Assembly (NCBI GenBank): GCA_030427885.1
Contig: JAUICM010000004.1
Span: 519,550 to 551,549 of the forward strand
Reading direction: 5' to 3'
Length of the DNA: 32,000 bases
Origin: Rhodothermia bacterium
Lineage (GTDB): Bacteria > Bacteroidota > Rhodothermia > Balneolales > Balneolaceae
The notes beneath the pieces were generated by a model that was not told the origin of the DNA, did not search any database, and was given only the letters and a program-made list of their open reading frames with translations. Both the position numbers and the translations under genes were made by a program. Positions within the stretch are counted from its first letter, which is position 1. Each line of letters begins with the position of its first letter. This document shows positions 1-32,000 of this stretch, piece after piece.

Positions 1-26
1 TTCCATGAAAGAATTGAGTAAGATCT

Positions 27-2117
27 ATGCCTGAGCAGAAGAAATCAGATCTGGATAGAATGAGTCCTGAGGGAATTAATATTCAAGCCCTGTATGATTC
101 CGGGGATATCTCAGAAAGAAATATTGATCCCGGTAAGCCCGGTGAATTTCCTTTCACTCGGGGTCCCTATCCAACTATGTACACCCAGCGACCCTGGACC
201 ATCCGCCAATATGCAGGTTTCTCAACGGCGGAAGAATCAAATAAATTCTATCGTCAGGCACTGGAGAAAGGCCAAAAAGGACTAAGCGTGGCTTTCGATC
301 TGGCTACCCATCGTGGTTATGACTCTGATCATCCAAGAGTAATTGGAGATGTGGGGAAGGCCGGAGTTGCTATCGACTCAGTGGAAGACATGAAGATCCT
401 GTTTGATGGGATCCCGCTGGATAAGATGTCGGTTTCCATGACTATGAATGGCGCCGTGATTCCGATCATGGCCGCATATATCGTAGCAGCGGAGGAACAG
501 GGAGTTTCAACGGAGCAGCTAAGCGGAACTATTCAGAATGATATCCTGAAAGAGTTCATGGTTCGGAACACCTATATCTATCCACCACATCAGTCCATGA
601 GGCTGGTTTCAGATATCATTGGTTATACCAGTGAGCACATGCCACGGTTTAATTCGATCTCCATATCCGGATATCACATGCAGGAAGCGGGTGCTGATTC
701 AGCTCTGGAGCTTGCGTTTACTTTGGCAGATGGAATTGAGTATGTGAAAGCAGCAGTCAATCGTGGGTTGGATGTGGATGCCTTTGCTCCAAGACTTTCG
801 TTCTTCTTTGCCATTGGCATGAATTTTCTGATGGAGGTGAGTAAACTTCGGGCTGCCAGAACACTTTGGGCAGAATTGATGAAAGAGCATTTCGAACCGA
901 AGAATCCAAAGTCCATGATGCTCAGAACCCATTGCCAGACTTCAGGGTGGTCACTAACTGCGCAGGACCCGTTAAATAATGTAGTTCGAACTACCATTGA
1001 GGCAATGGCCGCAGTGCTTGGAGGAACACAGTCTCTCCACACTAATAGTTATGATGAGGCTATTTCCCTTCCTACCGAAATCTCATCAAGAATTGCCAGA
1101 AATACCCAGACCATAATTCAGGAAGAAACGGACATTACACATACAGTAGATCCGTTTGCGGGCTCATATGCTGTCGAATCCATTACACATGATCTGAAAG
1201 AAAAGGCAAGATCTATCATCAATGAAGTAATGGAAATGGGAGGAATGGCCAAGGCGATCGAACTAGGATATCCCAAAAGAAAGATCGAAGAAGCCTCAGC
1301 CATCAAGCAAGCCGGAATTGATAAAGGTGATATCACAATCGTTGGGGTTAATAAATATGTGAATGAAAAAGAAGACCCGATCGAGATCCTGGATATTGAT
1401 AATACCAATGTGCGTAAAATGCAGGTCGAAAGACTTGATTCCATCAAATCGAAACGAGATAATGAAGCTACCCGTGATGCTTTAATGGCTATTACTGAGG
1501 CTGCAAAAAGCGGAGAAGGGAATATACTTGAACTGGCAGTGGAGGCAACCAGAAGAAGAGCGACCGTGGGGGAAATATCATCAGCACTTGAACAAGTATG
1601 GGGCAGGCATAAAGCCGACAATCAAACCATAAAAGGGGTGTACGAAAGCGTGTATAAATCTGACGAACATTATCAGGAGATCAAATCAAAGATCGAGGTT
1701 TTTGCAAAAGAAGAAGGCAGAAGACCGAGGATACTTGTGGTTAAAATGGGTCAGGATGGACACGATAGAGGTGCTAAAGTAGTAGCGACAGCATTTGCAG
1801 ATATGGGCTTTGATGTAGATGTGGGGCCGTTATTTTCAACTCCTGAGGAAGCTGCAAAACAAGCCATCGAAAATGATGTTCATGTGATCGGGGTTTCTAC
1901 TTTGGCGGCAGGCCATAAAACTCTGATCCCCGAATTGATCCGCATATTGAAAGAAGAAAAGGCTAATGATATTGTAATTGTGGCCGGTGGTGTTATTCCA
2001 GTTCAGGATTATGAATTCCTGTATGAAGCCGGTGTATCTGCAGTATTTGGCCCCGGAACAAATATTCCGAAGGCCGCGTCATCTGTAATTGATGAGATCA
2101 GATCTAAAAAAGCATGA
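27..2117 (+). CDS. scpA: methylmalonyl-CoA mutase, single-chain (mutase barrel + C-terminal B12-binding domain)
   Basis: 696-aa ORF. Mutase motifs [18 protein letters not shown] and [18 protein letters not shown]-terminal cobalamin-binding domain with [13 protein letters not shown] (DxHxxG). Tyr in PTMY and Arg in [11 protein letters not shown] favour methylmalonyl-CoA over isobutyryl-CoA specificity. Confidence 0.9.
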
Positions 2118-3094
2118 CAGTAGAAGAGCTTGCTAAAGAATTAACATCAGGAAACAGGCGGGCTCTGGCCAAGGCGATCACCCTGGTGGAAAGCACCAAA
2201 TCCGCTGACAAAAGCAAAGCAAATAAATTACTATCCCTGCTTCAGGCCTCAAGAGATACTATTCGTGTAGGTATTTCCGGAGTTCCCGGGGTGGGCAAAA
2301 GCACCTTTATTGAATCTCTTGGAAATCTGCTGATCGGAAAAGGACATAAGGTTGCAGTTCTTGCCGTGGATCCCAGCAGCCCCACAACCGGAGGTAGTAT
2401 TCTCGGCGATAAGACCAGGATGGAAACACTTTCTTCAAAGAAGGAAGCTTTTATACGTCCCTCTCCAACTTCAGGAACGTTAGGTGGAGTTGCCAAAAAA
2501 ACCAGAGAAGCCATGATGCTGTGTGAGGCGGCAGGCTACGACGTGATTTTAGTTGAGACCGTAGGAGTGGGACAAAGTGAATTTGAGGTAGCATCCATGG
2601 TTGATTGCTTTCTGGTTATGATGCTGCCGGGAGGTGGTGATTCATTACAGGGAATAAAGAGAGGGATTTTAGAGATCACAGATATTCTGGTGGTGAACAA
2701 GGCAGATGGTGATCAAAAAAAACTGGCTGAACAAGCCAGATCTGAATATCAAAATGCCTTTCATCTGTTATCACCAAAGATTGAAGGAGTAGAGGTGGCA
2801 TTTCAGACAACCAGTGCTCTTGAGGGCCGTGGAATATCAGAAACCTGGGATGCAGTGGAATCATTCGTTAATATTTTGAAAGAGAAGACCCTCTTCAATA
2901 AACTCAGGGATGAACAGGATATAAATTGGTTTAAGAGGCTTACTGAAGATGCACTTATTGAGAGACTCTGGAATGAGGCGGAGCAAAAGAATCTGGCCCA
3001 TGATCTGATGAACAAGATCAGAAAAAATGAGATCAGTCCTTCTGCCGCAGCGGCAATGATGGCTGCAAAAGTGAATGATAATAATGGTAAATAG
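2114..3094 (+). CDS. meaB: methylmalonyl-CoA mutase-associated GTPase (MeaB/ArgK family)
   Basis: 326-aa ORF. P-loop GVPGVGKST, then [14 protein letters not shown] and NKAD G-motifs. ATGA start/stop overlap with the mutase gene implies translational coupling. Confidence 0.9.
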
Positions 3095-3208
3095 CTCAGA
3101 TTGTGGCTGAATCGCAATCTTTTGCTGGCTATATTCAATTGTTGTTGGGGGCTAAGCAGAATTTTTGAAAAAGTTTAGATTATAGTAGTAAAAAAGCGCT
3201 TACAATTG

Positions 3209-3216
3209 TATATTTG
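3209..3216 (+). promoter_or_regulatory. candidate Bacteroidota-type -7 promoter box TATATTTG (TAnnTTTG)
   Basis: Exact TAnnTTTG match 42 bp upstream of the ATG at 3258. It overlaps the perfect palindrome TACAATTGTA (3201-3210). No clear -33 TTTG at the expected spacing. Confidence 0.35.
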
Positions 3217-3257
3217 CGCTTCATTATTAAGAGATACATCGTAGAGAATACAGCAAC

Positions 3258-4421
3258 ATGAACGAGGTTGAGCGAAATATCGGCCCTTTAACACAGCTTA
3301 CGGAAGACGAGCAGATGCTCAAAGAGGCTACCTCAGACTTTGCGAAGAGTTCCATTGCGCCATTGGTTCATGAGATGGATGAGAATGCCAAGCTCGATAA
3401 AGGCCTGATCTCAGAAATGTTCGAAATGGGATTGATGGGTATTGAAGTTCCGGAAGAATATTCTGGAGCAGGTGGTACCTTCATGATGTCTATCGTTGCG
3501 ATCGAGGAGATATCTAAAGTAGATGCCTCGGTTGGTGTATTCATGGATGTTCAGAATACTCTGGTGAATAATGCATTCATCCGGTATGGAAGTGACGAAA
3601 TTAAACAAAGGTACCTGCCACAGTTAGCGACCGGAAAAGTTGGGGCTTACTGTTTGTCAGAAGCAGGTTCAGGAAGTGATGCCTTTGCATTGAAGACTTC
3701 AGCAAAAGAAATGGATGATCATTTTCTGCTGAATGGCTCGAAATTGTGGATCACTAATGCAAATGAAGCGGATATTTTTATAGTTCTTGCAAATGCGAAC
3801 CCGGAGCTGGGTTATAAGGGAATCACAGCATTTGTTGTTGAACGTGGAATGGAAGGATTTTCGGTTTCTAAAAAGGAAAACAAGCTTGGTATCAGAGCCA
3901 GTTCAACCTGTGAGATCCTTTTCGAGGATGTTAAAATACCCAAAGAAAATATATTAGGTGAATACGGCCGCGGGTATAAAGTTGCGATTGAAACCTTGAA
4001 TGAAGGTCGTATTGGAATTGGTGCTCAGATGGTTGGTATAGCTCAGGGAGCGTTCAATGCTGCTTGTGCATATGTGCAGGAGCGAAAACAATTTGGCAGA
4101 GCGATTGCTGATTTCCAGGGCGTTCAGTTTCAACTGGCAAGAATGGCCACAGATATTGAAACTGCACGATTGTTGGTATACAACGCCGGAAGAATGAAAG
4201 AAGCCGGCCAGGAATTTTTGAAAGAAGCAGCTATGGCGAAATATTATTCTTCAGAAGTTGCCGAAAGAGTTACATCTATGGCTGTAGACCTGTTTGGTGG
4301 CTATGGATATGTTAAAGAATATCCCGTCGAGAAGTTTTACCGTGATGCAAAGATCGGTAAGATCTACGAGGGTACAACGAACATGCAGCTGAGCACTATT
4401 GCGAAGTTGCTACTTCGATGA
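3258..4421 (+). CDS. acyl-CoA dehydrogenase (short/branched-chain type)
   Basis: 387-aa ORF with typical ACAD layout: AYCLSEAGSGSDA, WITNA, and the C-terminal catalytic-Glu region IYEGTTNMQ. Confidence 0.9.
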   Translation: MNEVERNIGPLTQLTEDEQMLKEATSDFAKSSIAPLVHEMDENAKLDKGLISEMFEMGLMGIEVPEEYSGAGGTFMMSIVAIEEISKVDASVGVFMDVQNTLVNNAFIRYGSDEIKQRYLPQLATGKVGAYCLSEAGSGSDAFALKTSAKEMDDHFLLNGSKLWITNANEADIFIVLANANPELGYKGITAFVVERGMEGFSVSKKENKLGIRASSTCEILFEDVKIPKENILGEYGRGYKVAIETLNEGRIGIGAQMVGIAQGAFNAACAYVQERKQFGRAIADFQGVQFQLARMATDIETARLLVYNAGRMKEAGQEFLKEAAMAKYYSSEVAERVTSMAVDLFGGYGYVKEYPVEKFYRDAKIGKIYEGTTNMQLSTIAKLLLR

Positions 4422-4430
4422 GTGAGTGAG

Positions 4431-4458
4431 GAAAGGGGGGCTTCGGTCCCCCTTTTTT
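4431..4458. terminator. bidirectional rho-independent terminator
   Basis: GAAAGGGGGG-CTTCGGT-CCCCCTTTTTT: a G/C stem flanked by an A-run and a T-run, sitting between convergent genes ending at 4421 (+) and 4478 (-). Confidence 0.7.
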
Positions 4459-4477
4459 ATTTCAGGAACTCATTCAG

Positions 4478-5218
4478 TCATTTAGATTTAGCGCACCGAA
4501 AACCTATATCAGTAGCGCGTACATCATGTAAAGTGCCCACTCTCCAGTAGGTTCTGGTAGCAACAGTCTCTTCAGCAAAGCTTCCTCCCCTGATCAACCG
4601 TATGCCGTCCTTCTTATGATTATGCAAGAGTCCCGGAAAACTGTAGATCTGATAAAACTCATCTATCCATTCAAATACATTCCCACTCATATCATATAAA
4701 CCAAGATCGTTGGGCTTCCTGGTGCCAACAGTGAATGAGAAGTTAATATTCATACTTCTGACGATAGCGTAATCTCTGAGGGAATCAGGATCGCTGGTTC
4801 CGGCAAACATCTGATGCTTACCTCCTGACCGGGCTGCGTATTCCCATTCTAGTTCGGATGGCAGGCGCATTCCAAGTTTTTTACAGAAAGCATTAGCCTC
4901 ATCCCAGGTAATATTAACAACAGCCCGTTTTTCGCGGCCGTAATTGTTATCGTCTGGTAATGGTTTACTATTTTTTAAGGCATAATCATCATACTGTTTA
5001 TAGGTGATCTCATATTTACTGAGAAAGAACGGATCGACCTGAACCTGATGCGTTGGGAGTGCGTCGGAGTTTGATTGCTCAAATACATCGCCAACCTCAA
5101 AACTACCTCCTTCTATAAAAACCATTTCGGGGCGATAGGTTTTAGGAGCTCTGTTAAAAAAAGAGCAGGAAAGTAAAGTTAAAATGGGTATAATTAGCAG
5201 AATTTTCTGAATACGCAT
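4478..5218 (-). CDS. FGE-sulfatase (SUMF1) domain lipoprotein
   Basis: 246-aa ORF. Signal peptide plus lipobox (LTLLSCSF). SUMF1-family motifs: GGSFEVG, NITWDEANAFC, RLPSELEWEYAAR, YDMSGNVFEW, RGGSF, GFRC. Confidence 0.8.
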   Translation of the reverse strand: MRIQKILLIIPILTLLSCSFFNRAPKTYRPEMVFIEGGSFEVGDVFEQSNSDALPTHQVQVDPFFLSKYEITYKQYDDYALKNSKPLPDDNNYGREKRAVVNITWDEANAFCKKLGMRLPSELEWEYAARSGGKHQMFAGTSDPDSLRDYAIVRSMNINFSFTVGTRKPNDLGLYDMSGNVFEWIDEFYQIYSFPGLLHNHKKDGIRLIRGGSFAEETVATRTYWRVGTLHDVRATDIGFRCAKSK

Positions 5219-5319
5219 TATTAAGTACTAATTTAATAGTACTAGAATACGATTATTTTAAAGAAAATGGAATGATGCAGTAAAACATTCAGTTAGAAGC
5301 GTGTGTAGTATTCGGGAGT

Positions 5320-6222
5320 TTGAAAAATTGTATAGAAGATATGAGTACAAGAGATCAAAATATTTTAGAAGCCGTCAGATCATTAGCGAAAGATGATGAA
5401 GCCCTTAATAAGCTTGAAGGCCTTATAGGGGACTTGTCATCAAAGGTTACTAATCTGCAGAACCAGCTGGAGTTATTGGAATCGGCAATACGCCATGACT
5501 ACGATTCGATACTCATAACTGAGCTGGATCTTGAGAAGCCCGGCCCGATCATCGTTTATGTGAACGAAGGGTTTACCAGAATGACAGGATATACAAAAGA
5601 TGAGGTTCTGGGGAAAACCCCAAGAATTCTTCAAGGTCCTAAAACAGACCGGGCTGTTCTGGATCGCCTGAAAAGAAGACTTATTGAAGGACAAGCGTTC
5701 TTTGGACATACCATCAACTATCGAAAAGATGGTTCCGAGTTTATCAATCAGTGGGACATTCATCCTTTGATGAACGAGAAGGGAGAGGTGACACACTGGG
5801 TTTCTTATCAGAGAGATGTAACTGAAAAAAGAGACTCAGCTAAGGCCTTATTCAATACTGATTTTGATGAGCTCCTGAAGCGCAAAGAGGAGTTTAAGTT
5901 AAAATTTATAAGAGAGGAAGGGTCCAAAAGCTATAGCTGTAAATATCTAAATGAGGCGTTTGAAGAGATTACGGGACTTGAGAAATCAGTGATATTAGAT
6001 AAAGGGATTGATAATGCCGTTCACACAGAAGATTTGACACTGGTGGAATCTGCACTGGAAAAAGCTTTTAATGGAAAGACTGTTACAGAAACTTTCCGGT
6101 ACCGCTCATCGTCAGGTGATTTCATCTCCGTGCTTCAGTCCTTTAAGCCTGTTTTTGATGAAGATGGAAAACAGGTGGAATCTGTTAAATCCGTTGCGAA
6201 GCTGGAACTGAAAGAAATTTAG
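5320..6222 (+). CDS. stand-alone tandem PAS protein; the first PAS is LOV-like but lacks the adduct-forming Cys
   Basis: 300-aa ORF from TTG 5320; ATG 5341 (MSTRDQ) is an alternative start. N-terminal coiled coil. LOV-like core IVYVNEGFTRMTGYTKDEVLGKTPRILQGPKTD...INYRKDGSEF...VSYQRDVTE, then a second PAS-like half. No output domain. Confidence 0.8.
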   Translation: MKNCIEDMSTRDQNILEAVRSLAKDDEALNKLEGLIGDLSSKVTNLQNQLELLESAIRHDYDSILITELDLEKPGPIIVYVNEGFTRMTGYTKDEVLGKTPRILQGPKTDRAVLDRLKRRLIEGQAFFGHTINYRKDGSEFINQWDIHPLMNEKGEVTHWVSYQRDVTEKRDSAKALFNTDFDELLKRKEEFKLKFIREEGSKSYSCKYLNEAFEEITGLEKSVILDKGIDNAVHTEDLTLVESALEKAFNGKTVTETFRYRSSSGDFISVLQSFKPVFDEDGKQVESVKSVAKLELKEI

Positions 6223-6247
6223 TTCACACCATATTAAGGAAAATTAG

Positions 6248-6273
6248 AAAGCCCAAATTATTGGGCTTTTTTT
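6248..6273 (+). terminator. rho-independent terminator
   Basis: AAAGCCCAA-ATTA-TTGGGCTTT followed by a T-run, 26 bp after the stop at 6222. Confidence 0.7.
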
Positions 6274-6294
6274 ATATCCCTTACCGGATAATTG

Positions 6295-6302
6295 TATATT
6301 TG
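6295..6302 (+). promoter_or_regulatory. candidate -7 promoter box TATATTTG (TAnnTTTG)
   Basis: Exact motif 15 bp upstream of ATG 6317. It lies inside the 13-mer AATTGTATATTTG, which also occurs at 3204-3216. Confidence 0.35.
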
Positions 6303-6316
6303 GTGAAAATTGAATT

Positions 6317-6742
6317 ATGGATATACAGGAAGTACAAGACCGCATAATCAGAGAGTTCGGACTCTTTGAAGACTGGACTGAAAAATACAAGCATATTATA
6401 AAGCTGGGAAGTAAACTCGATACTCTGCCCGAAGAAGACCATACGGAATCAAACCTGGTAAAAGGTTGCCAGAGTCAGGTATGGTTAACAGCAGATTTAG
6501 AAGGGGATAAAGTCATCTTTAAAGCAGACAGTGATGCAGCCATAACAAAAGGTTTGGTAGCATTAATGGTAACGTTTTACTCCGGGCAGTCTCCTGATAC
6601 TATAATTGGTACAAATCCTGAGTTTATAAATAAGATCGGGATGGCACAGCACCTGTCTCCTACAAGAGCAAACGGGCTGGCTTCAATGGTAAAACAGATG
6701 AAAATATACGCAATGGCTTTTAAAGCTAAATTGGCAACATAG
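6317..6742 (+). CDS. sufE: SufE-family cysteine desulfuration (sulfur acceptor) protein
   Basis: 141-aa ORF of the right size, with the SufE active-site region LVKGCQSQVWL and C-terminal SPTRANGL. Confidence 0.85.
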   Translation: MDIQEVQDRIIREFGLFEDWTEKYKHIIKLGSKLDTLPEEDHTESNLVKGCQSQVWLTADLEGDKVIFKADSDAAITKGLVALMVTFYSGQSPDTIIGTNPEFINKIGMAQHLSPTRANGLASMVKQMKIYAMAFKAKLAT

Positions 6743-6788
6743 TTGTCAAATAGCGGATAATTCCTTATTACTGTGAACTATTATTTTT

Positions 6789-8624
6789 GTGATGGATAAT
6801 AAGTTTTCACTTACTGGAATCGGGGACTTTAAAAAGAGAACCACACTCTTTACAGAACCTTTTGATGAAAATCAGGAACCCGGGATTAAGATCCTGAACA
6901 GGGTGTCTTTATTTCTATTGCTGGTCTGTGTCCTGTTTTTAATACCTTTTTATTTTAATCAATCGGTATCTCTTACCTGGTTCTTCCTGTCTGAAGCCGT
7001 TGCATTTATGCTTATTCCGGTATTGGCAAGGCAGGGATTTATCAATACTGCCAAGCTTTTGCATATTGCATATATTGATATCGGGATCGTGATCCTCAGT
7101 TCTGTTTTCGGCCATGAAGCGATGATACAGGCCTTTTTTATCCCAACGATGGGATTGTCTATTCTTTTATTTGACACTAAGAATATCCAGCTAAGAAATA
7201 TCTCCATCTTCTTTTCTGTGGTAGCCTATTTTGTGTTGGATTATATAATATATGATCAGATCTATTTCACGGAGGGGCGTTTCTCATTAATACGATGGAG
7301 TGTACTAACCGCTGCTTTCATTACCACCTGGCTTATCTTTAATACTTTCTCTGATTTTAAGGAAAGCGCCGAGAGTAAAACGAATGAGTTGCTTAAAAAA
7401 GAGATCGAACTCAACAGGGAGTTGAGTATCAACCAGAAGAAGCTGGAATCTAATATTTCAGAGCTGGAACAGGCACGTATCGATCTTGAAAAAAGCACAA
7501 AAGCGAAATCTGAGTTCCTTGCAACCATGAGTCATGAGATCAGGACCCCGATGAATGCTATAATGGGGATGACTCATCTGCTCCAGAAAGAAGGCCCCAG
7601 AAATGACCAGATGGAGCCGCTCAGCATTCTGGATTTTTCAGGAAAGACCTTGCTTGCACTAATCGATGATGTTCTCGATTTCTCCAAGATCGAGGCAGGA
7701 AGACTGGAGTTTGAGAGTACAGAGTTTGAAGTGAATAAACTCGTCTCAACCATTATCGAAAGTTTCAGGGTGATGGCTAGCAACAAAGGCATTGAGTTGA
7801 AGAGTGAAATTATTGGCGATATCAATACTGTACTTATTGGAGATCCGGCCCGACTTACGCAGATCCTGAATAACCTTATCAGTAATGCACTTAAATTTAC
7901 TGAAGAAGGGGGAGTGTATTTGAATGTTAAGGTGCTGAACGATTGGGAAAAGAAAATACAGCTGCAGTTTAGTGTTTCAGATACTGGTATTGGAATTCCA
8001 AAAGACCGGGTAGATACTATTTTTGAAAGCTTTACCCAGGCTAGTGGTAGCACAAAAAGGCTTTATGGGGGAACAGGTTTAGGGCTTACCATAAGTAAAC
8101 AGCTAACAGAGCTGCAGGGTGGTAAACTGAGTGTGGATAGTGAAGAAGGCAAAGGAAGTACATTTACTGTTGAGATGTCATTCCTAAAAGGGGAGCTCAA
8201 AGCTTCTGATCCGGCAACTATTGTCGGTGATGGTGATGAGGGAATACTCCGAGGTATTAAAATTCTTTTGGCTGAAGATAATCTGGTGAATCAAAAAGTT
8301 ATGAATCGCTTTTTGGAACGCTGGGAAGTGAATATGACCATTGTTGAGAATGGAGCCAGAGCAGTGGAAGAAGTTAAGAAGTCGACCTATGATGTGATAC
8401 TTATGGATCTCCAAATGCCCGAAATGGACGGGTATGAAGCAACGGAAAAGATCAGAGCCTTAGACGATCCTTCTAAACGGCAGATTCCTATAATTGCACT
8501 CACAGCAGCTGCACTTAAAGAAGTGAAGGAGAAGGTTTTTGCTGCCGGTATGAATGATTTTGTGACCAAGCCTTTCAACCCCGCGGAGCTTCAGCAAAAG
8601 ATAGCAGATCAGGTAAAGAAGTAA
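6789..8624 (+). CDS. hybrid sensor histidine kinase/response regulator (multi-TM sensor, HisKA, HATPase_c, REC)
   Basis: 611-aa ORF from GTG 6789, or ATG 6792. About 6 N-terminal TM helices, a coiled coil, H-box MSHEIRTPMNAI, N/G boxes (NLISNALKFT, DTGIGI, GGTGLGL). C-terminal receiver: LLAEDN...ILMDLQMPEMDG...KP. Confidence 0.9.
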   Translation: MMDNKFSLTGIGDFKKRTTLFTEPFDENQEPGIKILNRVSLFLLLVCVLFLIPFYFNQSVSLTWFFLSEAVAFMLIPVLARQGFINTAKLLHIAYIDIGIVILSSVFGHEAMIQAFFIPTMGLSILLFDTKNIQLRNISIFFSVVAYFVLDYIIYDQIYFTEGRFSLIRWSVLTAAFITTWLIFNTFSDFKESAESKTNELLKKEIELNRELSINQKKLESNISELEQARIDLEKSTKAKSEFLATMSHEIRTPMNAIMGMTHLLQKEGPRNDQMEPLSILDFSGKTLLALIDDVLDFSKIEAGRLEFESTEFEVNKLVSTIIESFRVMASNKGIELKSEIIGDINTVLIGDPARLTQILNNLISNALKFTEEGGVYLNVKVLNDWEKKIQLQFSVSDTGIGIPKDRVDTIFESFTQASGSTKRLYGGTGLGLTISKQLTELQGGKLSVDSEEGKGSTFTVEMSFLKGELKASDPATIVGDGDEGILRGIKILLAEDNLVNQKVMNRFLERWEVNMTIVENGARAVEEVKKSTYDVILMDLQMPEMDGYEATEKIRALDDPSKRQIPIIALTAAALKEVKEKVFAAGMNDFVTKPFNPAELQQKIADQVKK

Positions 8625-8629
8625 GCCTG

Positions 8630-9247
8630 TTATTCTCCTTTCAGGTTCCTTTTCATGATATCCTTAACACCAGGTGCGGAATGATCGTCAAGGTGATCAA
8701 CGACACTTCGTTGGTCTTCTTCAGATCGGTTTTGATTGAACTTAAACTTTCCTTGTATCGAGCTGATCTCCAGTTCGAACCCGACAATGCCTTTTAATTC
8801 TCTTTCAAAAACAGAGTGGCCTTCGCTGAGGTCCCAATCTGTTTTGATCTGATCTTCATGGTAATGGGTCAGGCGAGTTACCATTTCAGCAAGTCGTTGA
8901 GGATCTTCAGTGATCTGAACTTTGCCATAAACATGTACGGTAGCATAATTCCAGGTAGGCACTGTATTCCGGTTTTTATACCAGGAGGGTGAAATGTAGC
9001 TATGAGGTCCCTGAAATACGACCAGTACTTCCCTGTTAGATTCAATTCTTCGCCAATGTTTATTAGCCTTAGCAAAATGGGCGATTAGAAAACCATTCTC
9101 TCCCCGGTCACGGTCTAAGAGAAAAGGAAGATGTGTAGCTTCGGGTTGTTCTCCATGTTGACTGAATATGATCCCAAAATTATACTGCTCGATCAGATCG
9201 AAAAGTATATTGGGATCAGTTTCTTTAAAAGAAGAGGGAGTATACAT
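8630..9247 (-). CDS. FMN-binding negative transcriptional regulator (PaiB family)
   Basis: 205-aa ORF. N-terminus MYTPSSFKETD...NFGIIFS and overall length are typical of PaiB/Pai2-like FMN-binding split-barrel proteins. Confidence 0.8.
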   Translation of the reverse strand: MYTPSSFKETDPNILFDLIEQYNFGIIFSQHGEQPEATHLPFLLDRDRGENGFLIAHFAKANKHWRRIESNREVLVVFQGPHSYISPSWYKNRNTVPTWNYATVHVYGKVQITEDPQRLAEMVTRLTHYHEDQIKTDWDLSEGHSVFERELKGIVGFELEISSIQGKFKFNQNRSEEDQRSVVDHLDDHSAPGVKDIMKRNLKGE

Positions 9248-9248
9248 A

Positions 9249-9680
9249 TCAGAGTTCCGTTTTCTTTAAAAAATAGTTGGTATAACCGGGTGGCAGGTCT
9301 TCGATCTCACCACATATCTCATAGCCGTGTTTACGATAGAAATCGAGTGCCTGGAAAGTGGTAGTTCCAAGATAGTAACGATAAACTCCCATTTTATTAG
9401 CTTTTCGCTCAATAGCAGATATAAGTTTGGTTCCAATACCATTACCTCTTAATGATTTATCAACCCATAAAAGATCAATGTAAAGCCAGCTCCATGATAA
9501 ATATCCGTAGATACCACCCATGAGTTTTTCATCTTCATCACGCACCTGATGCATGATATGGGTTCTTTCATAAATCCCCGAAAAGTGACTGTTATATGAT
9601 CGAAGGCTCATTCTGAGCTCTGTTACTTCTTCATCGGTAGGGTTTTCTTTAGAGATGAAGTTTAGTTTATTTAATTCCAT
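9249..9680 (-). CDS. GNAT family N-acetyltransferase
   Basis: 143-aa ORF. Acetyl-CoA binding motif LWVDKSLRGNGIGTKLI, plus FYRKHGYE. Its stop lies 1 nt before the PaiB start (TGAtATG). Confidence 0.8.
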   Translation of the reverse strand: MELNKLNFISKENPTDEEVTELRMSLRSYNSHFSGIYERTHIMHQVRDEDEKLMGGIYGYLSWSWLYIDLLWVDKSLRGNGIGTKLISAIERKANKMGVYRYYLGTTTFQALDFYRKHGYEICGEIEDLPPGYTNYFLKKTEL

Positions 9681-9752
9681 GTATTTTTTGTCCCGTTCCG
9701 GGTTGTATGGTTGTTATAAAGGTGAATCTCAATCTATAATAAAGGTGCAATT

Positions 9753-10088
9753 ATGAACAAATATATGTTAATACTTTTTGAACACGAAGATGCGTACAAA
9801 AATATGTCTCCGGAGGATTACCAGGCTGAATTTGAAGCCCATGGAAAATGGATCCAGGAATTAGGAGAACATTATGTGAGTGGAGAGCCTTTGGAACAGC
9901 TGGCGAAATCAGTTAGAGGCAGGGAAAAACTGGTAACCGACGGTCCTTTTGTAGAGGCAAAAGAACTGGTAAGTGGTTTTTATATTCTAAATGCATCCAG
10001 CCTGGATGAGGCGACAGAGCTATCCAAAGGGTGTCCTATCCTCAGGCTCGGGGGAAGTGTTGAAGTTCGTGAGATCATGAAAATGTAA
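9753..10088 (+). CDS. YCII-related DGPF-domain protein
   Basis: 111-aa ORF with the signature DGPFVEAKELVSGFYIL. It sits immediately upstream of, and 1 nt from, an ECF sigma gene. Confidence 0.8.
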   Translation: MNKYMLILFEHEDAYKNMSPEDYQAEFEAHGKWIQELGEHYVSGEPLEQLAKSVRGREKLVTDGPFVEAKELVSGFYILNASSLDEATELSKGCPILRLGGSVEVREIMKM

Positions 10089-10089
10089 G

Positions 10090-11370
10090 TTGAATTCAAC
10101 ACAAAAAAATAGCACTTCGGTAATAGTTGAGCATCTTTTCCGACAGCAGTCGGGGAAGATGTCCGCTATTCTTATCCGTATCTTTGGATTTAATAATTCT
10201 GATCTTGTGGAGGATATTATTCAGGAGACCTTTCTTTCAGCCATGAAAGTGTGGGCTATGAAAGGAGAGCCCGAAAACCCGGAAGCCTGGCTCATGCTGG
10301 TTGCCAAGAATAAGATCATCAATGAGCTTAACAGGAAAAAGAGACAGTCGGAAAAGCGTGAAATGATCCATTATCAGGAAGCAGAAGAAAAAATAGAAGA
10401 GCTTTTTCTGGATCATGAGATCAAAGATAGCCAGCTCAGGGTTTTGTTTGGATGTTGTCACCCGGAGCTAATTCAGAAAACACAGATCATGCTCACCTTA
10501 AAAGTACTATCTGGTTTTGGAGACAGGGAGATCGCAAGTGCTTTACTGATGACCCCGGAAGCAGTGAAAAAAGCAATTTATAGGGCACGCAAACAATTGC
10601 AAAGATATCAGGATAGTATTGGCATTCCATTTCTAAGTGAAGTATCTGAGCGCTTTGAAACGGTACTGATGGTGGTATATCTGATCTTCAATGAAGGATA
10701 TAAGACCACCTCCGGAAAGGCAGTGATCAACGAAGACCTGTGTTATGAGGCGATCAGGCTGGCTTTTTTATTAGTGGAAATGAAAGGCGTAGAATCTGGA
10801 AAAGTATATGCATTGTTATCCTTAATGTATTTGAGTCTGGCCCGGTTTCCATCCAGAGTAAATGAACTAGGAGAGATGATCGGCATCGAAGATCAGGATC
10901 GTACAAAATGGAATAAGGATCTGATAGATGCAGGAGTTCACTTGTTACAACGGTCCAGAGAAAGCACTCAATTATCCAAGTATCATCTGGAAGCTACAAT
11001 AGCCGGAGTTCATTGCGCAGCCGAGAGTTACGAAAAGACCGACTGGAGAACCATCGTTTTTTGTTATGAAAAGCTCATGGAGATGGATAAATCGTATCTG
11101 ATAGCCATAAATCATGCTATTGCTGTAAGCAAGTTGAAAGGCCCTGAAGCTGGTTTAACAGAGTTGAAAGCGCTCGGAGACCAGATTCCGAAAGAGAATA
11201 ACTCATTACTATTTGCAGCAATAGCCGAAATGAATATGCAACTGAGAAATTATGAGGTTTCACGGTCATATTATCAGGTTGCACTCGATCAGGCTAAAAA
11301 GGATTCAGATAAAGTATTTCTGACCAGGAAAGTGATGGAGTGCGATAAAAAAAACTTCAGCAGGAATTAA
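10090..11370 (+). CDS. ECF sigma factor with long C-terminal TPR-like extension (ECF42-type)
   Basis: 426-aa ORF with a TTG start whose exact position is uncertain. Sigma region 2 (DLVEDIIQETFLSAMKVW...PENPEAWLMLVAKNKIINELNRKKR), region 4 (LKVLSGFGDREIASALLMTPEAVKKAIYRARKQL), then a helical extension of about 230 aa. Confidence 0.85.
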   Translation: MNSTQKNSTSVIVEHLFRQQSGKMSAILIRIFGFNNSDLVEDIIQETFLSAMKVWAMKGEPENPEAWLMLVAKNKIINELNRKKRQSEKREMIHYQEAEEKIEELFLDHEIKDSQLRVLFGCCHPELIQKTQIMLTLKVLSGFGDREIASALLMTPEAVKKAIYRARKQLQRYQDSIGIPFLSEVSERFETVLMVVYLIFNEGYKTTSGKAVINEDLCYEAIRLAFLLVEMKGVESGKVYALLSLMYLSLARFPSRVNELGEMIGIEDQDRTKWNKDLIDAGVHLLQRSRESTQLSKYHLEATIAGVHCAAESYEKTDWRTIVFCYEKLMEMDKSYLIAINHAIAVSKLKGPEAGLTELKALGDQIPKENNSLLFAAIAEMNMQLRNYEVSRSYYQVALDQAKKDSDKVFLTRKVMECDKKNFSRN

Positions 11371-11377
11371 TAAAAAA

Positions 11378-11403
11378 GGCCGCTTCCTGTCACAAAAGCG
11401 GCC
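11378..11403. terminator. hairpin terminator between convergent genes
   Basis: GGCCGC...14-nt loop...GCGGCC with an A-run on the plus side, which is a T-run on the minus strand. It best fits termination of the minus-strand kinase gene ending at 11459. The loop is long. Confidence 0.5.
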
Positions 11404-11458
11404 TTAACCATAAACATAACAACCAACCTTGATTTCAAAGCTGTTCAGGCTTTGTCAT

Positions 11459-13294
11459 CTAGTTTAAGAGATAAGCACTATGTGCTCCTTTCTTTTCTTT
11501 CTTACGAAATGTTATTGAGATACAGTTGTATTCATTTTGTTCAATCAATTTCAGTTTCCCGTTCAATTGTCTTACCAGTACTCCAATTAGTTCTGAGGTG
11601 AGCTGATCTTCCTGAGTATTTATAAAGTCAAAGACTGAAGTTTTATTCATATCACAGATCATCATACAAAACTCTTCATTTTCTACAGAGATACTTAACT
11701 GGATATCTAAAGTCCTGAGGCCTTGTTCAGCAGCTTTTTTGGCAGCAGTAGTGGAGATCTCATTCAGTAGCATTCCACAGGGGACAGCCTGATTAACATT
11801 CATGGAAATATGATTTCCGGGAACAGTAGTGAAGTTAAATCCTGAAGTGGTAGTCAGAGATTTTGCCATATCATCCACATAATCCATGAAGTCCACACTG
11901 GAGAAATCAGAGTGACTATAAAGTAACTCATGGATCTTAGCTATAGAATGAATCCTCGACTGAGTGAGTGAGAGATGCTTTTTCAATTCTTCATTCTTGT
12001 TATACATATTCTCGAGACTTATCAGTCCGGAGATGATGGCAAGGTTGTTCTTAACCCGGTGGTGCACTTCCTGTATCAGTACTTCTTTCTCTTTTAGTTG
12101 TTTTGTGATGATATTCCGATTCAAAACGTGTTCCGTCATATCTACATACACACAAAATGCAGCAACGACTTCTCCTTCGATCTTGATCGGAAACTTACTC
12201 AGAAGCACCGGTATAGCTCTCTTGTCCTTGGCGCGTCGTGTAGTTTCAATATTGATCTCTGAGCCGGCAAGAACCTGCTGAAGGAATAGTTGGTGCGCCT
12301 CATAGTCATCTTCCGGAGAGAGATATTTAAAAAGCGGATTACCCACTAGCTCTGTTTTTGAATAGCCGAATATCTTTTCGAAACTTGAATTCAGATCGAT
12401 GATGTTGCCTTCTTTATCGAGCACTACTACTCCATTAGCGGTAGAGTCGAATAACTGGCGATAGAAAAGTTCAGTGCGATCTTTTTCAGCAATGATCTCA
12501 GTTAATTTTTTATTTACCTGAATACGTTCGCTCAGATCTCTGAACGTACAGTGGATGAAAGTCTCTCCCATGTGATTGGATTGCTGAGTAATACTGATCT
12601 CAGCAGGCATTTTGGTATCATCATCTTTGGTAAACTCTGCTTCACCAAAATAAATCTCACTGAAAGAGTTTCCTGGGTTATCCTCATCAATGAGAACTTT
12701 TAGATCAAGCAGGTCACACAGCTTAAGATCCAATGCTTCTGATTTTGAATATCCTAATTGCTTACAAGCTGTTTCATTGAGGTCTATCACATTATGGTCA
12801 GTATCAGCGATGAGAATACCGTAGAATTTATTCTGAAATTGTTTTTGGTATTTTTTCTGATGTTCAGTGGCTGCTTTTTTGGAGAGGATCTCTCTTGTGA
12901 TTTCCTCGTTGGTTAAAAGAAAGTGCTTTTTACCTTCCATTGAAGTGATCTTCAAACGAAACCATTGATCGTTGGAAGATACTTGCTGATAGACCACTTC
13001 TCTGGTATCATTTTCGCCTGAAAGGACCGCTTTGCAAGCTACTATGATCTGAAGAGCGAACTCATTCCGGTTCACTAAAGGGTTTTGTAATTTCTGGAGA
13101 ATATTTTCGCCGAGTTTTGGGAAAGAAGAATAGCCATGATCCAGAATAGTATGATCTAACCAGAGTTTATTGTGAGCCACAACAGTTCCCTCATCATTCA
13201 GGATAGCAACCTGATAGGGAAGTGCACTCAGGATCTGGCTGTTTATCTTGCCGAGATCTAAAGAGGTGTAAATATTTGATTGTTGTTGCAGCAT
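11459..13294 (-). CDS. multi-PAS sensor histidine kinase, HisKA_2 type
   Basis: 611-aa ORF, cytoplasmic (no TM helices). About 3 PAS modules, H-box EVHHRVKNNLAIISGL, and a C-terminal ATPase-like region with N-box LLNEISTTAAKKA but poor G1/G2 boxes. Confidence 0.85.
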   Translation of the reverse strand: MLQQQSNIYTSLDLGKINSQILSALPYQVAILNDEGTVVAHNKLWLDHTILDHGYSSFPKLGENILQKLQNPLVNRNEFALQIIVACKAVLSGENDTREVVYQQVSSNDQWFRLKITSMEGKKHFLLTNEEITREILSKKAATEHQKKYQKQFQNKFYGILIADTDHNVIDLNETACKQLGYSKSEALDLKLCDLLDLKVLIDEDNPGNSFSEIYFGEAEFTKDDDTKMPAEISITQQSNHMGETFIHCTFRDLSERIQVNKKLTEIIAEKDRTELFYRQLFDSTANGVVVLDKEGNIIDLNSSFEKIFGYSKTELVGNPLFKYLSPEDDYEAHQLFLQQVLAGSEINIETTRRAKDKRAIPVLLSKFPIKIEGEVVAAFCVYVDMTEHVLNRNIITKQLKEKEVLIQEVHHRVKNNLAIISGLISLENMYNKNEELKKHLSLTQSRIHSIAKIHELLYSHSDFSSVDFMDYVDDMAKSLTTTSGFNFTTVPGNHISMNVNQAVPCGMLLNEISTTAAKKAAEQGLRTLDIQLSISVENEEFCMMICDMNKTSVFDFINTQEDQLTSELIGVLVRQLNGKLKLIEQNEYNCISITFRKKEKKGAHSAYLLN

Positions 13295-13316
13295 GTTCCG
13301 GTTATTTGGATCGTAC

Positions 13317-13324
13317 CAAACTTA
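13317..13324 (-). promoter_or_regulatory. candidate -7 promoter box TAAGTTTG (TAnnTTTG) on the minus strand
   Basis: The reverse complement of CAAACTTA matches the motif, 22 bp upstream of the ATG at 13294. Confidence 0.35.
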
Positions 13325-13413
13325 ACCAGAAGAACAAGTGTATGAATGACGTGAAAAACCTAATTTCCGAAATAGGTAAAAACACCTAGATGGGTTAAGA
13401 AAACTTTAATTTC

Positions 13414-14064
13414 CTACTCAAAGATATTGTTTTCAATAGCATATTTAACCAATCCGGCAGTATTTTTGGCTCCGATCTTTTGCAACAGATTTCTACGGTG
13501 AGCATCAACTGTTCGTACACTTATAAATAGTTTATCAGCAATTTCCTGATTAGTGTACTCATCAACGATAAGTTGAAGTACATCTTTTTCACGATCAGTG
13601 ATCTGAATGAAGGGATCAGATGCCTTTCGTTTTAGCTCGGGTTGCACCAACTCTTCCAGGATTGATTTTGTGGCTTCTTCACCAAAATAATGACTCCCGC
13701 TATGGATCTTTCTGATTGCATCGATAAGTTCTTCCCTGCTGGAACTTTTAAGGATATATCCTGAAGCACCGGCATGGATCATGCTTCTTATGTGTTGGTC
13801 TTCATCAGACATGGTCAGGGCTAGTATCTTGATTTCCGGGTGCTCTTTTTTGATCTTCATGGTTGCTTCAATGCCATTCATCACTGGCATATTGATGTCC
13901 ATTATGATAAATCCCGGGTTCTTTTCAGATACCTGCTGAATCGTTTCTTTTCCATTTGAGGCTTCCCCGATAATATGGAATCCGGGTTCAGTTTCGATCA
14001 AAGACCGAATCCCATCCCGAACGATCTTATGATCGTCGGTTATAATGATCTCAATATTATCCAT
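13414..14064 (-). CDS. NarL/LuxR-family response regulator (REC + HTH_LuxR)
   Basis: I prefer the ATG at 14064 (MDNIEIIITDDH...) over the track's 14100 start. Receiver motifs are IIMDINMPVMNG and LALT; the C-terminal part is TDREKDVLQLIVDEYTNQEIADKLFISVRTVDAHRRNLLQKIG. The 8-nt overlap ATGGATAA with the upstream kinase stop supports this start. Confidence 0.9.
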   Translation of the reverse strand: MDNIEIIITDDHKIVRDGIRSLIETEPGFHIIGEASNGKETIQQVSEKNPGFIIMDINMPVMNGIEATMKIKKEHPEIKILALTMSDEDQHIRSMIHAGASGYILKSSSREELIDAIRKIHSGSHYFGEEATKSILEELVQPELKRKASDPFIQITDREKDVLQLIVDEYTNQEIADKLFISVRTVDAHRRNLLQKIGAKNTAGLVKYAIENNIFE

Positions 14065-16138
14065 TGTCCTCCTTGGTTTGAGTTCCGGAGACAGGCACAC
14101 AAATAGTCATCATTGTGCCCCGTTCAACATTTGTTTCCAGGTCCAATATTCCACCCATAATAAAAGTTCTGGTTTTAATACCTGTAAGACCGATCCCTGG
14201 GTTATAGTCAGGCCTGCTCACATCAAATCCTTTTCCGTTATCCTCAATGGTAAGTATCAGATCCGTTCGATCGCGGATCAGCTGAATGCTTACTTTTGTG
14301 GCTTCAGCATGTTTAACAATATTATTAAAACATTCCTGTACAATACGGTAAATGTTCAACTCAATTTTCTGAGAAAATCGTTCGTCGCCAATATTGTCAT
14401 AAAAATTGAAGATAAGATCAGTGCTTTTACCAAAACTGTCTACCAGATTCTGAATACTGGTCTTGAGGCCATTGTCCTCAACCACTCTCGGCATGAGATT
14501 ATGAGATATATTCCTTGTTTCTGACATTGCCTGTTTCAGATAGTTTATCCCGTTATCGAACAGCTCCTGGCTTTTACTATCCAGAGAACGGATCTTATCC
14601 TTAATGGCATCAAGATTCATATTTGAAGCCGCAAGAAGCTGTCCCAACCCATCGTGGAGGTCATGAGCCAGCCTGCGTCGTTCTCTGGTTTCTCCCTCGA
14701 TGAAAGAAGAGAGAGCTTTTTCCTCGGCTTCTCTTTGAGCAGTTATATCTTTGAAAACGATCATACGATAATCATTTTCGAGGTATTTCATTTGCTTCCC
14801 ACTTATTTCCACAGTTAACAAGGTTCCGTCTTTTGTGATATGTTTCCACTCAAGAAGGGGGGATGCGGTGTCCTTATATTTTTGAATGGTTTCAATCACT
14901 CTGTCGTGATCTTCTTCAACAAATAAATTAAGAAGGGATAGTCCCTGGATTTCATCTTTTGAGTATCCATATAAGTCCATGGCTGCTTCATTCATTTCAA
15001 TGATCTCGTAAGTTGCAGGATCATAAATACATTTTGGAAGGGGGCTTTTCGTAAAAAGAAGTTTATACTTTTCTTCAGATTCCCGAAGCAGAGTATCTGC
15101 CTTTTTTTCTTCGGTGATATTAACCATCGCACCAACCAGACCAATAGCTTTTTTGTGTACATCCCGAATAAAATATCCTTTGTCCCATACATGAATAACA
15201 TCTCCAGCCGGGTTAATGAGCCGGTACTCATGAAACCAGTGGGTTTGATCTGAATTTCTGATCTCTTCGAAATGATCATCCAGTTCTTCAAAATCATCGG
15301 GATGGATCACTGACTTGATCCAGGTAAAATTATTACCAATATGATCTGCATCGAACCCAAAATGTGTTTGCCACCCACGGCTCCACCAGGCTTTATCATT
15401 TACCAGATCCCATTCATAGAGTACGTCGTTGGTAGACTTTGAGATATATTCGAATCGGCGCTGTTCTTTAATTAGTGCCTCTTCGGTAATCCGCTGATCG
15501 CTAACATCCAGACCAATACCTATACTTATGTTTTCATCCAGTGCGATCCGACTCCACCGTTGATGTAGTATTCTCCCATCTTTCGAAGTAACCATGTATT
15601 CATCCCAGGATCCGTCGAATTTACGTACAGCTTTTTGGGCCCGCATTAATTCCTCATTATCCTTAATGAATGTTTCGAGTACATTCACGGATTGTATTTC
15701 TTCATTGGTCCACCCCAGCTTACGTTCATATTCCTTATTTATCTTAATGGTACCGGATTCTTTATCATACTGAAGTAAAAGAACAGGAATGGAATCAAAT
15801 ATTGCCGTGAGTAAAAGATTGGTTTGCTTCACTTCCTCTTCGCTTTCCTTTCTCAATCTGAATTCGCGATTGTTCATTGAGGTATAAAATGCAAAGATCA
15901 GGATGGGGTAGAAGATCAGGACAAGAAAGTCTTCGGCTGAATCGAAAAAAGTAGTGATCTCAAGGTGTTCAAGTAAGTTGAATCCCCCTATCAGAAAAAG
16001 TACCAGACCTCCGATGATCAGAAATGAGCTATTTAAGACTCCGGTTTTATTACGACGGATCAGAAGGAGTATAACCCCGCCAAGTGCAAAGAGGCAGCCG
16101 ATAAAATTTATCAGGGGAACCAGTTTATCCATTCTCAC
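14057..16138 (-). CDS. membrane PAS sensor histidine kinase, HisKA_3 (NarX/DegS-like) type
   Basis: 693-aa ORF. 3 N-terminal TM helices, about 3 PAS modules, H-box RRLAHDLHDGLGQLL, and HATPase_c (IVQECFNNIVKHA, DNGKGF, GIGLTGI). Confidence 0.9.
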   Translation of the reverse strand: MRMDKLVPLINFIGCLFALGGVILLLIRRNKTGVLNSSFLIIGGLVLFLIGGFNLLEHLEITTFFDSAEDFLVLIFYPILIFAFYTSMNNREFRLRKESEEEVKQTNLLLTAIFDSIPVLLLQYDKESGTIKINKEYERKLGWTNEEIQSVNVLETFIKDNEELMRAQKAVRKFDGSWDEYMVTSKDGRILHQRWSRIALDENISIGIGLDVSDQRITEEALIKEQRRFEYISKSTNDVLYEWDLVNDKAWWSRGWQTHFGFDADHIGNNFTWIKSVIHPDDFEELDDHFEEIRNSDQTHWFHEYRLINPAGDVIHVWDKGYFIRDVHKKAIGLVGAMVNITEEKKADTLLRESEEKYKLLFTKSPLPKCIYDPATYEIIEMNEAAMDLYGYSKDEIQGLSLLNLFVEEDHDRVIETIQKYKDTASPLLEWKHITKDGTLLTVEISGKQMKYLENDYRMIVFKDITAQREAEEKALSSFIEGETRERRRLAHDLHDGLGQLLAASNMNLDAIKDKIRSLDSKSQELFDNGINYLKQAMSETRNISHNLMPRVVEDNGLKTSIQNLVDSFGKSTDLIFNFYDNIGDERFSQKIELNIYRIVQECFNNIVKHAEATKVSIQLIRDRTDLILTIEDNGKGFDVSRPDYNPGIGLTGIKTRTFIMGGILDLETNVERGTMMTICVPVSGTQTKEDNG

Positions 16139-16388
16139 CCCTGTAATTGAGAACGCCTAAAAAGAAAAAAATACATGCGACAGTAAATGAGAGATGTTCT
16201 AGTACGTTCATAAGTTCGTACAATAGAACTCCTTCCAGTACAGTAAAAACTTCACTCACTACCAGGGCAGAAATACACGTAAGCCAGAAGCGCGGTAATT
16301 TAAATTTGTACCGTTTTGTCAGATTAAGCAGGAACACATATAAACTCGAGCAAAGGATCAGGCTTATTACTTCCGGATATTCAAACAT
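16125..16388 (-). CDS. small 3-TM membrane protein, or a detached N-terminal part of the downstream kinase
   Basis: 87-aa hydrophobic ORF, co-directional with the kinase ORF and overlapping its start by 14 nt. It shares an NxLEHL motif with the kinase's own TM region. Confidence 0.45.
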   Translation of the reverse strand: MFEYPEVISLILCSSLYVFLLNLTKRYKFKLPRFWLTCISALVVSEVFTVLEGVLLYELMNVLEHLSFTVACIFFFLGVLNYRGENG

Positions 16389-16457
16389 ATAGGTATTACT
16401 CCTGAGGTGAATGGAACGCCGTTTCTATACTATTTCATAAAAAGGAATATTTAAGTA

Positions 16458-16489
16458 ATAAAAAAGCCACACCGTTTTAAGGAGTGGCT
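16458..16489 (-). terminator. rho-independent terminator (minus strand)
   Basis: Minus strand reads AGCCAC-13 nt-GTGGCT followed by TTTTTTAT, about 40 nt downstream of the small ORF stop at 16527. Confidence 0.55.
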
Positions 16490-16526
16490 TGCAGAAATTC
16501 TTACTCTTTAAGTACAAGAAGCGGGA

Positions 16527-16634
16527 TTATTTCTTACCAGATTTATTTGCTTGACCAACTTTTTTCTGAGCTACAGCATTTTTAGCTACAGGTTTTGATT
16601 GGGTTTGAGCAGGCTGTTTAAATTTGTTAGCCAT
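16527..16634 (-). CDS. hypothetical 35-aa lysine-rich peptide (MANKFKQPAQTQSKPVAKNAVAQKKVGQANKSGKK)
   Basis: Found by hand translation; it is below the ORF-track length cutoff. ATG is preceded by GGAG 8 nt upstream and followed by a dedicated terminator. No family recognised. Confidence 0.35.
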   Translation of the reverse strand: MANKFKQPAQTQSKPVAKNAVAQKKVGQANKSGKK

Positions 16635-17080
16635 TGTAGTGCTCCGTACGAATACGTTGTTGTGGTTATGTTCTATCGCCCGTTTTGGCGAAACCGTAAC
16701 CCATGTCTGAGAGCCAGCGGCCTCAGGTCATTGATTAAAGATACATACTTGTTTAAAGATTAATTCAATAGCGGAGGCATTCCATGCCCAATTATTTATC
16801 TATAGCTTTTGATAGAATTCTTCTATGAAATAAACTGATTTTGGGTGGTTAGCAGGGATATTTCTATTGTGGATAAAAATTTAACATTTATGTGTAAATA
16901 GCCCTTTATGAGCTTCAGAATGTATTTATGGCAAAAAGAAGGCTGTTTTATAGTTATCAAATTTTTACAAAAACAGGTAAAAAATGTGGAAAACTCTGAT
17001 TTTTTCCGCATACTTATGCTCTTGTGGTATAATAAATCATCTAACTTAACGGCTATAATCTAACTTACAGGGGAAGGAAA

Positions 17081-18910
17081 ATGTTACGGTCCCGTATAAA
17101 ATGGCTATTTGCATTATGGTTTTCAATGCAGGGAGTTTGGGTATTCGCACAGACATTACCAGGTCAATCTGTGTCTCCAGACGTGCAGGAAGAAGCCGGA
17201 AAATATGAGCGCTATTATGAAGTAGTGCTCGATAACGCATTATCTGAATATTACAAAAAGGGGACTTTCATTGTTGATGTAAAGGCCTCACTTGACAGAG
17301 TATTGGTAGCTAAGGGATATGAAGTTGTAGAAGCTGAAGAACCAGTTGTTTTAGAAAATCTTCCAGGGCTCCCATATATACCGCCAAATTTAAGAGCATC
17401 TACTCAGCAAGGGCGCGACAGTTTGAAGGCATCAGGATTTGATGCACGCTTTAGATTAACCCAGCTCAATATTAAGGTGTTGGTAGATACATCATACAGT
17501 GATGAAGACCTGGAGTTTGTGGAAGAAGCAGCTACTTTGATTGCAAATGCAGATCGTTTCAGGGGAGACATAGTTAGCGTTGAAAAGAAAGTATTTCCCC
17601 GAAGTGCCCGGGCAATTGAGCAGGATGAACAGGCTAAGAATACAAAGCCGAAGTCTGCAAATCCTCAGGTTGAACGAATCGGCCAGACAAATGACAAGGC
17701 AGCAGCTGAGGAAAATAATTTTCTCGGAGTTGATTGGAATGACCCTCGTCAGTTAACCTATGTGATCGCGATTCTAGGGGTCTTGTTTTTAGTGGCATTG
17801 CTATATGCTCTGCTTAAAAAGCCATCGAAAAAATCAGAAGACCCGCCATATCCATATCCTGTGTTTGAAGGAATGGCCCCACCTGCTAAAGAAGTTGAAA
17901 AGAAAGAGGCTACAGGACCTGATGCCAAAACACTTGCCCAGTTTGAAGAGGATAAGACCTACCTGACGAATACCTGTATCAGTCATCCAAAAATGGTTGC
18001 CAATCTGATCGATCAATGGATCGCCAGTGATGAAGAACAGGGAGTTATTCGTGCGGTAAGGAATTTTGCCAGTGTGGATGAGAAATTGATAAGTGTACTG
18101 GAACCACATATTGGTGTAGAAACGTACGAAACTATCCGCTTTGGGCTGGCCAATACTGAGCCGATTCCTCTTGAGGAAAAGATAGAAGAGGCAAGGGCCT
18201 TCAGAAGAAGTATCCAGCAAATGAAGACCGCAACAAATACGGCTGATTCAGGATCGAATCTGTTTGATTTTGTATATCAGCTTACCGACCAGCAGCTGCA
18301 ACATTTGATGAAAGAGGAATCAGATGAGATGGTTGCGATATTATTAGCTCAGATTGCCGGTGAAAGAGCTGGAGGAATTCTTCAGAAGATGGACGACGAG
18401 AAAAGGATATCGATCCTGCTGAAAATGGGTAAGATCAATAACATTCCGATCTCAGTATATAAAAAGGTAGCTGCTCATTTCTCTAATAAAGCACTGTCTG
18501 TGTCTGATATGAAATATGTTGCGGCAGATGGAATCGATTCAATTCTAACCACTATTGAAACACTGCCTCTTGCCGAGCAGGATACGTACGTCCGTTCAAT
18601 TGCCGAGCAGGATCTGGAGCTGGCCAAAAAGATCAGGAAATTCTTTATTGGCTTTGATGATCTTCCTAAAGTTAAGGATGAGTTTGTACAAAGCGCACTC
18701 GAGGAGGTACAGACAGAGACGATCATTCTTGCATTGAGAACAGCACCTGCTGCAGTTCGAGAAAAAATTCTGAGGGTTCGCCCAAAAAGGGAGCAACAGT
18801 TAATTCTTTCTGAGATCGATAACCCATCTGAGGCCTCAAAAGCTGAAGTTGAAGATGCACAGAAAGTAGTTCTGTATGCGGTTAGAAGGAAAATGAAAAC
18901 AGAGGGCTGA
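17081..18910 (+). CDS. membrane-anchored FliG-like rotor protein with an N-terminal periplasmic FliF/YscJ-like ring motif
   Basis: 609-aa ORF.
- aa 1-24: signal peptide or TM helix.
- Periplasmic part ends in RLTQLNIKVLVDTSYSDEDLEFVEEAATLIANADRFRGDIVSVEKKVF.
- aa 225-245: TM helix.
- aa ~290-609 align along their length with FliG N/M/C domains: ...MVAILLAQIAGERAGGILQKM..., DGIDSIL, ELAKKIRKFFIGFDDLPKVKDEFVQSALEEV, ILALRTAPAAVREKIL, VEDAQKVVLYAVRR. Confidence 0.8.
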   Translation: MLRSRIKWLFALWFSMQGVWVFAQTLPGQSVSPDVQEEAGKYERYYEVVLDNALSEYYKKGTFIVDVKASLDRVLVAKGYEVVEAEEPVVLENLPGLPYIPPNLRASTQQGRDSLKASGFDARFRLTQLNIKVLVDTSYSDEDLEFVEEAATLIANADRFRGDIVSVEKKVFPRSARAIEQDEQAKNTKPKSANPQVERIGQTNDKAAAEENNFLGVDWNDPRQLTYVIAILGVLFLVALLYALLKKPSKKSEDPPYPYPVFEGMAPPAKEVEKKEATGPDAKTLAQFEEDKTYLTNTCISHPKMVANLIDQWIASDEEQGVIRAVRNFASVDEKLISVLEPHIGVETYETIRFGLANTEPIPLEEKIEEARAFRRSIQQMKTATNTADSGSNLFDFVYQLTDQQLQHLMKEESDEMVAILLAQIAGERAGGILQKMDDEKRISILLKMGKINNIPISVYKKVAAHFSNKALSVSDMKYVAADGIDSILTTIETLPLAEQDTYVRSIAEQDLELAKKIRKFFIGFDDLPKVKDEFVQSALEEVQTETIILALRTAPAAVREKILRVRPKREQQLILSEIDNPSEASKAEVEDAQKVVLYAVRRKMKTEG

Positions 18911-18913
18911 TAA

Positions 18914-20017
18914 ATGAGCAGGCTATTTATCCTAATAATCACCCTCCTGTGCATAGAAACACTGGGGAGCTCAGCAGTGATTGCACAAACTCAGCCTCAA
19001 AGGCATGAGAACGGGGTAGCCTATTTGATGGATCAGATCACTGAGAGGATGAGCGAGGAATTTAATGACATTCCCGTGAACGTCCGCCGTAGCGCAGTTT
19101 ATAAGATCAATTACAGTGCGATGCGGTTTAGCCCGGAAGAAGTGGATTATATAAGGGGAGAGGTTGAATACGCTTTAAGGCAGTATGCAGGGCTTACCGT
19201 ACTATCGCCACCAGAATTGGAACCCAATGATAAGATGAAGATCATGGGGAGCGACAGTACACTCCAAATATTGAATGTCCGGGGTCGTTCACTTGCAGAT
19301 GTATCACCAGAGTTCCTGACAACGATAACTGATAAATACGGAGTTCAGGGATTAGTAGAATTAACAGTGCAAAGACGTTTTCCTGAGGGCCTGGTTTTAT
19401 TAATCCGTATGATGAATCCGAATTCCCGTGAGATCGTGTGGACCAAGAGCTTTGTTTCTAATCCAAAAGAACCCAAAGAAATTGTAGATAAAGGCCGGAC
19501 TTCAGTCGTTATTTTGGGTGCCGGAGCGTTAAAGGCAGAAAGCATTACTCAATATGATTCATCAGGAGTTGGGACAGATAGTACAATCAATAAAACGGTA
19601 CTTGATCTGCACTTAAGTTACACGTTCAGACAACCGCTGAACAAGAAGAATAGTGCGTATGTTGGTTTCAGTGCCGGGGCGCATATCCTGAAGAGCAGCG
19701 ATGCTGAAGAATTTTCAATGACTTTGGTGAAGTTTGGGGTAAACTACTACCAGGCAATCACGGCGAAGAATGAGGATATAAATGATTACCGGGTGATGTT
19801 TGTGTTTGGTGGTGAAGTGATGTTCCCACTTGGATCTAAAAGGAAGGGGGAACTATTTGTAGCAACTCCGGAGATCATGTTTAATTTGAGTAACAACCTG
19901 GGGCTTTCATTATATGGGAATGTGATTTTTGCTGGTGAAACCTTGCGACAGAGCAATGGAGATGATCTGACTTTTAACAAAATAGGCTATGGTGTTCGTG
20001 GTGTTATACGATTCTAG
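18914..20017 (+). CDS. secreted protein: periplasmic N-domain + predicted 8-stranded outer-membrane beta-barrel
   Basis: 367-aa ORF with a signal peptide. The C-terminal ~170 aa show eight amphipathic beta-strand segments ending in the OMP-type terminus GVRGVIRF. The N-domain weakly recalls the CsgG/LpoB/FlgO-like pattern. Starts 3 nt after the upstream stop. Confidence 0.65.
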   Translation: MSRLFILIITLLCIETLGSSAVIAQTQPQRHENGVAYLMDQITERMSEEFNDIPVNVRRSAVYKINYSAMRFSPEEVDYIRGEVEYALRQYAGLTVLSPPELEPNDKMKIMGSDSTLQILNVRGRSLADVSPEFLTTITDKYGVQGLVELTVQRRFPEGLVLLIRMMNPNSREIVWTKSFVSNPKEPKEIVDKGRTSVVILGAGALKAESITQYDSSGVGTDSTINKTVLDLHLSYTFRQPLNKKNSAYVGFSAGAHILKSSDAEEFSMTLVKFGVNYYQAITAKNEDINDYRVMFVFGGEVMFPLGSKRKGELFVATPEIMFNLSNNLGLSLYGNVIFAGETLRQSNGDDLTFNKIGYGVRGVIRF

Positions 20018-20624
20018 GAAAATATCGGCTATAGTTTTAGCAGCATTTATGCTGTTTTCAGGATGTAAGTCCGCTGAGCAATTGCAGCAAGAAGCAGAGG
20101 CTGCAAATAGTGCTCCCGAACAGGTTAACACTCAGCAACCGGTGCGCAGTACACAAGTTCAGCAACCAGCACCTTCACAATCTGGGTCAGGCACCGTGAC
20201 TGTTAACTATAAGAATAAAAGTTCAAGCATCAAGATCGACCTTGATCCAAATGAAGATCAGTTTTATCTGGATCTACGGGGACTTGCTCCCGAAGAGAAA
20301 GATTCCGTAGTGGTAGTGGATTCTACCATGCTGAAGAACAGGTCAACGGATATTCAAAAGCTGTTGGCAGGCTACCGAAAAGCACAGGACCTGTTCTACC
20401 TTGGTGAATATCGTCAGGCATTGGCTGAAGTAGATAAAACAATACAAATTCAGGAAACAGCTGACGCATATGCTTTAAAGGGAACAATCTTTTTTATGCT
20501 GGAAAATGTGACTGCTGCAAGAGCCAATTGGACAAAAGCTGTTCAAATGGATCCCAATATGCCGGTGCCAAGTATTCCGGAATTAGAAACTTTAATTGAT
20601 GAGATTCGGGGGGAAGAGAACTAA
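19989..20624 (+). CDS. TPR-repeat lipoprotein with Gln/Pro-rich linker
   Basis: 211-aa ORF. Lipoprotein signal MVFVVLYDSRKISAIVLAAFMLFSGC, a Q/P-rich spacer, and C-terminal TPR-like helices (YLGEYRQALAEVDKTIQI...AYALKGTIFFMLENVTAARANWTKAVQMDP). 29-nt overlap with the upstream ORF. Confidence 0.65.
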   Translation: MVFVVLYDSRKISAIVLAAFMLFSGCKSAEQLQQEAEAANSAPEQVNTQQPVRSTQVQQPAPSQSGSGTVTVNYKNKSSSIKIDLDPNEDQFYLDLRGLAPEEKDSVVVVDSTMLKNRSTDIQKLLAGYRKAQDLFYLGEYRQALAEVDKTIQIQETADAYALKGTIFFMLENVTAARANWTKAVQMDPNMPVPSIPELETLIDEIRGEEN

Positions 20625-21442
20625 TGAGGTTATCGATCACGAATTTATTAGGGGTAATTTTCAGTTTGGGTATGCTGATCTTTGGGGTTACCGAGATTAC
20701 CGGTGCAACTGATGTTTTGAATAATATCCCGGCACTTTCCGATTACCGGTTTTTGAATCTGCCCAGCTTATTTATTGTTCTCGGCGGGGTTCTGAATGCG
20801 GTATTTATTACCTATCAACCCAGATATGTAGGTAAAGCATTTGGAAGTATTTTCTTACTTTTCAGCCAGGCTAAGGCATCACACAAAACACTTTACACTG
20901 ATCTGGAAAATATACTTGAGTGGAGTGATGAGGTAAAAAAAGACCGGGTGAATGCACTCACAAAACTGGAAGATGAGTATGCGGCGGATGTTTCCGGGTA
21001 TCTTTTCTCATTGATGAGTACCAATTATTCTTCAGAAGATATCCAGAGTTTTGGCTCTAATCATATTGAAGAAGATTATTTCAGAAAGATCGTTACGGTA
21101 GATGTGCTCAGGGCGATGGGGGGTGCCGCTCCTTCATTTGGGATGTTCGGTACACTGTTCGGGCTTATAGTGATGCTGGGTGAATTGGAAAATCCATCCG
21201 GAATGGGTCCCGGACTTGCAGCCGCTTTGATCACCACACTGTATGGTATTTCACTGGCCCGCTTCATTTTTTATCCGGTCGCAGAAAAGATCAAGAATGT
21301 AGCTCAGCTTAATAAATTTCGCGAATATTTTATCCTGGAAGGAATATTGATGATCAATGACAAGAAGTCATCATTTTATATTCAGGATAAACTCACTACC
21401 TATCTGCAAAGAGATTTTAAGAAGTCTAAAGACGCAGAATAA
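20624..21442 (+). CDS. motA: MotA/PomA-family stator channel protein
   Basis: 272-aa ORF with 4 TM helices. Large loop between TM2 and TM3. APSFGMFGTLFGLI (TM3 Pro) and LAAALITTLYGISLARFIFYPVAEKI (TM4 Pro) match the MotA_ExbB core. TAATG overlap with the upstream gene. Confidence 0.85.
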   Translation: MRLSITNLLGVIFSLGMLIFGVTEITGATDVLNNIPALSDYRFLNLPSLFIVLGGVLNAVFITYQPRYVGKAFGSIFLLFSQAKASHKTLYTDLENILEWSDEVKKDRVNALTKLEDEYAADVSGYLFSLMSTNYSSEDIQSFGSNHIEEDYFRKIVTVDVLRAMGGAAPSFGMFGTLFGLIVMLGELENPSGMGPGLAAALITTLYGISLARFIFYPVAEKIKNVAQLNKFREYFILEGILMINDKKSSFYIQDKLTTYLQRDFKKSKDAE

Positions 21443-21444
21443 TA

Positions 21445-22137
21445 GTGCTATCAAGAAAAAACATAGGGCATCAGCATGCGGATGAGGAGCATGAAGAAGA
21501 CCAGGAATGGCTCCTGACCTATAGTGATATGATTACCTTGCTACTGGCTTTCTTTGCGATGCTGATCGCTGTCTCTTATGTGGATCTGAATCTTTGGGAG
21601 CAGATGAAACAAGGTCTTAGATCTGATATCAGTAAAGAGGAAAATGTAAAGACCCCGCTGGCTGAGGTTAAACAGGATCTGGATTCCTTATTGGTAGTTG
21701 AGAAAGAACAGGGACTGGTAAATATTCTTCTGGATAAAGACGGGATCAAGCTCTACTTCAACAGTAGTTATTTTTTCGATTCAGGGGAGGCCAGGCTCCT
21801 GCCAACGGGAGAAAGAATCATAGATAAGGTAACACAGGCAATGAATGCCCTGGACTTCTATAAGTTCAATGTGGATGTGGAGGGACATACTGATAATGTT
21901 CCAATAAATACACCCATTTTCCCTTCAAATTGGGAGTTATCGGTGGCAAGAGCTTCGGGAGTGGTGAAATATTTTATACAGGAAGGAATAGAAGGAGAGA
22001 GATTAAAGGCCTCAGGCTATGCCGATACAAAACCCATCGTTCCGCATCAGGATGAGCAGGGGAGAGATATTATTGAGAACAGAGCCCTTAACAGGCGTAT
22101 TGTGATCAGAATCTACTACCAGCTCGGACAGATATAA
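21445..22137 (+). CDS. motB: MotB-family stator protein (TM Asp + OmpA-like peptidoglycan-binding domain)
   Basis: 230-aa ORF with a GTG start. WLLTYSDMITLLLAFFAML carries the conserved channel Asp. C-terminal OmpA-like domain: VEGHTDNVPI...SNWELSVARASGVVKYF...GYADTKPI...NRALNRRIVIRI. Confidence 0.85.
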   Translation: MLSRKNIGHQHADEEHEEDQEWLLTYSDMITLLLAFFAMLIAVSYVDLNLWEQMKQGLRSDISKEENVKTPLAEVKQDLDSLLVVEKEQGLVNILLDKDGIKLYFNSSYFFDSGEARLLPTGERIIDKVTQAMNALDFYKFNVDVEGHTDNVPINTPIFPSNWELSVARASGVVKYFIQEGIEGERLKASGYADTKPIVPHQDEQGRDIIENRALNRRIVIRIYYQLGQI

Positions 22138-22208
22138 GCTGTTCCCGGATACAAAACTTAACAAATCCATGTACGGATATTAGTTAACCTCTTTCACAAT
22201 CATCGGGG

Positions 22209-22216
22209 TAAGTTTG
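22209..22216 (+). promoter_or_regulatory. candidate -7 promoter box TAAGTTTG (TAnnTTTG)
   Basis: Exact motif 24 bp upstream of ATG 22240. Confidence 0.35.
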
Positions 22217-22239
22217 GTCATAAATAAAATACCAGAACT

Positions 22240-23427
22240 ATGAAAATTATAGGATTTATACTGGCAATCAGTCTGTTGAGCAGTCCGGTTGCAGATCAAC
22301 AAAAACCAGCACCAAACGACCTTAAAAAGGATATCCAGCAGGAGCTGGACAAGATCCTTAAAGAGAATAATATTCCGGGGATTACATTCGCGGTAGCTTT
22401 TGCAGATGGTGAAACCTGGGAGTTTGTTTCCGGATTGTCTGATCTGGAAGATGAAACACCTATGAAGGTCGGTGACAGGATGTTTTCGGGAAGTGTGGGT
22501 AAGATGTATGTTGCTCCGATCATAATGATGTACGCCGAAGAAGGAAAACTTGATCTTAGTGACCCCATATCGAAATACCTGGGAGACCGGAGCTGGTTTG
22601 ATGACCTGCAGTATGCAGAAGATATCACCATCCATCATTTGTTGAATCACACTAGCGGGATTGCAGAATATGTGTATTCTGAAACGCTTTGGAAAACACT
22701 CATGGGCGAGGATGATCCTGATAAAAAGTGGACCGGAGATGATCGTATGGAACTCCTTAAGGGTATGGAATCACATTTTCCCCCCGGGAATGGCTGGAGT
22801 TACGCTGATACCAATTATATCGTTCTGGGTATGATCATTGAGAAGATATCAGGACGAACCTATTACGAGGAACTTCAGACTCATATTCTGGACCCTTTTG
22901 ATCTTAGGAATACAACTCCTACAGTAACCGCGAAACTTAGAGCTTTGGTAAGCGGTTATACAGGACCATTTCCTTTGTTTCAGGGTTTGCCCGATAAAGT
23001 AGCCGATAATGAAGAGTATGCAGTGAGTCCACAGTTCGAATGGACGGGAGGAGGACTGGTAAATACGGCCGAAGACCTGGCCATCTGGGGATCAATTCTT
23101 TATAACCCGGAAAGATCACCTCTCAGTGAGGAATCCATTTCTCAAATGCTGAATGCAGTAGACCGTACCAGTGGAGAACCATCCAAAACAGGATATGGAT
23201 TTGGTACCGAGATATGGGGTAATCAGGATGGAGAAATATGGTATGGTCATTCTGGTTTTATGCCGGGATATATGACCGTAGTACAATATCTACCTGAGAT
23301 AAAAGCAGCAATTGCAATGCAGGTGAATGCAGATCCATTCAGCCGTAAACTACCCAGAACCGCCAGGATTGAGAACCTGACCATCCCATTGAGATCACTT
23401 CTTTTGGATTCAGAGGAACTACACTGA
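22240..23427 (+). CDS. serine hydrolase, class-C beta-lactamase / DD-peptidase (AmpH-like) family
   Basis: 395-aa ORF with a signal peptide. SxxK motif in FSGSVGKMY, a YxN-like motif WSYADTNYIVLG, and HSGFMPGY near the C-terminus. Confidence 0.85.
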   Translation: MKIIGFILAISLLSSPVADQQKPAPNDLKKDIQQELDKILKENNIPGITFAVAFADGETWEFVSGLSDLEDETPMKVGDRMFSGSVGKMYVAPIIMMYAEEGKLDLSDPISKYLGDRSWFDDLQYAEDITIHHLLNHTSGIAEYVYSETLWKTLMGEDDPDKKWTGDDRMELLKGMESHFPPGNGWSYADTNYIVLGMIIEKISGRTYYEELQTHILDPFDLRNTTPTVTAKLRALVSGYTGPFPLFQGLPDKVADNEEYAVSPQFEWTGGGLVNTAEDLAIWGSILYNPERSPLSEESISQMLNAVDRTSGEPSKTGYGFGTEIWGNQDGEIWYGHSGFMPGYMTVVQYLPEIKAAIAMQVNADPFSRKLPRTARIENLTIPLRSLLLDSEELH

Positions 23428-23478
23428 CATAGTTTTTAGTTTTTTTATAGGTATCCTGACCTTCAAGCCCCCTCTCAG

Positions 23479-23504
23479 TCTCTCCCTTGTGATCAGGGGA
23501 GAGA
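23479..23504. repeat. GC-rich hairpin repeat, copy B1
   Basis: TCTCTCCC-TTGTGATCAG-GGGAGAGA, with perfect 8-bp arms. Same CCCT..ATCAGGG core as B2. Confidence 0.6.
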
Positions 23505-23529
23505 ACTCTTAAAATACTTCTCATTCCAA

Positions 23530-23651
23530 GTCATCCTGATCCGCCAACTGGCGGAGAAGGACCTAATCGGATAAATGGCTTGAGCTGAGTTTCCTTCAAT
23601 AACCCCAAACCAACGCCGTCATCCCGTACCCTGATCCGGGATCTTAAGAAT
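23530..23651. repeat. intergenic repeat, copy A1 (GTCATCCTGA...GAAGGACCTAATCGG...CCCGTACCCTGATCCGGGATCTTAAGAAT)
   Basis: Shares its ends and several internal blocks with 23881-23974. Contains internal hairpins CCGCC-AACT-GGCGG and ATCCCG...CGGGAT. Confidence 0.6.
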
Positions 23652-23687
23652 CCAGCTAAAAGCACTAATGAAAAGACCCTCCCTTGT

Positions 23688-23711
23688 TCCCTCCCTGCAA
23701 TCAGGGAGGGA
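23688..23711. repeat. GC-rich hairpin repeat, copy B2
   Basis: TCCCTCCCT-GCAATC-AGGGAGGGA, with perfect 9-bp arms. Confidence 0.6.
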
Positions 23712-23748
23712 GACGTTTTCAAAAGTTTTGGAGCTTAGTATCAAAGTC

Positions 23749-23783
23749 CCCTCCCCTAAACTTAGGGGAGGGATAGGGAGGGG
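23749..23783. repeat. GC-rich hairpin repeat, copy B3, with an extra half-arm
   Basis: CCCTCCCCT-AAACTT-AGGGGAGGG followed by ATAGGGAGGGG, a third arm that allows alternative pairing. Confidence 0.55.
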
Positions 23784-23880
23784 TCTTTTAAAGGCTGAGG
23801 GATTTAATCAATTTACCAGCCCTTAATTTTCCTCCCGATGATCCGACATCGCTTTTCACCCGTCAGTCGGTATAACAATA

Positions 23881-23974
23881 GTCATCCTGAGTGAAAGCGA
23901 AGGACCTTATCGGCGCAATACCACAAAACCCAAACACCGTCCTAATCCCGTACCCGATCCGGGATCTTATGAAT
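23881..23974. repeat. intergenic repeat, copy A2 (GTCATCCTGAGTGAAAGCGAAGGACCTTATCGG...CCCGTACCCGATCCGGGATCTTATGAAT)
   Basis: Divergent, shorter copy of 23530-23651 in the same orientation. Confidence 0.6.
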
Positions 23975-24020
23975 TAAGCTCCTGCCGAATAGATCTGAGG
24001 GAAATAAAGAAAGACGCAGT

Positions 24021-24028
24021 TAAATTTG
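24021..24028 (+). promoter_or_regulatory. candidate -7 promoter box TAAATTTG (TAnnTTTG)
   Basis: Exact motif 77 bp upstream of ATG 24105, downstream of the repeat cluster. Confidence 0.3.
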
Positions 24029-24104
24029 CCTTGGGAGAACTTTTTTAAGAAAATGAGGTTAGGAATTTTAAGACCATTGAATTCCAATCCTTAACAATAG
24101 CTCC

Positions 24105-27100
24105 ATGACTAAAAACATTCTCCTTCCCGTCTTTTCTATTCTTCTTCTCTTCGCAGCATGTACCAAACAGGAAACGATCAGTGTTTCTTCAACGCAGGGG
24201 TATGAGGAATATATAACGGGATTTACCTCAGGAGAGATCAGTTCAGGAAGTGAGATCGCGGTTTCATTTTCTAATGACATAGAAACTGAAAGTCAGCTAA
24301 CACAGAATTTATTCCGTTTCAATCCGGGAATAACAGGCGAAGCCGAATGGGTAAACGAGCGCACGGTAGTGTTTTACCCAGCGCAAAAGCTGAAAAACGG
24401 ACAGGAGTATATTGCAGAGTTTACTTTAAGTAAGGTGATGGATGTTCCTGATGAGAAAAAGAAATTTTCTTTCAGATTTTCAACCATAAGGCAGGATATG
24501 GAAGTTGAAATTAATGGGCTGGAACTGGTTCAGGTGAATCAGGGGTTGCAGCGTATTACAGGAACTGTTTTTACAGCTGATAAAGTATCAGAAGCTGATA
24601 TCAAACGAATAATGAAAGCTGTCCATGAGGATGAGAATCTGAACATCAGCTGGATTCAGAATAACCCACAAACACGTCACGATTTCCAGATCTCAGGTAT
24701 CACACGAATGCAGAATTCCTCGAGTGTTGAAATAAGCTGGGATGGTTCGCCCATTGGCTCAGATGCCGAAGGTGAACAGGAAATAGAAATACCTGCAATT
24801 GGAAATTTTGAACTTATAGGTACAAAAATATTCAGAGATCAGAATCCGAGGATTGAGCTTATTTTTTCTGATCCATTGGACGCATCCCAAAACCTGGCTG
24901 GTCTGGTGCGCCTGGAAAGTGGTGGGTCACTAAATTTCATCGTCAATGAAAATAAATTAATCATTAACCCGGGGAATACCAGGAACAGGCCCGAAAATCT
25001 CATCATTGATGAAGCCGTTAGAAATAGCAAAGGCAAACGCCTTGGAGTAGAATATCAGCGGGAAATACGATTTTCGCAGCCGGCTCCACAGGTTGAATTA
25101 CTGGGTAAAGGAATGATCATACCCCGGTCAAACAATTTATACCTGCCATTTAAAGCGGTAAGCCTGGGAGCAGTCGATGTTCAGGTGGTACGGATATTCG
25201 AAAATAACATCGGGCAGTTTTTGCAGGATCAGAATCTGGATGGAACACAGTCCTGGAATATTCGCAGGGTAGGGCGTGCAGTGTACAATGGAACCATTCC
25301 GCTCTCCGCTCTGGGAAATGTAGATCCGGGCGAGTGGAATAATTTCGCGCTCGATCTTTCTGAAATCATAGAACCGCAACCGGGTGCTATCTATAAAGTG
25401 GAGATCGGTTTCCGTCAGCAACACGCGGTGTATCCCTGTGGAGATAACAGCATTATCAGTAATACCAATCTCAGTTCAAGAAACTGGATGCTGAGTGCGG
25501 ATGAAGAAGCCGGATACTGGAACAGGTACGATGACTATTATTATCCATCTGGATATAATTGGAGAGATCGGGATGATCCTTGCACACTTTCCTATTACAT
25601 GAGCGATAAAAGAAGATCCCGTAATGTGCTTGCCTCAGATCTCGGGATCATTGCAAAACGAGGGGAAACCGGTGAAGTACAGGTATTTGTTACCGATTTG
25701 AAAGTTGCGGAACCAAGACCGGGAGTCACCATTACGGCATATGACTTTCAACAGCAGGAGATGGTTGCCACAAGCACCGATGCTTCAGGTAAAGCTGTAT
25801 TTGATGTAGAAAGAGATCCGTTTTATCTGGTGGCCAGTCGTGGAGATCAAAAAGGATACCTCAAAATGGAGGATGGGTCATCGCTGTCTCTGAGTGAGTT
25901 TGATGTTTCAGGTGCCAGAATAGAAAACGGACTGAAGGGATTTCTGTATGGTGAACGGGGAGTCTGGAGACCGGGCGATAGCTTATTTGTGACACTGATC
26001 CTTGAAGATAAAAATGAGGTTCTGCCCGATGATCATCCGGTCTCTTTTGAATTAAGAGATCCATCGGGACAGCTAAGCGACCGCCAGACCTTTACCTCTT
26101 CATTGAACGGATTCTATGTATACAAAGGCAAAACAGAACGACAGGCTAAAACAGGGAACTGGAGGTTAACAGCACGGGTGGGAGGCCAGAGTTTCACAAA
26201 GGTCCTGAAAATAGAAAGCGTAAAACCAAACAGACTGAAGGTTGAACTTGACCTGGCAAACGATGAGATCAATGCAAGAACACGTTTAATGGAAGCCACG
26301 CTAAGCTCACGCTGGCTGCACGGGGCTACAGCACGTGACCTTAAGGCTGATGTGGAAATGAGTCTGACGCCCTCAGAGCCAGAATTTGAGAACTTCCGGG
26401 ATTTCAGTTTTAATGACGAAACCGTTTCATTTTCATCGTCTCCGGAAAAGATATTTGAAGGCAAGCTGGATGGAAATGGTGAAGCAGAATTTGACCATCG
26501 CTTTGCAGCACTGGATGAAGGCCCCGGAAGACTCATGGTGAATTTGAACCTGAGAGTATTCGAGCCATCGGGAAGCTTCAGTGTTGGCCGGGCAGGTACT
26601 TTCTACTATCCGTTCAAAACCCTGGTCGGTGTTAAAGCACCAGCCGTAGATAACTGGAACTATCAAAACTGGTTATCCCGTAATGAGACCTATGCATATG
26701 AAGTAGTTACAACTGATGAAAAAGGAGAACCGGTTGCATTCAAACAATTGGAATATGAGCTCTATAACATCCGGTGGAGATGGTGGTGGGAGCGAAGTCG
26801 TGAGAACCTGAGTAATTTCTTTGAACGCCGGAATTCCACAAAAATACTCAGTGGTAAAGTAACCACTGGTTCCGATGGAACGAACAAAATTCAGATCAAA
26901 CTTCCCGAAGGTGCTGATGGGGGACGGTATCTGCTGAGAGTGAAAGATCCTGTTGGGCGACATTCCAGCAGTACTATTGTGTATTATCGCTGGGGACGAG
27001 GCCGCAACTCAGCAGTAAGTCCGGCGCAGCTTACCTTCACTTCAGATAAAGAAAAATATAATGTGGATGAGGAAGTCACCCTGAAGATCCCGAGCAGTGC

Positions 27101-29636
27101 GGGCAGTAAGATTCTGGTAAGTCTGGAAACGGGTTCTAAGATCCTGAAGACGGCATGGATCGATGCCAAAGACGGCGAAACGGAATATCGTTTTTTTGCG
27201 GATGGGGAGATGAGCCCAACTATCTATGCACATGTGATGCACATCCAGCCTCATGGACAGGATGAGAACGATCTGCCAATTCGTATGTACGGTGTGATAC
27301 CGATAGAAGTGCAGGATCCTCATACCATCCTCAGACCTCAGATCGAGATGGCTCAGGAGCTTCGACCAGAAACCGAAGTACAGATCAATATAAGCGAGGA
27401 ATCCGGCAGAGAAATGACCTATACCATAGCCATGGTGGATGAAGGTTTGCTGGATCTGACCAATTTCAGGACACCCACTCCTCACGATCTTTTTTACGCC
27501 CGTGAAGCACTCGGTATTAAAACCTGGGATATGTTTGAATATGTGACCAGCGGGTTCTCAGGTAATATCTCCAGGATTCTTTCGGTGGGTGGGGATGGAT
27601 CAGAAAGAGAGGTAGATCCGCTGAATGAAGCTAACCGTTTTGAGCCAATGGTGAGGTTTGAGGGGCCTTTCCATCTGGAGCCCGGAAAAGTGAATCAACA
27701 TAGTATTTCGGTTCCTAATTATGTGGGTTCGGTTAGAACCATGGTGATTGCGGGTGAGGATGGTGCTTATGGCCAGACTCAGAAAACAACTCCTGTTCGC
27801 AAACCTGTGATGGTTCTGGCTACACTGCCAAGAGTACTGGGTCCAGGGGAAACAGTAAGTCTTCCGGTGAATGTATTTGCGATGAAGGAAAACGTTCGTA
27901 ATGTGCAGGTGAGGGTGGAAGCCAGCGATATTTTTGAGATACATGGAGATCCATCCACAACGGTCCGCTTCGATGAGCCTGGTGACCAGCTGGTCAGTTT
28001 CAGTCTGAAAACGAAATCTGAGATAGGAGTTGGTAAAGTGCGGGTTGAAGTAAGCAGCGGAAATGAGACCGCCTATCATGAGATCGAGATCGCGGTAAGG
28101 AATCCCAATACTCCATTTGTGGATGTAAGATCTGATATCCTTGAAGAAGGGGAAGAGTGGGATCTTAGTTTTGATCCACAGGGTATGACCGGTACTAACA
28201 CTGCGGTATTGGAAGTGTCACGGATTCCACCCATAGATTTTGGGCGTCGCCTTGCCTACCTGTTGCGTTATCCTCATGGCTGCATCGAACAGACCACTTC
28301 CTCGGTATTTCCGCAGCTGTTTATAGATAAAGTGATGGATATCAGCGACGAACGAAAAGAAAAGATCCAGGATAATGTTGAGGGCGGTATTGCGAGGATC
28401 GCGAAGTTTATGACTCCATCGGGAGGGCTTGGATACTGGCCCGGATATGAAGATCCCAACTCATGGGGTACTTCCTATGCCTACCATTTTCTGCTGGAAG
28501 CTCAGAAACAGGGCTACTATGTACCTTCGGATCTGCTGAATAAGATCAACACTTATCAAAAGAATTATGCGCGCAACTGGTCAAAAAGTAAGTACCGGCG
28601 ATCCGACCTGATCCAGGCCTATCGTTTGTATACACTGGCCCTTGCTCAAACACCGGAGCTGGGGGCAATGAACCGGTTCCGGGAACGAACCGATCTCTCG
28701 GCACAGGCTAAATGGAGGATCGCTTCAGCCTATGCCCTTATCGGTCAGCCCGAAGCTGCCAATGACATCCTTCAAGGGGTTTCAACCAGTGTTCCGGATT
28801 ACAGAGAGCTATCAGGAAGCTATGGATCATCGCTGCGAGACCGGGCTATGATTCTGGAAACACTGGCACTGCTTGGCAGACAGGAAGATGCAGCCCTGGT
28901 TGCACGTGACATATCCGAAGAGCTCAGCAGTCAGCGCTGGCTCAATACGCAGACAACAGCTTATTCCCTCATAGCGATCTCGAAATTTCTGGAAGAGAAT
29001 AACGTTTCGGGGAATCTTGAGGCAAGCTTTGTATTGAATGGCTCACAGGAAGGATCGCTGAACACAGGCGCTTTTGTGGTTCAGATGCCCCTGAACATGG
29101 ATGAGTATGATGAAAACAGATTAGTACTCAAAAATGAAGCCCAGGGTACTTTGTTTGCCAGAGTGATACTCACGGGAACACCACTGATCGGTGATAATAT
29201 TTCCTCGTCCAATAGTCTGGTCCAGAAAGTGAAGTTCACTACCCTGGATGGTAATGAGATCGACCCGGCTGAAATAGAGCAGGGAACAGATTTCGTGGCT
29301 GAAGTTAGTTTGTCTAATCCGGGACTGCGAGGTAATTACGAAGAAATGGCTCTCACCCAGATCTTTCCTTCGGGATGGGAGATCAGGAATAGCAGAATGG
29401 ATGGGGAGTCCTTCAAAGAACCAACTTCATCTTACGAATATCAGGATATCAGGGACGACCGGATCTATACTTATTTCGATCTGAATGCCAACAGTTCCAG
29501 AACCTACCGGGTTCAGCTCAATGCGAGTTATCTGGGTGAGTTCTATCTGCCTGCAGTTAAAACAGAAGCGATGTACGATGAAACCATCAGTGCCCGTACA
29601 CCAGGTAAATGGGTGAAAGTTGTAGCTCCAAACTAA
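24105..29636 (+). CDS. yfhM: bacterial alpha-2-macroglobulin family lipoprotein (YfhM/ECAM type, thioester-containing)
   Basis: 1843-aa ORF. Signal peptide plus lipobox Cys (LLLFAACTK). Long array of MG-like beta-sandwich sequence. Thioester motif YPHGCIEQTTSS, then a helical TED-like region and a C-terminal receptor-binding-like domain. Immediately followed by pbpC. Confidence 0.9.
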   Translation: MTKNILLPVFSILLLFAACTKQETISVSSTQGYEEYITGFTSGEISSGSEIAVSFSNDIETESQLTQNLFRFNPGITGEAEWVNERTVVFYPAQKLKNGQEYIAEFTLSKVMDVPDEKKKFSFRFSTIRQDMEVEINGLELVQVNQGLQRITGTVFTADKVSEADIKRIMKAVHEDENLNISWIQNNPQTRHDFQISGITRMQNSSSVEISWDGSPIGSDAEGEQEIEIPAIGNFELIGTKIFRDQNPRIELIFSDPLDASQNLAGLVRLESGGSLNFIVNENKLIINPGNTRNRPENLIIDEAVRNSKGKRLGVEYQREIRFSQPAPQVELLGKGMIIPRSNNLYLPFKAVSLGAVDVQVVRIFENNIGQFLQDQNLDGTQSWNIRRVGRAVYNGTIPLSALGNVDPGEWNNFALDLSEIIEPQPGAIYKVEIGFRQQHAVYPCGDNSIISNTNLSSRNWMLSADEEAGYWNRYDDYYYPSGYNWRDRDDPCTLSYYMSDKRRSRNVLASDLGIIAKRGETGEVQVFVTDLKVAEPRPGVTITAYDFQQQEMVATSTDASGKAVFDVERDPFYLVASRGDQKGYLKMEDGSSLSLSEFDVSGARIENGLKGFLYGERGVWRPGDSLFVTLILEDKNEVLPDDHPVSFELRDPSGQLSDRQTFTSSLNGFYVYKGKTERQAKTGNWRLTARVGGQSFTKVLKIESVKPNRLKVELDLANDEINARTRLMEATLSSRWLHGATARDLKADVEMSLTPSEPEFENFRDFSFNDETVSFSSSPEKIFEGKLDGNGEAEFDHRFAALDEGPGRLMVNLNLRVFEPSGSFSVGRAGTFYYPFKTLVGVKAPAVDNWNYQNWLSRNETYAYEVVTTDEKGEPVAFKQLEYELYNIRWRWWWERSRENLSNFFERRNSTKILSGKVTTGSDGTNKIQIKLPEGADGGRYLLRVKDPVGRHSSSTIVYYRWGRGRNSAVSPAQLTFTSDKEKYNVDEEVTLKIPSSAGSKILVSLETGSKILKTAWIDAKDGETEYRFFADGEMSPTIYAHVMHIQPHGQDENDLPIRMYGVIPIEVQDPHTILRPQIEMAQELRPETEVQINISEESGREMTYTIAMVDEGLLDLTNFRTPTPHDLFYAREALGIKTWDMFEYVTSGFSGNISRILSVGGDGSEREVDPLNEANRFEPMVRFEGPFHLEPGKVNQHSISVPNYVGSVRTMVIAGEDGAYGQTQKTTPVRKPVMVLATLPRVLGPGETVSLPVNVFAMKENVRNVQVRVEASDIFEIHGDPSTTVRFDEPGDQLVSFSLKTKSEIGVGKVRVEVSSGNETAYHEIEIAVRNPNTPFVDVRSDILEEGEEWDLSFDPQGMTGTNTAVLEVSRIPPIDFGRRLAYLLRYPHGCIEQTTSSVFPQLFIDKVMDISDERKEKIQDNVEGGIARIAKFMTPSGGLGYWPGYEDPNSWGTSYAYHFLLEAQKQGYYVPSDLLNKINTYQKNYARNWSKSKYRRSDLIQAYRLYTLALAQTPELGAMNRFRERTDLSAQAKWRIASAYALIGQPEAANDILQGVSTSVPDYRELSGSYGSSLRDRAMILETLALLGRQEDAALVARDISEELSSQRWLNTQTTAYSLIAISKFLEENNVSGNLEASFVLNGSQEGSLNTGAFVVQMPLNMDEYDENRLVLKNEAQGTLFARVILTGTPLIGDNISSSNSLVQKVKFTTLDGNEIDPAEIEQGTDFVAEVSLSNPGLRGNYEEMALTQIFPSGWEIRNSRMDGESFKEPTSSYEYQDIRDDRIYTYFDLNANSSRTYRVQLNASYLGEFYLPAVKTEAMYDETISARTPGKWVKVVAPN
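28281..28292 (+). other. thioester site CIEQ (CxEQ) of the alpha-2-macroglobulin
   Basis: Codons TGC ATC GAA CAG are in frame at residues 1393-1396, within YPHGCIEQTTS. Confidence 0.8.
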
Positions 29637-29645
29637 AACCAGCTA

Positions 29646-32000
29646 TTGAAGATAATTAAGGGACATACTATCGGGTTCAAAAAGGCATTTTCGGGTATCG
29701 TTGCTTTAATGACAGTGGTATTGCTGGGTATGTACTGGTTTTGTTTGCCGGATCCCCTGTTTGATCCCGGTTACTCAACGGTGCTTGAAGATCGTGATGG
29801 GAAGTTACTGGGAGCGAAGATAGCCGATGATGGTCAATGGCGCTTCCCGGTATCAGATGAGGTTCCGGAAACATTCAGGCTGGCCATCATAGAATTTGAG
29901 GACCGGAGTTTCGATTCACACTGGGGGGTGGATCCAATGGCTGTGGGCCGGGCCCTGATACAAAATTACAAAGCCGGGGAGATCGTAAGCGGGGCCAGCA
30001 CCCTGAGCATGCAGGTGATTCGTCTCGCCAAAAACAATCCGGACAGAACCGTTTGGGAGAAGCTGAAAGAAATGATTCAGGCTACCCGGCTGGAACTTCG
30101 CTATTCCAAAGAGGAGATCATGGCCATGTATGCGGCTCACGCTCCATTTGGAGGTAATGTGGTGGGTCTGGAAGCTGCTTCCTGGCGTTATTTCGGAAGA
30201 AAACCGGACAAACTATCCTGGGCAGAATCGGCGATGCTCGCTGTGCTCCCCAATAGTCCCGCGCTGATACATCCCGGCAGAAACCGGAACGAACTAAAAG
30301 CAAAGCGGGATCGCCTGTTGAGAAGATTGCTGGAGAATGGGACTATTGATTCCCTTACTTATGACCTGGCACTGCTCGAAAAATTACCGGAAAAGCCGCA
30401 TGCTCTTCCAATGGATGCTCCCCACTATCTGGCTAAAATGTTTCTGGGAGAACGATCGCAAACGAAAATAAAGAGCACGATCGATCAGAATCTTCAGCAG
30501 AAAGTGAATGAAATACTGAACTACCATCACGAGCAGCTTTCGGCGAATGGGATAAATAATGCCGCGGTGTTGGTTTTGGATGTGAAGCGTAAGCAGATCG
30601 CCGCATATGTGGGGAATACGAGATCGGGGTATCGTCATGGTGAGCAGGTCGATATTATTGATGCGCCAAGGAGTACGGGAAGTATTCTGAAGCCACTGCT
30701 TTATGCCCTGAAGCTGAATGAAGGGGAGATTCTGCCCGGGACCTTAGTACCGGATGTTCCATCCCGTTTTTCTGATTATTCCCCTGAAAATTTCACCCGA
30801 AGCTACTCCGGTGCTGTATATGCCTCTGATGCACTGGCTCGGTCGCTCAATGTGTCTGCGGTTCATATGTTGCAGGAATTTGGAGTTCCTAAATTCCATC
30901 ATTATCTCAAAGAAATGGGTCTTTCAACTATCACAAACTCTCCGGAACACTACGGACTTACCCTGATCCTGGGTGGAGCTGAGGGCACGCTTTGGGATAT
31001 CACTTCCACTTATGCTTCGTTGGCAAACGAGCTGAATGAATATGATCCCCGTAAAGATGACAAAAACCAATACCAGAAGATCGGTTTTGAAAATGGAGAA
31101 ATAAGTGAAGGTTTTGAACTGAACTCAGGGGCGATCTGGAGTACTTTTAAAGCAATGCTGGAAGTGAATCGACCGGAAGGGGAAGCATTCTGGCAGCGAT
31201 TTGATGGCGCCCGAAAGGTGGCCTGGAAGACAGGTACCAGTTATGGATTCAGAGATGGCTGGGCTGTTGGGGTGACGCCTGAATATGTGGTGGGCGTTTG
31301 GGTTGGGAATGCAGATGGCGAAGGGAGACCTGATTTAACGGGTATCAAAACGGCGGGCCCGATCTTGTTTGATGTGTTCAATACCCTGCCGGAGACAAGC
31401 TGGTTCAATGAGCCACTGTACGAGATGAAGAAAATAAAAGTGTGTCGTTTGAGCGGACACCGGGCAGGTGAATACTGCGATCTGACGGATACCATTTCTG
31501 TTCCGGTCACCGGTTTGGAAACGACCATATGTCCGTATCACCGCCAGATCCACACTAATGAAGCTCAGACCAGGCGGGTTAACAGTTCCTGTGCTGCCAT
31601 ATCAGATATGAAAAAAATAAACTGGTTCGTGCTTCCACCGGATCAGGAATTATACTATCGGAGGGATCACCCGGAATACAAGTCATTGCCACCCATGGCA
31701 GCTAATTGTGGTGATGAAGATATAGCTGCTATGAAGCTTATTTATCCTTTTCCGTCCTCCAGCATCTATGTACCGGTTGAATTGGATGGGGAGACCGGTA
31801 AAGCTGTGTTCGAAGCTGCGCACCGAAATTCATCCGCCCGGATATTCTGGCATATCGACGATCAGTTTATAGGTGAAACCACACATATTCACCAAATGTC
31901 GATATCTCCCGGGCCCGGAAAACATATTCTGACCCTGGTAGATGAATCCGGTGAAAGGCTGGAGCACCACTTTGAGATCATAGGCCGGGTTGGTTTATAA
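29646..32000 (+). CDS. pbpC: penicillin-binding protein 1C (bifunctional glycosyltransferase/transpeptidase)
   Basis: 784-aa ORF with a TTG start (uncertain) and a TAA stop at the window end. N-terminal TM anchor. GT51 motifs EDRSFDSHWGVD, GASTLSMQ, RKxxE-like KLKEM. Transpeptidase motifs GSILKP (SxxK) and KTGTS. Long PBP1C-type C-terminal domain. Only 9 nt downstream of the A2M gene. Confidence 0.9.
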   Translation: MKIIKGHTIGFKKAFSGIVALMTVVLLGMYWFCLPDPLFDPGYSTVLEDRDGKLLGAKIADDGQWRFPVSDEVPETFRLAIIEFEDRSFDSHWGVDPMAVGRALIQNYKAGEIVSGASTLSMQVIRLAKNNPDRTVWEKLKEMIQATRLELRYSKEEIMAMYAAHAPFGGNVVGLEAASWRYFGRKPDKLSWAESAMLAVLPNSPALIHPGRNRNELKAKRDRLLRRLLENGTIDSLTYDLALLEKLPEKPHALPMDAPHYLAKMFLGERSQTKIKSTIDQNLQQKVNEILNYHHEQLSANGINNAAVLVLDVKRKQIAAYVGNTRSGYRHGEQVDIIDAPRSTGSILKPLLYALKLNEGEILPGTLVPDVPSRFSDYSPENFTRSYSGAVYASDALARSLNVSAVHMLQEFGVPKFHHYLKEMGLSTITNSPEHYGLTLILGGAEGTLWDITSTYASLANELNEYDPRKDDKNQYQKIGFENGEISEGFELNSGAIWSTFKAMLEVNRPEGEAFWQRFDGARKVAWKTGTSYGFRDGWAVGVTPEYVVGVWVGNADGEGRPDLTGIKTAGPILFDVFNTLPETSWFNEPLYEMKKIKVCRLSGHRAGEYCDLTDTISVPVTGLETTICPYHRQIHTNEAQTRRVNSSCAAISDMKKINWFVLPPDQELYYRRDHPEYKSLPPMAANCGDEDIAAMKLIYPFPSSSIYVPVELDGETGKAVFEAAHRNSSARIFWHIDDQFIGETTHIHQMSISPGPGKHILTLVDESGERLEHHFEIIGRVGL

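What the first reader, a model, noticed from the sequence alone, without database searches (positions are those of the whole stretch)
17081..22137. Orphan rotor-plus-stator cluster: membrane-anchored FliG-like protein, OM barrel, TPR lipoprotein, MotA and MotB, with no other flagellar genes nearby
Five same-strand ORFs are packed as one unit. The junctions are a 3-nt gap, a 29-nt overlap, a TAATG overlap and a 2-nt gap.

They encode:
1. A protein whose cytoplasmic two-thirds reads as FliG, the flagellar rotor protein that MotA pushes on.
2. A signal-peptide protein ending in an OMP-type beta-barrel.
3. A TPR lipoprotein.
4. MotA.
5. MotB with an OmpA-like peptidoglycan anchor.

Nothing else flagellar (fliE/F/H/I/M/N, flg, flh, flagellin) occurs in the 32 kb. 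The flanks are two-component genes and a beta-lactamase-family hydrolase.

The known families of MotAB-like 5:2 ion-driven motors are MotAB, ExbBD, TolQR, AglRQS, GldLM and ZorAB. None has a dedicated membrane-tethered FliG partner encoded next to outer-membrane and periplasmic components. The composition suggests a self-contained, envelope-spanning, ion-powered rotor/stator machine that is not a flagellum. I do not recognise a characterised system like this. Its output (OM remodelling, secretion, surface motility or signalling) is unknown.
Basis: partly seen in the sequence, partly recalled or inferred. Interest (0 to 1): 0.88.

Follow-up and report, generated by a model that had tools for sequence, protein, structure and literature searches.

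The report
Flagellum-free FliF-FliG rotor with MotAB stator
A marine Balneolaceae bacterium carries a conserved five-gene module that pairs the core rotor and stator of the flagellar motor with two outer-envelope proteins and no other flagellar genes, which looks like an undescribed ion-driven machine that is not a flagellum.

Summary
Five tightly packed same-strand genes lie at 17081-22137.

- **Gene 1** is more than a "membrane-anchored FliG". It is a natural fusion: signal/TM1, a periplasmic domain homologous to the FliF MS-ring RBM3/collar region, a TM helix, then a full-length FliG-like cytoplasmic part.
- **Gene 2** has a TolB-N/LpoB/FlgT-like periplasmic domain and an 8-stranded outer-membrane barrel ending in Phe.
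- **Gene 3** is a TPR lipoprotein.
- **Genes 4 and 5** are a flagellar-type (PomA/MotP-like) MotA and a MotB with the channel Asp, a plug and an OmpA-like anchor.

The same gene order recurs in more than 50 genomes: Balneolaceae, Fibrobacteria, KSB1 and unclassified MAGs, down to 25% identity. The flanks are always different and non-flagellar. All five genes are under strong purifying selection (dN/dS 0.01-0.18).

The FliG torque-helix Arg is kept in 62 of 62 relatives. The FliM-binding EHPQR motif and FliF RBM1/2 are absent.

*Gracilimonas tropica*, a non-motile species reported to lack flagellar assembly genes, has the module.

I found no paper describing it. Function is inferred, not shown. 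I could not check directly whether this genome has a flagellar regulon.

The parts
17081..18910 (+). Gene 1: FliF(S-ring)-TM-FliG fusion protein, 609 aa, the putative rotor subunit
   Evidence: ORF. Pfam FliG_C and FliG_M. PDB FliG matches 8e-17 for the single sequence and 1.5e-43 for the family profile. The family has 108 clusters at 50% identity with E<1e-30 and the same ~600-aa architecture.
17081..17152 (+). Residues 1-24: signal peptide or N-terminal TM1 (MLRSRIKWLFALWFSMQGVWVFAQ)
   Evidence: Read directly from the sequence. All relatives have an equivalent hydrophobic N-terminus ending in AQ. This parallels TM1 of FliF (inference).
17153..17752 (+). Residues 25-224: periplasmic domain homologous to the FliF RBM3/beta-collar (S-ring). 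It contains the family-invariant motifs LPGLP (94-98), VLVDxSY (133-139) and RGD...FP (161-173), followed by a low-complexity linker.
   Evidence: PF08345 YscJ_FliF_C hits in relatives: L064 4.1e-6 (above the gathering score), L044 2.6e-4, and 20 of 62 family members with best 7e-8. For the window's own N-domain model (low pLDDT, 57.6), the top 18 Foldseek PDB hits are all FliF MS-ring/S-ring structures (5e-7 to 2e-4). P95, D163 and P173 are invariant in 62 of 62.
17753..17815 (+). Residues 225-245: transmembrane helix (LTYVIAILGVLFLVALLYALL), equivalent to FliF TM2
   Evidence: Read from the sequence. Helix 222-245 has the highest pLDDT of the N-domain model. The family profile gives a weak match to Salmonella FliF residues 455-560, which cover TM2 and the C-terminal tail (E 0.0058).
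17927..18265 (+). Residues 283-395: divergent FliG_N-like region
   Evidence: Aligns with Aquifex full-length FliG from residue 32 (3hjl_A, query 312-607). In the variant L063 protein the equivalent region hits Pfam FliG_N over profile positions 3-101 of 104 (7.7e-8). Not detected by Pfam in the window protein itself.
18290..18508 (+). Residues 404-476: FliG middle domain. The EHPQ motif is replaced by ESDE; the Gly-Gly hinge is replaced by DG (483-484).
   Evidence: Pfam FliG_M 4.7e-8. Alignment to Salmonella FliG. Residue distributions in the family.
18596..18898 (+). Residues 506-606: FliG C-terminal (torque) domain. R570 corresponds to E. coli/Salmonella R281, E578 to D289, S577 to D288 and R553 to K264.
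   Evidence: Pfam FliG_C 1.4e-21. Residue mapping from the HMMER alignment with 8umd_B. The R281 equivalent is R in 55 and K in 7 of 62 relatives.
18914..20017 (+). Gene 2: outer-membrane protein, 367 aa. It has a signal peptide, a periplasmic alpha/beta domain (about residues 35-181) with a TolB-N/LpoB/GNA1162/FlgT-like fold, and an 8-stranded beta-barrel (residues 196-367) ending in ...VIRF.
   Evidence: No Pfam or NCBIfam family. The 103 homologues found with the single-sequence search are named, where named, only as Balneolaceae/Balneola/Bacteroidota/'bacterium'; weak tblastn matches also occur at the same position in Fibrobacteria and KSB1 loci. AF2 model pLDDT 78.6. Foldseek hits: LpoB C-domain TMt 0.63; Ail, OmpX, NspA, OmpW and OmpA barrels TMt 0.5-0.57; TolB; FlgT. 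C-terminal Phe in 55 of 57 orthologues.
19989..20624 (+). Gene 3: TPR lipoprotein, 211 aa. Lipobox Cys26, a Q/P-rich linker, then a C-terminal TPR domain (about residues 115-192).
   Evidence: Pfam TPR_1 2.1e-6, TPR_2 1.3e-5, TPR_16 1.9e-4. A lipobox Cys is present in nearly all orthologues, and the overlap with gene 2 is conserved.
20624..21442 (+). Gene 4: MotA/PomA-type stator A subunit, 272 aa, with 4 TM helices and a large cytoplasmic loop
   Evidence: Pfam MotA_ExbB 3.6e-18. NCBIfam flagellar motor protein/MotP/PomA 1e-32 to 2e-29, against TolQ/ExbB at 2e-3 or weaker. The best solved relative is Vibrio PomA, 6e-23. The equivalents of PomA P151 and P199 are invariant in 58 of 58; the R88 equivalent is K/R in Balneolaceae.
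21445..22137 (+). Gene 5: MotB-type stator B subunit, 230 aa. It has a TM helix with the channel Asp (D28 in LTYSDM), a plug and an OmpA-like peptidoglycan-binding domain.
   Evidence: Pfam MotB_plug 5.9e-15 and OmpA 6.3e-17. NCBIfam MotD/MotS/MotB 4e-49 to 3e-31, below equivalog cut-offs. PDB MotB/PomB 1e-25 to 4e-18. The W-L-x-[TS]-Y-[SA]-D-M motif is conserved in all lineages.

Best explanation
The five genes encode a self-contained, non-flagellar rotor-stator machine built from the torque-generating core of the flagellar motor.

**Rotor (protein 1).** It is a natural FliF-FliG fusion. Its periplasmic FliF RBM3/collar-like domain would oligomerise into an S-ring-like ring in the inner membrane. 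This would place a ring of FliG M+C domains on the cytoplasmic face.

**Stator (MotA and MotB).** They would form flagellar-type 5:2 ion channels. MotB's OmpA-like domain would anchor them to peptidoglycan. Ion flow (H+ or Na+, undetermined) would turn the MotA pentamer, which would push on the FliG_C torque helix (conserved Arg570) and rotate the fusion-protein ring.

**Partners (proteins 2 and 3).** The outer-membrane barrel protein, with its TolB-N/FlgT-like periplasmic domain, and the TPR lipoprotein are the obligate periplasmic/outer-membrane partners. They either scaffold and activate the stators, as MotX/MotY/FlgT or PflA/PflB do in Vibrio and Campylobacter, or they receive the mechanical output at the outer membrane.

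**Shown:** domain homologies, conserved residues, conserved synteny, purifying selection, and absence of flagellar neighbours.

**Inferred:** ring formation, rotation, physical contact between the inner-membrane and outer-membrane components, and the biological output.
For: - **Anatomy and junctions:**
- **FliG M+C:**
- **FliF RBM3/collar homology of the periplasmic domain:** (PF08345 in 20 of 62 relatives, best 7e-8; top 18 fold hits are all FliF S-ring).
- **Weak FliF TM2/C-tail match:**
- **Torque-helix Arg (R281 equivalent):** R or K in 62 of 62.
- **Stator is of flagellar type:** PomA/MotP-like, not TolQ/ExbB/ZorA-like. It keeps the two channel prolines, the MotB Asp and the plug.
- **Covalent FliF-FliG fusions are compatible with ring assembly in real flagellar proteins:** fusion chains in PDB 8z4d and FliF-FliG fusion rings in PMC6079021.
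- **Five-gene order conserved** in about 55 loci from Balneolaceae, Fibrobacteria, KSB1 and unclassified MAGs at 25-79% identity, with unrelated non-flagellar flanks.
- **dN/dS 0.01-0.18** for all five genes in eight independent pairs.
- **Outer-membrane features:** beta-signal Phe and lipobox Cys conserved across lineages.
- **Present in a non-motile species:** *G. tropica* DSM 19535 has the module and is reported to lack flagellar assembly genes.
Against: - There is no experimental or structural evidence for ring formation or rotation.
- The N-domain model is low confidence (pLDDT 57.6), and the window protein itself does not reach significance against PF08345.
- Of the canonical FliG charged residues, only the R281 equivalent is family-wide. 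The K264 and D288 equivalents are not conserved and the D289 equivalent is acidic in only 24 of 62. The MotA E98/E96 equivalent is S/D/N in Balneolaceae.
- No rod or axle-like component is encoded, so what a rotating ring would turn is unknown.
- I could not scan the whole genome of this organism for a canonical flagellar regulon. Some Balneolaceae (Aliifodinibius/Fodinibius) do carry near-complete flagellar gene sets.
Confidence: 0.6

Rival explanations
1. A non-rotary, Tol-Pal-like envelope system. The MotAB-type motor supplies ion-motive energy, and the FliF-FliG protein, the TolB-N-like outer-membrane protein and the TPR lipoprotein act as a trans-envelope force transducer or tether. The role could be outer-membrane stabilisation or constriction at division, in lineages that lack a classical Tol-Pal system. 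No continuously rotating ring is involved.
For: - The parts list parallels Tol-Pal: a 5:2 motor, a TolB-N-like fold, a TPR lipoprotein like CpoB and an OmpA-like PG binder.
- Bacteroidetes are reported to lack identifiable tol-pal loci (PMC12204202).
- In the divergent variant cluster in L063, MotB carries an extra SPOR (septal peptidoglycan-binding) domain.
Against: - MotA is clearly of the flagellar torque-generating type, with TolQ/ExbB models scoring only 2e-3 to 5e-2.
- There is no TolA/TonB-like protein.
- Retention of a full FliG with the conserved torque-helix Arg, and of the ring-building FliF domain, is hard to explain without a rotor-stator interface.
- Protein 2 lacks the TolB beta-propeller.
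Confidence: 0.2
2. These are simply the fliG/motA/motB genes of an ordinary flagellum whose remaining genes are scattered elsewhere in the genome, or a second rotor/stator set that plugs into a canonical flagellar basal body.
For: - Some sources annotate relatives as 'flagellar motor switch protein FliG'.
- Balneola vulgaris was described as flagellated, and some Balneolaceae carry near-complete flagellar gene sets.
- I could not scan this genome.
Against: - Protein 1 has a periplasmic FliF-like domain and a TM helix fused to FliG.
- It lacks the EHPQR FliM-binding motif and has no detectable FliF RBM1/2 (no PF01514 match), the region that houses the export gate in canonical FliF (established knowledge).
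- No flagellar gene lies within the 32-kb window or within +/-10 kb in the three related loci whose flanks were scanned (L044, L064, L063).
- The module always travels with a lineage-specific OM barrel protein and a TPR lipoprotein.
- It is present in non-motile *G. tropica*, reported to lack flagellar assembly genes.
Confidence: 0.05
3. A decaying evolutionary relic of a lost flagellum with no current function.
For: PMC9909488 proposes gradual loss of flagellar genes in Balneolaceae.
Against: - All five genes are intact in more than 50 genomes.
- Gene order is kept at 25% identity across phyla.
- dN/dS is 0.01-0.18.
- Residues are invariant in both the periplasmic and cytoplasmic domains.
- Two partner genes are not flagellar at all.
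Confidence: 0.02
4. A Zorya-like or other MotAB-based anti-phage defence system.
For: MotB matches ZorB models in PADLOC (1.8e-20). This is expected for any MotB.
Against: - There is no ZorA, ZorC or ZorD match, and MotA does not hit ZorA.
- The locus is a stable chromosomal module with partly syntenic neighbourhoods, not a variable defence island.
- Its partners are envelope proteins.
Confidence: 0.02

Closest known systems
Bacterial flagellar motor core: FliF MS-ring, FliG ring and the MotAB/PomAB stator
   Same: - Homologous domains: FliF RBM3/collar, FliG M and C (plus a divergent N), MotA, and MotB with plug and OmpA-like anchor.
- The key torque-helix Arg, the MotA channel prolines and the MotB Asp are conserved.
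- The stator is closest to PomA/MotP-type flagellar stators.
   Different: - FliF and FliG are one polypeptide.
- FliF RBM1/RBM2 (the export-gate housing) are absent, and the EHPQR FliM-binding motif is absent.
- No FliM/N, type III export apparatus, rod, hook, filament, or L/P-ring genes lie in the module or its flanks.
- Instead there are two obligate, lineage-specific partners: an OM barrel protein and a TPR lipoprotein.
Engineered or spontaneous FliF-FliG full-length fusions of Salmonella/Vibrio (e.g. PDB 8z4d/8z4g chains; PMC6079021)
   Same: Covalent FliF-FliG linkage that still assembles into rings. It shows that 1:1 fusion is mechanically compatible with an MS/C-ring.
   Different: Those are laboratory constructs of complete FliF in flagellated cells. 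Here the fusion is natural, ancient and widespread, and FliF is reduced to the RBM3-like domain and its TM helices.
Periplasmic stator scaffolds of high-torque flagellar motors: Vibrio T-ring/H-ring (MotX, MotY, FlgT) and Campylobacter PflA/PflB
   Same: TPR/Sel1-type periplasmic proteins and a TolB-N-like fold protein accompany MotB/PomB. FlgT (PDB 3w1e) is among the fold hits of protein 2. That TPR proteins PflA/PflB and the Sel1-repeat protein MotX scaffold stators is from my own knowledge of the literature.
   Different: There is no detectable sequence homology. Protein 2 is itself an integral OM barrel. There is no flagellar basal body to decorate. The scaffold role here is an analogy, not a tested function.
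Tol-Pal system (TolQRA, TolB, Pal, CpoB)
   Same: A 5:2 ion-driven motor combined with a TolB-N-like fold, a TPR lipoprotein and an OmpA-like PG-binding domain. It is envelope-spanning by logic.
   Different: MotA is flagellar-type, not TolQ. There is no TolA and no TolB propeller. A FliG/FliF rotor protein is present.
Other non-flagellar 5:2 motors: GldLM (T9SS/gliding), AglRQS-Glt, ExbBD-TonB, ZorAB
   Same: They use MotAB-superfamily motors to energise outer-envelope processes. GldLM and the present module both occur in the FCB group.
   Different: None uses FliG or FliF. There is no ZorA/C/D match. TolQ/ExbB models score marginally. GldL/GldM/AglR were not specifically tested.
Orphan motAB + fliG genes noted in non-flagellated Elusimicrobiota (bioRxiv 10.1101/2022.07.08.499144)
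   Same: A passing report of fliG and motAB homologues in genomes without structural flagellar genes, with the role called unclear.
   Different: No architecture, synteny or partner genes are described. Whether those genes belong to this family was not tested.

Membership tests
FliG family (flagellar rotor/switch protein) | FliG middle and C-terminal domains (Pfam PF14841, PF01706) above gathering score | tested here: met
   FliG_C scores 77.3 bits (cut-off 23.3) and FliG_M 33.6 bits (cut-off 25). FliG_C is found in 62 of 62 and FliG_M in 60 of 62 relatives. PDB FliG matches reach 1.5e-43 with the family profile.
FliG family (flagellar rotor/switch protein) | Conserved charged torque-helix residues (E. 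coli K264, R281, D288, D289, R297) | tested here: inconclusive
   The R281 equivalent is kept in all relatives (R 55, K 7 of 62). The D289 equivalent is E in the window and acidic in 24 of 62. The K264, D288 and R297 equivalents are not conserved family-wide.
FliG family (flagellar rotor/switch protein) | EHPQR motif of FliG_M that binds FliM; soluble ~330-aa protein; equivalog score (TIGR00207) | tested here: not met
   EHPQ is replaced by ESDE and is not conserved in the family. The protein is 609 aa with a TM helix and a periplasmic domain. TIGR00207 scores 87 bits against a cut-off of 226.7.
FliF family (MS-ring protein) | RBM3/beta-collar region (Pfam PF08345 YscJ_FliF_C) flanked by two TM segments | tested here: met
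   PF08345 is matched by 20 of 62 relatives (best 7e-8). L064 scores 27.7 bits, above the cut-off of 23.8. For the window protein, support comes from fold only: the top 18 PDB hits are FliF S-ring, from a low-confidence model. The topology of N-terminal hydrophobic segment, periplasmic domain and TM is read from the sequence.
FliF family (MS-ring protein) | RBM1 and RBM2 (Pfam PF01514 YscJ_FliF) that house the type III export gate | tested here: not met
   No PF01514 match in the window protein or among the 25 families most often matched by the 62 relatives. The periplasmic domain is only about 150 structured residues.
MotA/PomA flagellar stator A subunit | MotA_ExbB domain, four TM helices, a long TM2-TM3 cytoplasmic loop and two conserved channel prolines | tested here: met
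   PF01618 3.6e-18. Flagellar NCBIfam models score 1e-32 to 2e-29, below equivalog cut-offs. PomA is the best PDB hit at 6e-23. The P151 and P199 equivalents are invariant.
MotA/PomA flagellar stator A subunit | Charged loop residues that pair with FliG (E. coli R90/E98; PomA R88/K89/E96/E97) | tested here: inconclusive
   The R88 equivalent is K/R in Balneolaceae and Q/R in distant members. The E96 equivalent is S/D/N in Balneolaceae and E/D in 14 of 16 distant members. A nearby Glu116 is conserved in Balneolaceae.
MotB/PomB flagellar stator B subunit | Single TM helix with the essential Asp, a plug helix and a C-terminal OmpA-like PG-binding domain | tested here: met
   MotB_plug 5.9e-15 and OmpA 6.3e-17. 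D28 lies in LTYSDM, and the motif is conserved in all lineages.
Complete bacterial flagellum | Co-occurring export apparatus, rod, hook, filament and FliM/N genes | tested here: not met
   None in the 32-kb window. None within +/-10 kb of the module in the three related loci whose flanks were scanned (L044, L064, L063). Whole-genome presence could not be tested. The literature reports no flagellar assembly genes in *G. tropica*, which carries the module.
Tol-Pal / Ton systems | TolQ/ExbB and TolR/ExbD equivalogs, a TolA/TonB transducer and TolB with a beta-propeller | tested here: not met
   TolQ and ExbB models score only 2e-3 to 5e-2. No TolA/TonB domain was found. Protein 2 has a TolB-N-like fold but no propeller.
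Zorya anti-phage system | ZorA, ZorB plus ZorC/D (or ZorE/F/G) | tested here: not met
   Only generic ZorB (MotB) matches were found. There is no ZorA, ZorC or ZorD.

The most novel reading that the evidence does not exclude
This is a previously unrecognised class of bacterial rotary nanomachine: a minimal FliF-FliG ring driven by MotAB-type stators that works without any flagellum. It would couple ion-motive force to an outer-membrane barrel protein and a TPR lipoprotein, across much of the FCB superphylum (Balneolaceae, Fibrobacteria, KSB1, Calditrichaceae, some Chitinophagales). Its output would be something other than swimming, for example outer-membrane or cell-surface dynamics, division-site envelope remodelling or surface motility. 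It may be either a reduced descendant or a surviving cousin of the pre-flagellar rotor-stator core.
Probability: 0.45. Interest if true: 0.95.

Novelty: new variant of a known kind. Interest (0 to 1): 0.85.

Why it matters
FliG and FliF are known only as parts of the flagellum. Every other 5:2 ion-driven motor family (ExbBD, TolQR, AglRQS, GldLM, ZorAB) acts on non-FliG partners.

A conserved, selected module that keeps just the torque-generating interface (stator, FliG and the FliF S-ring) and couples it to outer-membrane proteins would be a second biological use of the flagellar rotor.

It would also give a five-gene minimal system for studying torque generation and ring assembly without about 40 other flagellar genes.

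It bears directly on the long-standing question of how the flagellar rotary core arose relative to the type III export apparatus. It would assign a function to genes currently annotated as "FliG C-terminal domain-containing protein", "hypothetical protein" or "flagellar motor switch protein" in abundant marine Balneolaceae. It may also explain reports of "incomplete flagellar pathways" in non-motile FCB bacteria.

Tried and rejected
**Searches that failed or added nothing**
- The look-up of encoding contigs for the window's own protein (P0001): not on record.
- The search for related loci with the broad alignments A4 and A5 failed for lack of a conserved stretch. It succeeded with the narrower A6. 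That biases the taxonomic list towards Balneolaceae-like motifs.
- The third homology search, with the family profile, added no new taxa because candidates are word-seeded on close relatives.
- The sigma-70 promoter/terminator scan was uninformative: fewer promoter-like hits than in shuffles.
- Rfam and tRNA scans of the window were empty.
- Seven literature searches found no description of this module. The only related remark concerns orphan fliG/motAB in Elusimicrobiota.

**Hypotheses rejected**
- Zorya or another defence system.
- Relic or pseudogene status.
- The OMP-TolB-like proteins of PMC12204202, which have beta-propellers that protein 2 lacks.

**Corrections to first impressions**
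- The Pfam FliG_N hit at residues 416-490 of the window protein is a cross-match of the armadillo repeat within the M domain. It is not evidence for an N domain.
- P0324 (331 aa) first looked like a canonical FliG. It carries the family-specific motifs and is probably a split or truncated member.

Full report
**1. Observation**

The window has five + strand ORFs:

| Gene | Coordinates | Length |
|---|---|---|
| 1 | 17081-18910 | 609 aa |
| 2 | 18914-20017 | 367 aa |
| 3 | 19989-20624 | 211 aa |
| 4 | 20624-21442 | 272 aa |
| 5 | 21445-22137 | 230 aa |

Pfam and NCBIfam scans give:
- Protein 1: FliG_C 1.4e-21 and FliG_M 4.7e-8.
- Protein 4: MotA_ExbB 3.6e-18. The best NCBIfam models are flagellar motor protein/MotP/PomA (1e-32 to 2e-29). 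TolQ and ExbB score only 2e-3 to 5e-2.
- Protein 5: MotB_plug 5.9e-15 and OmpA 6.3e-17.
- Protein 3: TPR repeats, with a lipobox Cys.
- Protein 2: no family.

Pfam scans of the 17 other large ORFs of the window found no flagellar gene. They include methylmalonyl-CoA mutase/MeaB, acyl-CoA dehydrogenase, PAS proteins, SufE, histidine kinases, response regulators, an ECF sigma factor, a beta-lactamase-family protein, alpha-2-macroglobulin and PBP1C.

**2. What protein 1 really is**

*FliG part.* Alignment with solved FliG structures covers residues about 312-607. It maps Salmonella/E. coli R281 to R570, D289 to E578, D288 to S577 and K264 to R553. The FliM-binding EHPQ motif is ESDE here, and the Gly-Gly hinge is DG. 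A family profile matches FliG M+C in the PDB at 1.5e-43.

*Periplasmic part.* The N-terminal third consists of a signal peptide or TM1, about 200 periplasmic residues, then TM helix 225-245. It is not an arbitrary anchor.
- In distant relatives it matches Pfam PF08345 (YscJ_FliF_C, the FliF M-ring C-terminal periplasmic region): L064 4.1e-6 (above the gathering score) and L044 2.6e-4.
- Among 62 diverse family members, 20 match it, with best E 7e-8.
- An AlphaFold model of the window's own N-domain is low confidence (pLDDT 57.6). Even so, its top 18 Foldseek hits in the PDB are all FliF MS-ring RBM3/collar (S-ring) structures, at 5e-7 to 2e-4.
- The family profile also weakly matches Salmonella FliF residues 455-560, which cover TM2 and the FliG-binding tail (E 0.0058).

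*Conclusion.* The most conserved residues of the whole family are periplasmic: LPGLP at 94-98, RGD at 161-163 and FP at 172-173. P95, D163 and P173 are invariant in 62 sequences that share only 25% mean identity. Protein 1 is therefore a natural FliF(RBM3)-TM-FliG fusion. It lacks FliF RBM1/RBM2; in canonical FliF, RBM2 houses the export gate.

**3. The partners**

*Protein 2.* It has no Pfam family. With the single-sequence search its homologues were, where a source names them, all Balneolaceae/Balneola, Bacteroidota or unclassified "bacterium".
- Its AlphaFold model (pLDDT 78.6) has a periplasmic alpha/beta domain and an 8-stranded beta-barrel.
- Foldseek matches the first domain to the LpoB C-domain (TMt 0.63), GNA1162, the TolB N-domain and the Vibrio flagellar H-ring protein FlgT.
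- It matches the barrel to Ail, OmpX, NspA, OmpW and OmpA.
- The protein ends in Phe in 55 of 57 orthologues, the classical OMP beta-signal.

*Protein 3.* It is a lipoprotein with a disordered linker and a C-terminal TPR domain. The lipobox Cys is present across lineages.

*MotA and MotB.*
- MotA's closest solved relative is Vibrio PomA (6e-23).
- The equivalents of PomA P151 and P199 (E. coli P173 and P222) are invariant.
- The R88 equivalent is K/R in Balneolaceae.
- The E96 equivalent is E/D in 14 of 16 distant members but S/D/N in Balneolaceae, where a nearby Glu116 is conserved.
- MotB has the channel Asp (D28), the plug and the PG-binding domain.

**4. Distribution, synteny and selection**

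*Family size and host.* The window protein is 100% identical to a public protein on a 552-kb contig (source listing NCBI and Logan). Its relatives are named Balneolaceae. An exhaustive search of 1.84 billion representatives found 108 clusters (at 50% identity) with E<1e-30. Nearly all are about 600 aa and align end to end at 22-65% identity.

*Genomic loci.* A scan of GTDB species genomes returned 65 loci:
- many Balneolaceae, including the cultured *Gracilimonas tropica* DSM 19535 and Balneola sp. EhC07;
- about 15 Fibrobacteria/Fibrobacterales MAGs;
- Calditrichaceae, a KSB1 MAG, a Chitinophagales MAG and unclassified bacteria.

*Gene order.* tblastn with the five window proteins shows the order fusion-barrel-TPR-MotA-MotB in essentially every locus whose contig is long enough. 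This includes Fibrobacteria (28-32% identity) and KSB1 (26%). The flanks differ and are non-flagellar in the window and in each related locus whose neighbours were examined.

*Selection.* dN/dS in eight independent close pairs is 0.01-0.18 for all five genes. The module is therefore a cohesive, functional unit and not a relic.

*Variant.* One cluster in a Balneola MAG (L063) lacks the barrel gene. Its MotB carries an extra SPOR domain, and its fusion protein shows a clear FliG_N hit.

**5. Flagellar or not?**

Arguments against an ordinary flagellar role:
- the fused FliF-FliG architecture;
- loss of RBM1/2 and of the EHPQR motif;
- constant association with two non-flagellar envelope proteins;
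- no flagellar neighbours in the window or in the related loci whose flanks were scanned;
- presence in *G. tropica* DSM 19535 (L025), described as non-motile and reported by PMC9909488 to lack flagellar assembly genes, as are Balneola and other genera.

The same paper lists a near-complete flagellar KO set, with its own fliF, fliG and motAB, for the Aliifodinibius group. No genome named Aliifodinibius or Fodinibius appeared in my scan, although absence from a pattern-based scan is weak evidence.

I could not scan the window's own genome. That remains the main gap.

**6. Mechanism**

*Best supported.* An ion-driven MotA5B2 stator, anchored to peptidoglycan, pushes on the FliG_C torque helix of a ring of FliF-FliG fusion subunits. 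The R281 equivalent in that helix is conserved in 62 of 62 relatives. The subunits would be assembled through the RBM3-like ring-building domain.

Laboratory FliF-FliG fusions assemble rings (PDB 8z4d; PMC6079021), so a 1:1 covalent rotor is plausible.

The outer-membrane barrel/TolB-N-like protein and the TPR lipoprotein could play one of two roles:
- scaffold and activate the stators, by analogy with MotX/MotY/FlgT and PflA/PflB (the role of those proteins is from my own knowledge);
- act as the output end at the outer membrane.

Ring formation, rotation, the contacts between the inner-membrane and outer-membrane parts, the coupling ion and the biological output are all inferred.

*Main rival.* A Tol-Pal-like, possibly division-associated, envelope force transducer without sustained rotation. 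Three things suggest it:
- the TolB-N fold, TPR lipoprotein and OmpA-like parts list;
- the SPOR-bearing variant;
- the reported lack of classical tol-pal loci in Bacteroidetes.

The retention of a complete torque interface argues against it.

**7. Comparison with known systems and novelty**

The parts are members of the FliG, FliF (RBM3 only), MotA and MotB families. The assembly is not a flagellum, not Tol-Pal/Ton, not GldLM/Agl and not Zorya.

Public annotations of relatives are "hypothetical protein", "FliG C-terminal domain-containing protein" or "flagellar motor switch protein FliG".

Seven full-text literature searches found no description of the module. A recent survey of MotAB diversity does not mention Bacteroidota-type FliG-linked stators. 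The nearest remark is that non-flagellated Elusimicrobiota carry fliG and motAB homologues of unclear role.

I rate it a new variant of a known kind: the flagellar rotor-stator core redeployed without a flagellum. There is a substantial chance that functionally it is a categorically new rotary envelope machine.

**8. Verdict**

- Its interpretation is supported and refined: protein 1 is a FliF-FliG fusion, and protein 2 has a TolB-N/FlgT-like domain plus a barrel.
- Interest is high (0.85). A specialist would not expect FliF/FliG outside a flagellum. The module is small, widespread in abundant marine bacteria and present in cultured strains, so its function and its bearing on flagellar motor origins are directly testable.

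Noticed in passing
L063:9926-14879 (Balneola sp. MAG OZ254085.1): A divergent variant of the module (25% identity). The FliF-FliG fusion has a clear Pfam FliG_N hit. It is followed by a small 181-aa protein, MotA, and a 578-aa MotB carrying an extra SPOR (septal peptidoglycan-binding) domain. There is no barrel gene. Upstream lie a DUF4402 protein and a 994-aa CarboxypepD_reg/TPR protein. This hints at a division-site or surface-fibre link for at least one subfamily.
   Followed up: partly
protein P0324 (331 aa, from the representative library): A soluble, FliG-length protein that carries the family-specific motifs and aligns with window protein residues 283-606 (29% identity, 1e-40). It may be a split form, in which the FliF-like and FliG-like halves are separate genes, or a truncated gene call.
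   Followed up: partly
window 24105-29636 and 29646-32000 (+): A 1843-aa bacterial alpha-2-macroglobulin (lipoprotein-like N-terminus) immediately followed by a PBP1C-type penicillin-binding protein (Transgly, Transpeptidase, BiPBP_C). This is the known A2M-PBP1C periplasmic defence/repair gene pair.
   Followed up: no
window 16125-16388 (-) and 14057-16138 (-): An 87-aa multi-TM ORF overlaps by 14 nt the start of the 693-aa PAS histidine kinase. Both N-terminal membrane regions contain a similar LEHL motif. This may be a split or frameshifted sensor domain, or a duplicated membrane module.
   Followed up: no
window 16527-16634 (-): A 35-aa highly basic ORF (MANKFKQPAQTQSKPVAKNAVAQKKVGQANKSGKK) sits in the 690-bp intergenic region upstream of the module. 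By eye, a GC-rich hairpin (about 16470-16492) lies just downstream of it. No Rfam family matches the region.
   Followed up: no
window 27-6742 versus L001:4866-9739: The upstream block MM-CoA mutase, MeaB, PAS protein and SufE is syntenic with the 58%-identical locus L001, where SufE directly precedes the module. In the window about 10 kb has been inserted between SufE and the module. It holds a hybrid kinase, FMN-binding protein, GNAT, an ECF sigma with DUF6596, and two kinases with a LuxR-type regulator. The adjacent two-component genes are therefore not part of the module.
   Followed up: partly
literature: bioRxiv 10.1101/2022.07.08.499144: Non-flagellated (magnetotactic and free-living) Elusimicrobiota are reported to carry fliG and motAB homologues without structural flagellar genes, with the role called unclear. 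Related orphan rotor-stator modules may exist outside the FCB group.
   Followed up: no
literature: PMC9909488 (Balneolaceae comparative genomics): The Aliifodinibius group carries a flagellar pathway that the authors call incomplete, yet the cells are non-motile. Balneola vulgaris was described as flagellated (PMC5167729), while Balneola genomes are said to lack flagellar assembly genes. The motility status of this family is inconsistent and worth re-examining in light of this module.
   Followed up: partly

What the first reader, a model, noticed from the sequence alone, without database searches (positions are those of the whole stretch)
17081..18910. One polypeptide combining a FliF-like periplasmic ring motif, a single TM helix and a full FliG, with the FliM-binding EHPQ motif lost
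Read directly from the ORF:
- aa 1-24: signal peptide or TM helix.
- aa ~60-172: periplasmic domain ending in RLTQLNIKVLVDTSYSDEDLEFVEEAATLIANADRFRGDIVSVEKKVF. As I recall it, the FliF/YscJ family closes its last ring-building motif with RLSVAVVV...(~25 aa)...RGD..V....F just before the membrane.
- aa 225-245: TM helix, followed by a Pro-rich linker.
- aa ~290-609: colinear with FliG. FliG_M-like: ESDEMVAILLAQIAGERAGGILQKMDDEKRISILLKMG. Inter-domain DGID corresponds to GGID. MFxF-like: FFIGFDDL. FliG_C-like: VQSALEEVQTETIILALRTAPAAVREKIL...KREQQLILSEIDN...VEDAQKVVLYAVRR.

In canonical motors FliF and FliG are separate proteins in 1:1 contact. Here they appear fused into a minimal MS-ring/rotor subunit.

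The position of the FliG EHPQ motif, which binds FliM, reads ESDE, arguing against a FliM/FliN switch complex. The torque-helix region keeps an Arg and acidic residues (KR....SEID), consistent with a stator interface.
Basis: partly seen in the sequence, partly recalled or inferred. Interest (0 to 1): 0.82.

Follow-up and report, generated by a model that had tools for sequence, protein, structure and literature searches.

The report
Non-flagellar FliF–FliG rotor with own stator
One gene encodes a cut-down flagellar MS-ring protein (FliF) fused to the whole rotor protein FliG and sits in a conserved five-gene cassette with its own MotA/MotB stator in bacteria reported to lack flagella, so it looks like a stand-alone ion-driven rotary motor of unknown purpose.

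Summary
ORF 17081-18910 (609 aa) reads, in order:
- signal peptide;
- periplasmic FliF-type RBM3/beta-collar domain (AlphaFold pLDDT 85; top 18 Foldseek hits are all FliF S-rings);
- one TM helix and a Pro-rich linker;
- the FliF C-terminal FliG-binding helix (0 of 20,000 shuffles match it);
- a complete three-domain FliG.

FliF's RBM1 and RBM2 are absent. The stator-contacting arginine (E. coli R281) is essentially invariant across 89 diverse relatives. The FliM-binding EHPQ/R160 surface is not conserved.

The gene is the first of a tightly packed five-gene cassette: fusion, a novel secreted ~360-aa probable outer-membrane protein, a TPR lipoprotein, PomA-like MotA, and MotB with plug, conserved Asp and a peptidoglycan-binding domain. 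The cassette is intact in 40 Balneolaceae loci and in four relatives 25-35% identical, always with different flanks. Its hosts include Gracilimonas tropica, reported as non-motile and lacking flagellar genes. Selection is strongly purifying.

I read it as a switchless, non-flagellar rotor-stator machine whose output is unknown. No description was found in the searchable literature. Ring formation and rotation are inferred, not shown.

The parts
17081..18910 (+). Whole FliF(RBM3)-TM-FliG fusion gene (609 aa)
   Evidence: ORF. Pfam FliG_M and FliG_C. Full-length conservation. dN 0.03-0.16 in the domains with saturated dS.
17081..17152 (+). Signal peptide (aa 1-24), probable SPase I site VFA|QT
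   Evidence: Read from the sequence: short basic n-region, hydrophobic core, small residues at -3/-1. 'AQ' is conserved at the end of the hydrophobic segment in family consensuses. Cleavage was not tested.
17177..17605 (+). Periplasmic FliF-type RBM3 + beta-collar domain (aa 33-175; alpha-beta-beta-alpha-beta with two ~20-residue strands)
   Evidence: AlphaFold pLDDT 85.2. The top 18 Foldseek PDB hits are all FliF S-ring/RBM3. Pfam YscJ_FliF_C matches 25 of 39 family members. hhalign to E. coli FliF 374-440: probability 92%, E 6e-7.
17360..17386 (+). Near-invariant LPGLPxxPP motif in the loop joining the two long strands (tip of the predicted collar hairpin)
   Evidence: P95, G96, P98 are invariant or at least 90% conserved in 107 and in 39 diverse sequences. 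Its position in the loop comes from the model's secondary structure. A role as a partner-contact site is inferred.
17753..17815 (+). Single transmembrane helix (aa 225-245), followed by KKPSKK (cytoplasmic side)
   Evidence: Hydropathy scan: the same TM position in nearly all family members. Modelled as a helix, pLDDT 80-86.
17816..17923 (+). Pro-rich, poorly conserved cytoplasmic linker (aa 246-281)
   Evidence: Read from the sequence. Low pLDDT. Highest dN, 0.35-0.46, measured on this linker together with the periplasmic linker aa 176-222.
17987..18037 (+). FliF C-terminal FliG-binding helix motif PKMVANLIDQWIASDEE (aa 303-319)
   Evidence: BLASTP runs continuously through an artificial E. 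coli FliF-C-terminus + FliG junction. Ungapped score 48 against 0 of 20,000 shuffles. The same motif sits at the same place in 48 of 89 diverse members. It is not significant alone in a PDB-wide search.
18038..18250 (+). FliG_N-like helical domain (aa ~320-390)
   Evidence: pLDDT 80-90. Aligned with FliG residues 35-113 and within full-length FliG Foldseek alignments.
18278..18520 (+). FliG_M domain (aa 400-480); the EHPQ position reads ESDE (18317-18328) and R160 is K448
   Evidence: Pfam FliG_M E 4.7e-8. hhalign to E. coli FliG, probability 97%. EHPQ/R160 are not conserved across the family.
18593..18898 (+). FliG_C domain (aa 505-606); torque helix at 18782-18823 with R570 (=R281), S577/E578 (=D288/D289) and D580
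   Evidence: Pfam FliG_C E 1.4e-21. 1.8 A rmsd to T. maritima FliG_C. The R281 equivalent is R78/K10/H1 of 89.
18914..20017 (+). p367: secreted protein with a conserved N-terminal domain and a probable outer-membrane beta-barrel C-terminal half ending GYG..(V/I)RF; novel family
   Evidence: No Pfam, NCBIfam or PDB match. Weak OMP_b-brl hits in 3 of 16 orthologs. An ortholog is present in every cassette, HMM E 1e-30 to 1e-126.
19989..20624 (+). TPR lipoprotein (211 aa; lipobox LFSG|C, Gln/Pro-rich linker, C-terminal TPRs); overlaps p367 by 29 nt
   Evidence: Pfam TPR_1, TPR_2, TPR_16. Conserved in all cassettes. The lipobox is read from the sequence.
20624..21442 (+). MotA (272 aa), PomA/MotP-like stator A subunit
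   Evidence: Pfam MotA_ExbB E 3.6e-18. NCBIfam flagellar stator models E 1e-32 against TolQ 2e-3. P173 and P222 equivalents are conserved. Loop charges: D93 46/46, K/R105 43/46, R/K108 44/46, E116 39/46, E118 41/46.
21445..22137 (+). MotB (230 aa) with plug, conserved channel Asp and OmpA-like peptidoglycan-binding domain
   Evidence: Pfam MotB_plug E 5.9e-15 and OmpA E 6.3e-17. NCBIfam MotD E 3.7e-49. The E. coli D32 equivalent is conserved in all 8 aligned sequences.

Best explanation
**What it is (shown).** The gene encodes a natural head-to-tail fusion of a truncated FliF to a complete FliG. FliF's TM1 is replaced by a signal peptide, and RBM1 and RBM2 are absent. RBM3/beta-collar, TM2 and the C-terminal FliG-binding helix are kept.

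The gene is the first in a translationally coupled five-gene cassette with:
- a novel probable outer-membrane protein (p367);
- a TPR lipoprotein;
- a flagellar-type (PomA-like) MotA/MotB stator that keeps its proton/ion-path residues, plug and peptidoglycan anchor.

**How it most likely works (inferred).**
- As in FliF, the periplasmic RBM3/collar domains assemble into a ring of a few dozen subunits just above the inner membrane.
- Because FliG is covalently attached 1:1, the same number of FliG units hang beneath the membrane. They form the upper part of a C-ring without FliM/FliN.
- MotA5B2 units anchor to peptidoglycan around this ring, perhaps positioned by the TPR lipoprotein and p367.
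- Ion flow makes MotA push on the FliG_C torque helix (invariant Arg570, acidic 578/580), so the ring turns.
- There is no FliM-binding surface, so the motor should have no CheY-controlled switch.
- There is no export gate, rod, hook or filament. The rotation must act on something in the envelope. The best candidates are p367 and the TPR protein, contacted through the invariant LPGLP tip of the collar.
- The physiological output is unknown.
For: **Domain identity**
- FliG.
- FliF RBM3/collar.
- FliF C-terminal helix at the junction.
- Topology.

**Stator**
- Family assignment and functional residues.
- The stator-facing Arg of FliG is essentially invariant (R78/K10/H1 of 89), while the FliM-binding EHPQ/R160 positions drift.

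**Cassette**
- Gene spacings in the window are +3, -29, -1 and +2 nt.
- The cassette is intact in all 40 Balneolaceae loci that hold enough sequence, with changing flanks.
- It is intact in four relatives at 25-35% identity in unrelated surroundings.
- Purifying selection: dS saturated, dN 0.03-0.16 in domains, FliG_C dN/dS 0.04-0.06.

**Hosts**
- Gracilimonas tropica DSM 19535 carries the cassette (L024).
- That species, like Balneola, is reported to lack flagellar assembly genes (PMC9909488). Gracilimonas species are listed as mostly non-motile (PMC12162075).
- No other flagellar gene lies in the 32-kb window.
Against: - Ring formation, stoichiometry, rotation and any MotA-FliG contact are inferred from homology. 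Nothing here tests them.
- The MotA loop is short, so E. coli R90/E98 cannot be mapped uniquely.
- D288 is Ser and K264/R297 are not conserved, so the interface differs from the canonical one.
- Related short proteins (RBM3 + TM without FliG, no MotAB nearby) exist in Cyclonatronum and Bacteroidales. The ring scaffold therefore can work without a motor, and the motor may be an accessory.
- The absence of canonical flagellar genes in the carrying genomes rests on one paper's KEGG survey, not on my own whole-genome check. One Balneolaceae lineage (Aliifodinibius) does have a near-complete flagellar gene set.
- The output or load is not identified. p367 has no recognisable fold by sequence.
Confidence: 0.62

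Rival explanations
1. Ring scaffold with a non-rotary, or only accessory, motor. The RBM3-TM protein is mainly a structural ring or anchor of an envelope-spanning complex. FliG and MotAB then act as a PMF-dependent conformational or energising device, as ExbBD-TonB and TolQR-TolA do, or as an assembly or regulatory module. They would not drive continuous rotation of the ring.
For: - Short homologs that end right after the TM helix have no FliG or MotAB nearby. They are still paired with a TPR gene and a conserved 825-1006-aa protein.
- Some variants have an N-terminal LysM domain, which should tether the subunit to peptidoglycan and be hard to reconcile with free rotation.
- In a second cassette type the fusion follows that ~1000-aa protein.
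Against: - In the cassette studied here, all the elements specific to torque generation are kept under strong constraint: the FliG torque-helix Arg, flagellar-type MotA with conserved loop charges, MotB plug, channel Asp and peptidoglycan anchor.
- MotA matches flagellar stator models at E 1e-32 but TolQ only at 2e-3.
- In every studied case, FliG_C is known only as a stator-driven rotor element (established knowledge).
Confidence: 0.2
2. It is a component of a conventional flagellum: an unusual fused MS-ring/C-ring protein working with flagellar genes located elsewhere in the genome.
For: - All homologous parts are flagellar.
- One Balneolaceae lineage has an almost complete canonical flagellar gene set.
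- JGI automatically annotates some relatives as 'flagellar motor switch protein FliG'.
Against: - RBM1 and RBM2 are absent. In FliF these surround the export gate. There is only ~200 aa of periplasmic sequence, and no YscJ_FliF (PF01514) hit.
- The FliM-binding motif is not conserved.
- The cassette brings its own stator and two non-flagellar partners, and it moves as a unit between unrelated neighbourhoods that contain no flagellar genes.
- Carriers G. tropica and Balneola are reported to lack flagellar assembly genes, and G. tropica is non-motile.
- No Fodinibius/Aliifodinibius genome appeared among the 42 loci, although that scan used narrow patterns.
Confidence: 0.07
3. It is a decaying remnant of a lost flagellum with no present function.
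For: The family Balneolaceae appears to have lost flagella in most lineages (PMC9909488).
Against: - The reading frames are intact in more than 120 clusters and 42 species.
- Synonymous sites are saturated while the domains keep dN at 0.03-0.16. dN/dS is 0.04-0.06 where it can be computed.
- Five-gene synteny is kept down to 25% identity.
- Key catalytic and contact residues are invariant.
Confidence: 0.03
4. It is a Zorya-like anti-phage defence system, which also uses MotAB homologs.
For: MotB matches PADLOC ZorB models at E 1.8e-20.
Against: - Those ZorB models are annotated 'MotB' in PADLOC and score below the flagellar MotB models, which reach 3.7e-49.
- MotA has no ZorA match and no long tail.
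- The fusion, p367 and the TPR protein match no defence model.
- The cassette sits in a stable chromosomal context, not in a defence island.
Confidence: 0.02

Closest known systems
Flagellar MS-ring/C-ring rotor (FliF + FliG) driven by MotAB/PomAB stators
   Same: - Homologous RBM3/beta-collar, TM2, FliF C-terminal helix, and FliG N, M and C domains in the same order.
- Flagellar-type MotA/MotB with plug, channel Asp, the two conserved prolines and a peptidoglycan-binding domain.
- The R281-equivalent torque-helix Arg is conserved.
   Different: - One polypeptide instead of two.
- A signal peptide in place of TM1.
- No RBM1 or RBM2.
- No conserved EHPQ/R160 FliM-binding surface.
- No FliM/FliN, export apparatus, rod, hook or filament genes in the cassette.
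- Two novel envelope partners.
- Hosts reported as non-flagellated.
- Scores fall well below the NCBIfam equivalog cut-offs (87 vs 226.7 for FliG; 113 vs 237 for the best MotA model).
Engineered FliF-FliG fusion proteins (Salmonella genetic fusions, from my own knowledge; the Vibrio FliF-FliG fusion solved as PDB 8z4d/8z4g)
   Same: FliF's C-terminus is covalently linked to FliG's N-terminus. PDB 8z4d is listed as 'Flagellar M-ring protein, Flagellar motor switch protein FliG' and matches this family's FliG part and its RBM3 part. These fusions show that a 1:1 fused subunit can still build an MS-ring.
   Different: Those are laboratory constructs of full-length FliF, working inside a complete flagellum. 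This one is natural, ancient, truncated and non-flagellar.
Other ring-building-motif proteins: injectisome SctJ/PrgK and SctD, sporulation SpoIIIAG
   Same: Alpha-beta-beta-alpha-beta RBM fold used to build periplasmic rings. PrgK appears as a weaker structural match (2y9j_Y, E 2e-3).
   Different: The best matches by about two orders of magnitude or more are FliF RBM3 with its long hairpin. Pfam's FliF-specific YscJ_FliF_C model is the only recurrent hit. None of those other proteins is fused to FliG or linked to MotAB.
Non-flagellar 5:2 ion-driven motors: GldLM/PorLM (T9SS, gliding), ExbBD-TonB, TolQR-TolA, AglRQS, ZorAB
   Same: An inner-membrane MotA/ExbB-family motor that delivers energy to the periplasm or outer membrane in bacteria without using a flagellum. 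T9SS cargo and PorZ genes lie next to some cassettes.
   Different: - In those systems the motor acts through an extended periplasmic B-subunit or partner (GldM, TonB, TolA), not on a FliG ring.
- Here the stator is of the flagellar clade (PomA/MotP-like, TolQ only 2e-3) and comes with a bona fide FliG target.
- There is no ZorA match.
Periplasmic stator scaffolds of elaborate flagellar motors (MotX/MotY T-ring, PflA/PflB, FlgP disk). This comparison comes from my own knowledge and was not tested.
   Same: TPR/Sel1-repeat and outer-membrane-associated proteins are encoded with stators. In those motors they position MotB/PomB around the rotor. The cassette's TPR lipoprotein and p367 are in the right compartment for such a role.
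   Different: No sequence similarity was detected to any solved structure or Pfam family beyond generic TPRs. Their role here is a guess.

Membership tests
FliG (flagellar rotor/switch protein) | Three-domain N-M-C architecture with ARM-like folds, GG-type linker and MFXF-type hinge | tested here: met
   - Pfam FliG_M and FliG_C are above their cut-offs.
- Colinear with Salmonella FliG residues 35-316.
- hhalign probability 97% to E. coli FliG 114-318.
- Foldseek aligns 308-322 columns to full-length FliG.
- DG at the GG position; FIGF at the MFLF position.
FliG (flagellar rotor/switch protein) | Conserved charged residues on the torque helix that contact MotA (E. coli K264, R281, D288, D289, R297) | tested here: inconclusive
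   - R281 maps to R570, essentially invariant in 89 diverse members.
- D289 maps to E578, or an acidic residue two positions later, in most members.
- D288 is Ser; K264 and R297 are not conserved family-wide.
- The core pair is kept but the full set is not.
FliG (flagellar rotor/switch protein) | EHPQR motif (EHPQ + R160) that binds FliM | tested here: not met
   The motif reads ESDE + K448 here. Family-wide only the Glu is kept (65/89). H, P and Q are replaced, and R160 becomes E, S or K.
FliG (flagellar rotor/switch protein) | Scores as an equivalog of FliG (TIGR00207 cut-off 226.7 bits); soluble protein encoded separately from FliF | tested here: not met
   It scores 87.2 bits against the 226.7 cut-off. 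The protein is membrane-anchored and fused to a FliF fragment.
FliF (flagellar MS-ring protein) | RBM3 with beta-collar (S-ring) | tested here: met
   - Model pLDDT 85 with alpha-beta-beta-alpha-beta topology and a long hairpin.
- The top 18 Foldseek hits are FliF RBM3/S-ring.
- YscJ_FliF_C matches 25 of 39 members.
- hhalign probability 92% to E. coli FliF 374-440.
FliF (flagellar MS-ring protein) | RBM1 and RBM2 domains (inner M-ring that houses the export gate) | tested here: not met
   Only ~200 periplasmic residues are present, and one RBM plus a disordered linker account for all of them. There is no Pfam YscJ_FliF (N-terminal) hit.
FliF (flagellar MS-ring protein) | Two transmembrane helices flanking the periplasmic region | tested here: inconclusive
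   TM2 is clear. The N-terminal hydrophobic segment has signal-peptide features (short basic n-region, VFA|QT, family-wide 'AQ'). No dedicated predictor or experiment was available.
FliF (flagellar MS-ring protein) | C-terminal helix that binds FliG_N | tested here: met
   - PKMVANLIDQWIASDEE aligns with E. coli FliF's terminal PRVVALVIRQWINNDHE.
- BLASTP runs through the FliF/FliG junction.
- 0 of 20,000 shuffles reach the score, and the motif sits at the same position in 48 of 89 members.
- It is too short to be significant in a PDB-wide search.
Flagellar stator MotA/MotB (PomAB-type) | MotA with four TM helices, the conserved prolines (E. coli P173, P222) and a charged cytoplasmic loop; MotB with channel Asp (D32), plug and OmpA-like peptidoglycan-binding domain | tested here: met
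   - Pfam MotA_ExbB, MotB_plug and OmpA.
- P173, P222 and D32 equivalents are conserved.
- Loop charges are conserved in 46 MotAs.
- The best NCBIfam matches are flagellar stator models, though below their equivalog cut-offs.
Flagellar stator MotA/MotB (PomAB-type) | Works on the rotor of a flagellum (genomic association with flagellar genes) | tested here: not met
   The only flagellar homolog near it, in 46 loci, is the fusion protein itself. Carrier genera are reported to lack flagellar genes.
Zorya anti-phage system | ZorA with a long cytoplasmic tail plus ZorB and type-specific ZorC/D/E/F/G proteins | tested here: not met
   There is no ZorA hit. Only ZorB models that PADLOC itself annotates as 'MotB' match. 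The other three proteins match no PADLOC model.
Tol-Pal / ExbBD-TonB / GldLM energisers | TolQ/ExbB/GldL-type A subunit with a TolA/TonB/GldM-type periplasm-spanning partner | tested here: not met
   TolQ scores E 2e-3 against 1e-32 for flagellar MotA models. No TolA, TonB or GldM families were detected in the cassette.

The most novel reading that the evidence does not exclude
The cassette encodes a free-standing, switchless, ion-driven rotary machine built only from the torque-generating core of the flagellum: an RBM3 ring, FliG and MotAB. It has no type III export apparatus and no axial structure. It turns or energises a novel outer-membrane/periplasmic partner pair (p367 and the TPR lipoprotein) in non-flagellated Bacteroidota. 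Depending on where its FliG, MotA and RBM3 branch relative to flagellar ones, there are two readings. It could be a surviving relative of the rotor-stator module that pre-dated its union with the secretion system. Or it could be the first known case of the flagellar motor core being repurposed for a non-flagellar envelope function.
Probability: 0.4. Interest if true: 0.93.

Novelty: new variant of a known kind. Interest (0 to 1): 0.85.

Why it matters
- **Flagellar origins.** FliG and flagellar-type MotAB are, as far as I know, only understood as parts of flagella. Arguments about how the flagellar motor arose suffer from the lack of any simpler, independently functional rotor-stator assembly. 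This cassette is a candidate for such an assembly: a rotor subunit that needs no separate FliF, FliM, FliN or export gate, with its own stator.
- **It is testable.** The cassette occurs in cultured strains (Gracilimonas tropica DSM 19535, Balneola sp. EhC07). Whether the torque-generating core works and has a use on its own can therefore be tested by tomography, genetics and biochemistry.
- **Unknown biology.** If it drives an outer-membrane or surface process, it points to an unrecognised energised envelope function in a widespread marine and saline bacterial group.
- **A minimal model motor.** It would offer a minimal motor for structural and single-molecule work.
- **Annotation.** Automatic pipelines label some relatives 'flagellar motor switch protein FliG' and their MotA/MotB are flagellar-type, so such genes can be misread as motility genes when inferring motility from genomes.

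Tried and rejected
- **Frameshift or assembly fusion:** rejected. The full-length architecture is conserved in more than 120 clusters, 42 species loci and about 100 distant clusters.
- **MgtE_N or generic ARM repeat instead of FliG:** rejected.
- **First AlphaFold run with 31 close homologs:** the periplasmic domain came out at pLDDT ~30 and was unusable. A 107-sequence diverse alignment solved this.
- **Homolog search with the periplasmic profile A3:** returned only 16 fragments. The search with the 89-member profile A5 returned only 20 unnamed hits. The word-index prefilter limits profile queries, so the phyletic spread beyond Bacteroidota/Balneolales remains unknown.
- **Cluster look-ups:** they gave few organism names.
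- **p367:** no match to PDB sequences, Pfam, FliF or the RBM3 family. The idea that it supplies the missing RBM1/2 is rejected. It is also unrelated to the ~1000-aa proteins of the second cassette type.
- **FliF C-terminal helix alone against the PDB:** chance-level hits only (AlkD, E 0.6). Its support comes from position and the permutation test instead.
- **Riboswitch or other RNA in the 690-bp upstream region or anywhere in the window:** none.
- **Sigma-70 promoter and terminator scan:** not above shuffle expectation.
- **Zorya:** rejected.
- **Scripts:** my first dN/dS script used the wrong frame and was redone.
- **Mapping E. coli MotA R90/E98:** ambiguous, because the loop is of the short type. 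Two alignments disagree.
- **Literature:** eight searches found no description of this module.

Full report
**1. The observation**

The window contains a 609-aa ATG ORF at 17081..18910 on the + strand. Pfam finds FliG_C (aa 506-606, E 1.4e-21) and FliG_M (aa 404-476, E 4.7e-8) above their gathering cut-offs. MgtE_N reaches only E 0.063. The FliG equivalog model TIGR00207 matches aa 380-603 at 87 bits, far below its 226.7-bit cut-off. The protein is therefore a clear FliG homolog but not an ordinary FliG.

The fusion is not an artefact:
- The same full-length architecture is found in more than 120 protein clusters at 57-100% identity.
- It is found in 42 loci from species-representative genomes, all Balneolaceae or unclassified Bacteroidota. 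These include the cultured Gracilimonas tropica DSM 19535 and Balneola sp. EhC07.
- An exhaustive search with only the non-FliG N-terminal 376 residues finds 148 representative clusters. Most are 580-690 aa long, with identity down to about 23%.
- A hydropathy scan shows the same layout in nearly all of them: an N-terminal hydrophobic segment, a TM helix near residue 200-250, then about 370 cytoplasmic residues.

**2. The cytoplasmic part is a complete FliG preceded by the tail of FliF**

- A profile of close homologs searched against all PDB sequences finds only FliG chains. The alignment to Salmonella FliG runs from residue 35 to 316.
- hhalign against E. coli FliG gives 97% probability over residues 114-318.
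- The AlphaFold model of the whole protein is confident for aa 280-385 (pLDDT 80-90) and for FliG_C.
- Its best Foldseek matches are full-length FliG chains aligned over 308-322 columns (E 1e-9 to 4e-8). FliG_C superposes on T. maritima FliG_C at 1.8 A. MgtE scores E about 1.

Residue mapping to E. coli FliG, with family-wide conservation in 89 diverse members:

| E. coli FliG | This protein | Conservation in 89 diverse members |
|---|---|---|
| EHPQ 125-128 | E413-S-D-E416 | only the Glu is kept (65/89) |
| R160 | K448 | becomes E, S or K |
| G194-G195 | D483-G484 | D52 and G61 of 89 |
| MFLF | F522-I-G-F525 | first and last positions aromatic or aliphatic (F42/Y22; F47/L12/I11) |
| K264 | R553 | not conserved (mostly hydrophobic) |
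| R281 | R570 | R78 / K10 / H1 |
| D288 | S577 | S42, D12 |
| D289 | E578 | acidic here (E32/D3), or at position 580 two residues later (E45/D8) |
| R297 | S586 | not conserved |

The stator-facing arginine is under strong constraint and the FliM-binding surface is not.

Just upstream of the FliG part, PKMVANLIDQWIASDEE (aa 303-319) matches the very last residues of E. coli FliF, PRVVALVIRQWINNDHE:
- One BLASTP alignment against an artificial 'last 70 aa of FliF + FliG' concatenation runs straight through the junction.
- The ungapped score is 48. None of 20,000 shuffled peptides reached it (mean 14, sd 4.2, max 43).
- In 48 of 89 diverse members the best match exceeds the 99th percentile of shuffles. 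Nearly all of those fall at the same place, between the TM helix and FliG_N.
- The motif is too short to find FliF in a PDB-wide search on its own. This point therefore rests on position and the permutation test.

**3. The periplasmic part is FliF RBM3 with its beta-collar**

- With close homologs only, the domain could not be modelled (pLDDT ~30).
- With a 107-sequence diverse alignment, the model reached pLDDT 85.2. It shows helix, long strand, loop, long strand, helix, strand. That is the ring-building-motif topology with an extended hairpin.
- The top 18 Foldseek matches in the PDB are all FliF MS-ring RBM3/collar (S-ring) structures from Salmonella and Vibrio (E 3e-7 to 9e-6, probability 1.00).
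- OsmC/Ohr proteins and the injectisome protein PrgK follow at about 1e-3.
- TM-scores are moderate (0.46-0.55 on the target). This is expected when a free monomer with a long hairpin is compared with subunits in a ring.

Sequence evidence agrees:
- Pfam's FliF-specific YscJ_FliF_C model matches 25 of 39 diverse family members scanned individually (best E 2.3e-6). No other family matches more than one. Two members pass the gathering cut-off.
- The only PDB sequences found by the domain profile are FliF (E 0.065 and 0.44).
- hhalign of the 89-member profile to E. coli FliF aligns the final beta-alpha-beta (VQRLSVAVVV...EKRGDSLNVVNSPF, residues 374-440) with 92% probability and E 6e-7.

RBM1 and RBM2 are absent. 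One RBM plus a disordered acidic linker account for the ~200 periplasmic residues. An LPGLPxxP motif in the loop joining the two long strands is nearly invariant across the family. That suggests a conserved contact at the tip of the collar.

The N-terminal segment has the features of a cleavable signal peptide, and a conserved 'AQ' ends it across the family. The mature protein is probably single-pass, with the N-terminus outside.

**4. Genomic context: a five-gene cassette with its own stator**

The next four genes on the same strand follow at spacings of +3, -29, -1 and +2 nt:
- **p367 (18914-20017).** It has a signal peptide, a conserved N-terminal domain and a C-terminal half with alternating hydrophobicity ending GYG..(V/I)RF. 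It has no Pfam, NCBIfam or PDB relatives. Only weak outer-membrane beta-barrel hits appear, in 3 of 16 orthologs.
- **TPR lipoprotein (19989-20624).** It has the lipobox LFSG|C.
- **MotA (20624-21442).** It matches flagellar stator models (PomA, MotP and the like) at E 1e-32 to 1e-29, but TolQ only at 2e-3.
- **MotB (21445-22137).** It has MotB_plug and OmpA domains, and its best match is flagellar MotD at E 3.7e-49.

Stator residues:
- The MotB channel Asp (E. coli D32) and MotA P173/P222 equivalents are conserved.
- The MotA cytoplasmic loop carries strongly conserved charges in 46 cassette MotAs: D93 46/46, K/R105 43/46 (aligned with E. coli R90), R/K108 44/46, E116 39/46, E118 41/46.
- The exact R90/E98 equivalents are ambiguous.

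Conservation of the cassette:
- The five genes occur together in all 40 Balneolaceae loci with enough sequence, while the flanking genes differ.
- The same five-gene order is kept in four relatives whose fusion proteins are only 25-35% identical in the N-terminal part (L048, L049, L052, L053). Their surroundings are unrelated.
- Their ~360-aa genes are p367 orthologs (HMM E 1e-30 to 1e-126).
- dS between the window and orthologs is saturated. dN is 0.03-0.16 in the folded domains and 0.35-0.46 in the linkers. Where it can be computed, dN/dS for FliG_C is 0.04-0.06.

**5. Not part of a flagellum, as far as can be told**

- No other flagellar gene lies in the window or next to any cassette examined.
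- A comparative genomics paper on Balneolaceae states that Balneola and Gracilimonas tropica DSM 19535 lack flagellar assembly genes. The Aliifodinibius group has a near-complete set (PMC9909488).
- G. tropica carries the cassette (L024), and Gracilimonas species are listed as mostly non-motile (PMC12162075).
- I could not scan the whole carrier genomes myself.
- The PADLOC defence library gives only matches to ZorB models annotated 'MotB', for MotB alone, and nothing for the other four proteins. Zorya is therefore excluded.

**6. Wider family**

A second cassette type places the fusion after a run of small genes, some of them DUF4402, and a conserved 825-1006-aa protein with a CarboxypepD_reg-like domain and C-terminal TPRs. 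It is followed by MotA-MotB (L050) or by a TPR gene at a contig end (L045). One MAG (GCA_039819115.1) carries both cassette types (L040 and L045).

Short relatives consist of (LysM-)RBM3-TM only, with no FliG and no MotAB nearby. They occur in a Bacteroidales MAG and in Cyclonatronum proteinivorum (CYPRO_2783), next to the same large-protein family. The RBM3 ring scaffold is therefore older or more versatile than its association with the motor.

**7. Interpretation**

*Shown:*
- domain identities and topology;
- residue conservation;
- operon structure and cassette conservation;
- purifying selection.

*Inferred:*
- The RBM3 domains form a FliF-like ring.
- The covalently attached FliG units form a FliM/N-less ring beneath the membrane.
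- The MotAB units turn that ring.
- The motor lacks a CheY-type switch.
- The rotation acts on p367 and the TPR protein, or is scaffolded by them.

The main rival is that the ring is a static scaffold and the MotAB-FliG pair acts as a non-rotary or accessory energiser. The FliG-less short forms and the LysM variants give this some weight. A role in a conventional flagellum, a decaying relic, a defence system and an artefact are all poorly supported.

**8. Novelty**

Eight full-text searches found no description of a natural FliF-FliG fusion or of a non-flagellar FliG/MotAB cassette. [quoted passage not shown] The library does not cover subscription journals, so prior work cannot be excluded.

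All recognisable parts belong to a known machine, so I classify this as a new variant of a known kind. At the system level it is a torque core without a secretion system or axial structure, with new partners, in non-flagellated hosts. That is well outside anything I know to be described.

Noticed in passing
L045 (6903-12432), L050 (2259-13731); also L046, L047, L051: A second cassette type. A run of small genes (some DUF4402, one above the Pfam cut-off), a conserved 276-aa family and a conserved 825-1006-aa protein (CarboxypepD_reg-like domain, C-terminal TPR-like stretch) precede the RBM3-TM(-FliG) gene. In L050 MotA-MotB and a response regulator/kinase pair follow. The large proteins are homologous to each other but not to p367.
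   Followed up: partly
L040 and L045 (both from assembly GCA_039819115.1, Bacteroidota MAG J06638_3): One MAG carries both cassette types. The two systems are therefore paralogous and presumably not redundant.
   Followed up: no
L046/L047 (P0228, Bacteroidales MAG), L051 (P0256 = Cyclonatronum proteinivorum CYPRO_2783); P0220, P0237, P0246; P0226: There are short relatives with only (LysM-)RBM3-TM, no FliG and no MotAB nearby. In Cyclonatronum the next gene encodes a SPOR-domain protein. P0226 (807 aa) combines LysM, RBM3, TM and FliG. A peptidoglycan-binding LysM on a supposed rotor subunit is hard to reconcile with free rotation.
   Followed up: partly
L048 (4237-9265) and L049 (917-4840, 12642-17153): Type IX secretion-related genes lie directly beside two distant cassettes: a PorZ-like beta-propeller and two large Por_Secre_tail cargo proteins. 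This hints at a link to surface or T9SS biology, but it is not seen in the window.
   Followed up: no
window 13414-16388 (- strand): A PAS/HisKA_3 histidine kinase (14057-16138) and a LuxR-type response regulator (13414-14100) are transcribed divergently from the cassette. An 87-aa membrane ORF (16125-16388) overlaps the kinase start. The same kinase/regulator pair lies upstream of the cassette in L003, L005 and L006 but not in other loci. It is a possible, non-universal regulator.
   Followed up: partly
window 16527-16634 (- strand), hairpin 16465-16489 with its T-run (A-run on the + strand) to 16460: A small ORF encodes a 35-aa, very basic peptide (MANKFKQPAQTQSKPVAKNAVAQKKVGQANKSGKK). A GC-rich hairpin plus T-run follows it on the minus strand. 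It sits inside the 690-bp region upstream of the fusion gene. No Rfam match.
   Followed up: no
window 24105-32000 (+): A bacterial alpha-2-macroglobulin (1843 aa) is immediately followed by a PBP1C-type penicillin-binding protein. This is a known gene pairing. In L001, L002, L004 and L038 the same pair lies upstream of the cassette instead of downstream, which illustrates how the cassette's flanks rearrange.
   Followed up: partly
window 17360-17386 (aa 94-102 of the fusion): The LPGLPxxPP motif is the most conserved feature of the whole periplasmic domain across ~100 divergent sequences. It lies in a loop of lower model confidence (block pLDDT 70-81 against 95-98 for the strands). No counterpart in FliF was identified here.
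   Followed up: partly
window 27-4421 and 5320-13294: The rest of the window is ordinary metabolism and signalling: methylmalonyl-CoA mutase with MeaB, acyl-CoA dehydrogenase, an FGE-sulfatase-type protein, SufE, several PAS sensor kinases and an ECF-type sigma factor with DUF6596. There is nothing flagellar or chemotactic.
   Followed up: yes
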